From the NCBI RefSeq assembly GCF_006345805.1, contig NW_021837026.1:1-64000 (forward strand): a stretch of DNA of 64,000 nt, written 5' to 3'. Of this stretch, positions 1 through 64,000 are shown piece after piece. The stretch is from Octopus sinensis (taxonomy: Eukaryota). A program made the position numbers and the translations under genes. The notes beneath the pieces are model-generated. The model was given only the letters and a program-made list of their open reading frames with translations, was not told where the DNA came from and made no database searches. Each line of letters opens with the position of its first letter. Position 1 is the stretch's first letter.

Positions 1-619
1 GTGTATGATTGTGTTCAGTCAAGGTACTCCTTCGAGAGAAAGATTTACCACAGATGTTACAATGATATGGCTTCTCACCTGTATGAACACGTTTGTGATT
101 AGTTAGGGAGCTATTATGTGAAAATGATTCACCACAGATATCACAATGATATGGATTTTCCCCTGTATGAACGCGTTTATGATCAGACAAGTGGCTACTA
201 CGAGAGAATGATTTACCACAGATGTCACAATGATATGGTTTTTCTCCAGTATGTGTACGTTTGTGTCTAAACAAGTCATTACTTTGAGAGAATGATTGAC
301 CACAGATATTGCAATGATATGGCTTCTCACCTGTATGAGTACGCCTGTGCATAGTCACATGGCCACTTTCAGAAAATGATTCACCACAGATGTCACAATG
401 ATATGGTTTTTCTCCCGTATGTGTACGTACATGCCTAGTCAAAGAACTACTTTGAGAGAATGATTTACCACAGACATCACAGTGATGTGGTTTCTCACCT
501 GTATCAATGCATTTGTGTTTGGTCAAGACTGTTTCTTCAGTGAATAATTTACCACAGATATCACAGTGATGTTGCCTCTCACCTGAATCAGGTTTGTTTG
601 GTTTTCTTAAATCATTCAT
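1..619 (-). CDS. G1: C2H2 zinc-finger protein, 5' part (runs off window start)
   Basis: Hand translation from ATG at 619: [67 protein letters not shown]... One degenerate plus 6 intact fingers with no stop before position 1. It is absent from the ORF track because no stop lies in the window. An in-frame upstream ATG is at 640. Confidence 0.9.
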   Translation of the reverse strand, partial: MNDLRKPNKPDSGERQHHCDICGKLFTEETVLTKHKCIDTGEKPHHCDVCGKSFSQSSSLTRHVRTHTGEKPYHCDICGESFSESGHVTMHRRTHTGEKPYHCNICGQSFSQSNDLFRHKRTHTGEKPYHCDICGKSFSRSSHLSDHKRVHTGENPYHCDICGESFSHNSSLTNHKRVHTGEKPYHCNICGKSFSRRSTLTEHNHT

Positions 620-1361
620 TATAAGATAATAATTTCTCATACGTATCACAATGATAATGATTTTTTCATTTCTATGAATATATCTGTGTTCAGTATTTTC
701 AGAGAATAATTTAACACTATGTGTCTTTCGTGTGTGTTCTTGTTTAACATCTAAAATGGCAGATGTAGACTGTTAACACTTTCATAAAGTTATCCAAGCT
801 TAATTAACCAAGCAATCACCTTCACTACATTCGAAACAGTTCAGTTGTGTCAGTATTTTCAGAGAATAATTTAACACTATGTTCTTGCTTAACATCTAAA
901 ATGGCAGATGTAAACAGTTAAAACTTTTGTAAATTTATCCAAGCAATCACCTTTTTTACATTCCAAACAGTGAAGGCAACAAAAAAGTTGCTCTTAATTC
1001 CATCGTAGAAGAAATATTTTCTTATCGTTTGTCGTTGATGCGTTGATGAATGTGCCTTATGAATATATGGCCTTCCATTAATTGATGAAAGTCAATCAAA
1101 ATATCAGAGGCATGTTTAAATGAAGAGATTTCTTTAACGTCAACATGATGTGATATTCTGAAGTAGAAAAAAAGAAGCAGTGAGATAAAGAGAATGATTA
1201 AACAACATAGTAATTCAACATTGCAAATCTTACAACATCAACACTGTCATCCATTTAATGTCTATGTTTTCAGGGGTCAGATTCCATTGAGGCTTTGAAA
1301 CTTTCACAACATTCTGTATATAGATGAAGCGTTTCCACATTTCTCTAAATTCTTACCTGTT

Positions 1362-1541
1362 TTCTTTGGTATGAAACCACCTCAATTCTGGGAAGAGGGT
1401 ATTTTCAAGTTAAAGGAAAGATGGAGACGCATTGTGCAACAAAACGGTTCATATTTGGTTGATTAAAAATGTATTGGCAAGTATTTATTGACCTTTGTCT
1501 TTCCTTCAAAAGTCGGCACGAACTTTCCGGACAACCCAATA
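1362..1541 (+). mobile_element. Mariner transposon 3' remnant (transposase C-terminus plus TIR)
   Basis: 1362-1466 translates FFGMKPPQFWEEGIFKLKERWRRIVQQNGSYLVD*, a typical mariner C-terminus. It is followed by the TIR-like GGCACGAACTTTCCGGACAACCCAATA. Confidence 0.8.
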
Positions 1542-1802
1542 CATATGCAATAATACGTTATACTAGCAGAATCGTTCACATGCCGAACAAAATGCATAAC
1601 AGCATTTCGTCCGTCTACACTCTAAAAGTTCAAATCCCATCCAGGTAGAATTTGGCTTTCATCCTTTCGAGGTAAAAACAAACAAGAAACATTAGCGCAC
1701 ATTGTTCCATGGAAGCGACGTCCGATTCTTCCGCCAATTTTCTGAACTCGTGTCTAAAGTACAAAAAATTATTCTCATCAACACTATTATTATTATTATG
1801 AT

Positions 1803-2040
1803 AGGCTAAGGCGGCGAACTGGCAGAAACGTTAGCACGCCGGGCGAAATGCGTAGCCGTATTTCGTCTGCCGTTACGTTCTGGGTTCAAATTCCGCCGAG
1901 GTCGACTTTGCCTTTCATCCTTTCGTGGTCGATAAATTAGTACCAGTTACGCACTGGGATCGATGTAATTGACTTAATCCGTCAGTCTGTCCTTGTTTGT
2001 CCACTCTGTGTTTAGCCCCTTGTGGGTAGTAAAGAAATAT
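1803..2040 (+). mobile_element. tRNA-derived SINE (family B: AAGGCGGCGAGCTGGCAGAAACGTTAGC...)
   Basis: Multi-copy in the window, with a GGTTCAAATTCC B-box-like motif, and inserted in a (TAT)n run. Confidence 0.8.
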
Positions 2041-2069
2041 ATTATTATTATTATTATTATTATTATAGC

Positions 2070-2695
2070 GACCCCGAAACGAAGGAAACTCCTGACTGAA
2101 AATACGGCCGAGGTCGACTTTGCCTTTCATCCCTTTCGGCAAATACTGGGTTCCATATATTCGACTTCGTTCTCCCCTCAAACACTGCAGGCCTTGGCAA
2201 AATTTCTAACCTACATCATTACTATTAATATAACCTCTTAAACAACAGGACAACGTTAATTAATATGGTATTCTTCAATCGGTTTCACCTCATTTTACTA
2301 ATTAATCAATTAATTAAACTATTTTACTCTCGTATTACCAATTAATTTCCTTTATATCACATGTAATAGTTGATAATAGGTTTTCCTAAACAACAGATCA
2401 ACATTTCAGTTTGGAAGTTATTAATTAAGACGAGCAAATTATATTTTCTAATTGTTGTCAGGTTCCCGCTTCGAAAAATAATTACTGTAACATCATTATT
2501 ATTAGTAGTAGTAGTATTATCACCTTTACAGCCTTAAAGGAAATCTTTATCAACTTACCGTATTCACAATAAGGAACGAGTCAGTGAAGCAGTAATTAAG
2601 CACCTTAATTAAGAATTTAAAAGAAGCGAGATTGAAGTGTTGTAGAGGTTATTTCCCTTTACATGATTTTCTTTCTTCCAATAGATGGCTCCACT
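2070..2695. repeat. AT-rich 'X' module found in spacers upstream of genes (arm 1)
   Basis: Homologs at 2990-3352 (inverted), 16740-17776 plus 18850-18900, 29015-29710, 45900-46040 and 53310-54900. It ends in CCAATAGATGGCTC. Confidence 0.7.
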
Positions 2696-2749
2696 GATTT
2701 TTCTTTGTCCCTTTCTGTCAGGAGCCTCCCTTCAACTTTTTTCAAATTT

Positions 2750-2943
2750 TCACCTCAATAGACGTCATTGATTGGTTGAAATTGAAGAAAAAAACAGCAA
2801 ATATCTTAGAAACCATAGAATTTTCTCAATAAAGCCAAGAGAAAAATAATTTTTTCAAACACATTCTACCAGTATACGAAGTTTAAAAGTGTTTAGTTAC
2901 GTAGAAATTATTAAAAAAACTGCCGTTCAAACCGAAAAGATCC
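2750..2943. mobile_element. GGATC-TIR MITE, one-ended fragment
   Basis: Ends AAAACTGCCGTTCAAACCGAAAAGATCC, matching the family TIR. Confidence 0.75.
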
Positions 2944-2989
2944 CAAATTTCCTCCAATTATTTGAATCTAAACATTTTAATTCCTTTTT

Positions 2990-3352
2990 GTATGATTGTA
3001 TTTAAATTCTCCAGTAGAGCCATCTATTGGAGCATAGCAGAAATACAATCGTGTAAAGGGAAATAACAACACAACACCTCAACCTCGCTTCTTTTAAATT
3101 CTTAATTAAGGTGCTTAATTACTGATTCAGTGACTCGTTGCTTATTTGTGAATACGGTAAGTTGATAAAGATTTCCTTTAAGGCTGTAAAGGTGATACTA
3201 CTACTACTAATAATAATAATAATGATGTGAATAATAGAATTCTGTGAACTTCTCGATGTTACAGTAATTATTTTTCGAAGAGGGAACCTGACAACAATTA
3301 AGAAAATATATTTACTCGTCTTAATTAATAACTTCCAAACTGAAATGATGAT
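2990..3352. repeat. X module arm 2, inverted copy of about 2400-2695
   Basis: Reverse-complement match, e.g. GTAATTAAGCACCTTAATTAAG versus CTTAATTAAGGTGCTTAATTAC. Confidence 0.75.
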
Positions 3353-3374
3353 TACATACTTTTTTGTTACCAAA

Positions 3375-3700
3375 ATCTTTTCGGGGACTGTGGGATATCG
3401 TAGAATTTCGGGTAAGCTTTGATACTTTCACCTGAACGATCTTCTTTAACGTAAAAAAATAATCGGGTCAAAATAAAGCGTTTGACCCGATTATAAAAAC
3501 AAAAAGAAAATAGGTGTAAAACAACTTGCCTTAAACGAATATGACAAAAAAATGCGCGAAATGGGACTCGGGGGGGGAAAGGCCTCGGAAAATTCACATC
3601 GTGAGTTTCCGAAAGCGTCTGACCCGGGCACAAAAACAAAGAAAAAGAGAAGATAGTGTCTAAACCACAACATGAAAAGATCAATGTAGTCCCAAGTACC
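3375..3700. mobile_element. Fragment related to the foldback TIR subrepeats at 13.5-15.6 kb and 43.5-45.4 kb
   Basis: Shares AATAGGTGTAAAACAACT...GAATATGACAAAAAAATGCGCG...GGCCTCGGAAAATTCACATC. Confidence 0.6.
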
Positions 3701-4034
3701 CTGACTTCGTAATGTACCGCGAACCCCTTCTTTTTATTAGGAAAATGGGGCGAGAAACCCCTATCCCGGTATCGTTGGAATTATTTTTATTCTCGTTTAA
3801 TGATTTATGGTGACCACCTTATGTGCCACGAAACACTTTTGGGGGTGTCGAGAAAACGGGGTATGGTGTGGGTGGAACCAACGGAAATTTCACCCTCCAA
3901 CCATTTTTCATATATTTTAAAGCTTTCAATGCCTCAATGAACCCCGACCCCTGCAGATATTGACATTAAATGGATGACAGTGTTGATGTTGTAAGATTTG
4001 CAATGTTGAATTACTATGTCGTTTAACGATTCTC

Positions 4035-4064
4035 TTTATCTCACTGCTTCTTTTTCTATTTCAG
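4035..4064 (+). promoter_or_regulatory. Conserved 3' splice acceptor upstream of G2 (representative of all paralogs)
   Basis: TCTCTTTATCTCACTGCTTCTTTTTCTATTTCAG|AATATC. Equivalent AG sites: 1158 (G1), 11187 (G3), 20118 (G4), 28820 (G5), 31036 (G6), 41671 and 42073 (G7), 48562 (G8), 56424 (G9), each roughly 390-540 bp before the conserved ATG (the distal G7 copy about 830 bp). Splicing itself is inferred. Confidence 0.65.
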
Positions 4065-4468
4065 AATATCACATCATGTTGACGTTAAAGAAATCTCTCC
4101 ATTCAGATGTGCCTCTGATATTTCTATTGACTTTCATCAATAAAGAAGACCATATATTCATAAGGCACATTCATTAATGCATCAACGACAAACGATAAGA
4201 AAATATTTCTTCTACGATGGAATTGATAGCAACATTCACTTGTCTTCGCTGTTTGGAATGTAGAGAAGGTGATTGCTTGGTTAATTAAGCTTGGATAAAT
4301 TTACAAAAGTTTTAACTGTTTACATCTACCGTTTTAGATATTAAGCAAGAACACACACGAAAGACACATAGTGTTAAATTATTCTCTGAAAATACTGAAC
4401 ACAGATATATTCATAGAAATGAAAAAATCATTATCATTGTGATACATATGAGAAATTAGTATCTTATA

Positions 4469-5692
<1,224 letters not shown>

Positions 5693-5927
5693 CCGTATGA
5701 ATATCAAAATTATTACAACATACCAATTAATGAATATTTTGTCTGCTAAAAGACAGGGTTTATTCCTCTTCAAGCTTGACATTATCAACTTCAGTTTCTT
5801 GGATGTCAACATGAAATTCATGAATCACAACTTCAATATCATTTATATATCTAAATATATCAACACAGAGATGACTTTGGTTTCTGGAGAGGATTGTGCT
5901 GGATTTTTGAGGAATTTGTTATGTGAG

Positions 5928-5954
5928 AATAAAGGAATGGGAATAAGGAATAAA
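5928..5954 (+). terminator. Paired AATAAA polyadenylation signals (conserved 3' flank)
   Basis: GAGAATAAAGGAATGGGAATAAGGAATAAAAG about 240 bp after the stop. The same motif is at 22045-22071 (G4), 32675-32701 (G6) and 51103-51129 (G8), and inverted behind G3, G5 and G7. Confidence 0.6.
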
Positions 5955-6135
5955 AGTTTTGACTGACATTGATTTTGTCTTTGTTGTGTTTTCATCATCA
6001 TCCTCTAACATCCATTTTTAGCATCCGTTTTCTATGCAGGCTTTGATGGGAAAGTGTGATATGAGCTGGCAAGCCAGAGTGCTGCTCCACGTTCCTGTCA
6101 GATTGGGCTTGGTTTCTTTGGCTCTATGCCTTTAA

Positions 6136-6357
6136 CCCTTTCAATACCAACCAAGCTGAAACCTGCTCTGGCTCTGTTGTACAAGTGTCTTGTTATCATA
6201 AATTTTGAATTAAAATCTTCCACGAAACCTCAGTCACAATTTATGTTCCTAACACTAGCTTAACAATAATGAAGTTATTTTACTAAATTCTTTGTTATAT
6301 TTAAAATTAATTGAAAGAAACACAGAGCATCTCAACAGAAATATGGTAATGAAAGGG
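6136..6357. mobile_element. piggyBac-like MITE
   Basis: TTAA on both sides; TIR CCCTTTCAATACCA / TGGTAATGAAAGGG. Confidence 0.8.
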
Positions 6358-6999
6358 TTAAGATACATGGCGCATTTTATAAATATTCCTGTTCAAGAAT
6401 CATAACAGTATCAAACATGTAGTAGCGCTTTCAGTTGTGTATTTAATTTGATATATGTATTTGTGTGAACATGATATCAGTCTGACAACTAAAATAATAG
6501 AAATCTTGTATTTTGAGTATTTTTTTCATATGAGTCAGAAGCATGGACTCCCTTCTACGAAGAAATAGAAAAACTAAAATTTTTTCGCATGTGGTGTTTG
6601 CACCACAACATATGCAGCAAAATGGCAAGATAAGACATTAAATGTAAAATCTTAGTAATATGGACTCATTTGCTTACAGCCAATAATATCTCACCATGAC
6701 CTTGTTGTCAAGTTAACGAACATACTCTACCAAATAAACTCAAGATGAAGAAAGGTGTTGTAAGTCGACTGATCACCAAGTTATGCCACATTTTAAAAGG
6801 CGACAAGTAATTAGATTTGCATCTATACCTGTTATCAGGGAAGTTAAGTTAATTTTTTGGCTCAAAAAGCGAAAAGCAGGGCCATGTAGGGGGACATGGA
6901 GTTATGTACAGGGAGGGTGATCATGCCATTTGTGGTCAACGGAGACTTTGAAACTAGCAGTCGTTGGCAGCTTATTCCACTGATCCGTAACCCGGACGG

Positions 7000-7250
7000 A
7001 GAAAGCCCCTCTCCTTCAATTGAGATGAAATCATCGCAGATAGAGCTTTTCGGAGTGATCCCGCAGCCGACGCTCTGGAGCAGGAGTGCAAAACAGCTCT
7101 TTTGAGAGTTTACACTTTCTGCTTATGATGTTGTGAGCAAGAATGAGATCACCACGGCGTCGTCGTTTTTCTAGAGAATAAAGGTCGAGCGTCTTCATCC
7201 TTTCTTCATAAGACATGCTTGAGACCAAGAACCATGCGGGTAGCCAGCTT
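7000..7250 (-). mobile_element. CR1-clade LINE ORF2 C-terminal fragment
   Basis: SYEERMKTLDLYSLEKRRRRGDLILAHNII in ORF 7031-7297. Confidence 0.75.
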
Positions 7251-7542
7251 CTGGACTCTTTCGAGATGATGGTGGGTAGAGGGTGATGTGCTAGCAACCC
7301 TCTGTTTTACAAAATAAACAACAACACAAATAACTACGCAGAGGCAGCCATGGTTGGAACAAGAACAGGCATTATTAAAAGAGAAATAGAAGCATGGTCA
7401 TTCCTTACTCAAGTGATTGTATCTTATCGCTCATCACTTGTTATGTGCTTAGGAGAATATTAGATTTATAAAACCTAAAATTCACTCATATAAATCTAAT
7501 ATTCTCCTATCCTTCCTTAATACCTATTTCTTTACTACCCAC

Positions 7543-7733
7543 AAGAGGCTAAACACAGAGAGGACAAACAAACAGATTAAGTCGATTATATAGACTGGTA
7601 CTTAATTTATCGACTCCGAAAGGATGAAAGGCAAAGTCGACCTCGGCGGAATTTGAACTCAGAGCCTAACAGCAGACGAAATACTGCCAAGCATTTCGCC
7701 CGGCGTGCTAACGCTTCCGCCAGCTCACCACCT
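7543..7733 (-). mobile_element. SINE family B
   Basis: Reverse complement of the 1803-2040 element. Confidence 0.75.
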
Positions 7734-7734
7734 T

Positions 7735-8150
7735 GATCCTTCCTTAATACCAGTTCCCATATGCTGCTCATATCTGCACTCGGTCTGCTTAGGAGGTTGT
7801 TGTGTCCTAGAATATGTGTTGCTTCTTTTAGTTTTCTTCTATTCCAGTGGTGTTCTCTGTCTACTATTTTAACTTCATCCCACAGTGGGAGGAGGTCGCC
7901 ATATTTCCATACATAATCAGTTATACCCAATTTATCAATATCTCCCTGTGTCACAGCTTTGCGATGTTCCTCTACCCTTATTTTGAGGGGACGGCATTTT
8001 TGGCTTTTGTATACCCTACCACAGCTGCATGGGATGGAATACATGCAGTTTTTGGCCATATTTTCTTCTGTTGGTAGTTTTACTTGAAGGAGATATTTGC
8101 GAAGTGTTCTGTTACTCTTGAATACTGTCCTGATGTCATGGAATAGCTGT
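7735..8150 (-). mobile_element. Penelope-like element, GIY-YIG endonuclease fragment
   Basis: CMYSIPCSCGRVYKSQKCRPLKIRVEEH...WDEVKIVDREHHWNRRKLKEATHI in ORF 7607-8203. Confidence 0.8.
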
Positions 8151-8155
8151 AAACA

Positions 8156-8511
8156 TACTCTTTTACTTGTTTCAGTCATTTGACTGCGGCCATGCTGGAG
8201 CACCGCATTTAGTCAAGCAAACAGACCCCAGGACTTATTCTTTTTAAGCCTAGTACTTATTCTATCGGTCTCTTTTGCCGAACCGCCAAGTTACGGGGAC
8301 GTAAACACACCAGCATCGGTTGTCAAGCGATGTTGGGGGGACAAACACACACACACACACATATATATATACCAAATCCACTCACAAGGCTTTGGCCGGC
8401 CCGAGGCTATAGTAGAAGACACATGCCCAAGGTGCCATGCAGTGGGACTGAACCTAGAACCATGTGGTTGGTAAGCAAGCTACTTACCACACAGCCACTC
8501 CTGCGCCTATA
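8156..8511 (-). mobile_element. tRNA-derived SINE family A (GGAGTGGCTGTGTGGTAAG...GACTGAAACAAGTAAAAGAGTA)
   Basis: Multi-copy; tRNA-like head and internal (TA/TG)n tract. Confidence 0.85.
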
Positions 8512-8871
8512 TATATATATCGAATGAAATCCACAACGGAAAGAGCTACTATTCATTTCATACTACAACAATACTTGAACAGGCATATTTATAAAATGCG
8601 CCATGTATGTTAAGGCATACAGCAAAAGAATCCAAGCCAAGTCTGACTGGAACACAGAGCAGCACTTATGTCACACTGTCCTACCCTTACTTGCGAAGAA
8701 AGTGGATGATGATGATGAAGAAAACACAACAAAGACAAAATCAGTGTCACTTAAAAATTTTATTCCTTATTCCCATTCCTTTATTCTCTCATAACAAATT
8801 CCTCAAAAATTCCATACAATCATCTTCAGAAATCAAAGTCATTGCTGTGTTGATATATACATTATATTGAA

Positions 8872-9322
8872 GAAGGCAGCGAGCTGGCAGAAACGTTAGC
8901 ACACCGGGCGAAATGTGTGGCCGTATTTCCTCTGTCGTTACATTCTGAGTTCAAATTCTGCCGAGGTCGACTTTGCCTTTCATCAGTTCAGGGTTGATAA
9001 ATTAAGTACCTATTTCTTTGCTACCCAAACGGAGCTAAACACCGAGAGGACAAACGGATTAAGTCGATTATATCGACCCCAATGCAAAACTGGTCCATAA
9101 TTCATCAACCCCGAAAGGATGAAAGGCAAAGTCGACCTCGGCGGAATTTGAACTCAGAACGTAACGGCAGACAAAATACGGCCATACATTTTGCCCGGCA
9201 TGCTAACGTTTCTGCCAACTTGCCACATTATATTAAGTACCAGTTACGCGCTGGGATCGATGTAATCGACTTAATCCGTTTGTCCCCTCTATGTTTAGCC
9301 CCTTGTGGGTAGTAAAGAAACA
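8872..9322. mobile_element. Rearranged SINE family B cluster (forward, reverse and forward pieces)
   Basis: GAGCTGGCAGAAACGTTAGC head, an inverted internal copy, then the 3' half. Confidence 0.65.
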
Positions 9323-9480
9323 CATATAATATATTGAAGTCGTTATTCATAAATTTCATATTGACAGTGATGGAATTGAAGTTGATAACATCAAGCTTAA
9401 CGAGGAAAGAACCCTGTCTTTTAGCAAATAAAATATTCATAATTGTTGTCCCGTTCTAATTGATTTCCATTTTCATAATG

Positions 9481-10785
9481 TTACACTTGTGTATGAATAC
9501 TCACATGTGTATTTAAGTGTCCATTTTGAGAGAAACATTTACCACAGACATCACACTGATATGGTTTCTCTCCTGTATGAATACGTTTGTGACAAGTTAA
9601 GTCACTACTGTGAGAGAATGATTTACCACAGATATCACAATGATATGGTTTCTCTCCTGTATGAATACGTTTGTGATAAGTAAAAGTGCTACTGTTAGAA
9701 AATGATTTACCACAGATGTCACAGTGATATGGTTTTTCCCCAGTATGAATACGTCTGTGATTAGTCAAGTTACTATTCTGAGAGAATGATTTACCACAGA
9801 TATCACACTGATATCCTTTCTCTCCTGTATGTGTAAGTTTGTGTGTAGCCAACCCACCACTTTGAGAGAATGATTTGCCACAGATATTACAATGATATAC
9901 TTTCTCTCCTGTATGTGTAAGTTTGTGTTTAGTCAAGTAACCACTTTGAGAGAAACATTTACCACAAATATCACAATGATATGGCTTCTCTCCTGTATGA
10001 ACACGTTTGTGTTTAGTCAAGTCACTCTTTCCAGAGAAGGATTTACCACAAATATCACAATGATATGGCTTCTCACCTGTATGAACACGTTTGTGAATAA
10101 TCAACTGACTATTATAAGAGTATGATTCACCACAGATGTCACAATGATATGGCTTCTCTCCTGTATGAATGTGTTTGTGACGAGTTAAATCGCCTTTTTG
10201 AGAGAATGATTTATCACAAATATCACAATGATATGGTTTTTCCCCAGTATGAATACGTTTGTGACTAGTCAACTTACTAGCCGACAAAGATATGCCACAG
10301 ATATCACAATGATATGGCTTTCCTCCTGTATGAATACGTTTGTGACAAGTAAAAGTGGTACTGTTAGAAAATGATTTACCACAGATGTCACAGTGATATG
10401 GTTTTTCCCCAGTATGAGTATATTTGTGACTAGTTAAAGAGCTATTATCAGAGAATGATTTACCACAGATATCACACCGATATGGTTTTTCCCCACTATG
10501 AGTAAGTTTGTGTCTAGTCAAATTATTATTTTCAGCGAATGATTTACCACAGATGTTACAATGATATGGCTTCTCACCTATATGAATACGTTTGTGGTGA
10601 GTTATACCATAGACGTCACACAGATATGGTTTTTCCCTAGTATGGATACGTTTATGACTAGTCAAATCATTTTCAGAAAATGATTTACCATGGATATAAG
10701 AGTGATATGGCCTCTCTCCTGCATCAGGGTTGTTTGTTTCAGTTAAATGATTCATTATGAGAGGACAGTTTGTCATAAATATCAC
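9481..10785 (-). CDS. G3: C2H2 zinc-finger protein, 13 fingers plus 2 degenerate
   Basis: Open 434-codon frame. The ORF-track start is GTG; the first ATG is at 10776 and the conserved ATG (MNHLT) at 10755. Ends IHTQV*. Confidence 0.92.
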
Positions 10786-11810
10786 AATGATAGTGTCTAT
10801 TTCATTTCTATGAGAATGTTTGTGTTCAGTTGTGTCACAATTATCAAAGAATAATCTAATGCTGTGTTTCTTTCATCGGTGATTTTACTTAAAATCTAAA
10901 ACAGAAAATGTAAACTGTTAACTCTTTCATAAAGTTATCCGACCATAACCTTTAAAGGAATCATCTCCTCTACATTCCAGATAACGAAGACCAGTAAATG
11001 TTGCTGTTAATTACATTGTCCAGAAGAAATTTTTTCCCATCATTTGTTGAAGATTTCATTTATACAAAGAACTTGATGTATTGATGAATGTGCCTTATGA
11101 ATATATGGTCTTCCTTTAATTGATGAAAGTCAATCAAAATATCAAAGGTACATCTGAATGAAGAAACGTCAACATGAAGTGATATTCTGAAATAGAAAAA
11201 GAAGCAGTGAGATAAAGAGAATCATTAAATGACATAGTAATTCAACATTGCAAATCTTACAACATCAACACTGTCATCCATTTAATATCTACGTTTGCAT
11301 GGGTCAGAATCCATTGAGGCATTGAAACTTTTACAACATTCTGTATATAGATGAATCGCTTCCACATTTCTCTAATTATTTATCTGTTTTCTTTCTCTTC
11401 TCTCCTTTCACTTGTTTCACCTGTGAAGTGGCATGGCTTAGTGGTTAGGGTATTTCACTCACAATTATAAAGTTGTGAGTTTGATACACAGTGGTGCAAT
11501 GAGTCTCCAAGCCATTTTATTTCACTTTGCATCAGTCCACTCAGGTGTCAAAAATGAGTTTCACCTGTAATTCAAAGGGCCAGTCTTCTCACCATCTGTG
11601 TCATGCTGTGCCTCCCTGAAGACTATATCAAGGGTCCCCATGTCTGTGGAATACTCAGCCATTTGCATGTTAATTCCATGAGCAGGCTTTTCAGTTGATC
11701 GAATAAACTAAAACAAAGTGTCAGTTACTGTTTCACCAAGTAGACCGTGGCCATGCTGGAGTACTTCTTTGAATGGATCGGTCAAATGTATCAACTCCAG
11801 TATTTTTTTT

Positions 11811-12165
11811 CTTTTACTTGTTTCAGTCATTTGACTGCGGCCATGCTGGAGCACCGCCTTTAATCGAGCAACTCGACCCCGGGACTTATTCTATTGGCCT
11901 CTTTTGCTGAACCGCTAAGTAACGGGGACATAAACACACCAGCATCGGTTGTCAAGCAATGCTAGGGGGACAAACACAAACACACATACATATAAATATA
12001 TATATACGACAGGCTTCTTTCAGTTTCCTTCTACCAAATCCACTCACAAGGCATTGGTCGGCCCGAGGCTATAGCAGAAGACACTTGCCCAAAGTGCCAC
12101 GCAGTGGGACTGAACCCGGAACCATGTGGTTGGTAAACAAGCTACTTACCACACAGCTACTCCTA
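11811..12165 (-). mobile_element. SINE family A
   Basis: Near full-length match to 8156-8511. Confidence 0.85.
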
Positions 12166-12509
12166 TTCCACCAGTCACATTTGCCCAATCACTTAGTCAC
12201 AAGGATATAAGCAAACTAACGCTCATAGTCAAATGCTTTATGGCTGCAAAGGGGGTCAAACACAGAGACAGATACACACATACACATAATCCCGTAAATG
12301 ATACACTTTCCATGTAGCAAATCCCCTCACAATGCTTTAGTTGGCCCAGGGTTATATTAGAAGACATTTGGTCCAGATACCACATAATAGGGATGAACAC
12401 AAGACCACTTGCTTCAAAAGCAGAAGAGGACCATCATCATTGTCATCGTTTTAACATCTACTTTTCCATGCTTTAATGGAATAATAGATGGAATATATTG
12501 AGGCAGATA

Positions 12510-12885
12510 TTGGGACATAAACACACCAGCATCGGTTGTCAAGCAATGCTAGGGAGACAAACACAGACACACACACATACATCTATGTATATATACGACG
12601 GGCTTCTTTCAGTTTCCATCTACCAAATCCACTCACAAGCTTTGGTCGACCCGAAGCTATAGTAGAAGACACTTGCCCAAGTATATATGTGCTGATGCCA
12701 TGTAAAAAGCACCCACTCCACTCTGTAAAGCGGTTGGCATTAGGAAGGGTTCCCAGCTGTAGAAACCCTGCCAAAGCAGACAGTCATGCTTGATAAAGTC
12801 CTCTGTCTTACCAGCTTCTTTCAACCGATCAAACACACGCTAGCATGGAAGATAACATTAAATGATGATGATGATATATGCAAAA
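12510..12885 (-). mobile_element. Partial SINE A joined to a degenerate SINE D piece
   Basis: GGGACATAAACACACCAGCATCGG... followed by ...CCAGCTGTAGAAAC...TAAATGATGATGATG. Confidence 0.55.
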
Positions 12886-12987
12886 CAGTTAACAAGAACC
12901 CCTGCTGAGATGGAGTGATGGTCACAAATTGTATTTGGTACTTGCATATCTATGGTATCCTAAAAGCACTTGAATCCTACAAAGTTG

Positions 12988-13391
12988 GGATCTTTTCGGT
13001 TTGACCGGCAGTTTTTTAAAATAATTTCCACGTAACTAAACACTTTTAAACTTCGTGTACTGGTAGAATGTGTTTATAAAACATCTTTTTGTCTTGGCTT
13101 TATTGAGAAAATTCTATGGTTTCTAAGATATTTGTTGTTGTTTTCTTCAATTTCTGCAATTTCAACCAATCACTGACGTCTATTGAGGGGAAAACATTCT
13201 GTGCCGTATGAATATGTCCCTCGTTTAAGAAACAGATTGGGTTTATTTACATTTGTGAAGAAAAAAAGATACCCTTTCCCCCACCCCTAAAACAGATTGA
13301 AATGCAATAGATCGATACTAGGGTCATAATTATGGGTGACAATTTCATATGACACCGCTAGAAAAAACTGCTGTTTAAACCAAAAAGATGC
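12988..13391. mobile_element. GGATC-TIR MITE with 8-bp TSD (Merlin-like)
   Basis: TIR GGATCTTTTCGGTTTGACCGGCAG; TSD CAAAGTTG at 12980-12987 and 13392-13399. Confidence 0.85.
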
Positions 13392-13940
13392 CAAAGTTGT
13401 TTTCTTTTACTGTGAGCTCTGTGTTTATACCTAACCATTTTTCGGGTGTCGTTACACAGGGATGTGTCTTGATTCTCAAGTCTATATTCCTGTTTCTGAG
13501 GATTGTCTTACTTTTCTGAGGATTGTCTTACGGAAAATTCCCAGGATCAACCGTAGAGGATCCACGCCCAGGTGGCAAAAATGGAAAAAAATATGTGTAA
13601 CAGGTGTAAAGCATCGTATATTGAAGGAATATGACGAAAAAAAAGCGCGCTGACAAACGGGGGTGGGTGGGGAGGGGGCTCGGAAAATTCCCAGGATCAA
13701 CCGTAGAGGATCCACGCCCAGGTGGCAAAAATGGAAAAAAATATGTGTAAGAGGTGTAAGGCATCGTATATTGAAGGAATATGACGAAAAAAAAGCGCGC
13801 TGACAAACGGGGGGGGGGGCTCGGAAAATTGCCTACGATAACTGACAACGTTAAAGAATTTGAAATAGAAGCGTGGTAGATTTGTTGAAAATAATCAGCA
13901 AATCTACCACGCATGTGGTAAGTACAGATTATATTTTCCC

Positions 13941-14742
13941 AATATTATTGATTGTCACAGAATAATTATCAATCGCAACTTCAAAAATTCAAATTCCATT
14001 ACTTCAGTTTTCAAATATTATTGATTGTCACAGAATAATTATCAATCGCAACTTCAAAAATTCAAATTCCATTACTTCAGTTTTCAAATATTATTGATTG
14101 TCACAGAATAATTATCAATCGCAACTTCAAAAATTCAAATTCCATTACTTCAGTTTTCAAATATTATTGATTGTCACAGAATATTTATCAATCGCAACTT
14201 CAAAAATTCAAATTCCATTACTTCAGTTTTCAAATATTATTGATTGTCACAGAATAATTATCAATCGCAACTTCAAAAATTCAAATTCCATTACTTCAGT
14301 TTTCAAATATTATTGATTGTCACAGAATAATTATCAATCGCAACTTCAAAAATTCAAATTCCATTACTTCAGTTTTCAATATTATTGATTGTCACAGAAT
14401 AATTATCAATCGCAACTTCAAAAATTCAAATTCCATTACTTCAGTTTTCAAATATTATTGATTGTCACAGAATAATTATCAATCGCAACTTCAAAAATTC
14501 AAATTCCATTACTTCAGTTTTCAAATATTATTGATTGTCACAGAATAATTATCAATCGCAACTTCAAAAATTCAAATTCCATTACTTCAGTTTTCAAATA
14601 TTATTGATTGTCACAGAATAATTATCAATCGCAACTTCAAAAATTCAAATTCCATTACTTCAGTTTTCAAATATTATTGATTGTCACAGAATAATTATCA
14701 ATCGCAACTTCAAAAATTCAAATTCCATTACTTCAGTTTTCA
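13941..14742. repeat. 73-bp tandem satellite, 11 copies
   Basis: Unit AATATTATTGATTGTCACAGAATAATTATCAATCGCAACTTCAAAAATTCAAATTCCATTACTTCAGTTTTCA; copies are near-identical (I saw one substitution and one 1-bp deletion). Confidence 0.95.
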
Positions 14743-14780
14743 CTTTTTGTTTGTAAAATAAAAAAAAATATATATATAGA

Positions 14781-15158
14781 CTAGCAGTATCGCCCGGCGT
14801 TGCTCGGGTTTGTAAGGGAAATAACTATAAAGCATTTTTAGCAAAAATATTGAAAAATATTGAAAATAGCAAAAAAATTGAAAAAAAATTATGGTAAATT
14901 TATTTTTGAGAGTTAAAAGGGTGGAGTTGCGTCCCCTAGACAGTCTGTGGTTTGTGTTTCTGATTCTCGACCCCATGTCGAATTTATCGATTTTTTTCAG
15001 AACTGGGGGAACTTTTCAAAATTTTCGCTGCGTTAGTTTTTAATTATGACATTGGGCTATGTGTGTGTCAAGTTTCATCAGAATCGGTTGAAAGCCGTGG
15101 TCAGGGTGAGGGTACAACCTGACAGACACACAGAAAAACTGCCGTTTATATATAGAGA
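14781..15158 (-). mobile_element. Non-autonomous Helitron
   Basis: On the minus strand: A|TCTCTATATATAAAC start, subterminal hairpin CCCGAGCAACGCCGGG, CTAG|T end, inserted at an AT dinucleotide. Confidence 0.75.
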
Positions 15159-15789
15159 TTTTTAGAGAGTTACTTCCCTTATGCCAACAATGCGTTTAAA
15201 ATGGTGAAAATTGATGGTAAATTTTTCTTTAAATCGTAGGCAATTTTCCGAGCCCCCTCCCCTCCCCGTTTGTCAACTCGCTTTTTTTTCGTCATATTCC
15301 TTCAATATACGATGCCTTACACCTGTTACACATTTTTTTTTCCATTTTTGCCACCTGGGCGTGGATCCTCTACGGTTGATCCTGGGAATTTTCCGAGCCC
15401 CCCCCCCACCCCCGTTCGTCAGCGCCCTTTTTTTCCGTCTTATTCCGTCAATATACGATGCCTTACAACTGTTACACATTTTAGTTTCCAGGTTGATCCT
15501 GGGAATTTTCCGAGCCCCCCCCCCCCCCACTCAGTAAATTATAAGGAAACAAGACAGAGGCGTAAATTATTCGAAACTCTTCCATATCCCACCGTCTCCG
15601 AGTTTTACACAAATAATTCGTAAATTCGTATATAATCGTAATCTACACAATCTGAAAAGTATTATCATCGTAATCTACATCACCAGAAATCTAGTAATAG
15701 AAAATTTTGAATTACCGTTAAGCCACAAAATCTTCCAACGATTTAATTCATACCACATGTAACACTCGAACCAAAGGTGTTTTTGAAAT

Positions 15790-16650
15790 GTCCACGTGCG
15801 CACACCCGCGCTAGCTAGTCGTGATTAGTCGATCCTACAACGACTGCCTAGCGCATGTGCGCGTATGCAAATTAATATTTGGGTTGTTTTTTTTTAAACA
15901 AAATAAATAATTTTTACAGAAAATAACTTCTTTTACACAAAGTAAATAATAGATGGGGATCTTTTCGGTTTGAACGGCAGTTTTTTCTAGCGGTGTCATA
16001 TGAAATTGTCACCCATAATTATGACCCGAGTATCGATCTATTGCATTTCAATCTATTTTAGGGTTAGGGTTAGTGGGAAGGGTATCTTTTTTTATTCACA
16101 AATGTAGATAAACCCAGTCTGTTTCTTAAACGAGGGACATATTCATACGGCAAAGAATGTTTTTTAGCTCTATGGACGTCATTGATTAGTTGAAATTGCA
16201 GAAATTGAAGGAAAAACCCCCCAAATATCTTACAAACTATAGAATTTTCTCAATAAAGCCAAGAGAAAAAGATGTTTTAAAAACACAATCTACCAGTATA
16301 CGAAGTTTAAAAGTGTTTAGTTACGTGGAAATTATGTTAAAAACTGCCGTTCAAACCGAAAAGATCCATAGATGGATTTTTTTGAAACAAAATAAATAAT
16401 TTTTACACAAAGTAAATAATTTTTTTAAATAAATAAAAACACAAAGTAAATTTTTAAACAAAATAAATAAATTTTTCTAAACAAATTAAATAAAAATAAC
16501 ACACTACGGGTGTAAAGAAATTATTTATTTTGTTTAAAAAAAAACATTAATTTGCATACGCGCACTCGCGCTAGGTACTCATTATAGGATCGACTAATCA
16601 CGACTAGCCACCGCGGATGCGTGCACCGGGAGCACTCATCTTAAACAGTA
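15790..16650. mobile_element. CpG-rich inverted-repeat element hosting a nested MITE
   Basis: CTAGTCGTGATTAGTCGATCCTA...GCGCGTATGCAAATTAAT versus ATTAATTTGCATACGCGC...TAGGATCGACTAATCACGACTAG. Confidence 0.6.
15957..16367. mobile_element. GGATC-TIR MITE with 8-bp TSD
   Basis: TSD ATAGATGG on both sides; 411 bp. Confidence 0.88.
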
Positions 16651-16911
16651 CTCCGTTAAAGCTATATGGGGTGTTTGTAATCGACTTTCTCTTCGCCTCA
16701 AACATTGCTGGTCCTGGGCCAAAATTGAAAACCATCACCATCATCGTTACTATTATTAATATAACCTTCAAGTAAGTCTTTATCAACTCACCAATTACTT
16801 AGTGTCTCATTAACAAACAAGACAACACTAATTAATGTGGTTTTCTCTGATCGGTTTCCTCTCATTTTACTAATTAATTATGCTACATTATATATATATA
16901 TATATATATAT

Positions 16912-17123
16912 ACTCTTTTACTTGTTTCAGTCATTTGACTGCGGCCATGCTGGAGCACCGCATTTAATCGAGCAACTCGATCCCGGGTCTTATTCTTTTG
17001 TAAGCCCAGTACTTATTCTATCTGTCTCTTTCGGCCGAACCGCTAAGTAACGGGAACATAAACACACCAGCATCGGTTGTCAAGCAATGCTACGGGGACA
17101 AACACAGACACACAAACACACAC

Positions 17124-17156
<33 letters not shown>

Positions 17157-17164
17157 TACATATA

Positions 17165-17242
<78 letters not shown>

Positions 17243-17420
17243 TATACACATATATACGTATATATATATACACATATATACGACAGGCTTCTTTCAGTTT
17301 CCGTCTACCAAATCCACTCACAAGGCTTTGGTCGGCCCGGGGCTATAGTAGAAGACACTCGCCCAAGGTGCCACGCAGTGGGACTGAACCCGGAACCATG
17401 TGGTTGGTAAACAAGCTACT
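16912..17420 (-). mobile_element. SINE family A with expanded (TA)n microsatellite (about 17125-17280)
   Basis: Family A ends flanking a long TA/TATG tract. Confidence 0.85.
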
Positions 17421-17776
17421 TAACACTAATTACGCTACATTACTCTCATTTTACCAACGAATTTCCTTTATATTACATGTAATTCTCATAAACAACAGGT
17501 CGACATTTCAGTTAAGAATTTATTAATTAGGATGAGGAAATATATTTTCCTGATGCTGTTTTGTTTTCGCTTCGAAAAATAATTACTTTAACATCGAGAG
17601 GTTCACATAATTCTATCATTTACATTATTATCATTATCACCATTACAACCTTAAAGTATATCTTTGTCAACTCACCGTATTCAGATACAAACAACGAGTC
17701 AGTGGTCAGTAATTAAAAACCTTAATTGATAATTTAAATGGCGCTTGTTTCAAGTGTTGCAGCAGTTATTTCCCTT

Positions 17777-18846
17777 CCTCTATCTATCCGCTCAGTCGAA
17801 GTCGACTCTCGGTCACTCGTTGGATCAGTGTCAGTTCTATCCTAGGCCGCTTCCTTCAGATTGGCCATGTCCATTCCGGTATCACTCTTGATGGTGTCAA
17901 GCCAGCGGGTTCTTGGTCGGCCTCATCCTCTCTTGTCACTGACCATTCCAAGCATGATGTCCTTCTACAGGGATTTTCTCTGCATAATATGACCGAAATA
18001 TGCCAATCTATGCTCGGTGATCCAAGCTTCTAGCAACATTTTTGGCCTGATCTGCTTAAGAATTTCTCCATTGACCAGCACCGTGTATATATATATCTAT
18101 TTATCTATCCGTTCAGTCGAAGTCGACTATCGGTCACTCGTTGGATCAGTGTCCTCCAGTCAGTTCTATCCTTTCAGATTGGCCATGTCCATTCTGGTAT
18201 CACTCTTGATGGTGTCAAGCCAGCGGGTTCTTGGTCGGCCTCTTCCTCTCTTGTCACTGACCATTCCAAGCATGATGTCCTTCTACAGGGATTTTCTCTG
18301 CATAATATGACCGAAATATGCCAATCTATGCTTGATGGTCCAAGCTTCTAGCAACATTTTCGGCCTGATCTGATTAAGAATTTCTCCATTGACCAGCACC
18401 ATATATATATATATATTTATCTATCCGCTCAGTCGAAGTCGACTCTCAGTCACTCGTTGGATCAGTGTCCTCCAGTCAGTTCTATCCTGGGCCGCTTCTT
18501 TCAGATTGGCTATGTCCATTCCGGTATCACTGTTGATGGTGTCAAGCCAGCGGGTTCTTGGTCGGCCTCTTCCTCTCTTGCCACTGACCATTTCAAGCAT
18601 GATGTCCTTCTCCAGGGATTTTCTCTGCATAATATGACCGAAATATGCCAATCTACGCTTGGTGATCCCAGCTTCTAGTGACATTTTCGGCCTGATCTGA
18701 TTAAGAACTTCTCCATTGGTGAGCCTCGCTTTCCATGGAATCCGCAAAAGTCTTCTCCAACACCAAAGCTTGAATGCATTAATTCTCTTCTGGTCAGCTT
18801 TCTTTAGTGTCCAGGTCTCGCATCCATATGTTGCTATTGGGAAGAC
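17777..18846 (-). mobile_element. RTE-clade (BovB-like) LINE 3' end, triplicated
   Basis: VFPIATYGCETWTLKKADQKRINAFKLWCWRRLLRIPW...GKRGRGRPRTRWLD. Three tandem 3' ends, each with a GATA/TA tail; TTTCCC(C)TT on both flanks. Confidence 0.85.
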
Positions 18847-19073
18847 AATTTCCCTTTATATGATTGTATTTTTTTAATTCTCCAATAGATGGCTCTACTA
18901 ACTGGTTGGATTTATTTCAGTCTTTTACTTTGTCTAATTCTGTGAACAACTTCACCATCACATTTCCACCAAGTGATTCGAAGAAGGTCTAGTCAAGACA
19001 CATCTCCGTATAAGATCACCCGAAAAATTGTTGGGTACAAACACAGAGCTCACAGCAAAAGAAAACAACTTTG

Positions 19074-19487
19074 GGATCTTTTCGGTATGAACGGCAAATT
19101 TTTCCAGTGGTGTCATATGAAATTGTCTCCCATAATTATGACCTTAGTATCGATCTATTGCATTTCAATCTGTTTTAGGGTTAGGGGTGGGGGAAAGGGT
19201 ATATTTTTTTTCTTCACAAATGTAAATAAACCCAATCTGTTTCTTAAACGAGGGGCATATTCATACGGCACAGAATGTTTTCGCCTCAATAGACGTCAGT
19301 GATTGGTTGAAATTGCAGAAATTGAAGAAAAACAACAACAAATATCTTACAAACTATAGAATTTTCTCAATAAAGCCAAGAAAAAAAAATGTTTTATATA
19401 CACATTCTACCAGTATACAAAGTTTAAAAGTGTTTAATTACGTGGAAATTATTTTTTAAAAAACTGCCAGTCAAACCGAACAGATCC
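19074..19487. mobile_element. GGATC-TIR MITE
   Basis: Both TIRs present; the left flank CAACTTTG is the reverse complement of the TSD of the 12988 copy. Confidence 0.85.
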
Positions 19488-20585
19488 GACTATACAACAC
19501 ATTGCCCACAAATGCAGGAACCATGTTCAGGGTAGTTAATTTAATTCATAGGATTTCTCCCTTTCAAATGTCCCCCTCGTCAGCCTTAATTTTGTTTTCT
19601 TCACTATTGAATATATTGTTGTCCATTTTGATTTCATCAGCATCAACTTGGATGTCGTCCCCCTAAAACAGAAAAGGGATCTTCACCTTTTGACCTACAT
19701 ATTTCAAAAATAACTTTTTGTAACTAAACACTTTCAAACTTAGGACACTTGTAGAATGTGTCATATAAAACGTGTTTTACTCTTAGCATTTTTGAGAAAA
19801 ACTTGGATACACGATGTGTGACTGGAAATCGAACTTGCAACCTTACGATTGGAGGCATATACTCTACCGACTAGGGGGCCATATACTCTAGCCACTTCAC
19901 AGTGAAATGAGTGGAAAACGGCTAAGTATTTAGAGAAATGTTGAATCGATTCATCTATATACAGAATGTTGTAAAAGTTTCAAACCCTCAATGGATTCTG
20001 ACCCATGCAAACATAGACATTAAATGGATGACAGTGTTGATGTTGTAAGATTTGCAATGTTGAATTACTATGTCATTTAATGATTCTCTTTATCTCACTG
20101 CTTCTTTTTCTATTTCAGAATATCGCATCATGGTGACGTAAAAGAAATTTCTTCGTTCAGACATGCCCCTGATATTTCTGTTGACTTTCATCAATTAGAG
20201 GAAGACCATATGTTCATAAGGCACATTCATCAACGCATCGACTTCTTTGTATAAATGAAATCTTCAACAAACGATGGGAAAATATTTCTTCTGGACAATG
20301 TAATTAACAGCAACATTTACTTGCCTTCACTGTTTGGAATGTAAAAAAGGTGATTGCTTGGTTAATTAAGCTTGGATAAATTTACAAAAGTTTTAACTGT
20401 TTACATCTGCCGTTTTAGATATTAAGCAAGAACACAGATGAAAGAAACACAGTGTTAAATTATTCTCTGAAAATACTGACACAACTGGACACAGATATCG
20501 TCGTTTAACGTCCGTTCTCCATGCTAGCATGGGTTGGACAAAAATCGTTATCATTGTGTTACGTATGAGAAATTAGTATCTTATA

Positions 20586-21806
20586 ATGAATGATTTAAGA
20601 AAACCAAACAAACCTGATTCAGGTGAGAAGCCATATCACTGTGATATCTGTGGTAAAACATTCACTGAAGAAACAGTCTTGACCAAACACAAATGCATTG
20701 ATACAGGAGAGAAATCACATCACTGTGATATCTGTGGTAAATCATTCTCTAAAAATAGTCATTTGACTCGTCACAAACATATTCATACTGGAAACAAAGC
20801 ATATCACTGTGATGTCTGTGGTAAATCATTTTCCCGAAATTGTCACTTGATTAATCACATACGTATTCATACAGGGGAAAGACCATATCGTTGTGATATC
20901 TGTGGTGAATCATTTTCTCAAAGGAATCACTTGACTAAACACAAACTTACGCATACAGGAGAGAAAGCATATCATTGTAATATTTGCGGTAAATCATTCT
21001 CTCAAAGTAGTTCTTTGACTATTCACGTACGTACACATACAGGAGAGAAGCCATATCATTGCAATATCTGTGGTAAATCATTCTCTCGAAGTAGTGACTT
21101 GTATAGACACAAACGTACACATACGGGAGAAAAACCATATCATTGTGATATCTGTGGTAAATCATTCTCTCGAAGTAGTGACTTGTATAGACACAAACGT
21201 ACACATACGGGAGAAAAACCATATCATTGTGACTTCTGTGGTAAATCATTTTCTGAAAGTGGTCACTTGACTAATCACATACGTATTCATACTGGGGAAA
21301 ATCCATATCATTGTGATATCTGTGGTGAATCATTTTCTCATAATAACTCTTTAACTTATCACAAACGTGTTCATACAGGTGAGAAGCCATATCATTGTGA
21401 TATCTGTGGTAAATCTTTCTTTCTAAATAGTAACTTAACAACACACAAACGTATTCACACAGGAGAGAAGCCATATCATTGTGATATCTGTGATAAATCA
21501 TTCTCTAGAAATAATCATTTGACTCGTCACAAACATATTCATACTGGAGAAAAACCATATCTTTGTGATATCTGTGATAAATCATTTTCATGTAATAATG
21601 ACTTGAGTAAACATAAACGTATCCATACTGGGGAAAAGCCATATCAGTGTGATATCTGTGGCAAATCATTCTCTCATAGTACCACTTTAACTAGTCACAA
21701 ACGTATTCATACAGGAGAAAAGCCATGTCATTGTAATATCTGTGGTAAATCATTCTCTCAAAAAGGCTACTTAAGTACACATTGGAGTATTCATACACAA
21801 GTGTAA
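20586..21806 (+). CDS. G4: C2H2 zinc-finger protein, 13 fingers plus 1 degenerate
   Basis: Intact 406-aa [20 protein letters not shown]...IHTQV*. Confidence 0.93.
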
Positions 21807-22255
21807 CTGTATCAATATCAAAATTTATTAAAACATGACAACAATTATGAACATTTTGTCTGCTAAAAGACAGGGTTTATTCCTCTTCAAGCTTGATATT
21901 ATCAACTTCAGTTTCTTGGATGTCAAAATGAAATTCATGAATCACAACTTCAATATCATTTATATATCTAAATATGTCAACACAGAGATGACTTTGATTT
22001 CTGAAGAGGATTGTGCTGGATTTTTGAGGAATTTGTTATGAGAGAATAAAGGAATGGGAATGAGGAATAAAAGTTTTAAGTGACATTGATTTTGTCTTTG
22101 TTGTGTTTTCATCATCATCATCCTCTAACATCCATTTTTAGCATCCGTCTTCTATGCAGGCTTTGATGGGAAAGTGTGACATGAGCTGGCAAGCCAGAGT
22201 GCTGCTCCATGTTCCTGTCAGATTGGGCTTCGTTGCTTTGGCTCTCTGCCCTTAA

Positions 22256-22976
22256 CCCCTTCAATACCAACCCATGTGAAACCACCTCTGGCTCTGTAGT
22301 GCAAATGTCTTGTTATCATAAATTTTGAATTAAAATCTTCCACCAAACCTTAGTCACAATTTATGTTCCTAACACTATCTTAATGATAATGAAGTTATTT
22401 TACTAAATTCTTTGTTATATTTAAAATTAATTGAAGGAAACACAGAGCATCTCAACAGAAGTATGCTAACAAAAGGGTTAAAATATATAATAGAGAAACA
22501 ATTCTTAACCCTTTTGATACCAACCTACCTGAAACCACCTCTGGCTCTGTAGTGCAAATGTCTTGTTATCATAAGTTCTGAATTAAAATCTTCCATCAAA
22601 CCTTAGTCTCATTTTATGTTCCTAACACTATCTTAATGATAATGAAGTTATTTTACTAAATTCTTTGTTATATTTAAAATTAATTGAAAGAAACAGCATC
22701 TCAACAGAAGTATGCTAACAAAAGGGTTAAAATATATAATAGAGAAACAATTCTTAACCCTTTTGATACCAACCTACCTGAAACCACCTCTGGCTCTTTA
22801 ATATAAATGTCTTGTTATAAATTTTGAATTAAAATCTTCCACCAAATCTTACTCATAATTTATGTTCCTAACACTAGCTTAACGATAATGAAGTTATTTT
22901 ACTAAATTCTTTGTTATATTTAAAATTAATTGAAGGAAACACAGAGCATCTCAACAGAAATATGGTAATGAAAGGG
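22256..22976. mobile_element. piggyBac-like MITE, three tandem copies
   Basis: Copies at 22256-22477, 22509-22726 and 22758-22976, separated by the identical spacer TTAAAATATATAATAGAGAAACAATTCTTAA. Confidence 0.8.
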
Positions 22977-23459
22977 TTAAGATACATAGCGCATTTTATA
23001 AATATTCCTGTTCAAGAATCATAACAGTATCAAACAAGTAGTAGCGCTTTCAGTTGTGTATTTAATTTGATATATGTATTTGTGTGAACATGATATCAGT
23101 CTGACAACTAAAATAATAGAAATCTTGTATTTTGAGTATTTTTTTATATGAGGCAGAAGCATGGACTCCCCTCTACGAAGAAATAGAAAAGCTGAAATTT
23201 TTTCGCATGTGGTGTTTCAAGCACAACATATGCAGCAAAATGGCAAGATAAGACATTAAATGTAAAAATTTTAGTAAAATGTGATATGTCCAGTATCCAA
23301 GGCATACGGATGAGAATTCAGTGCAGATGGGTAGGAGATGTTTTCCAAAGACGAAATGATCACATTCCAAAAATTCTTCTGTAAGGCCAACAAGTGGCAG
23401 AGGAACTCGTCTGGTCCCCGTGCCGGTGGCACGTAAAGAGCACCATCCAAGCGTGGTCG

Positions 23460-23980
23460 CTGCCAGACTCCTCTGGCACCTGTTGCTCGATTAAAGGCGG
23501 TGCTCCAGCATGGCTGCGGTCAAATGACTGAAACAAGTAAAAGAGTAACACTTTTGTTCCTGGTTAATTTAACGTATATATTTCTTTACTGGCCACAAGG
23601 GGCTAAACATACAGGGAACAAAGGGATTAAGTCGATTACATTGACCCCAGTGCGAAACTGGTACTTTATTTGTAGACCCCGAAAGGATGAAAGGCAAAGT
23701 CGACCTTGGCGGAATTTGAACTCAGAACGTAACGGCAGACGAAATACCTATTTCTTTACTACCCACAAGGGGCTAAACACAGAGGGAACAAACAAGGACA
23801 GACAAAGGGATTAAGTCAGTTACATCGACCCTAGTGCGTAACTGGTACTTAATTTATTGACCACGAAAGGATGAAAGGCAAAATCGACCTCGGCGGAATT
23901 TGAACTCAGAACGTAACGACAGACGAAATACTGGTAAGCGATTCGCCCAGCGCACTAACGTGTCTGCCAGCTTGCCGCTT
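23460..23980. mobile_element. SINE A 3' piece followed by two reverse SINE B copies
   Basis: GCTCGATTAAAGGCGGTGCTCCAGC; then GGATGAAAGGCAAAGTCGACC...GAACTCAGAACGTAACG twice. Confidence 0.7.
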
Positions 23981-24002
23981 TTTTAAATTTTACGTATAGC
24001 TT

Positions 24003-24330
24003 AAGGTGCAGGCTCAGTGGTTAGAGCGTCGAGCTTACGATCATGAGGTTGTGAGTTCAAATCCCGGACCGGGCTGCGTGTTGTGTTCTTGAGCAAGACA
24101 CTTTATTTCACGTTGCTCCAATTCACTCAGCTGCAGAAATGAGTTGCGACATAACAGGTGCCAAGCTGTATCGGCCCCTTTGCCTTTCTCCTTGGATAAC
24201 ACTGGTATGCATGGGTGATTGCTGGTCTTCCATAAACAACCTCGCCCAGAATTGTGCCTGGGAGGGTATCTTTAGAGGTGCAATTCCATGGTCTGTGTCG
24301 TGACCGAAGTGGTCTCAAGGTCCACAACAT
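24003..24330 (+). mobile_element. tRNA-derived SINE family C (CAGTGGTTAGAGCGTCG...GTTCAAATCCCGG)
   Basis: A-box and B-box-like head; second copy at 35281-35560 and a partial reverse copy at 62030-62160. Confidence 0.75.
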
Positions 24331-24529
24331 GGTGGGAGATAGAGAGGGTGGGTCATGATGAGTATTCCAGATAACGTCTGGATAGAATGCGACGTCACAT
24401 GTGGGATATTCAAAGTGTAATTAGCTTTAATGATAACAAAGTGGGAGGCGGCCCCATGACACTGTGTATATTTCAATGGAAGCATCCTCACCACAACTGA
24501 ATGGATGGTTATGAAACAATAGAGGGGCA

Positions 24530-25270
24530 GTCATCGTTAATCGCCTGGAAGCCTTTCAGCAACATGCAACCAAGAGAATACCCTCCATCAGGCATTTGCC
24601 ATATTCTGAAAGCCTTACTTCCCTGGGCATAGATACATTGAAACTCTGACTTGGCAGATACCCATAAAATTATTAACCATCTTACTAACAATAAGTCTGA
24701 GCACCTTTTCAAACTCCATCCATCTAACACCCATGGACATGTTTACAAAGCCAGAAAACAGCACAGCTCCCATGACTTTTGGAAACATTTTAGAATACCC
24801 TCCATCAGGCATTTGCCATATTCTAAACGCCTTACTTCCCTGGGCATGGACACATTGAAACTCCGTCTGGCAGCTGACTTGGCAGACACCCATAAAATTA
24901 TCAACCATCTTACAAACAATAACTCTGAGTACCTTTTCAAACTCCACCTGTCTAACACCTGTGAACATGTTTACAAAGTCAGAAAACAGCACAGTTCCCA
25001 TGACTTTCGGAAACATGTTTTCACGCTAAGAGTTGCTGAAGTATAGAACAAAACGCCAGCATCAGTTGTTAGTTGTCGGACCACTGCATCCTTCAAAACT
25101 TCCATGCTTCCTGAGATTCTCCAACACTACACCTGACTTTCTCCCCTCCATACACATGCAAGCATCTATCTGACTCATACACTGTTCGCTTCCCAGACAT
25201 TTGTACATTACTGCATATGCTTTATACGCACTTTTGACAAGTTGTGGTGCACCTGAGCACTGTATACAAT
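24530..25270 (+). mobile_element. CR1-clade LINE 3' end with internal tandem duplication
   Basis: RIPSIRHLPYSKRLTSLGMDTLKLR...ADTHKIINHLTNNNSE...FTLRVAE. Confidence 0.8.
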
Positions 25271-26407
25271 AATTTCATTATTATTATTAGATCAGGGTGA
25301 AGTGTGGAGGAATGATAGTGACCAGAATGTAAGGAAGTGAAGGACCGGAAGTGGAAAAACACGATGTCGTGTATCTTACTTTCCCTTGCTTTTCCCTCTG
25401 GCTGAGTAGACCTGTATCTCCCCTGTAGCATCAGACGTGGGTGACATGCAACATATTTACATCTATACATATGTTGGCACAAACCGAAAAGATCCTTATC
25501 CATTTTATAGCGGAGCGACTATCATTGTGGAGCACTGACTTAATGACACACTATAATTTCATCAGTATGAAAGAAAGAGGGGTCACCATCTTGTTCGTAA
25601 CAACAAGAAAATAGAAGTTCACGAGACGTTTGTAATAAGTCATAACTCCAAGCTTAAAACATTACATGAATACCGTAAATCCTTGAGTATAATCCACACT
25701 TTTTTCCCCAAAATTTAAAGGTCAAAATCCCTAGTGCATACTATATACGAGGTTAAAAATGAAAAACATTTTCTAAGCAATGTCCGAGTCTCTGCTGTCC
25801 GGCAATGTTTACTTGATGCATTTTGTGATGTCGGGTGCAAAAATACGTTAAGCTAAGCCTGAAAGCAATGAAGTCATAAAAGAATCATCCATAACTTGCA
25901 GTAAGAAACATTTATTAAAATAAAAGCATTCAGAACACAGGATAACATGTAACAAAAACAATTTGCAAACATATTTACATTCCCATATAACAGTTAAGAA
26001 CATCACCATTATTGTATTACGCATGCACGGAAGTGTTTGTTCAACTGGGTGCTGCTGGCTTAATTATGCATGGATTGTGCTTAATAGTTTAGCGCTAATA
26101 GTTCATCCTGCTGAATTTTTGGAAAGCATTCACATTTCATTTGAAAAACATGTCCTACCAATCTTCACTGAATTCTCATCAACATGCTTTGAATACTGGA
26201 CATATCACATTTTTCTAAGATTTTTACATTTGATGTCTTATTTTGCCATTTGGTTGCATATGCTATGGTGCATACACCACATTTGAAAGGTTTGGAGATT
26301 TTCTATTTCCCTATCGAAGTGAGTCCCTGCTTCTGCCCCAGACATAAACACGCTCAAAATACGAGACTTGTATACACTTATTCTAGCTATCAGACTGACA
26401 TCCTGTC

Positions 26408-26440
<33 letters not shown>

Positions 26441-26461
26441 TTATATATTTATATCAAATTA

Positions 26462-26992
26462 CAAAATAAGAAAATGGAGGAACAGATTAATTTCAATCAT
26501 CAACTTCCAGATAATACCAATTCATATAATTTATTAATTAATTATTTAGGAACATCCAGATCAAACAGAATAAAACAGTACACATCAATGAGTAAGATAA
26601 TACCATAAGAACAATACATATAAATAAATATAAATATAAAAATATAAAATGTTCTTATGGTATTATATTACTCATTGATGTGTACTGTTTTGTTCTTTAT
26701 TATTCTGTTTGATCTGGATATTCCTAAATAATTAGTTAATAAATTATATGAACTGGTATTATCTGGAAGTTGATGATTGATAGAAATCTATTCCTTCATT
26801 TTCTTATTTTGTATTATGAATTTGAGGTAAAACATTTTACCTTTGCCCATATAATACATGAATTAATTGCATTGCAATTCTTAGCATTTATGTATTAGCC
26901 TTTCTGGGTACTTTACTGGCAGTATATTGGATAAATGATATCCCATAGTGGGTTACACTCATAACCCCTATCTCACTTTATGTATCAAATTA
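26462..26992. repeat. AT-rich insert containing a palindrome of about 350 bp
   Basis: Arms about 26462-26612 and 26650-26812; TATCAAATTA duplicated at 26452-26461 and 26983-26992; partial copy at 38660-39170. Confidence 0.7.
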
Positions 26993-27773
26993 AATACACA
27001 ACTGAAAGCGCTACGACTTGTTACATGCTGTTACGATACTTGAACAGGAATATTTATAAAATGCGCCATGTATATTAAGAGCATATAACCAAAGAAACCA
27101 AGCCAAACCCACATTTGACTGATATTTGTCCTCATCTTGTTGTTCACACAACATTTCAGCTGATATATTCTCCAGCCTTCATCAGGTGTATTGGGGAAAT
27201 TTTGAAGCTGGGTTCTCGTTCCTAAGGTATTTCCCCAAGACACCTGATGAAGGCTGGAGAGTATACCAGTTGAAATACTGTGTTAACAACAAGATGAGGA
27301 CGAATATCAGTCTAAAGTAAATAACGTACATAATTCCGAATCTCTCAAATATAGAACGACACAATCCAGGTCTGACTGGAACCTGGAGAAGCACTCTGGC
27401 TTGCCAGCACCTGTCACACTTTCCCATCCATGCCTGGATGGTAAGGATGATGGAGATGATGATGATGATCAAAACACAACAAAGACAAAATCAATGTCAC
27501 TTAAAACTTTTATTCCTTATTCCCATTCCTTTATTCTCTTATAACAAATTCCTGAAAAATCCAGCACAATCATCTTCAGAAGTCAAAGTCATCTCTGTGT
27601 TGATATATTTAGATATATAAATGATATTGAAGTTGTGATTCATGAATTTCATGTTGACATCCAAGAAACTGAAGTTGATAATGTCAAGCTTGAAGAGGAA
27701 TAAACCCTGTCTTTTAGCAGACAAAATATTCATAATTGTTGTCCTGTTGTAATAAATTTTGATATTGATACTG

Positions 27774-28405
27774 TTACACCTGTGTATGAATACTCACATG
27801 TGTACTTAAGTGGCTTTTTTGAGAGAAAGATTTACCACAGACATCACAGTGATATGGTTTCTCTCCTGTATGAATACGTTTATGGACAGTCAAGTCACTA
27901 TTTCTAGAGAATGATTTACCACAGATATTACAATGATATGCTTTCTCTCCTGTATGTGTATGTTTGTGATGAGTTAAATCGCTATTTAGAGAAAATGATT
28001 TACCACAGATATCGCACTGATATGGTTTCTCTCCAGTATGGAGAAATTTGTGACTAGTCAACTGACTATTTCTAGAGAATGATTTCCCACAGATAATGCA
28101 ATGAAATGGCTTCTCCCCTGTATGTGTATCTATGTGACCAGTCAAGGAACCACTTCGGGAGAATGATTTACCACAGACATCACAGTGATATGCTTTGTCT
28201 CCAGTATGAATATGTTTGTGACGAGTAAAGTTACTATTTTCAGAGAACGATTTACCACAAATATCACAATGATATGGCTTCTCTCCTGTATGTGTACGTA
28301 CATGACTAGTCAAGTGACTACTTGAGAGAATGATTTACCACAGTTATCACAGTAATATGGCCTCTCACCTGAATCAGGTGTGTTTGGTTTTCTTAAATCA
28401 TTCAT
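27774..28405 (-). pseudogene. G5: 7-finger C2H2 gene with a 1-bp frameshift in finger 1 (pseudogene or sequence error)
   Basis: ATG at 28405 ([28 protein letters not shown]). TCT CAA GTA GTC lacks one A relative to the family CAA AGT AGT, near 28322. The remainder is open (ORF 27774-28313) to IHTQV*. Confidence 0.75.
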
Positions 28406-29014
28406 TATAAGATACTAATTTCTCATACGTATCACAATGATAATGATTTTTTCAATTCTATGAATATATCTGTGTCCAGTTGTGTCAGTATTTTCAGAGA
28501 ATAATTTAACACTATGTGTCTTTCGTGTGTGTTCTTGCTTAATATCTAAAACGGTAGATGTAAACAGTTAAAACTTTTGTAAATTTATCCAAGCTTAATT
28601 AACCAAGCAATCACCTTCTCTACATTCCAAACAGCGAAGACAAGTGAGTGTTGCTGTCAATTCCACCGAGAAAAAATATTTTCTTATCGTTTGTCGTTGA
28701 TGCATTGATGAATGTGCCTTATGAATATATGGTCTTCCTTTAATTGATGAGAGTCAATAGAAATATCAGAGGCACATCTGAAAGGAGAGATTTCTTTATC
28801 GTCAACATGATGTGATATTCTGAAACAGAAAAAAAGAAGCAGTGAGATAAAGAGAATCATTAAACGACATAATAATTCAACATTGCAAATCTTACAACAT
28901 CAACACTGTCATCCACTTAATGTCAATGTCTGCAGGGGTCGGGGTTCATTGAGGCATTGAAAGTTTAAAAATATATGAAAATGGTTGGAGGGTGAAATTT
29001 CCGTTTTTTATATT

Positions 29015-29710
29015 ATTGTATTTAAATTCTCCAGTAGAGCCATTTATTGGAGCATAGCAGAAATACAATCGTGTAAAGGGAAATAACCACACAACACCTC
29101 AACCTCGCTTCTTTTAAATTCTTAATTAAGGTGCTTAATTACTGATTCGTTGCTTATTTGTGAATACGGTAAGTTGATAAAGATTTCCTTTAAGGCTGTA
29201 AAGGTGATACTACTACTACTACTAATAATAATAATGTAAATGATAGAATTATGTGAACTTCTCTCGATATTACAGTAATTATTTTTCGAAGCGGGAACCT
29301 AACAACAATTAAGAAAATATGTTTACTCGTCTTAATTAATAACTTCCAAACTGAAATGTTGCTCTGTTGTTTATGAAAACCTATGAATCACCGTTACATG
29401 TGATATAAAGGAAATTAATTGGTAATACGAGAGTAAAATAGTTTAATTGATTAATTAGTAAAATTAGGGGAAACCGATTGAAGAATACCATATTAATTAA
29501 CGTTGTCCTGTTGTTTAAGAGGTTATATTAATAGTAATGATGCAGGTTTGAAATTTTGCCGAGGCCTGCAGTGTTTGAGGGGAGCACGAAGTCGAATACA
29601 TAGAACCCAGTATTTCCCGAAAAGGATGAAAGGCAAAGTCGACCTCGGCCGTATTTTCAGTCAGGAGTTTCCGCTGAGGTCGACAGTGACTTTCCTTCGT
29701 TTCGGGGTCG
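29015..29710. repeat. X module (reverse complement of 2070-2695)
   Basis: Direct sequence comparison. Confidence 0.75.
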
Positions 29711-29725
29711 CTATAATAATAAAAA

Positions 29726-30386
29726 GGCAATCTTTCGTCTCTAGTAGACCTTTCCGAAAAAATTTTTTTTGTTTTACATATGGGCTTGCGGGAAATTTTG
29801 AAGTAATGAGAGCGAAAGAGACTAAGAGAAAGCCATTTTTATGACGAGGGAAGTTCTTTTGAAGTTACCGTGCATGGCAAGCATTGATGTACATGTGTGT
29901 GTGTGTGTTTGATGAGGTGTGGGAGACAGACAGTATGTTGTGTAAGTGAAGTGCTTCTGTTAGTGTGTGTGAAAGAAAGAGATAACTGAAATTTTTTACT
30001 TGGTGTATGTGTATATGTATGTATATTACTTGAAAAGTTCCCGCAAGCCCATATGTAAAAAAAAAATTTTTTTACGGTGTGGTGTGGTGTTGAAGGAGTG
30101 TGACGGAGCGGGAGGGAGCGGAAGTGGGTCTTGCAGGGCGCATGCGCCGGCGGAAGCTGAAGTGACAGACAGAACGCACGTGCGGCATTGACCAAGCCAG
30201 ACAGACTTGAGAACGACGCCAACACGACAAGAGGCTAGCAAGTTGGCTGAAGGCGAATCCGACTTCATCTCCTCAGGTAAGACCAAATTACACTTCTAAT
30301 TCTTTCCTTGTTCTGTTACGCTCCTTTCACCACACGTATTACATAGGGAAATCGACGTAAAGTTCTACTAGAGACGAAAGATCGCC
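29726..30386. mobile_element. GG-terminal TIR element (661 bp) with GC-rich core
   Basis: 23-bp TIR GGC(A/G)ATCTTTCGTCTCTAGTAGA; absent from the paralogous site at 1790-2066. Confidence 0.8.
30100..30283 (+). promoter_or_regulatory. Candidate promoter, first exon and splice donor inside the TIR element
   Basis: GCGGAAGT, GCGCATGCGC (30138-30147), CACGTG, then CAG|GTAAGA at 30276/30277. Function is inferred. Confidence 0.45.
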
Positions 30387-30639
30387 AATAATAATAGTGT
30401 TGATGAGAATAATCTTTTGTACTTTAGACACGAGTTCAGGAAATTGGCGGGAGAAGCGGACGTCGCTTCCATGGAACAATGTGCGCTAATGTTTCTTGTT
30501 TGTTTTTACCTCGAAAGGATGAAAGCCAAATTCTACCTGGATGGGATTTGAACTTTTAGAGTGAAGACGGACGAAATGCTGTTATGCATTTTGTTCGGCA
30601 TGTGAACGATTCTGCTAGTATAACGTATTATTGCATATG

Positions 30640-30819
30640 TATTGGGTTGTCCGGAAAGTTCGTGCCGATTTTTGAAGGAAAGAAAAAGGTCAATAAATAC
30701 TTGCCAATACATTTTTAATCAACCAAATATGAACCGTTTTGTTGCACAATGCGTCTCCATCTTTCCTTTAACTTGAAAATACCCTCTTCCCAGAATTGAG
30801 GTGGTTTCATGCCAAAGAA
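30640..30819 (-). mobile_element. Mariner 3' remnant (duplicate of 1362-1541)
   Basis: TATTGGGTTGTCCGGAAAGTTCGTGCC TIR; reverse-complement identity to the first copy. Confidence 0.8.
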
Positions 30820-31402
30820 AAAAGGTAATGGAGGAAAACAGGTTAGAATTTAGAGAAATGTAGAAACGCTTCATCTATGTACAGAATGTTGTGAAAGTTT
30901 CAAAGCCTCAATGGAATCTGACCCCTGAAAACATAGACATTAAATGGATGACAATGTTGATGTAAGATTTGCAATGTTGAATTACTATGTCGTTTAACGA
31001 TTCTCTTTATCTCATGCTTCTTTTTTTCTACTTCAGAATATCACATCATGTTGACGTTAAAGAAATCTCTTCATTCAGATGTACCTCTGATATTTTGATT
31101 GACTTTCATCAATTAAAGGAAGACCATATATTCATAAGGCACATTCATCAACGCATCAATGACAAACGATAAGAAAATATTTCTTCTACGATGGAATTAA
31201 GAGCAACTTTTTTGTTGCCTTCACTGTTTGGAATGTAAAAAAGGTGATTGCTTGGATAAATTTACAAAAGTTTTAACTGTTTACATCTGCCATTTTAGAT
31301 GTTAAGCAAGAACATAGTGTTAAATTATTCTCTGAAAATACTGACACAACTGAACACAAATACATTCATAGAAATGAAAAAATCATTATCGTTGGGATAC
31401 GT

Positions 31403-32221
31403 ATGAGAAGTTTTTATCTTATAATGAATGATTTAAGAAAACCAAACAAACCTGATTCAGGTGAGAGGCCATATCACTGTGATATCTGTGGTAAATTATT
31501 CACTGAAGAAAGAGTCTTGACCAAACACAAATGCATTGATACAGGAGAGAAACCACATCATTGTGATGTCTGTGGTAAATCATTCTCTCAAAGTAGTTCT
31601 TTGACTAGGCACGTACGTACACATACAGGAGAAAAACCATATCATTGTGATATCTGTGGTGAATCATTTTCTGAAAGTGGCCACGTGACTATGCACAGGC
31701 GTACTCATACAGATGAGAAGCCATATCATTGCAATATCTGTGGTAAATCATTCTCTCGAAGTAGTGACTTGTTTAGACACCAGCGTACACATACGGGAGA
31801 AAAACCATATCATTGTGATATCTGTGGTGAATCATTTTCTCAAAATAACTCTTTAACTTATCACAAACGTGTTCATACAGGTGAGAAGCCATATCATTGT
31901 AACATCTGTGGTAAATCTTTCTTTATAAATAGTAACTTAACAATACACAGACGTATTCATACAGGAGAGAGGCCATATCATTGTGATATCTGTGATAAAT
32001 CATTCTCTACCAATAGTCATTTGACTCGTCACAAATATATTCATACTGGAGAAAAACCATATCATTGTGATATCTGTGATAAATCATTCTGTAGGAATAG
32101 TGACTTGACTAAACATAAACGTATTCATACTGGAGAAAAACCATATCATTGTGATATCTGTGATAAACCATTCTCTAGGAATAGTGACTTGACTAAACAT
32201 AAACGTATCCATACTGGATAA
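31403..32221 (+). CDS. G6: C2H2 zinc-finger protein truncated by a nonsense codon (8 fingers plus 1 degenerate)
   Basis: 272-aa ORF with the conserved ATG at 31424. The stop is GGA TAA in a TGEKP linker; decayed fingers continue to the TQV* terminus at 32436. Confidence 0.8.
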
Positions 32222-32280
32222 AAACCATATAATTGTGATATCTGTGATAAATCATTCTCTACGAATAATCATTTGACTAA

Positions 32281-32433
<153 letters not shown>

Positions 32434-32882
32434 TAACTGTATCAATATCAAAATTTATTAGAACATGACAACAATTATGAATATTTTGTCTGCTAAAAGA
32501 CAGGGTTTATTCCTTTTCAAGCTTGACATTATCAACTTCAGTTTCTTGGATGTCAACATGAAATTCATGAATCACAACTTCAATATCATTTATATATCTA
32601 AATATATCAACACAGAGATGACCTTGATTTCTGAAGAGGATAGTGCTGGATTTTTGAGGAATTTGTTATGAGAGAATAAAGGAATGGGAATGAGGAATAA
32701 AAGTTTTAAGTGACATTGATTTTGTCTTTGTTGTGTTTTCATCATCATCCTCTAACATCCATTTTTAGCATCCGTCTTCTATGCAGGCTTTGATGGGAAA
32801 GTGTGACATGAGCTGGCAAGCCAGAGTGCTACTCCATGTTCCTGTCAGATTGGGCTTGGTTTCTTTGGCTCTATGCCCTTAA

Positions 32883-33104
32883 CCCTTTCAATACCAACCC
32901 AGCCAAAACCAGTTCTGGCTCTATAGCACAAATGTCTTGTTATCATAAATTTTGAATTAAAATCTTCCACCAAACCTTAGTCACAATTTATGTTCCTAAC
33001 ACTAGCTTAATGATAATGAAGTTATTTTACTAAATTCTTTGTTATATTTAAAATTAATTGAGAGAAACACAGAGCATCTCAACAGAAATATGGTAATGAA
33101 AGGG
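32883..33104. mobile_element. piggyBac-like MITE (same site as behind G2 and G4)
   Basis: TTAA|CCCTTTCAATACCA ... TGGTAATGAAAGGG|TTAA. Confidence 0.8.
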
Positions 33105-33544
33105 TTAAGATACATGGCGCATTTTATAAATATTCCTGTTCAAGAATCATAACAGTATCAAACAAGTAGTAGCGCTTTCAGTTGTGTATTTAATTTGATA
33201 TATGTATTTGTGTGAACATGATATCAGTCTGACAACTAAAATAATAGAAATCTTGTATTTTGAGTATTTTTTTCATATGAGGCAGAAGCATGGACTCCCT
33301 TCTACGAAGAAATAGAAAGACTGAAATTTTTTCGCATGTGGTGTCTGGAGCACAACATATGCAACAAAATGGCAAGATAAGACATTAAATGTAAAAATTT
33401 TAGTAAAATGTGATATGTCCAGTATCCAAGGCGTACGGATGAGAATTCAGTGCAGATGGGTGCAAGAGATGTTTTCCAAAGACGAAATGATCGCATTCCA
33501 AAAATTCTTCTGTAAGGCCAACAAGTGGCAGAGGAACTCGTCTG

Positions 33545-34420
33545 GTCCCCGTGCCGGTGGCACGTAAAGAGCACCATTCAAGCGTGGTCGCTGCCAGACT
33601 CCTCTGGCACATAAAAGGCACCCGCTACACTCACGGAGTGGTTGGTGTTAGGAAGAGCAGCTAGATGTGATGTCTTGGGAAAGCCATTGCCTAGATCCAT
33701 CTGTATGGCGTAAAATGTGTCACGATGCCATGTGAAGAATTTGAGTTGATGAAAATGAACAGTAGCAGGCCTATATCCTCCAACCAACAGACACATTCGC
33801 TCAATCCTTTGCACAATCGACGTCCCCATTGCAACTTCATGGCAAAATCCATTTCTGGACTTGGATTCCAGCAATTGCCAGGACCGCTGGACTGACTCCT
33901 GTGCAGGTGGCAAGTGAAGAAACATCATTTCGACCCTGTGCTTGAGGAGACATATTGAGTCAAGTACACCAACATCAAAATCAATGGAAACTGCAACTGT
34001 GATCCCTGTGCCAGTGGAATGTAAAAAGCACCATCCGAACGTGGCCGATGCCAGCACCGCTTTGACCGGCTTCCTTGCCGGTGGCATGTAAAATGCACCG
34101 AACCGATCGTGGCCGTTGACAGCCTCGCCTGGGATATGGTGGCCGTTGCCACTGCTGCCCCGACTGGCCTCGTGCCGGTGGCACATAAAAATCACCATCT
34201 TATCGTGGCCGTTGCCAGCACCGCCCCGACTGGCCTCCGTGCCGGTGGCACATAAAGAGCCCCCACTACAATCATGGAGTGGTTGGCGTTAGGAAGGGCA
34301 TCCAGCTGTAGAATCACTGACAGATCAGGTTGGGCCTGGCACAGCCTTCTGGCTTCCCAGTCCCCAGTTGAACCGTCCAACCCATGCCAGCATGGAAAAT
34401 GGACGTTAAATGATGATGAT
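33545..34420 (-). mobile_element. SINE family D cluster (GTGCCACCGGCAC subrepeats, CATCATC end)
   Basis: Multi-copy; GGAAGGGCATCCAGCTGTAGAA and GGACGTTAAATGATGATG. Confidence 0.7.
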
Positions 34421-34611
34421 GTCACATATGTACACATACAGGAGAGAAGCCATATCAGTGCAATATCTGTGGTGACAGACGACTTATAGACAGGAATTTC
34501 ACTGAGCAAAGAAAGGAATTCCGATTAGTCACAAGGGAGGGCTGAGAATTCAGATGGCCATTTGTGTTCACCCCAAACGTGTGCAGTTGATGAGAGCGGG
34601 ATAAACAACAG

Positions 34612-34990
34612 GTGCAGGAGTGGCTGTGTGGTAAGTAGCTTGTTTACCAAACACATGATTTGGGTTCAGTCACACTGGGTGGCACCTGGGCAAGTGTCTT
34701 CTACTATAGCCCTGGGCTGACCAAAGCCTTGTGAGTGGATTTAGTAGATGGAAACTGAAAGAAGCCCGTCGTATATATGTATGTATGCGTGTGTGTGTCT
34801 GTGTTTGTCACCCTAGCATTGCTTGAGAACCGATGCTGGTGTGTTTGTGTCCCTGTTACTTATCGGTTTGGCAAAAGGAGACCGATAGAATAAGTACTGG
34901 GCTTACAAAAAGAATAAGTCCTGGGGTCGAGTTCCTCGATTAAAGGCGGTGCTCCAGCACGGCCGCGGTCAAATGACTGAAACAAGTAAA
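34612..34990 (+). mobile_element. SINE family A
   Basis: Full-length forward copy. Confidence 0.85.
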
Positions 34991-35019
34991 AGAGTAACAC
35001 TTTTCTTCCTGGTTAATTT

Positions 35020-35560
35020 TACGTATATATTTCTTTCTTGCCCACAAGGGGCTAAACATAGAGGGAACAAACAAGGACAAAAGGATTATGTCGATTACAT
35101 CGACCCCAGTGCGAAACTGGTACTTTATTTGTCGACCCCGAAGGGATGAAAGGCAAAGTTGACCTCGGCGGAATTTGAACTCAGAACGTAACAACAGACG
35201 AAATACTGGTAAGCGTTTCGCCCGGCGCACTAACGTGTCTGCCAGCTTGCCGCTTTTTTAAATTTTACATATAGCTTAAGGTGCAGGCCCAGTGGTTAGA
35301 GCGTCGAGCTTACGATCATGAGGTTGTGAGTTCAAATCCCGGACCGGGCTGCGTGTTGTGTTCTTGAGCAAGACACTTTATTTCACGTTGCTGCAGAAAT
35401 GAGTTGCGACATCACAGTTGCCAAGTTGTATCAGCCCCTTTGGCTTACCACTTGGATAACACTAGCATGCATGGGTGATTGCTGGTCTTCCATAAACAAT
35501 CTTTCTAGGTGCAATCCCATGGTCTGTGTCGTGACTGAAGGGGTCTCAAGATCCACAACA
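35020..35560. mobile_element. SINE B (-) followed by SINE C (+), duplicate of 23575-24330
   Basis: Same order and junction sequence as the 23.6-24.3 kb copy. Confidence 0.75.
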
Positions 35561-35744
35561 TGCTGGGTCATGATGAGTACTCCAGATAACGTCTCAGTGG
35601 ATAGAATGCCACATCACATGTGGGATATTCAAAGTGTAATGAGCTTTAATGATAACAAAGGGGGGGGGGAATGACACTGTGTATATTTCAATGGAAGCAT
35701 CCTTACCACAACTGAATGGATGGTTATTAAACAATAGAGGGGCA

Positions 35745-37435
35745 GTCATCGTTAATCGCCTGGAAGCCTTTCAGCGACGTGCAACCAAGAGAATACCCTC
35801 CATCAGGCATTTGCCATATTCTGAACGCCTTACTTACCTGGGCAAGGATACATTGAAACTCCGATATTTGGCAGACACTCATAAAATTTTTAACCACTAA
35901 AAATAACTCTGAGCACCTTTTCAAACTCCATCCGTCTAACACCCGTGGACATGTTTATAAAGTCAGAAAACAGCACAGCTCCCATGACTTTTAGAAACAT
36001 TTTAGAATACCCTCCATAAGGCATTTACCATATTCTGAACGCCTTACTTCCCTGGGCAAGGATACATTGAAACTCCGACGTCTGGCAGCTGACTTGGCAG
36101 ACACCCATAAAATTATTAACCATCTTATTAACATTAACTCTGAACACTTTTTCAAACTCCACCTGTCTAACACCTGTGAACATGTTTACAAAGTCAGAAA
36201 AAAAGCATATCTCCCATGACTTTCAGAAACATTTTTTCACGCTAGGAGTTGCTGAAGTATAGAACAAAACGCCGGCATCAGTTGTTAGTTGTCGAGCACT
36301 GCATCCTTCAAAACTTCCATGCTTTCTGAGATTTGCCAACACTACACCTGATTTTCTCCCCTCCATACACACACATGCATGTATCTGACTCATACACTGT
36401 TAGCTTTCCAGACATTTATACATTACTGCATATGCTTTATACGCACTTTTGACAAGGTGTGGTGCACCTGACACTGTATACAATACCCTCCATCAGGCAT
36501 TTGCCATATTCTAAATGCCTTACTTCCCTGGGCACGGACACATTGAAACTCCGACGTCTGGCAGCTGACTTGGCGGACGCCCATAAAATTATTAACCATC
36601 TTATTAACAATAATTCTGAGCACCTTTTCAAACTCCACCTGTCTAACACCTGTGAACATGTTTACAAAGTCAGAAAACAGCACAGTTCCCATGACTTTCG
36701 GAAACATATTTTCACGCTAAGAGTTGCTGAAGTATAGAACAAAACGCCAGCATCAGTTGTTAGTTGTCGGAGCACTGCATCCTTCAAAACTTCCATGCTT
36801 CCTGAGATTCGCCAACACTACACCTGACTTTCTCCCCTCCATACACACACATGCATGTATCTGACTCATACACTGTTAGCTTTCCAGACATTTATACATT
36901 ACTGCATATGCTTTATACGCACTTTTGACAAGGTGTGGTGCACCTGACACTGTATACAATACCCTCCATCAGGCATTTGCCATATTCTAAATGCCTTACT
37001 TCCCTGGGCACGGACACATTGAAACTCCGACGTCTGGCAGCTGACTTGGCGGACGCCCATAAAATTATTAACCATCTTATTAACAATAATTCTGAGCACC
37101 TTTTCAAACTCCACCTGTCTAACACCTGTGAACATGTTTACAAAGTCAGAAAACAGCACAGTTCCCATGACTTTCGGAAACATATTTTCACGCTAAGAGT
37201 TGCTGAAGTATAGAACAAAACGCCAGCATCAGTTGTTAGTTGTCGGAGCACTGCATCCTTCAAAACTTCCATGCTTCCTGAGATTCGCCAACACTACACC
37301 TGACTTTCTCCCCTCCATACACACGCAAGCATGTATCTGACTCAAACACTGTTCGCTTCCCAGACATTTGTACATTTCTGCATATGCTTTATACGCACTT
37401 TTGACAAGTTGTGGTGCACCTGAGCACTGTATACA
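35745..37435 (+). mobile_element. CR1-clade 3' ends in tandem, including a 476-bp near-exact duplication
   Basis: ORF-track proteins at 36423/36899, 36437/36913 and 36459/36935 are identical and offset by 476 bp. Confidence 0.85.
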
Positions 37436-38618
37436 ATAATTTCATTATTATTATTAGATCAGGGTGAAGTGTGGAGGAATGATAGTGACCAGAATGTAAG
37501 GAAGTGAAGGACCGGAAGTGGAAAAACACGATGTCATGTATCTTATTTTCTCTTGCTTTTCCCTCTGGCTGAGTAGACCTGTATCTCCCCTGTAGCAGCA
37601 GATGTGGGTGACATGCAACATATTTACATCTATACATATGTTGGCACAAACCGAAAAGATCCTTATCCATTTTATAGTGGAGCGACTATCATTGTGGAGC
37701 ACTGACTTAATGACACACTATAATTTCATCAGTATGAAAGAAAGAGGGGTCACCATCTTGTTCGTAACAACAAGAAAATAGAAGTTCACGAGACGTTTGT
37801 AATAAGTCATAACTTTTATCATTGGAGGTAATGTGTTAACATACAAGGTTAACTGAAGGAAAGCTTAAAACATTATATGAATACCGTAAATTCTCGAGTA
37901 TAATCCACACTTTTTTCCCCAAAATTTAAAGGTCAAAATCCCTAGTGCATACTATATACGAGGTTAAAAATGAAAAACATTTTCTAAGCAATGTTCGAGT
38001 CTCTGCTGTCCGGCAATGTTTATTTGATGCATTTTGTGATGTTGGGAGTGAAAATACGTTAAGCTAAGCCTGAAAGCAATGAAGTCATAAAAGAATCATC
38101 CATAACTTGCAGTAAGCAACATTTATTAAAATAAAAGCATTCAGAACATAGAATAACAAGTAAAAAAAACAATTTGCAAACCTATTTACATTCCCATATA
38201 ACAGTTAAGAACATCACCATTATTGTATTACGCATGCACGGAAGTGTTTGTTCGACTGGGTGCTGCTGGCTTAATTATGCATGGATTGTGCTTAATAGTT
38301 TAGCGCTAATAGTTCATCCTGCTGAATTTTTGGAAAGCATTCACATTTCATTTGAAAAACATGTCCTACCCATCTTCACTGAATCCTCATCAACATGCTT
38401 TGAATACTGGACATATCACATTTTTCTAAGATTTTTACATTCGATGTCTTATTTTGCCATTTGGTTGCATATGCTGTGGTGCATACACCACATTTGAAAG
38501 GTTTGGAGATTTTCTATTTCCCTATCGAAGTGAGTCCCTGCTTCTGCCCCAGACATAAACACACTCAAAATACGAGACTTGTATACACTTATTCTAGCTA
38601 TCAGACTGACATCCTGTC

Positions 38619-38653
<35 letters not shown>

Positions 38654-39585
38654 TTATATCAAATTACAAAATAAGAAAATGGAGGAACAGATTCATTTCA
38701 ATCATCAACTTCCAGATAATACCAATTCATATAATTTATTAATTAATTATTTAGGAACATCCAGATCAAACAGAATAAAACAGTACACATCAATGAGTAA
38801 GATAATACCATAAGAACAATACATATGAAGAAATATAAATATAAAAATATAAAATATATGTTCTTATGGTATTATATTACTCATTGATGTGTACTGTTTT
38901 ATTCTGTTTGATTTGGATGTTCCTAAATAATTAGTTAATAAATTGTATGAACTGGTATTATCTGGAAGTTGATGATTTATAGAAATCTACTCCTTCATTT
39001 TCTTATTTTGTATTATGAATTTGAGGTAAAACATTTTACCTTTGCCCATATAATACATGAATTAATTGCATTGCAATTCTGAACATTTATGTATTAGCCT
39101 TTCTGGGTACTTTACTGGCAGTATATTGGATAAATGATATCCCATAGTGGGTTACTCTCATAATGTACATAATTCCTAATCTCTCAAATATAGAACTACA
39201 CAATCCAGGTCTGACTGGAACATAGAGAAGCACTCTGGCTTGCCAGCACCTGTCACACTTTCCCATCCATGCCTGGATGGTAAAGGATGATGGAGATGAT
39301 GATGATGATCAAAACACAACAAAGACAAAATCAATGTCAATTAAAACTTTTATTCCTTATTCCCATTCCTTTATTCTCTCATAACAAATTCCTCAAAAGT
39401 CCAGCACAATCCTCTTCAGAAGTCAAAGTCATCTCTGTGTTGATATATTTAGATATATAAATGATATTGAAGTTGTGATTCATGAATTTCATGTTGACAT
39501 CCAAGAAACTGTATTTGATAATGTCAAGCTTGAAGAGGAATATACCCTGTCTTTTAGCAGACAAAATATTCATAATTGTTGTCCT

Positions 39586-39998
39586 CATCATCATTTAGCA
39601 TCCGCTTTCCATGCTAGCATGGGTTGGATGGTTCAACTGGGGTCTGGAAAGCCAGAAGACTGCACCAGGCCCAGTCTGATGTGGCAATGCCCTTCCTAAC
39701 GCCAACCACTCCGTGAGTGTAGCGGGTGCTTTTTACGTGCCACCGGCACGGGGGCCAGGCGAGACTGGCAAACGGCCATGATGGGATGGTGCTTTTTACG
39801 TGCCACCAGCACTGGTATCAAAGCTACAATTTCCATTGATGTTGATCGATTTCGATTTTCATTCTGATTCTCACTTGCCTCAACAGGTCTTCACATGTAG
39901 AGTTTTGTGTCTCTAGAAGGAAAGGTATGCATAAGTGGACTGGCTACATCCCAGGTAGAGACCATGGTTTATGGTCTCACTTGTCCTGCCGGGTTGTA
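39586..39998 (+). mobile_element. SINE family D inserted in the 3' UTR of G7
   Basis: Interrupts ATTGTTGTCCT|...|TGTAATAAATTTTG, which is contiguous behind G5. Confidence 0.75.
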
Positions 39999-40020
39999 AT
40001 AAATTTTGATATTGGTACGG

Positions 40021-41241
40021 TTACACGTGTGTATGAATACTCAGATGTGTACTTAAGTGGCGTTTTTGAGAGAATGACTCACCGCAAATATCACAATGAT
40101 ATGGTTTTTCACCTGTATGAATACGTTTGTGTTTAGGCAAATCACTACTGTGGGAGAATGATTTACCACAGATATCACACTGATATGGTTTCTCTCCTGT
40201 ATGACTACGTTTGTGACTGATTAAATTGCTATTATCAGAAAATGACTTACCACAGATATCACACTGATATGGTTTTTCCCCAGTATGAATACGTTTGTGA
40301 CCAGACAAATGACTACTTCTTGAGAATGATTTACCACAGATATTACAATGATATGGTTTCTCTCCTGTATGAATACGTAAGTGTCTGGTTAAAGGGCTAT
40401 TATCAGAGAATGATTCACCACAGATATCACAATGATATGGCTTCTCACCTGTATGAATACGTTTGTGCCCACTTAATGTAGAATGCTGGGAAAATGATTT
40501 ACCACAGATATCACAATGATATGGCTTCTCTCCTGTATGAATATGTAGGTGTCTGGTTAAATGGCTATTTTCAGAGAATGATTCACCACAGATATCACAA
40601 TGATATGGCTTCTCTCCTGTATGAATACGTCTGTGCCCATTTAAAGTAGAATTATGGGAAAATGATTTACCACAGATATCACACTGATATGGTTTTTCCC
40701 CAGTATGAATACGTATATGACTAGTCAAATGACTATTTCTAGTGAATGATTTACCACAGATATCACAATGATATGGTTTCTCACCCGTATGAATACGTTT
40801 GTGATCAATTAAAATGTTACTTCTAGAAAATGATTTACCACAAATATTACAATGATGTGGCTTTTCTCCTGTATGTGTACGTTTGTGTGTAGGTAAGTCA
40901 CCACTGGTAGAGAATGATTTACCACAGATATCACACTGATATGGTTTCTCTCCTGTATGAGTACGTTTGTGTTTAGGTAAGTCAGTACTTCGAGAAAATG
41001 ATTTACCACAGATATCACACTGATGCGGCTTTTCCCCAGTATGAATAAATTTGTGACGAGTTAAAGTGCTATTTTCAGAAAATGATTTACTACAGATATC
41101 ACACTGATATGGTTTTTCTCCAGTATGAACACGTCTGTGCCTACTTAAATTACCACTTTTAGAGAATGACTTACCACAAATATCACAGTGATATGGCTTC
41201 TCTCTTTTATCAGAGATTTTTGCTTTAGTTGAATTATTCAT
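40021..41241 (-). CDS. G7: C2H2 zinc-finger protein, 14 fingers
   Basis: Intact 406-aa [20 protein letters not shown]...IHTHV*. Confidence 0.93.
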
Positions 41242-42239
41242 TATGAAAGAATAATTTCGTTAAACATATCACAATGAAAGTATCTGTTTCATTTCTATGA
41301 ATGTTTGTGTTCAAATGCATCAGAGAATAATTGAATGTTATGTTACTTTCATTGGTGACCTTACTTAATATCTAAAACAGAAGATATAAATTGGTAAATG
41401 CTTTTGTAAAGTTACTCAAACTTAACCTGTAGGTTCATCATCTCTACATTCCATATGGTAAAGACAAAAAAAATGTTGCTGTTAATTCCATTGTCCAGAA
41501 GAAATATTTCCCCATCGTTCGTCGAAGATTTTATTTATGTAAAGATGTTGATGTATTGATGAATGTGCCTTATAAATATATGGTCTTCCTTTAATTGATG
41601 AACATCAATAAAAATATCAGACACACATCTGAATGAAGAAGTTTCTTTTAAATCAACATGGAATGATATCCTGAAATAGGAAAGAAATTCATTTCTATGA
41701 ATATATTTGTGTTGTTATTTTCAGAGAATAATTTAATGCTATGCTTCTTTCATCTGAGATTTTGCTTAATATCTAAATCAAGAGGTGACAATTGTCTATG
41801 CCTTTGTAAAGTTATCAAAGCTTAATTAACCTGTAAAGCAATCATCTCCTCTATATTCCAGACAGCAAAGACTTCAAATTGTTGCTGTTAATTCCATCGC
41901 CCAGAAGAAGTATTTTGCTGTTGTTTTACACAGATTTCATTTATATGTTGAGTTTGATGTATTGATGCTCCTTATAAATATATCATCTTCCTTTCGTTAA
42001 TGGAAGCTGATAAAAATACCAGAGGCACATCTGAATGAAGAAATTTCTTTAACGTCAACATGATGTGATATTCTGAAATAAAAAAAGAAGCAGTGAGATA
42101 AAGAGAATCATTAAATGGCATAGTAATTCAACATTGCAAATCTTACAACATCAACACTGTCATCCATTTAATGTCTATGCTTACACGAATTGGAGTTTAT
42201 TCGGGTACTGAAACTTTTACAACATTCTACACTTTTTAC

Positions 42240-42632
42240 ACTTTTACTTGTTTCAGTCATGTGACTGCAGCCATGCTGGAGCACCGCCTTTAGTCAAGCA
42301 AATCGAATCCAGGACTTATTCTTTATAAGCCTAGTACTTATTTATCAGTCTCTTTTGCCCAACCGCTAAGTTACGGGGACGTAAACACACCAGCATCGGT
42401 TGTCAAGCAATGCCAGAGAGACAAACACAGACACACAAACATACACACACATATATATACATATATACGACAGGCTTCTTTCAGTTTCCGTCTACCAAAT
42501 CCACTCACAAGGCATTGGTCGACCCAAGGCTATAGTAGAACACACTTGCCCAAGGTGCCACGCAGTGGGATTGAATTTGGTACCAAGTGGTTGGTAAGCA
42601 AGCTACTTACTACACAGCCACTCCTACGCCTA
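42240..42632 (-). mobile_element. SINE family A
   Basis: Full-length reverse copy. Confidence 0.85.
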
Positions 42633-42689
42633 TTCATTATTTTGAATTAGGAGTGGCTGTGTGGTATTTAAACAACAACAAAAAACAAA

Positions 42690-43085
42690 AGTAGACACCC
42701 ATAAAATTATCAACCATTTTACAAACAATAACTCTGAGCACCTTTTCAAACTCCATCTGTCTAACACCCGTGGATATGTTTACAAAGTCAGAAAACAGCA
42801 CAGCTCCCATGACTTTCGGAAACATTTTTTCATGCTAAGAGTTGCTGAAGCATGGAACAAACTGCCGGCATCAGTTGTTAGTTGTCGGAGCACTGCATCC
42901 TTCAAAACTTCCATGCTTCCTGAGATTCGCCAACACTACACCTGATTTTCTCCCCTCCATACACACAGGCTAACATGTATCTGACTCATACACTGTTCAC
43001 TTCCCAGACATTTGTACATTACTGCATATGCTTTATATGCACTTTCTGACAAGTTGTGGTGCATCTGAGCACTGTATACAATAAT
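42690..43085 (+). mobile_element. CR1-clade LINE 3' end
   Basis: DTHKIINHFTNNNSEHLFKLHLSNTRGYVYKVRKQ...RVAEAWNKLPASVV. Confidence 0.8.
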
Positions 43086-43292
43086 TTCATGATTATTATA
43101 AATAATTTGAGAAATGCAGGGAAATCTATATACAGAATAGGCGCAGGAGCATTCTACAGCTGGATGCCCTTCCTGTTGCCAATCCTGACCTCTTCCCAAG
43201 TAAAATGATATTCCACCAAGTTCAAACATATTTACACGGAATATTGCAAAGAAAGGACATCGCTTGCATGATGGTGACACTCACTGACAAGC

Positions 43293-45400
43293 GGCGATCC
43301 TTCGGTATAGGTTCTGGAAGTGGCTTTGTTTACATTTCTGGAGATAACAGAAACCCTTTTCTCCCACCCCTAACACAAACCTTAACCATGACCCCCCCCT
43401 TATATATAAAAAAAACAACACTTTTTTTAAATGTATCTGGTACTTCCGGTGGTTAATATAGGGCGTAACAAATATCAGAAAATCAAAAAAAAAATGTGTG
43501 TAATAGGTGTAAAACAACTGCCTATGAACGAATATGAAAAAAAAAAATTCGCGCACGCGAAAGGGGGGTGGGGGAGAGGCCTCGGAAAATTCACATCGGG
43601 AAGTTCCGAAAGCGTCTGAGGAGCTGACCCGGGCACCAAAACAAAAAAAAATAGTGTAATATGTGTAAAACAACTTGCTCTAAACGAATATGACACAAAA
43701 AAATGCGCTCTCGCGAAAGAGGGGTGGGGGAGAGGCCTCGGAATATTTATATCGGGAATTTCCGAAAGCGTCTGAACCGGGCACAAAAACAAAAACAAAA
43801 ACAGCGTAATAGGTGTAAAACAACTTGCTCTAAACGACTATCATGAAAAAAATGCGTGCTCGCGAAAGGGGGGTGGGGGAGAGGCTTTGGAAATTTCACA
43901 TCTTCAGTCCACGGCCTTTAAACTAAGAAAAAATAGTGTAATTGGTGTAAAACTACTTGTTCTAAACGAGTATCAAGAACACACACTCACACATGAATCA
44001 TAAACTCCGTATTTCGCAAAAAAAAAAAATAAAGAGAAGAAATTCTGGAAAAAGTGAAGAAATGTTGGATCTCATTCCTTGGTTAAAGCTATTTTAAACA
44101 TTAAATTTATGCTTTTCTTTGAAATAGTTCAGATATATGCAATTCTTCTCACTTATTAAGATGCATTTATCAGAAAAAAAGAGACAGAAAAATTATTATT
44201 TTGTGTCAATCCTTCCCTAATTATCCTTTATTAATTAGTTTTGGCGTGTATTTTTTTCCCAAATTTATTTTTTCACCTTTACAACACTGTTTAGTAAAGC
44301 AACTATTTATCTTTATAATTTGCATATTTGACTTATTAATCAAAATTCTCTACATGTAATATATACTAAGTAATGCAACCTTCATTTATGTGTTCCGTTC
44401 TGTATTATGCATGCGTGACTGTTTGTATGTAAGTGTGTTTAACTGTGCACATGAATGTGAATATTAAAGAACATATTTATTTACTATGATTGTTATTTTC
44501 AGAACAAATAAATCTTTTGGCTGTTATGTTATTGATGTTATTATTATTGCTAGTTAAAGGGTGGTGACTTGGCTGAATATTTTGAGTCTTGTAGTATGTA
44601 GTTGTGTTAGTCAATATTCTGAGTTCAAATCCAACTCATTTCTTTATCATCATTATCGATGGACCACTCAAAGAGGTATGTATACATTATCATTTTCGTA
44701 ACATAATTTCTGTAGTATTTCAAGATGTTTCTGACACGTATTTTGATTCACATGGTGGAGATCCAACATTTCTTCACTTTTTCCAGAATTTCTTCTCTTT
44801 ATTTTATTTTTTTGCGAAATACGGAGTTTATGATTCATGTGTGAGTGTGTGTTCTTGATACTCGTTTAGAACAAGTAGTTTTACACCAATTACACTATTT
44901 TTTCTTAGTTTAAAGGCCGTGGACTGAAGATGGGAAATTTCCGAAGCCTCTCCCCCACCCCCCTTTCGCGAGCGCGCATTTTTTTCATGATAGTCGTTTA
45001 GAGCAAGTTGTTTTACACCTATTACGCTGTTTTTGTTTTTGTGCCCGGTTCAGACGCTTTCGGAAATTCCCGATATAAATATTCCGAGGACTCTCCCCCA
45101 CCCCTCTTTCTCGAGAGCGCATTTTTTTTTCATATTCGTTTAGAGCAAGTTGTTTTACACATATTACACTGTTTTTTTTTTGTTTTGGTGCCCGGGTCAG
45201 CCCCTCAGACGCTTTCGGAACTTCCCGATGTGAATTTTCCGAGGCCTCTCCCCCACCCCCCTTTCGCGTGCGCGAATTTTTTTTTTCATATTCGTTCATA
45301 GGAAGTTGTTTTACACCTATTACACACATTTTTTTTTTGATTTTCTGATATTTGTTACGCCCTATATTAACCCTTCCGGTACCTGTACCGAAGTTACGCC
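43293..45400. mobile_element. GGCG-terminal MITE hosting a nested foldback element
   Basis: Left end GGCGATCCTTCGGTATAGGTTCTGGAAG; right end reverse complement GGCGTAACTTCGGTACAGGTACCGGAAG. A related left end is at 55196. Confidence 0.7.
43451..45372. mobile_element. Foldback element, TIRs of about 620 bp, 8-bp TSD (Merlin-like)
   Basis: TSD CTTCCGGT at 43443-43450 and 45373-45380. Termini GGTTAATATAGGG / CCCTATATTAACC. TIRs 43451-44073 and 44758-45372 contain about 120-bp subrepeats; the AT-rich interior has no ORF. Confidence 0.9.
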
Positions 45401-45680
45401 AATTTTTTTAAACAAAGTAAATAAAACAAAAATACAAAGTAAGGATCGACTGGTCACGACTAGCTAGCGCGGATGCGCGACTACGCGCGCCGAGACCCCT
45501 CTTCTTAAATAGTACTCTTACATTCGCGAGTGCCCGTTCTCCGTATTTTATTTTTCAGTATAAAATATTTAAAAAATAGATTAATCTGTCTAATTTCATC
45601 CATACTTTGTGTATTCTGGATATATTTCCCATTTCGTAACTTTTTTTTGACAAGTAAGGGTTATCTTGGTGAGGTGTGCC

Positions 45681-45898
45681 GTACTACTAGCGAACAGTGG
45701 TCCCGGTGCGCGCACTCGCGTATCCGTTCTACCTAGTCATATGTAGTGAATCATGCAACGACTTTTTAACCCTAATCTTAGTTTGTTTACAAAAATAATG
45801 TATTTACTTGGTTTAAAAAATTGTAGGATCGACTACTTACGACTAGCTAGCGCGGATGTACGAGTGCGCGCACCGGGACCACTGTTCGCTAGTAGTAC
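45681..45898. mobile_element. CpG-rich MITE with a TIR of about 45 bp
   Basis: GTACTACTAGCGAACAGTGGTCCCGGTGCGCGCACTCG and its reverse complement; related to 15790-16650 and 45440-45520. Confidence 0.75.
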
Positions 45899-46147
45899 CT
45901 TATCATTATTGGTATTATCATCATCATTATAGCCTTAAAGAAAATCTTTGTCAACTTACCGTATTCAGATACAAACAACGAGTCAGTGATCGGTAATTAA
46001 GCACCTTAATTAATTAATTAAGGCAAGTTATATCCCTTTATAGGGTTGTAGTACTTCAATTTTCTATGACTGGTCCGTTTCGTTCCGGTGTCTTCTTTGT
46101 CCCATTCCGTCAACGATTTTACCTTCAAGGTAATATAGAATATATAC

Positions 46148-46310
46148 ACTCACATACTCTAATCTACGACCGTTTCCAGCGCACGAACTGGACCCCGTCG
46201 CAGACACCGAAAGAAATAAGACATCTTTGACTTATATCTTCCTGATGTGACGTCAGGCCGTTGCACTTCCGATCCGTTTCTGACGTCATTTTCTCTCCTG
46301 TCCAATCATT
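46148..46310. promoter_or_regulatory. Candidate promoter core in the G7/G8 divergent spacer
   Basis: TGACGTCA at 46248 and 46281, ACTTCCG at 46265, CCAAT at 46302; minus-strand donor-like GTGAGT at 46153-46148. Confidence 0.5.
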
Positions 46311-46365
46311 GTCCTTCCTTCACACTTCTCTCTCATCTAAAGAACAATGCTTGGATACCTTTTGG

Positions 46366-46771
46366 GGATCTTTTCGGTTTGACCGGCAGTTTTTTAAAAT
46401 AATTTCCACGTAACTAAACACTTTTAAACTTCGTATACTGGTAGAATGTGTTCATAAAACATCTTTTTCTCTTGGCTTTATTGAGAAAATTCTGTAGTTT
46501 GTAAGCTATTTGTTGGTTTTTTGTCTTCAATTTCTGCAATTTCAACCAATCAATGGCATCTATTGAGGTGAAAACATTCTGTGCCGTATGAATGTCCCTC
46601 GTTTAAGAAACAGATTGGGTTTATTTACATTCCTGAAGAAAAAAAGATACCCTTTCCCCCCACCCCTAACCCTAAAACAGATTGAAATGCAATCGATACT
46701 AGGGTCATAATTATGGGTGACAATTTCATATGACACCATTTGGAAAACTGCCGGTCAAACGGAAAAGATCC
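46366..46771. mobile_element. GGATC-TIR MITE
   Basis: Both TIRs present; no TSD match. Confidence 0.85.
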
Positions 46772-47136
46772 GGTGCTTGTGCCTAAAATTGAGAAGAATA
46801 TATGGTTAGGTAAAGGGAGATAATTAGTCTTTGATGTCTTATTTCATGAGACGCATGCGCATTGGACGTGGTTCCTACTTGATGTTGACTTCCGTGTCAA
46901 AGGTCCTTTGAATGAATTTCTTTTAATCAGCTGATAATAATAATACGTTTATAATACTTAAAATACGTACTTATAATGCATTTCTCAACTGACATATACA
47001 CACATATATAAACAACACAGTCCTTTATGAAACATTTGCGTAAGTATTAAACAATGAAAAAATTCAACGTTTTTTAATTCTGGAGACTTTCGGTTTTTGG
47101 CGCCTGAATTCTTTGTGTCTTTTCTGTGTTTTATGA

Positions 47137-47795
47137 ATGAGAGATGTCCTTGATTTGTGCGGGATTTGGCTGCTATATCTAGCTATGGGAGAGAGATGTC
47201 CTTGATTTGTGCGGGATTTGGCTGCTATTTCTAACTATGGAAGAGCGATGACTATGAATTGTATTAGATTTGGCTGCTATTTCTAGCTATGGAAGAGACA
47301 TCTTTTGGCGCCACAATTCTTTGTGTCTTTTCTGTGTTTTACGAATGAGAGATGTCCTTGATTTGTGCGGGATTTGGCTGCTATTTCTAGCAACGGAAGA
47401 GATTCAATGATTTGTGCGATATTTGGTTGACATTTGTAAATGTGAAAGAAAAATGCTTTCGATTTGTGCGGGATTTGGCTGCTGTTTCTAACTATGGAAG
47501 AGATATTCAATGATTTGTACGATATTTGGTTGATATTTCCAGCTGTGAAAGAAAAATGTTTTTGATTTGTGCGGGATTTGACTGCTATTTCTAGCGATGG
47601 GAGACAGATATCTATGAATTGTGCGGGATTTGCTGCTTTTTCTAGCTATGGGAGACAGATGACTATGAATTGTGCGAGATTTGGCTGTTATTTCTAGCTA
47701 TGGGAGACAGATGTCTATGAATTGTGCGGGATTTGGCTGCTTTTTCTAGCTATGGGAGAGAGATATCCTTGATTTATGCAGGATTTGGCTGCTAT
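47137..47795. repeat. Degenerate minisatellite, unit about 52 bp
   Basis: Unit approximately GATTTGTGCGGGATTTGGCTGCTATTTCTAGCTATGGGAGAGAGATGTCCTT. Confidence 0.8.
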
Positions 47796-48011
47796 GGAAG
47801 CTACCTTCTGCCCTCTCCGTAGTTGCATGTTTTAGTTTGAGAAATATTCTCAAATACACTCCAACCACTGAAATGTTCGGAAACCGATACTTTATTTTAA
47901 TTTATCGATTGTTTCTCAGTATTACTATCGATCTAAATGGTAATGTGTTTCCTCATAACTTTCAGAAAGTACCTTTTCATATTCTGTGGATAAGGATTAT
48001 ATAGGAATTTG

Positions 48012-48271
48012 GGCAATCTTACGGTTCTAGTATATTTTACGTCGACTGACCACGTGTTTATATATGATCGTCGATTTCCGTTAAAACACTTTTATTTTTT
48101 TACATATGGGGTTGGGGGTAATGGGATCGTTAGGGTTAGGACCCTAACCCCAAAGATCCCATTTCCCCCCAATCCCATATGTAAAAAAATAAAAGTTTTT
48201 GTCGGAAATCGACGATCATATATAAACACGTGGTCAGTCGACGTAAAATATACTAGAACCGTAAGATTGCC
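48012..48271. mobile_element. Near-perfect palindromic MITE, 260 bp, 8-bp TSD
   Basis: TSD GGAATTTG at 48004-48011 and 48272-48279; TIR GGCAATCTTACGGTTCTAGTATATTTTACGTCGACTGACCACGTG... Confidence 0.92.
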
Positions 48272-48962
48272 GGAATTTGATGTGAAAAGAAAAGTACAAC
48301 TGAATGAAGGTTGCGGATAATTTACACGTCGAATTATGTTCATCACGTATTTGAAAAAGATGGGGTGGCCAATTGTGAAAAAGTTACAAAAATCTGATTT
48401 CCACCTGCTTTTAAGACACCGAACACCATTGCAATTCTTGGGTGTAGTTTAGTATGGTACTATTAGCCTTGTGCCTAGAGTAGAAATGAATATTGGCAAT
48501 GTTGAATTGCTATGTCATTTAACTATCCTCTTTATCTCAGTGACTCTTTTCTTTTATTTCAGAATATCACATTCTGTTGACATAAAAGAAATTACTTCAT
48601 CCAGATGTGCCTTTGATAGTTTTATCAACTTTTATTGACTAAAGGAAGACGATATATTTATCAGAAGCATTCATCAATACATCTACGTTTTTATATAAAG
48701 AAAGTCTATGACAAAATATTGCGAAATATTTCTTCTGGACGATGGAATTAACAGCAACAATTTGAAGTCTTTGCTGTCTGGAATATAGAGGAGATGATTG
48801 TTTTACAGGTTAATTAAGCTTGGATAACTTTACAAAGGTGTAGACAATTGTCACCTTTTGATTTAGATCTCAGCTGAAAGAAACGGCATTAAATTATTCC
48901 CCAAAAATAGTGACAAAACTGAACACAAACATTCTCATAGAAATAAAATAAACACTATCAAT

Positions 48963-50884
48963 GTGATATTTATGACAGATTATCCTCTCATAATGAATCC
49001 TTTAACTGAAGCAAACAACCCTGATACAGGTGAGAAACCATATCACTCTACTACCTGCAGTGTATCATTCTGTCAGAGTGGTGTCTTGACTATAGATGAA
49101 CCTTCACATACTGGGGAAAAACCATATCCATGTGATATCTGTGGTAAATCATTCTCTCAAAGGAGTAACTTGACGCAACACTTATATACTCATACAGGAG
49201 AAAAGCCATATCATTGTGATATCTGTGCTAAATCATTCTCTCAAAGGAGTAACTTGACACAACACTTTTATACACATAGAGGAGAAAAGTCATATAATTG
49301 TGATATTTGTGGTAAATCATTCTCTCGTAGTACTTACTTAACTAAGCACATCCGTACACATACGGAGGAGAAGCCCTATCGTTGTGATATCTGTGGTAAA
49401 TCATTCTCTCAAACTGGTAACTTGACTAAACACAAAGTTACACATACAGGAGACAAGCCATATCATTGTGATATTTGTGGTAAATCATTCTCTCAGAGTG
49501 GTCATTTGACTAAACACAAACTTATACATACAGGCGAGAAGGCGTATTATTGTGAAATTTGTGGTAAATCATTCTCTACGAGTGGGGACTTGAGTAGACA
49601 CAAACTTACACATACAGGAAAAAAGCCATATCATTGTGATATCTGTAGTAAATCATTCTCTCAAAATTGTAATTTAAATGACCACAAACGTAGACATACA
49701 GGAGAAAGACCATATCATTGTGATATCTGTGGTAAATCATTCTCTAGGAGTGGTGATTTGACTACTCACAGACGTATTCATACGGGAGAGAAGCCATATC
49801 ACTGTGATGTCTGTGGTAAATCATTCTCTTGTAGTAGTTACTTAAGCATGCACAAACTTACACATACAGGAGAGAAGCCATATCGTTGTGGTATTTGTGG
49901 TAAATCTTTCTCTCAAGGTAGTCATTTGACTAAACACAAACTTACACATACAGGTGAGAAGGCGTATCATTGTGATATTTGTGGCAAATCATTCTCTGAA
50001 GGTGGTCACTTGACCACACACAAACGTGTTCATACCGGAGAGAAGCCATATCACTGTGATATCTGTGGTAAATCATTCTCTCAAAGTAGTATTTTAACTG
50101 GCCACAAACGTAGACATACAGGGGAAAGACCATATCGTTGTGATATCTGTGATAAATCATTTTCTAGAAGTGGTGAATTGACTAATCACAAACTTACGCA
50201 TACAGGAGAAAAACCATTTCAGTGCGATATTGTGATAAATCTTTCTCTTGTAGTAGTTATTTAAGCAAGCACAAATATACACATACAGGAGAGAAGCCAT
50301 ATCATTGTGATATTTGTGGTAAATCATTCTCTCAGAATGTTCATTTGACTAAACATAAACTTACACATACAGGCGAGAAGCCATATCATTGTGATATTTG
50401 TGGCAGATCGTTCTCTGAAGGTGGTCAATTGACCAGACACAAACGTACACATACAGGAGAGAAGCCATATCACTGTGATATCTGTGGTAAATCATTCTCT
50501 CAAAGTAGTATTTTAACAGGCCACAAACGTAGACATACAGGGGAAAGACCATATCATTGTGATATCTGTGGTAAATCATTTTCTAGAAGTGGTGATGTGA
50601 CTAGACACAAACGTACGCATACGGGAGTGAAGCCATACCATTGTGAAATCTGTGGTAAATCATTCTCTCAAAGTATTATTTTAACTGACCACAAACGTAC
50701 ACATACAGGTGAGAAACCACACCATTGTGATACCTGTGGTAAATCATACTTTAGAAATAGTCAGTTGACTATTCACAAACGTGTTCATACGGGAGAGAAG
50801 CCATATCATTGTGACATCTGTGGTGAATCATTCCCTCAAAAAGGTCACTTAAGTAGACATTTGAGTATTCATACACAAGCGTAA
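48963..50884 (+). CDS. G8: 21-finger C2H2 gene interrupted by one 1-bp frameshift near 50230
   Basis: ORFs 48963-50264 and 50222-50884 overlap; GAT ATT GT lacks one T of ATT TGT. First ATG 48972, conserved ATG 48993; ends IHTQA*. Confidence 0.8.
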
Positions 50885-51575
50885 AAATATCAATATAAAA
50901 ATTTATTACAACATATCAACAATTATGATTTTTTTGTCTTCTACCAGACAAGGTGTCTCCCTCTTCAAGCTTGATGTATTTAACTTCAATTTCATTAATA
51001 TCAACTTCAGTATCATGGATATATCTAAATATATCAACACAGTGAGAACTTTGATCTTTGAAGAGGATTGTGCTGGAGTTTTTGAGGAATTTGTTAGGAG
51101 AGAATAAAGGAATGGGAATAAGGAATAAAAGTTTTAAGTGACATTGATTTGGTCTTTGTTGTGTTTTCATCATCATCTTCATCATCCTTTAACCTTCATG
51201 CTCCTACCTCGTTTAAATAGTTAAACATCAATGTATAGTTGTGGATAGGTCACCAATTTACCCACAGTCTGCACTGACATATATGTACTTAATAAATTAT
51301 ATGCGGATTTGTCCTTAATGTTTAATACACATAATGTAGTCTTAAACCATATCCAAAATAACTAATTATCAAAAATGTCGAAAATAACTTACTAAGTGGA
51401 AAATCCCGATGTTGTCCGTGTGTAGCAGACAAACACTCACAACAGAGATGAATTCAAATGAGAGGGAAGATTATACAAACAGCACTACTATGATGTCATT
51501 AAATTGTCCGAAAGTTGTTTCGCATATTCTCCAGAGAATATGTGTCAACTCGCCCCGGTCTCCACTATAGCTTAA

Positions 51576-51795
51576 CCCTTTAGTGTTTAAACCAGCTATA
51601 TCCGGCTCAAATATTCTACTCATTTTATGCTCAAACTGGCCAGAACCAGTATCTCACACCTACCCTGCAATGTCATTCTAAAAATAAACAATTACATCTT
51701 TCAAATCTTGAAGCTACAAGATAATACCAGATTAATTTTTTAAAATGTAAATGAATAAAGATTACTTTTGACATATTAATTCGAACGCTAAAGGG
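51576..51795. mobile_element. piggyBac-like MITE, second family
   Basis: TTAA|CCCTTTAGTGTT ... AACGCTAAAGGG|TTAA. Confidence 0.75.
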
Positions 51796-51804
51796 TTAAG
51801 GAAG

Positions 51805-52368
51805 GGATCTTTTCCTTTTCAACAGCAGACAATTTCTAGTTAACTAAACACTTTTAAACTTCATATACTGGTAGAATGTGTCAAAATAAAACATTTTTTT
51901 CTCGGTTTTCTTGAGAAAATTGTAATTTGTTTAACGTAGTTTAATTTTTTCGAATTTTAACCAATCCTATGCCCTCTATTGAGATAAATCATTTGCTGCG
52001 TCTAAAACTGAGACAACATCCTGTAACTAACCCTAAATTTTTTTTCTTAATTGTTAAGCGTGTAAAAAAAACTAAAGCAATGGAATTAAATTAATTTAAC
52101 AATTAAGAAAAAAATTTAGGGTTACTTACAGGATGTTGTATCAGTTTTAGACGCAGCAAATGATTTTAGTTGAATGGAGGTAATCGATTGGTTAAAATTG
52201 CCGAAATGCTCAATTTTAAAGTGGAAATATCTTACAAACTATAGAATTTTCTCAATAAAGCCAAGAGAAAAAGATGTTTTATAACACATTCTACCAGTAT
52301 ACGAAGTTTAAAAGTGTTTAGTTAACTAGAAATTGTGTTGACATCTGCCGTTCTAAAGGAAAAGATCC
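51805..52368. mobile_element. GGATC-terminal foldback MITE with long internal palindrome
   Basis: GGATCTTTTCC / GGAAAAGATCC; inner arms ACAACATCCTGTAA...CCCTAAATTTTTTTTCTTAATTGTTAA; flanks TAAGGAAG / CAAAGAAG (6 of 8 match). Confidence 0.75.
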
Positions 52369-52745
52369 CAAAGAAGCTATACTCGGTTCATATCGCAGTA
52401 GGAAATGGGAAGGGTGACCGCAATCAGTAGTCCGAATAATGCCACAGCATGTGTTGGATATTCGAAGGGTGATTAGCCCTAACAATGACGAAAGGGAAGG
52501 AGAAGCTAGCCCCATGTCTGTATGGAAATCTCTTACGAAAAGTAATAGAGGAGCAGTCATCGTTAGATCATTGGGTGCGCGTGCAAGAAAAATAATGAAT
52601 GGATAGATGTGATGTCTGGAAGGGACCGGAAGCTGGCTGACATGACATCAAGTAAGGAAGCAACAGGCTGAAGACAGCCTTGTCCTTACGGGGTCTGGGA
52701 CTCGGTTAAGTTATGTGCTAGAAACAGTTGCAGAGCAGAATATAT

Positions 52746-53156
52746 GGATCTTTTCAGTTTGACCGCCAGTTTTTAAAAATAATTTCCACGTAACTAAGCA
52801 CTTTTAAACTTCGTATACTGGTAGAATGTGTTTATAAAACATCTTTTTCTCTTGGCTTTATTGAGAAAATTCTATGGTTTGTAAGATATTTGTTGGTTTT
52901 TTTCTTCAATCTCTGCGATTTCAACCAATCAATGACGTCTATTGAGGTGAAAACCTTCTGTGCCGTATGAATGTCCCTCGTTTAAGAAACAGATTGGGTT
53001 TATTTACATTTATGAAGAAAAAAAAAGATACCCTTCCCCTCACACCTAACCCTAAAACAGATTGAAATGCAATAGATCGATACTAGGGTCATAATTATGG
53101 GTGACAATTTCCTATGACACCGCTAGAAAAAACTGCCAATCAAACCGAAAAGATCC
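52746..53156. mobile_element. GGATC-TIR MITE with 8-bp TSD
   Basis: TSD GAATATAT on both sides; 411 bp. Confidence 0.9.
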
Positions 53157-53309
53157 GAATATATGAGTACACTTTATTAAAGTAATCTGGTCAGATTTCG
53201 GAAAAACACTTGAAGGGGAGGTTTTTGGCATAAGGGGACAAAGAAATCCACGGGAATGAATCCAGCCAATCAATAGAACCATCTTTTAGGGTATTGAATG
53301 ACTACAATC

Positions 53310-54900
53310 TTTTCAAGGGAAGTAACAACTGCAACACTTCCACATTTGCAATTAATTAAATAATTAAGCTGATTAGTTTATTGGTTACTGAGTCACTGTT
53401 TATTTCTGAATAGGGTAAGTTGGTTAAGCTGACAAAGATTCACTTTAAGGTTGTAATGGTGATACTACTACTACTAATAATAATGTAAATAATAGAATTA
53501 TTTTTTGAAGCGGGAACCTGACAACAATTAGGAAAATAGATCTCTTCGACTTAATAACTTTGAAGCTGAAATGTTGATTTGTTGTTTATAAAATACTATG
53601 ACCGACTGTTACATGTGATAGAACTGAAATTAATTGGTAAAGTGAGAATAAAACAGCGTAATTAATTAGTAGAATGTGAGGAGTCCGATTGAAGAATTCC
53701 ACATTAATATATGTTATCTTGTTGTTTATGAGGCATTGATAAAACAGTAAGTTGATAAAGATTTACTCTAATGTTATATTAATAATAGTAATGATGATGA
53801 TGATTTGAAAACTGGCCCAGGGTCAGCAATGTTTAATACGAGCGATAAGTCGATTGCATGGGTTCCGGTTTTTTCCTGAAAGAGATGAAAGACGAAGTCG
53901 ATCTCATCCGTATTTGAACGGTAAGTTGACAAAGATTTACTTTAAGGCTCTAATAGTGATACTACTACTAATAATAATAATGTGAATAATAGAATTCTGT
54001 GAACCTCTCGATGTTACAGTAATTATTTTTCGAAGCGGGAACCTGACAACATTAAGAAAATATATTTGCTCGTCTTAATTAATAACTTCCAAACTGAAAT
54101 GTTGATCTGTTGTTTACGAAAACTTACGATCGACTTTTATATATGATATAAAGGAAATTAATTGGTAAAATGAGAGTAAAACGGCGTAATTAATTAGTAA
54201 AATGAAACCGATTGACGAATACCACGTTAATTTCTTTTGTCATGTTGTTTACGAGGCATTGATGAAACGGTAAGTCGATACAGATTTACGGATGTTTTCG
54301 GTTTGAACGACAGTTTTAAAAATAATTTTACCCCTAATCCTAACCCTAAAGCAGATTGAAACGCAATAGATCAATACTAGGGTCATAATTATGGGTGACA
54401 ATTTCATATGACACTGCCGGTCAAACCGAAAAGATCCGATACTACTACTTCTAATGATAATGTAAGTAATAGAATTATGTGAACCTTTTAATGTTAAGTA
54501 ATTATTTTGAAGAGAATACATAACATTAGGAAAATATATTTGCTCGTCTTAAATAATAATTTCAAACTGAAATGTTGATCTGTTGTTTATGAAAACCTAT
54601 TATCAACTGTTACATGTGATATAAAGGAAATTAATTGGTAAAATGAGAGTAAAACGGCGTAATTAATTAGTAAAATGAAACCGATTGACGAATACCACGT
54701 TAATTTCTTTTGTCCTCTTGTTAATGAGGCATTGATGAAACGGTAAGTCGATACAGATTTACTTAAAGGTTATACTAATAATTGTAATGATGATGATGGT
54801 TTCAAATTTTGACGGAGGACTAGTAATCTTTAATGCGAGCGGGAGGAGGATTATATGGAACCCAGAATTTTCTGGAAGTAATGAAAGGCGAAGTCGACGT
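53310..54900. repeat. Tandem copies (about 3) of the X module, with a mini-MITE at 54290-54437
   Basis: Recurring CGGTAAGTTGA(T/C)AAAGATTT...GCGGGAACCTGACAAC...GAAATGTTGATCTGTTGTTTA. Confidence 0.75.
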
Positions 54901-55311
54901 CAGCCGTATTTGAACTCAGGTATTTCGTCTGTCGTTACGTTCCGAGTTCAAATTCCTTCGAGGTCGACTTTGCCTTTCATCCTTTCGGGGTCGATAAATT
55001 AAGTACCAGTTACGCACTGGGGTCGATATAATCGACTTAATCCCTTTGTCTGCCCTTGTTTGTCCCTCCCCTCTGTGTTTAGCTCCTTGTGGGTAGTAAA
55101 GAAATACGTATTTGAACTCAGAATTTTATGCTCAGGTCGACTTTAGCTTTAATTCCTTTCGGGATGAATAAAAAAAATGATATTGATTATAATAAGGCGA
55201 TCCTTTGGTATAGGTACCGGAAGTGGCTTTGTTTACATTTCTGAAGATAACAGAAACCCTTTTCTCCCCCCCCTAACCCCCCCATATATGTAAAAAAAAA
55301 AACGATTTTGA

Positions 55312-55790
55312 CTGAGGGCTGGCGAGCCAGATGGCTGCACCAGGCTCCAATCTTGATCTGGCAGAGTTTCTACAACTGGATGCCCTTCCTAATGTCAACC
55401 ACTCCGAGAGTGTAGTGGGTGCTTTTTACGTGCCACTGGCACAGGAGCCAGTCAGGTGGTGCTGGCAGCGACCTCGCTCGAATCCTTTTACACATGTCAC
55501 CAGCACAGGTACCAGTAAGGCGACGTTGGTAACGATCACGCTTGAATGGTGCCCTTTTATGTGCCACTGGCACGGAAGCCAGTTGGCTGCTCTTGCAACA
55601 ATCACACTCGGATGGTGCTCTTGGCATCCTACTATCTCGGGCACAAGTGCCAGTAAGGCGACGCTGGTAACGATCACGCTCGAATGGTGCCCTTTAAGTC
55701 CCACTGGCACGGAAGCCGGTTAGCCGCTCTGTCAGTGATCACGCTCGTATGGTGCTCTTTGCACCCTGCTAGCCTGGACGCCAGTCATCG
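55312..55790 (+). mobile_element. SINE family D
   Basis: CTACAACTGGATGCCCTTCCTAA...GTGCCACTGGCAC subrepeats. Confidence 0.7.
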
Positions 55791-55820
55791 AATTTGCTTT
55801 TGCTTTTGATTGATTTGATT

Positions 55821-56261
55821 TGTAACAGGATCTGGAATTGGTATTAGTGAAGGGGTGTCCGATCTGATCCTGTCACATACAATTTTGGTAGAATAACAGA
55901 CAAGTCAGATGATCTACGAACACAGCAAAACGGTTGTTTATTTTTCGTCGCAATGTAGAACTGGTGTACGCGTTCTCTGGAGGGAAACCGACAGTCGAAT
56001 CTGCAGTACTGAATACTCGCTTTCTTGTTTGTTAGTCGAACGATTCGTCGGGTTCGCTGGTTGGTTTGTATGAAGTCCTCAGAGAGTCTGCCAATACACG
56101 TCCGTTCACGGGTGTTGCCCGAGCCAGAAAGAAAGAGTGAGCGAACTGCGTTTTAGGGGTCAGTTTCCTGCACATGCGCATGAGGAAGACTTCCTGTGGC
56201 CAACCGGAAGTAATCCAATGCTGCGTATGTGCGCTGAACCTTACACAGCAGCATCACTACA
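55821..56261 (-). mobile_element. Probable solo LTR (441 bp)
   Basis: TGTA...TACA termini, GATT on both sides, a minus-strand AATAAA, and TGCGCATG, CCGGAAGT and CCAAT motifs. The flank is a GATTT repeat, so the TSD is weak evidence. Confidence 0.55.
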
Positions 56262-56798
56262 GATTTGACTTGATTTTATAAATATGAATTAGTATACATA
56301 TATCAAACTTATAAAGTCAAATACAAAATATAAGATGTAAAACTGTGCATCAAAATAAAAGTGTCTATGATCAAATGTGAAAACTATCCTCTTTATCTCA
56401 CTGACTCTTTTTTTTCTATTTCAGAATATCACTTCATGTTGACATAAAACAAATTACTTCATTCAGGTGTGCCTTTGATGTTTTTATCAACATTTATTGA
56501 CTAAAGGAAGACGATATATTTATAAGGAGCATTCATCAATACATCTACGTTTTTATATAAAGAAAGTCTGTGACAAAATATTGGGAAATATTTCTTCTGA
56601 ACGATGGAATTAACAGCAACAATTTGAAGTCTTTGCTGTCTGGAATGTAGAGGAGATGATTGCTTTACAGGTTAATCAAACTAGGATAACTTTACAAAGA
56701 AGTTTACAGTTTTCACCTACTTCTGTAAATCATTCTCTGAAAATAGTGACTCAACTGAACACGAACACATTCATATATATGGAAAAGACACTATCATT

Positions 56799-58139
56799 GT
56801 GATATGTATGATCAATCATTCTCTAATGATGAATCATTTAACTAAACCAAAAAACCCTGATGCAGGAGAGAAACCATATCACTGTAATATCTGTGGGAAA
56901 TCATTCTCTCAAAGGAGTAACTTAACAATACACAAACGTATTCATACAGGAGAGAAACCATTTCATTGTAACGTCTGTGGTAAATCATTCTCTGAAAATA
57001 ATCATTTGACTAGACACAAACGTTTTCATACTGGGCAAAAACCATATCACTGTAATATCTGTGATAAATCATTTTCTGAAAGTATTTTTTTAACTAGACA
57101 CAAACGTATTCATACAGGGGAGATGCCATATCGTTGTGATACTTGTGGTAAATCATTTTCTCGATGTGATGCCTTGACTACACACAAACGTACACATACA
57201 GGAGAAAAGCCACATCATTGTGATATTTGTGGTAAATCATTCTCTGAAAGTGGTAACTTGACTCGACACAAATTTACACATACAGGAGAGAAGCCATATC
57301 ATTGTGATATTTGTGATAAATCATTCTCTCAAAGTGGTGACTTGACAAGACACAAACACACACATACAGGAGTGAAGTCATATCATTGTAATATCTGTGG
57401 TAAATTATTCTCTAGAAATAATCATTTGACTAGTCACAAACGTATTCATACTGGTGAAAAGCCATATCAGTGTGATATTTGTGGTAAATCATTCTCTAGA
57501 AATATTTATTTGAAGAGTCACATACGCGTTCATACAGGAGAAAAACCATGTTATTGTGATATTTGTGGTAAATCATCCTCTGAAATTGGTGCTTTGAGTA
57601 GACACAAACGTACACATACAGGAGAAAAGCCATATCATTGTGATATCTGTGGTAAATCATTCTCTGACAGTGGTGCCTTGACTAAACACAAACGTACACA
57701 TACAGGAGAAAAGCCATATCATTGTGATATCTGTGGTAAATCATTCTCTGAAAGTGGTGCCTTGACTAGTCACAAACGCATTCATTCAGGAGAGAAGCCG
57801 TATCATTGTAATATTTGTGGTAAATCATTCTCTCAAAGTGGGGACTTGCTTAAACACAAACTTACACATACAGGAGAGAAGCCATATCGTTGTGATATTT
57901 GTGGTAAATCATTCTCAGCAAGTAGCAATTTAACTTGTCACATACGTATTCATACTGGGGAAAAACCATATTGTTGTGGTATTTGTGGTAAATCATTTTC
58001 TAAAAATAGCGGTTTAACTAGTCACAAACGTGTTCATACAGGAGAGAAACCATATCACTGTGTTGTGTGTGGTAAATCATTCTCTCAAACGAGTGCCTTA
58101 GGTAGACACAAGCGAGCACATACTAGGGAGGAGCCATAA
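56799..58139 (+). CDS. G9: C2H2 zinc-finger protein, 15 fingers
   Basis: Open 446-codon frame. The ORF-track start is GTG; ATGs at 56808, 56826 and 56829. Ends TREEP* rather than TQV*. Confidence 0.92.
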   Translation: MICMINHSLMMNHLTKPKNPDAGEKPYHCNICGKSFSQRSNLTIHKRIHTGEKPFHCNVCGKSFSENNHLTRHKRFHTGQKPYHCNICDKSFSESIFLTRHKRIHTGEMPYRCDTCGKSFSRCDALTTHKRTHTGEKPHHCDICGKSFSESGNLTRHKFTHTGEKPYHCDICDKSFSQSGDLTRHKHTHTGVKSYHCNICGKLFSRNNHLTSHKRIHTGEKPYQCDICGKSFSRNIYLKSHIRVHTGEKPCYCDICGKSSSEIGALSRHKRTHTGEKPYHCDICGKSFSDSGALTKHKRTHTGEKPYHCDICGKSFSESGALTSHKRIHSGEKPYHCNICGKSFSQSGDLLKHKLTHTGEKPYRCDICGKSFSASSNLTCHIRIHTGEKPYCCGICGKSFSKNSGLTSHKRVHTGEKPYHCVVCGKSFSQTSALGRHKRAHTREEP

Positions 58140-58185
58140 CATTCCAGTACCTGTGGTAGTTTCTTTTTTGAAGATGGTGTTTTGG

Positions 58186-58313
58186 CATCCAGCTGTAGAA
58201 ACACTGCCAGATCAGACTGGGCCTGGCGCAGCCTTCAGGCTTCCCAGACCCCAGTTGAACCATCCAACCCATGCTAGCATGGAAAATTGATGTTAAACGA
58301 CGATGATGATGAT
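58186..58313 (-). mobile_element. SINE D fragment in decayed fingers behind G9
   Basis: GCATCCAGCTGTAGAAACACTGCC...TAAACGACGATGATG. Confidence 0.7.
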
Positions 58314-58539
58314 GTTCATGCTGGAGAGAAACTATGTCGTTGTGTTATATGTAGTAAATCATTCTCTTATAGATCCATTACCAGAGCCCCTTCTGCCGGC
58401 TTGTGGCCCTAATATCACTCGGTCTCAGACCAATCCGCCTTGGGTGGCCCTACCAGGAACCGAAGTTCCCGACAGCATAGCTCTGACAATACTCATTGCC
58501 AGCGTCCCCACCACGGTGAGGAGAGGATGGACTTTGTGT

Positions 58540-59030
58540 CTGAGTGGTAAGAAGCTTGCTTACCAACCACATGGTTCCGGGTTCAGTCCCACTGCGTGAC
58601 ATCTTGGGCAAGTGTCTTCTGCTATAGCCACGGGCCGACCAATGCCTTGTGAGTGGATTTGATAGACGGAAACTGAAAGAAGCCTGTCGTATATATGTAT
58701 GAGTGTGGATATGTTTGTGTGTCTGTGTTTGTCCCCCTAGCATTGCTTGACAACCGATGCTGGTGTGTTTACGTCCCCGTCACTTAGCAGTTCGGCAAAA
58801 GAAACCGAAAGAATAAGTACTGGGCTTACAAAGAATAAATCCTGGGGTCGATTCTTGACAACCGATGCTGATGTGTTTACGTCCCCGTTACTTAGCGGTT
58901 CGGCAAAAGAGACCGATAGAATAAGTATTGGGCTTATAAAGAAAAATCCCAGGGGCGATTTGCTCAACTAAAGGCGGTGCTCCAGCATGGCCGCAGTCAA
59001 ATGACTGAAACAAGTAAAAGAGTAAAAGAG
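58540..59030 (+). mobile_element. SINE family A with an internal duplication of about 90 bp
   Basis: TGACAACCGATGCTG...GAATAAGTA...GGGCTTA repeated twice. Confidence 0.8.
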
Positions 59031-59451
59031 AGCATCTGCTAATTTCTGATATTTCAGGGTTTTTTTGTCTCAGTACAAAGACATTTCACTCCATGAAGTG
59101 ACTACACCATGTAGCAGTACAAATTCATTTTCCTTCATGAATCAGTGACTTTGAAGTCTTTTGCTGAGCTCTTTGTTGGCTTTTGCCCACTAAAGTGCAC
59201 AAATGGGTATTTTATTTCTTGAAACAATGAATCCATTTTGACGCTGCTCACGGACCAAGTCTGCTACATGCTTCCCAAGAATCGGCCAGTGTGCAATACC
59301 TCCTCTCACGGTACATTTTGTCCTGCGTATACTCCTTAATAAATCTTTATTATAAATATTAATTATATTTATATTTTTTGTTATTTATGTATTGTTTTAT
59401 GTCTCTCACTGTTTAAGTTGCTTAATAGTGGTTTTATCTCTAATTTAATTT

Positions 59452-60066
59452 ATGCCAACCTCCCTTCATTGGACACTAAACTCTGCTTGTGAAGACCTGT
59501 TGGGGCAAGTGAAATCGAAATTGAACCAATCCTATGACTGGCACCCGGCAGTTGCCAGGACCGCTGGACTGACTCCTGTGCAGTGGCAAGTGAAGAAACA
59601 CCATTTCGACCTTGTGCTTGAGGAGATCCATTGAGTCAAGTATACCGACATCAAAATCAATGGAAACTGCAGTTGTGATCCCTGAGCCAGTGGCACGTAA
59701 AAAGCACCATCTGAAGGTGGTCGATGCCAGCGCCGCCTTGACTAGCTTCCATGCCGGTGGCACGTAAAAAGCGCTATCCGAATCGTGGCCGATGCCAGCG
59801 CCGCCTTGACTGGCTTCCGTGCCGGTGGCACGTAAAAAGCACCAATCCGATCGTGGCCGTTTGCCAGCCTTGCCTGGCACCTGTGCAGGTGGTACGTAAA
59901 AAGCACCCACTACACTCATGGAGTGGTTGGCATGAGGAAGGGCATCCAGCTGTAGAAACACTGCCAGATCAGACTGGAGCCTGGTGCAGCCTTCTGGCTT
60001 CCCAGATCCCCGGTCGAACCGTCCAACCCATGTTAGCATGGAGAACGGACGTTAAACGATGATGAT
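59452..60066 (-). mobile_element. SINE family D, long copy
   Basis: Subrepeats GTGCCGGTGGCACGTAAAAAGC; ends GGACGTTAAACGATGATG. Confidence 0.75.
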
Positions 60067-60859
60067 ATATATATTTAAACACTTAAGAGATGGCCATAAT
60101 AGGACATCTGACTCACTAGAAAGAGCAATTAAACTCCAAACCACTAATAGTTGTAATTCTGAAATGGAAAGAGAAATAAAAACGTTTACCCAATCTTTCT
60201 TGGACTATGCATAATTTCGGCAATCTTTTGTAAATAAAATAAAATTATTTTAATTTATGATTGGCGTTGCCATCTTCAGCATCTTTTTTTCTTTCTCGCT
60301 AGACCACTGGTGGCGGAGAATTTTTCTAGAATTTATATATATATATATATATATATGTATATTAGAAGAAATGAGGTACTCAGAAATTCGGATGGTTTTA
60401 TATTTACAGATATTTATTTCTATATTACATGTTTTTATACATAATATATCATATATTAGCGCTTTTGTCCATTCTAGTGGAGTTTTCAAATTGAACTAAG
60501 TTCTTGCAGGAATTTGGACTCTTTTTATAGTGTTATTGAGTGTGTAGTGATGGGGAGAGATATAAGATAGTACAAGAGGGTGATGAATGGTGACAAAGTG
60601 AGAGAGAGCACATGTATGTGTGTGTGTTTTTGTATCTGAAAGAGGTGTTAAAGTTAAAAGAGGAAAGGAAGAAAAGGGAAAGAAACAAGAAAAAAATTTT
60701 TGTTGATCTCTTTGCAGCTGGTCAGGTTGGCAATAATAATCGACTGTTTACTCCAAAGGGGACAAAATCTCACCTTTCAAAAAATTGTCTAGATTTATAT
60801 TCAGTGCCTCATTTCTTCTAATATAAAATACCTGTACATTATCTCCAAACTTTCTAATA

Positions 60860-61210
60860 TATATATCGAAATCGATCAAAAAATCAATAGAAATCGTAGT
60901 TGTGATACCAGTGCCGGTGGCATGTAAAAAGCACCATCTGAACATGGCCGTTGCCAGCACTGCCTCGACTGGCTTCTATGCCAGTGGCACGTAAAAAGCA
61001 CCAACCAATCGTGGCCGTTGCCAGCCTCACCTGGCACATAAAAAGCACCCACTACCCTCACGGAGTAGTTGGCGTTAGGAAGGGCATCCAGCTTTAGAAA
61101 CACTGCCAGATCAGACTGGAGCCTGGTGCAGCCCCCCGGCTTCCAAGACCCCGGTCGAATCATCCAACCCATGCTAGGAAGGAAAACGGACGTTAAACAA
61201 TGATGATGAT
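60860..61210 (-). mobile_element. SINE family D
   Basis: Match to 59690-60066. Confidence 0.75.
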
Positions 61211-61514
61211 ATATATATGTATATATATATATAAATATGTGTAAGCATATATATTTCTACAAAGATATCTGTATATGTGTGTGTATATATGCACACATAA
61301 GCGATTGTTTAGTGTGTGTATTTACACGTATTTTAGGCGAATTAGCTATGTACATATGTGTGTTTAATTAGATGTGAAGGTGTATATGTCACTATGCCAT
61401 TGCATATTTGGATGCACATATATTTGTACAAATATATATTCATAATTCCTTATTGTGTGTATGCGTATGTAGGTGTCTTACGTCTCTGTGTGTGTAACTT
61501 TATATATGAGCGTA

Positions 61515-61935
61515 TATCATCATCATCGTTTAACGTCCGTTCTCCATGCTAGCATGGGTTGCACAGTTTGACCGGGGTCTGGGAAGTCAGGAGGCTGCAC
61601 CAGGCTCCAGTCTGATCTGGCAGTGTTTCTACAGCTGGATGCCCTTCCTAATGCCAACCACTCAGTAAGTGTAGTGGGTGCTTTTTACGTGCCACCCGCA
61701 CAGGTGCCAGACGGGGCTGGCAAACGGCCACGATCGGTTGGTGCTTTTTACGTGCCACTGGCACGGGGGCCAGGCAAGGCTGGCAAACGGCCATGATCGG
61801 ATGGTGTTTTTTTACGTGCCACTGGCACGAGGCCAGTCAGGGCGGTGCTGGCAACGGCCACGTTCGGATGGTTCTCTTACGTGCCACCGGCACTGGTATC
61901 ACAGCTGCAATTTCCATTGATGTTGATCGATTTCA
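61515..61935 (+). mobile_element. SINE family D (opposite orientation to its neighbour)
   Basis: ATCATCATCGTTTAACGTCCGTTCTCCATGCTAGCATGGG start. Confidence 0.78.
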
Positions 61936-62458
61936 AGTAGTTATTTTGTCTGCTTGTTAATCCACCTTAAGGTTCTTTTTGTCTTCTTCAAGGAACCGAT
62001 ACAGGTTGGCACCTGTGGCGTCACAACTCCTTTCAACAGCTGAGTGAACAGGAGCAGCATGAAATAAAGTGTCTTGCTCAAGAACACAACACGCAGCCCA
62101 GTCCAGGATTCGAGCTCACAACCTGAATCGTATGGTCAAAGCTCTAGCGAGTGAGCCATGCGCGTCTCACACGGACACACATATCTTATTGACATCTTTA
62201 TCATTTCAGAAACAAAGTAGATTGTATTTACAAACCTTAGTTTCATCCTATTGCCATTTATAAGACATAACTATGTCATACCTTCCCCTATTTATTCCTT
62301 CATTTTCTCTCTCACCTTGTCTCGTCTTCTACCCACCCACGCATCCTAGCAGCCGTATTAAGGAGAGCAGGAACTACTCACTCATCTGGTAAAATCAGAT
62401 CAACTGAGTCATCTGTTTTCTGAGAAGTTCTAATTGCTAATTCTTACCTTTATTCACC

Positions 62459-62830
62459 TAGCTGTGTGGTAAGTAGCTTGCTTACCAACCACATGGTTCC
62501 GGGTTCAGTCCCACTGCGTGGCATCTTGGGCAAGTGTCTTCTGCTATAGCTTCGGCCCGACCAATGCCTTGTGAGTGAATTTGGTAGACGGAAACTGAAA
62601 GAAGCCTGTCGTATATATGCATATATGTGTGTGTATATGTTTGTGTTTGTCTCCCTAGCATTGCTTGACAACCAATGCTGGTGTGTTTATGTCCCCGTCA
62701 CTTAGTGGTTCGGCAAAAGAGACCGATAGAATAAGTACTGGGCTTTCAAAGAATAAGTCCCGGGGTCGATTTGCTCGACTAAAGGCGGTGCTCCAGCATG
62801 GCCGCAGTCAAATGACTGAAACAAGTAAGA
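62459..62830 (+). mobile_element. SINE family A
   Basis: Near full-length forward copy. Confidence 0.85.
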
Positions 62831-63684
62831 GAGAGAAAGCGATGCCTTCCCCTATATACTCCCTTCATTTTCTCTCTCACCTTGTCTCGTCTTCTACCCA
62901 ACCACACATTCTAGCAGCCGTATTAACGAGATCAGAAGCTACTCATTTACCTGGCAAATCAGGTTAATTGAGTCACCTGGCATTATGTTCTGTTTTCTGA
63001 GAAGTTCTAATTGCTAATTCTTACCTTTATTCACCTGATTGAAACGGTTGTCTTGCAGGATGTAGCACTTTTGTTCATCAGTAAAGAACGTGTTTGAAAC
63101 AGCTGTAGTGAACCACAGCCCATCTTTGTTATTAATCACTCTTCACCTTACTCAGAACTTTCTTTCGGTTCATTTGCATCTGGAGTCTACAGTCAACAGT
63201 GGAATATGTGCAGTGAGTGTAGTCCTTTATGAATGCGATGACAGTTACTTGTGGATGTATGCATAATTTGAAGGACAAATCCGTATATAATTTATTAAGT
63301 ATATATATGTCAGTGTATGCTATGGGTAAATAGGTGGGTTATCCACAGCTCTACATTGATGTTTAAATATTTAACGAGGTAGGAGCATGAAGGTCAAAGG
63401 ATGATGATGATGATGAAAACACAACAAAGACCAAATCAATGTCACTTAAATCTTTTATTCATTATTCTCTCCTAACAAATTCCTCAAAAACTCCAGCACA
63501 ATCCTCTTCAAACATCAAAGTTCTCACTGTGTTGATATATTTAGATATATCCATGATACTGAAGTTGATATTCATGAAATTAAAGTTGAATACATCAAGC
63601 TTGAAGAGGGAGACACCTTGTCTGGTAGAAGACAAAAAACTCATAATTGTTGATATGTTGTAATAAATTTTTATATTGATATTT

Positions 63685-64000
<316 letters not shown>

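What the first reader, a model, noticed from the sequence alone, without database searches (positions are those of the whole stretch)
29726..31036. TIR element carrying a promoter-like core and splice donor positioned to drive G6
Seen: within 23-bp TIRs lies a CpG-rich core with GCGGAAGT (ETS-like), GCGCATGCGC (NRF1-like palindrome) and CACGTG (E-box), about 130 bp of exon-like sequence, then CAG|GTAAGA. The conserved G6 acceptor lies 760 bp downstream on the same strand. The element is absent from the G1/G2 duplicate. Inference: a Pack-type transposon that captured or supplies a promoter and first exon, rewiring one paralog after duplication.
Basis: partly seen in the sequence, partly recalled or inferred. 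Interest (0 to 1): 0.75.

Follow-up and report, generated by a model that had tools for sequence, protein, structure and literature searches.

The report
Octopus transposon carrying a promoter-like insert
A small DNA transposon between two zinc-finger genes of Octopus sinensis carries about 270 bases that look like a gene's promoter, first exon and splice donor pointing at one gene, but the available data cannot show that the gene uses them.

Summary
The window is an Octopus sinensis C2H2 zinc-finger cluster. The element is 661 bp (29726-30386), not 29726-31036. It has 31-nt outer TIRs (28/31), longer arms (77/83 once the insert is removed), and an 8-bp target duplication inside an (ATA)n microsatellite.

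A second family member at 48012-48271 has a perfect 8-bp duplication (GGAATTTG) and lacks the core. So the core (about 30078-30347) is a foreign insert in the right arm, bounded by 2-nt GG microhomology. GG termini plus 8-bp duplications fit Merlin; the hAT end motif YARNG is not met.

The insert holds ETS, NRF1 and E-box motifs (0 of 5000 composition-matched shuffles), an ATG-free stretch, and a 5' splice site in the top 0.3% of the window. G6's acceptor lies 760 nt downstream and is conserved in all nine paralogs. The G1/G2 duplicate has the empty site.

Not shown: that G6 uses this promoter or donor. A rival native promoter patch and donor lie in the upstream region shared by G1 and G6. Insertion after duplication versus excision from G1/G2 is unresolved, and no parental copy could be searched for.

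Verdict: a Pack-TIR-type element, a new member of a known kind; its function is plausible but untested.

The parts
29718..29725 (.). Left copy of the 8-bp target-site duplication (AATAAAAA), inside an (ATA)n microsatellite
   Evidence: It matches the right copy AATAATAA at 7 of 8 positions. This is weak on its own because of the microsatellite context. The family's 8-bp duplication is proven by element 2.
29726..29756 (+). Left outer terminal inverted repeat, starting 5'-GGCAATC
   Evidence: 31 nt, 90% complementary to 30356-30386; 17-mer core found only at the two termini, 0.01 expected.
29757..29807 (+). Inner part of the left long arm (A/T run plus TTTTACATATGGGCTTGCGGGAA)
   Evidence: 49 nt, 88% complementary to 30025-30073. 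The same motif occurs in both arms of element 2.
29808..30024 (.). Non-palindromic centre of the element (217 bp, contains (GT)n); origin unknown
   Evidence: Apart from microsatellite matches it has no other copy in the window.
30025..30077 (-). Inner part of the right long arm, ending ...TTTTTTTACGG at the cargo junction
30078..30347 (+). Foreign insert (cargo) of about 270 bp in the right long arm. The junctions are ambiguous by 2 nt (GG microhomology).
   Evidence: Element 2 reads ...TCGGAAATCGACG... uninterrupted at this point. With the cargo removed in silico the two arms align at 77/83. The cargo is unique in the window and absent from about 102 kb of other octopus loci. There is no Rfam match.
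30118..30182 (+). Transcription-factor motif cluster: ETS GCGGAAGT (30118), NRF1 palindrome GCGCATGCGC (30138), second CGGAAG (30151), E-box CACGTG (30177)
   Evidence: The triple cluster occurred in 0 of 200 window shuffles and 0 of 5000 shuffles of the cargo itself. An exact NRF1 site occurred in 1 of 5000 cargo shuffles.
30183..30276 (+). Exon-like, ATG-free stretch between the motif cluster and the donor (putative non-coding first exon; TSS unknown)
   Evidence: Read from the sequence. There is no ATG between 30145 and 30276. Its role as an exon is inferred, not shown.
30274..30282 (+). 5' splice-site consensus CAG|GTAAGA
   Evidence: 11.2 bits with a generic metazoan PWM. Only 22 of 7473 GT sites in the window score as high (top 0.3%).
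30348..30386 (-). Right subterminal sequence and outer TIR (GAAATCGACGTAAAGTTCTACTAGAGACGAAAGATCGCC)
30387..30394 (.). Right copy of the target-site duplication (AATAATAA)
30445..30470 (+). Rival native promoter candidate: GGCGGGAGAAGCGGACGTCGCTTCC (ETS-like plus CRE-like palindrome), shared with G1 at 1711-1745
   Evidence: It is present only in G1 and G6. The G1 version has an intact CGGAAG.
30822..30849 (+). Rival donors in the shared region: AAG|GTAATG (GT at 30825, 7.1 bits, inside a G6-specific 17-nt insert) and CAG|GTTAGA (homologous to G1's CAG|GTAAGA at 1356, 11.2 bits)
   Evidence: The T at position +3 is derived in G6; G1, G3 and G4 have A.
31021..31036 (+). Polypyrimidine tract and acceptor AG of G6's main exon
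   Evidence: Conserved in all nine paralogs.
31403..32221 (+). G6 zinc-finger ORF (272 aa; family start codon at 31424; nine intact C2H2 fingers), ended by a GAA>TAA change and followed by decayed fingers
   Evidence: A deposited gene model has its CDS starting at 31403.
48012..48271 (.). Element 2: second family member, a 260-bp near-perfect palindrome without cargo, flanked by a perfect 8-bp duplication GGAATTTG (48004-48011 / 48272-48279)
   Evidence: (92% self-complementary over 274 nt).
1795..2053 (-). tRNA-derived SINE occupying the same (ATA)n tract at the paralogous G1/G2 site, which lacks element 1

Best explanation
Element 1 (29726-30386) is a non-autonomous cut-and-paste transposon (MITE). 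Its family makes 8-bp target duplications and has long arms starting 5'-GG. That is Merlin-like on structure; the hAT end motif is not met.

It sits in an (ATA)n tract in the 1.9-kb, otherwise TE-filled spacer between the head-to-head zinc-finger paralogs G5 and G6 of Octopus sinensis.

Its right arm has acquired about 270 bp of foreign DNA. The most likely route is repair of a break in the element with a template switch to another locus (filler DNA, the Pack-TIR route), since the junction shows 2-nt microhomology.

The acquired piece has the anatomy of a gene's 5' end copied from genomic DNA:
- an ETS/NRF1/E-box promoter cluster;
- about 95-150 nt of ATG-free first exon;
- a strong 5' splice site;
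- about 70 nt of AT-rich intron start.

It points at G6, whose family-conserved acceptor is 760 nt downstream. The proposed mechanism is that transcription starts just downstream of the motif cluster and splices 30276^31037, giving G6 a first exon and promoter that its closest paralog G1 lacks.

Shown: the transposon, its family, the cargo boundaries, the statistical excess of the motifs and donor, the orientation, the conserved acceptor, and the empty paralogous site.

Inferred: capture from a host gene (my estimate about 0.7), promoter activity and use of the 30276^31037 junction by G6 (about 0.35), and insertion after rather than before the G1/G6 duplication (about 0.6).
For: TIRs and their uniqueness.

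Second family member with a perfect 8-bp duplication and no cargo. The arms align at 77/83 once the cargo is removed, and the joined flanks match the G1 site.

Merlin features (TIR 24-462 bp, terminal GG, 8-9 bp duplication): PMC8101967. The hAT end motif YARNG is not met: PMC3014272.

Motif cluster: NRF1-like sites 5 observed against 0.2 expected. NRF1+ETS pairs 3 observed against 0 in 200 shuffles. Triple cluster in 0 of 5000 cargo shuffles. The other two NRF1+ETS pairs (46851/46888, 56170/56205) also lie upstream of + strand zinc-finger exons (G8, G9), so this is the promoter type of the cluster.

Donor in the top 0.3%. Acceptor conserved in 9 of 9 paralogs.

The rest of the G5-G6 spacer is recognisable repeats.

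G6 and G1 show omega 0.26 over the first 120 codons, so the genes were under constraint after duplication.

A deposited gene model starts its CDS at G6's first ATG.

The element is identical in all three assembled copies of the locus.

Pack-TIRs with a median 2-bp microhomology, including a captured 5'UTR, are documented in animals (PMC8277862).
Against: No transcript, CAGE or junction evidence could be accessed. The deposited gene models give CDS extents only and are chimeric (31403..50884).

No parental copy of the cargo and no further family copies could be sought. No DNA search of the octopus genome was available. There were 0 copies in about 102 kb of other octopus loci and only chance hits in metagenomes. 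'Cargo' therefore rests on one comparison.

The shared G1/G6 upstream region has its own ETS/CRE-like patch and a donor. G1 appears constrained without the element.

CpG o/e of the cargo is not higher than that of neighbouring TEs.

The cargo has no detectable homology to the other candidate promoters in the window.

The G6 ORF is truncated by two GAA>TAA changes.

The arms are 7-11% diverged while the G1/G6 flanks differ by 4.5%. That is compatible with the element predating the duplication.
Confidence: 0.45

Rival explanations
1. Inert passenger. The transposon and its promoter-like cargo are real, but G6 is transcribed like G1 from a native promoter in the 650-bp upstream region they share. 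That promoter would be the ETS/CRE-like patch at 30445-30470, with a donor about 190-210 nt upstream of the acceptor. The cargo would be silent, or at most a minor alternative start or enhancer. The element landed there because such transposons prefer open chromatin at gene 5' ends.
For: - A shared patch GGCGG(A/G)AGAA(T/G)CGGACGTCGCTTCC lies 60 bp from the insertion site, only in G1 and G6.
- G1 has CAG|GTAAGA (11.2 bits) 210 nt upstream of its acceptor. G6 keeps AAG|GTAATG (7.1 bits) nearby.
- The shared region is 95.5% identical, more than the synonymous sites (dS 0.108).
- G1 is under constraint without the element.
- The native G7/G8 promoter uses CRE+ETS+CCAAT motifs.
- Element 2 and several other MITEs also sit next to candidate promoters.
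Against: - In G6 the homologous strong donor carries a derived T at position +3 (GTTAGA), and the first ETS of the patch is mutated (CGGGAG). The native signals are weaker in G6 than in G1.
- The patch lacks the NRF1+ETS pair seen upstream of G8 and G9.
- The putative shared first exon would consist of a SINE fragment and a mariner-like remnant.
Confidence: 0.35
2. Reversed polarity. The element with its cargo was already present in the ancestor of the G1/G2 and G5/G6 pairs and was later lost from the G1/G2 copy by transposase excision or microsatellite-mediated deletion. On this reading G1/G2 lost a promoter, rather than G6 gaining one.
For: - The arms of the element differ by 7-11% and the duplication by 1 of 8, while the G1/G6 flanks differ by only 4.5%.
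- TIR elements in Octopus vulgaris had a main expansion at JC distance about 0.09 (PMC13282606).
- An excision footprint would be invisible in (ATA)n.
- The G1/G2 spacer has no NRF1+ETS module at all.
Against: - MITE copies can be born with imperfect arms; element 2's arms are also only 92% alike. Arm divergence is therefore a poor clock.
- The G1 ORF is open as far as the window shows and is under constraint, which is unexpected if it lost its only promoter.
- Simple insertion needs one event; presence followed by precise loss needs two.
Confidence: 0.3
3. Not captured host DNA. The 270-bp core would be a piece of another repeat, or of the family's own autonomous element (for example the transposase gene's promoter, 5'UTR and intron start kept in a deletion derivative). 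Its resemblance to a host promoter would then be incidental.
For: - Only one other family member was available for comparison.
- Other MITEs in the window have CpG-rich, GCGC-laden ends, and one carries an NRF1-like site in its TIR (15851).
- No parental gene was identified.
Against: - The segment lies inside the right long arm, between its outer and inner parts. It is not in the centre, where internal sequence of an autonomous element would be.
- It reads outward rather than into the element.
- It has no other copy in the window or in 102 kb of other octopus DNA.
- It has no TIRs, target duplication or poly-A of its own.
Confidence: 0.12
4. Chance: an inverted repeat and a few short motifs that happen to lie near a gene.
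For: The individual motifs are short, and CACGTG occurs 7 times in the window.
Against: - TIR core: 0.01 expected matches.
- A second copy has a perfect 8-bp duplication.
- The break in paralog homology falls exactly at both termini.
- The motif cluster occurred in 0 of 5000 shuffles.
Confidence: 0.02

Closest known systems
Pack-TIRs of metazoans (Tan et al. 2021, Nat Commun, PMC8277862) and Pack-TYPE / Pack-MULE / Pack-CACTA elements of plants (PMC8903248, PMC6379663)
   Same: A non-autonomous TIR transposon with intact ends and target duplication carries a short stretch of non-TE DNA. Breakpoint microhomology is about 2 bp (their median is 2 bp). The captured piece looks like a gene's 5' end; their frog example is a 291-bp 5'UTR captured by hAT-N8_XT. 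From my own knowledge, rice Pack-MULEs preferentially acquire GC-rich 5' gene fragments and insert at gene 5' ends (Jiang et al. 2011).
   Different: The defining parental copy has not been found here. The host family looks Merlin-like, whereas most animal Pack-TIRs are hAT or Tc1/mariner. The cargo combines promoter, non-coding exon and splice donor, aimed at a neighbouring gene's acceptor, rather than being a coding fragment. It is unknown whether it is single-copy or multicopy.
Merlin superfamily MITEs (Feschotte 2004; PMC8101967)
   Same: 8-bp target duplication, termini starting 5'-GG, long TIRs within the 24-462 bp range. Merlin families are annotated in Octopus vulgaris (PMC13282606).
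   Different: No autonomous partner or IS1595-type DDE transposase was linked to this family, so the assignment rests on structure only.
hAT-derived MITEs and filler-DNA-bearing hobo elements (PMC3014272)
   Same: 8-bp target duplication, and the habit of incorporating extraneous 'filler' DNA during gap repair.
   Different: The terminal motif YARNG is not met; the ends are GGCAA / GGCGA.
TE-derived alternative promoters and first exons of host genes (my own knowledge: for example LTR or MITE promoters driving neighbouring genes; Helitron-captured promoters in bats, Thomas et al. 2014)
   Same: A mobile element supplies a TSS and a splice donor that join a downstream host acceptor, changing the regulation of one paralog.
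   Different: Here the promoter would be passenger DNA in a cut-and-paste MITE rather than the element's own promoter. Its use is not demonstrated.

Membership tests
Pack-TIR / Pack-TYPE transposon | Terminal inverted repeats and a target-site duplication of a cut-and-paste family | tested here: met
   31-nt TIRs at 90%; 8-bp duplication matching at 7 of 8; family duplication length confirmed by element 2's perfect GGAATTTG.
Pack-TIR / Pack-TYPE transposon | Family members exist without the internal segment, so the segment is not part of the family consensus | tested here: met
   Element 2 (48012-48271) reads straight through the junction, and the arms align at 77/83 once the segment is removed. 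This is based on a single comparison copy.
Pack-TIR / Pack-TYPE transposon | The internal segment is a duplicate of a non-TE (genic) parental locus elsewhere in the genome | not testable with these tools
   No nucleotide search of the octopus genome was available. The segment is unique in the 64-kb window and in about 102 kb of other octopus loci.
Pack-TIR / Pack-TYPE transposon | Microhomology at capture breakpoints (supportive, not obligatory) | tested here: inconclusive
   There is a 2-nt GG ambiguity at the junction. It matches the published median of 2 bp, but 2 nt is easily chance.
Merlin superfamily | 8- or 9-bp target-site duplication | tested here: met
   Element 2: perfect 8 bp. Element 1: 8 bp with 1 mismatch. 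Criterion taken from PMC8101967.
Merlin superfamily | TIRs of 24-462 bp with a conserved terminal 5'-GG | tested here: met
   All four termini start GGC(A/G)ATC. The arms are 31 nt (outer) to about 130 nt (element 2).
Merlin superfamily | Autonomous partner encoding a DDE_Tnp_IS1595 transposase with the same TIRs | not testable with these tools
   There is no coding capacity in either copy, and no genome-wide search was possible.
hAT superfamily | 8-bp target-site duplication | tested here: met
hAT superfamily | Terminal motif 5'-YARNG | tested here: not met
   The termini are GGCAA / GGCGA. Criterion taken from PMC3014272.
MITE | Short (<800 bp), non-coding, with TIRs and a target duplication, present in many copies | tested here: inconclusive
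   Size, TIRs, duplication and lack of coding capacity are met. Only two copies were seen, and none in 102 kb of other octopus DNA.
RNA polymerase II promoter with first exon | Cluster of promoter-type transcription-factor motifs beyond chance | tested here: met
   ETS+NRF1+E-box within 65 nt occurred in 0 of 200 window shuffles and 0 of 5000 cargo shuffles. The same NRF1+ETS pairing occurs upstream of G8 and G9.
RNA polymerase II promoter with first exon | Mapped transcription start and a spliced junction from its donor to a downstream acceptor | not testable with these tools
   No RNA-seq or CAGE data were accessible. Deposited models give CDS extents only. The exact G6 ORF product is not on record in the assembly collection.
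RNA polymerase II promoter with first exon | Local escape from CpG depletion (CpG-island-like) | tested here: inconclusive
   G+C is 0.59 and CpG o/e 0.93 upstream of the donor, against 0.68 for the window. The flanking repeats and intron are equally undepleted at 0.9-1.5.

The most novel reading that the evidence does not exclude
The element is one copy of a mobile 'portable 5' end': a MITE that transposes together with a captured NRF1/ETS promoter, non-coding first exon and splice donor. On this reading it has landed upstream of several octopus C2H2 zinc-finger paralogs, and this would be a general mechanism by which tandem duplicates in the cephalopod zinc-finger expansion acquire different expression modules.
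Probability: 0.08. Interest if true: 0.75.

Novelty: new member of a known kind. Interest (0 to 1): 0.45.

Why it matters
Coleoid cephalopods have expanded C2H2 zinc-finger genes enormously. A recent study reports that even close tandem duplicates fall into different co-expression modules, and no mechanism was given (PMC12513265).

A cut-and-paste element that delivers a ready-made promoter, first exon and splice donor in front of one paralog would be a concrete, testable mechanism for such regulatory switching. It would also extend Pack-TIR-type capture, so far documented mostly for hAT and Tc1/mariner in vertebrates and insects, to a mollusc and probably to Merlin.

The test is simple: one splice junction and one TSS in existing octopus RNA data. 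If the junction is absent, the case is an ordinary MITE with filler DNA.

Tried and rejected
1. Protein homology searches with the G6 and G7 zinc-finger ORFs. They returned only vertebrate and other zinc-finger arrays, not even G7 itself. Candidate selection saturates on the repeated linker words.

2. Exact-product look-ups:
- G6 (272 aa), G4, and the GC-rich ORFs at 33578 and 59476 are not on record.
- The cluster look-up of eight ORF variants found nothing.
- G7 was found. That identified the assembly (GCA_006345805.1, Octopus sinensis; species name) and gave three assembled copies of the locus, 99.4-99.9% alike. All carry the element unchanged, so there is no presence/absence polymorphism.

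3. Sampling other octopus DNA through homologs of the Penelope-like ORF. About 102 kb from O. sinensis, O. vulgaris and an ENA assembly held no copy of the TIR, of element 2 or of the cargo; only (GT)n matches appeared.

4. A metagenome scan with the TIR pattern gave two chance hits with no similarity beyond the pattern.

5. Rfam on 28500-31500 found nothing above noise, so the cargo is not a known RNA gene.

6. Local alignment of the cargo to the other candidate promoters (G9, G7/G8, G3/G4, MITE family C) was not significant. I therefore rejected the idea that the cargo was copied from a promoter inside this window.

7. The idea that the inner inverted repeat is a nested MITE was rejected, because element 2 has the same inner motif in the same register.

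8. The idea that the NRF1-like site at 15851 marks the G3/G4 promoter was set aside. It lies in the long TIR of another MITE family.

9. Bidirectional use toward G5 has no support: there is no minus-strand donor of 7 bits or more between the cargo and G5's acceptor.
Full report
**What the window is.** The 64-kb window is low in G+C (37%) and packed with C2H2 zinc-finger arrays of 84-bp periodicity. The product of the ORF at 40021-41241 is on record in assembly GCA_006345805.1, on a chromosome and on two unplaced contigs, one of which has the window's own coordinates. A RefSeq-named Octopus sinensis protein maps to the same assembly. The window is therefore an Octopus sinensis zinc-finger cluster.

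I count nine genes in view, mostly in head-to-head pairs: G1(-)/G2(+), G3(-)/G4(+), G5(-)/G6(+), G7(-)/G8(+) and G9(+). All nine share the acceptor TTTTTCTAYTTCAG|AATATCAC and a start codon (MN[D/H/P]L...) about 390 nt inside that exon. Whatever lies upstream is therefore a non-coding 5' exon. Homology among distant paralogs starts only about 200 bp upstream of the acceptor, so the duplicated unit does not include a common first exon.

**Checking the observation.** The inverted repeat is real. The arms 29726-29756 and 30356-30386 are 31 nt long and 90% complementary. Their 17-nt core occurs nowhere else in the window, against 0.01 expected. The acceptor AG is at 31035-31036, which gives a 760-nt interval.

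The paralog comparison is clean. 30387-31355 matches the reverse complement of 839-1794 at 95.5%, and 29032-29725 matches the reverse complement of 2054-2696 at 84%. Both alignments stop exactly at the element's ends. Joining the two flanks reproduces the G1 site once a tRNA-derived SINE (1795-2053), inserted in the same (ATA)n tract, is taken out. So the element spans 29726-30386 (661 bp).

**The family and the cargo.** The decisive find was a second member at 48012-48271. It has the same termini (GGCAATCTT.CG..TCTAGTA....TTTACGTCGA) and the same inner motif (TTTTTTACATATGGG.TTG.GGG). It is a 92% perfect palindrome and has a perfect 8-bp target duplication, GGAATTTG. This settles three points.

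- The family makes 8-bp duplications. Element 1's flanks AATAAAAA / AATAATAA fit with one mismatch, but they are weak evidence on their own inside a microsatellite.
- The inner inverted repeat of element 1 (29759-29807 / 30025-30073) belongs to the family's long arms and is not a nested element.
- Where element 2 reads ...TCGGAAATCGACG..., element 1 reads ...ACGG[about 270 bp]GGGAAATCGACG.... The promoter-like core (about 30078-30347) is therefore an extra segment inside the right long arm, with a 2-nt GG ambiguity at the junction. With the segment removed in silico the two arms align at 77 of 83 positions.

The segment is unique in the window, has no Rfam match, and has no TIRs, target duplication or poly-A of its own.

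Terminal GG, 8-bp duplications and long TIRs are the published structural hallmarks of Merlin (PMC8101967). The hAT end motif YARNG (PMC3014272) is not met. Without a transposase the superfamily call remains structural.

**Is the cargo promoter-like beyond chance?** Yes.

- NRF1-like sites (one mismatch or fewer) number 5 in the window against 0.2 expected.
- NRF1+ETS pairs within 80 nt number 3, against none in 200 dinucleotide shuffles.
- The ETS+NRF1+E-box triple occurs once, in the cargo. It never appeared in 200 window shuffles or in 5000 shuffles of the cargo's own dinucleotides, so its G+C richness does not explain it.
- The donor scores 11.2 bits with a generic metazoan matrix, in the top 0.3% of all GT sites.
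- No ATG lies between the NRF1 site and the donor.
- After the donor the G+C content drops from 0.59 to 0.38, as at an exon-intron boundary.

The other two NRF1+ETS pairs lie at 46851/46888 and 56170/56205. They are respectively about 1.75 kb and about 0.25 kb upstream of the acceptors of G8 and G9. The G7/G8 spacer also has CRE-ETS-CRE-CCAAT at 46248-46305. The cargo thus carries the same kind of module that seems to serve as native promoter in this cluster, although it shows no alignable homology to those regions.

One claim needs softening. CpG o/e of the cargo (0.90) exceeds the window mean (0.68) but not the neighbouring repeats and intron (0.9-1.5). 'CpG island' is therefore not established.

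**Most likely mechanism.** The anatomy is that of a Pack-TIR: a non-autonomous TIR element that took up a short piece of genomic DNA, probably through break repair with template switching. Tan et al. found 370 such elements in 100 animal genomes. They report a median 2-bp breakpoint microhomology, and one frog example carries a 291-bp 5'UTR (PMC8277862).

Because the piece includes what looks like promoter, first exon, donor and intron start, it was copied from genomic DNA at a gene's 5' end, not from an mRNA. It points at G6. The remainder of the G5-G6 spacer (28975-30833) is recognisable repeats: a 700-bp repeat with several copies in the window, a SINE fragment and a mariner-like remnant. 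The proposal is that transcription initiates just downstream of the motif cluster and splices 30276^31037.

Three observations support this indirectly.
- A deposited gene model begins its CDS at G6's first ATG, 31403, although that model is chimeric with G8 and gives no UTRs.
- G6's first nine fingers are intact.
- G6 against G1 gives dN/dS 0.26 over the first 120 codons (7 synonymous and 8 non-synonymous changes). These genes were therefore not dead on arrival.

**Why I do not go further.** No transcript evidence was reachable, and there is a real rival. Sixty bases to the right of the element, in the region shared with G1, lies GGCGG(A/G)AGAA(T/G)CGGACGTCGCTTCC, an ETS-like plus CRE-like palindrome found only in G1 and G6. 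About 190-210 nt upstream of the acceptor there is a donor: CAG|GTAAGA (11.2 bits) in G1. In G6 the homologous site is CAG|GTTAGA, where the T at position +3 is derived because G1, G3 and G4 have A. A 17-nt G6-specific insert supplies AAG|GTAATG (7.1 bits).

The weakening of both native signals in G6 (the ETS mutated to CGGGAG, the donor's +3 A>T) is what one would expect after a switch to the new 5' end. But it amounts to two substitutions and cannot carry much weight.

History is also open. The arms differ by 7-11% while the G1/G6 flanks differ by 4.5%, and an excision footprint would be invisible in (ATA)n. The element could therefore predate the duplication and have been lost from G1/G2. 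MITE arms can be imperfect at birth (element 2's arms are 92% alike), so this clock is poor.

**Limits of the search for relatives.** Two protein searches with zinc-finger queries were swamped by vertebrate arrays. About 102 kb of other octopus DNA, reached through a Penelope-like ORF, held no copy of the family or of the cargo. A metagenome scan gave only chance matches. The three assembled copies of this locus are 99.4-99.9% identical and all carry the element unchanged. 'Cargo versus constant' therefore rests on one comparison copy, and the parental locus is unknown.

**Verdict.** The structure is solid: a Merlin-like MITE with a foreign, promoter-plus-first-exon-like insert, in sense orientation 650 bp upstream of G6's conserved acceptor, and absent from the closest duplicate. 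It is a new member of a known kind (Pack-TIR / Pack-TYPE). My estimates are about 0.7 for capture from a gene and about 0.35 for actual use by G6. One look at existing octopus RNA data and one genome BLAST would settle both.

Noticed in passing
48012-48271 (duplications at 48004-48011 and 48272-48279): A second, cargo-free member of the same transposon family. It is a 260-bp near-perfect palindrome with a perfect 8-bp duplication GGAATTTG and a TTAGGG-like centre. It lies about 330 bp upstream of G8's acceptor, inside G8's putative first intron.
   Followed up: yes
46248-46305 and 46851-46894: Candidate native bidirectional promoter of G7/G8: TGACGTCA, ACTTCCG, TGACGTCA and CCAAT, then an NRF1-like site plus ETS. 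The two halves are split by a 410-bp MITE (46366-46771).
   Followed up: partly
56170-56211: An NRF1-like site (GCACATGCGC), a palindromic GGAAG/CTTCC pair and ACCGGAAGT lie about 230 bp upstream of G9's acceptor, with no strong donor between them. G9 may be transcribed without the upstream intron.
   Followed up: partly
12988-13392, 15957-16367, 19074-19487, 46366-46771, 52746-53157 (plus fragments at 2747-2947, 51804-52380, 54290-54438): An abundant MITE family of about 410 bp with 28-nt TIRs, 88-92% alike between copies. Several copies sit next to candidate promoters.
   Followed up: partly
15796-15918 / 16511-16626; 45442-45524; 45825-45907: Another MITE family with long CpG-rich arms (CpG o/e 1.7-1.8). 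Its arms contain CACGTG and an NRF1-like GCGCATGTGC. One copy has the 410-bp MITE nested inside it. GC-rich palindromic 'promoter motifs' can therefore be TE-borne in this genome.
   Followed up: partly
1795-2053: A tRNA-derived SINE (on the minus strand, with an (ATT)n tail) is inserted in the same (ATA)n tract that holds element 1 in the paralogous copy. This microsatellite has been hit twice independently.
   Followed up: partly
1348-1356 versus 30841-30849: G1 has a consensus donor CAG|GTAAGA 210 nt upstream of its acceptor. G6 has CAG|GTTAGA at the homologous site (a derived change) plus a 17-nt insert creating AAG|GTAATG. This could be a shared native first-exon donor that is decaying in G6.
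   Followed up: partly
32209-32300 (G6), 28300-28440 (G5), 4900-5000 (G2): G6 ends with two independent GAA>TAA changes in finger linkers, followed by decayed fingers. G5 and G2 each have a frameshift within the array. These frameshifts could be real or long-read indel errors. G1 is open as far as the window start.
   Followed up: partly
31403-50884 (+): The deposited annotation joins G6's start codon to G8's stop in one gene (413 or 441 aa products on the two unplaced contigs). On the chromosome copy a 1146-aa model spans the region on the other strand. These look like chimeric models across tandem zinc-finger genes.
   Followed up: no
30645-30830 (and 1370-1555 in G1): A mariner-like terminal sequence (TTGGGTTGTCCGGAAAGTTCGTGCCGATTTTT) followed by a short remnant, shared by the G1 and G6 upstream regions.
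   Followed up: no
7607-8203 (-): An ORF fragment whose best homologs carry reverse-transcriptase domains (PF00078, PF26215). The closest named relatives are in Octopus vulgaris and O. sinensis at 72-75% identity. I read its C-terminal part as the GIY-YIG domain of a Penelope-like element, from the sequence and without a domain search.
   Followed up: partly
33578-34198, 55331-55723, 59476-60039: GC-rich (0.5-0.57) segments with related ORFs (shared ...LDALPN.NHS.SV.GAFYVP...), repeated at least three times. Their nature is unknown, and the exact products are not on record.
   Followed up: partly
47095-47795: Self-BLAST shows internally repeated, tandem-like sequence (shifted self-matches about 104 bp apart, 73-90% identical) between the G7/G8 promoter candidate and element 2.
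   Followed up: no
L001 versus L002/L003 (window about 36.5 kb region): The chromosome copy of the locus differs from the two unplaced contigs by an indel of about 460 bp and about 0.2-0.6% substitutions. The unplaced contigs look like alternative haplotigs of the same locus.
   Followed up: partly
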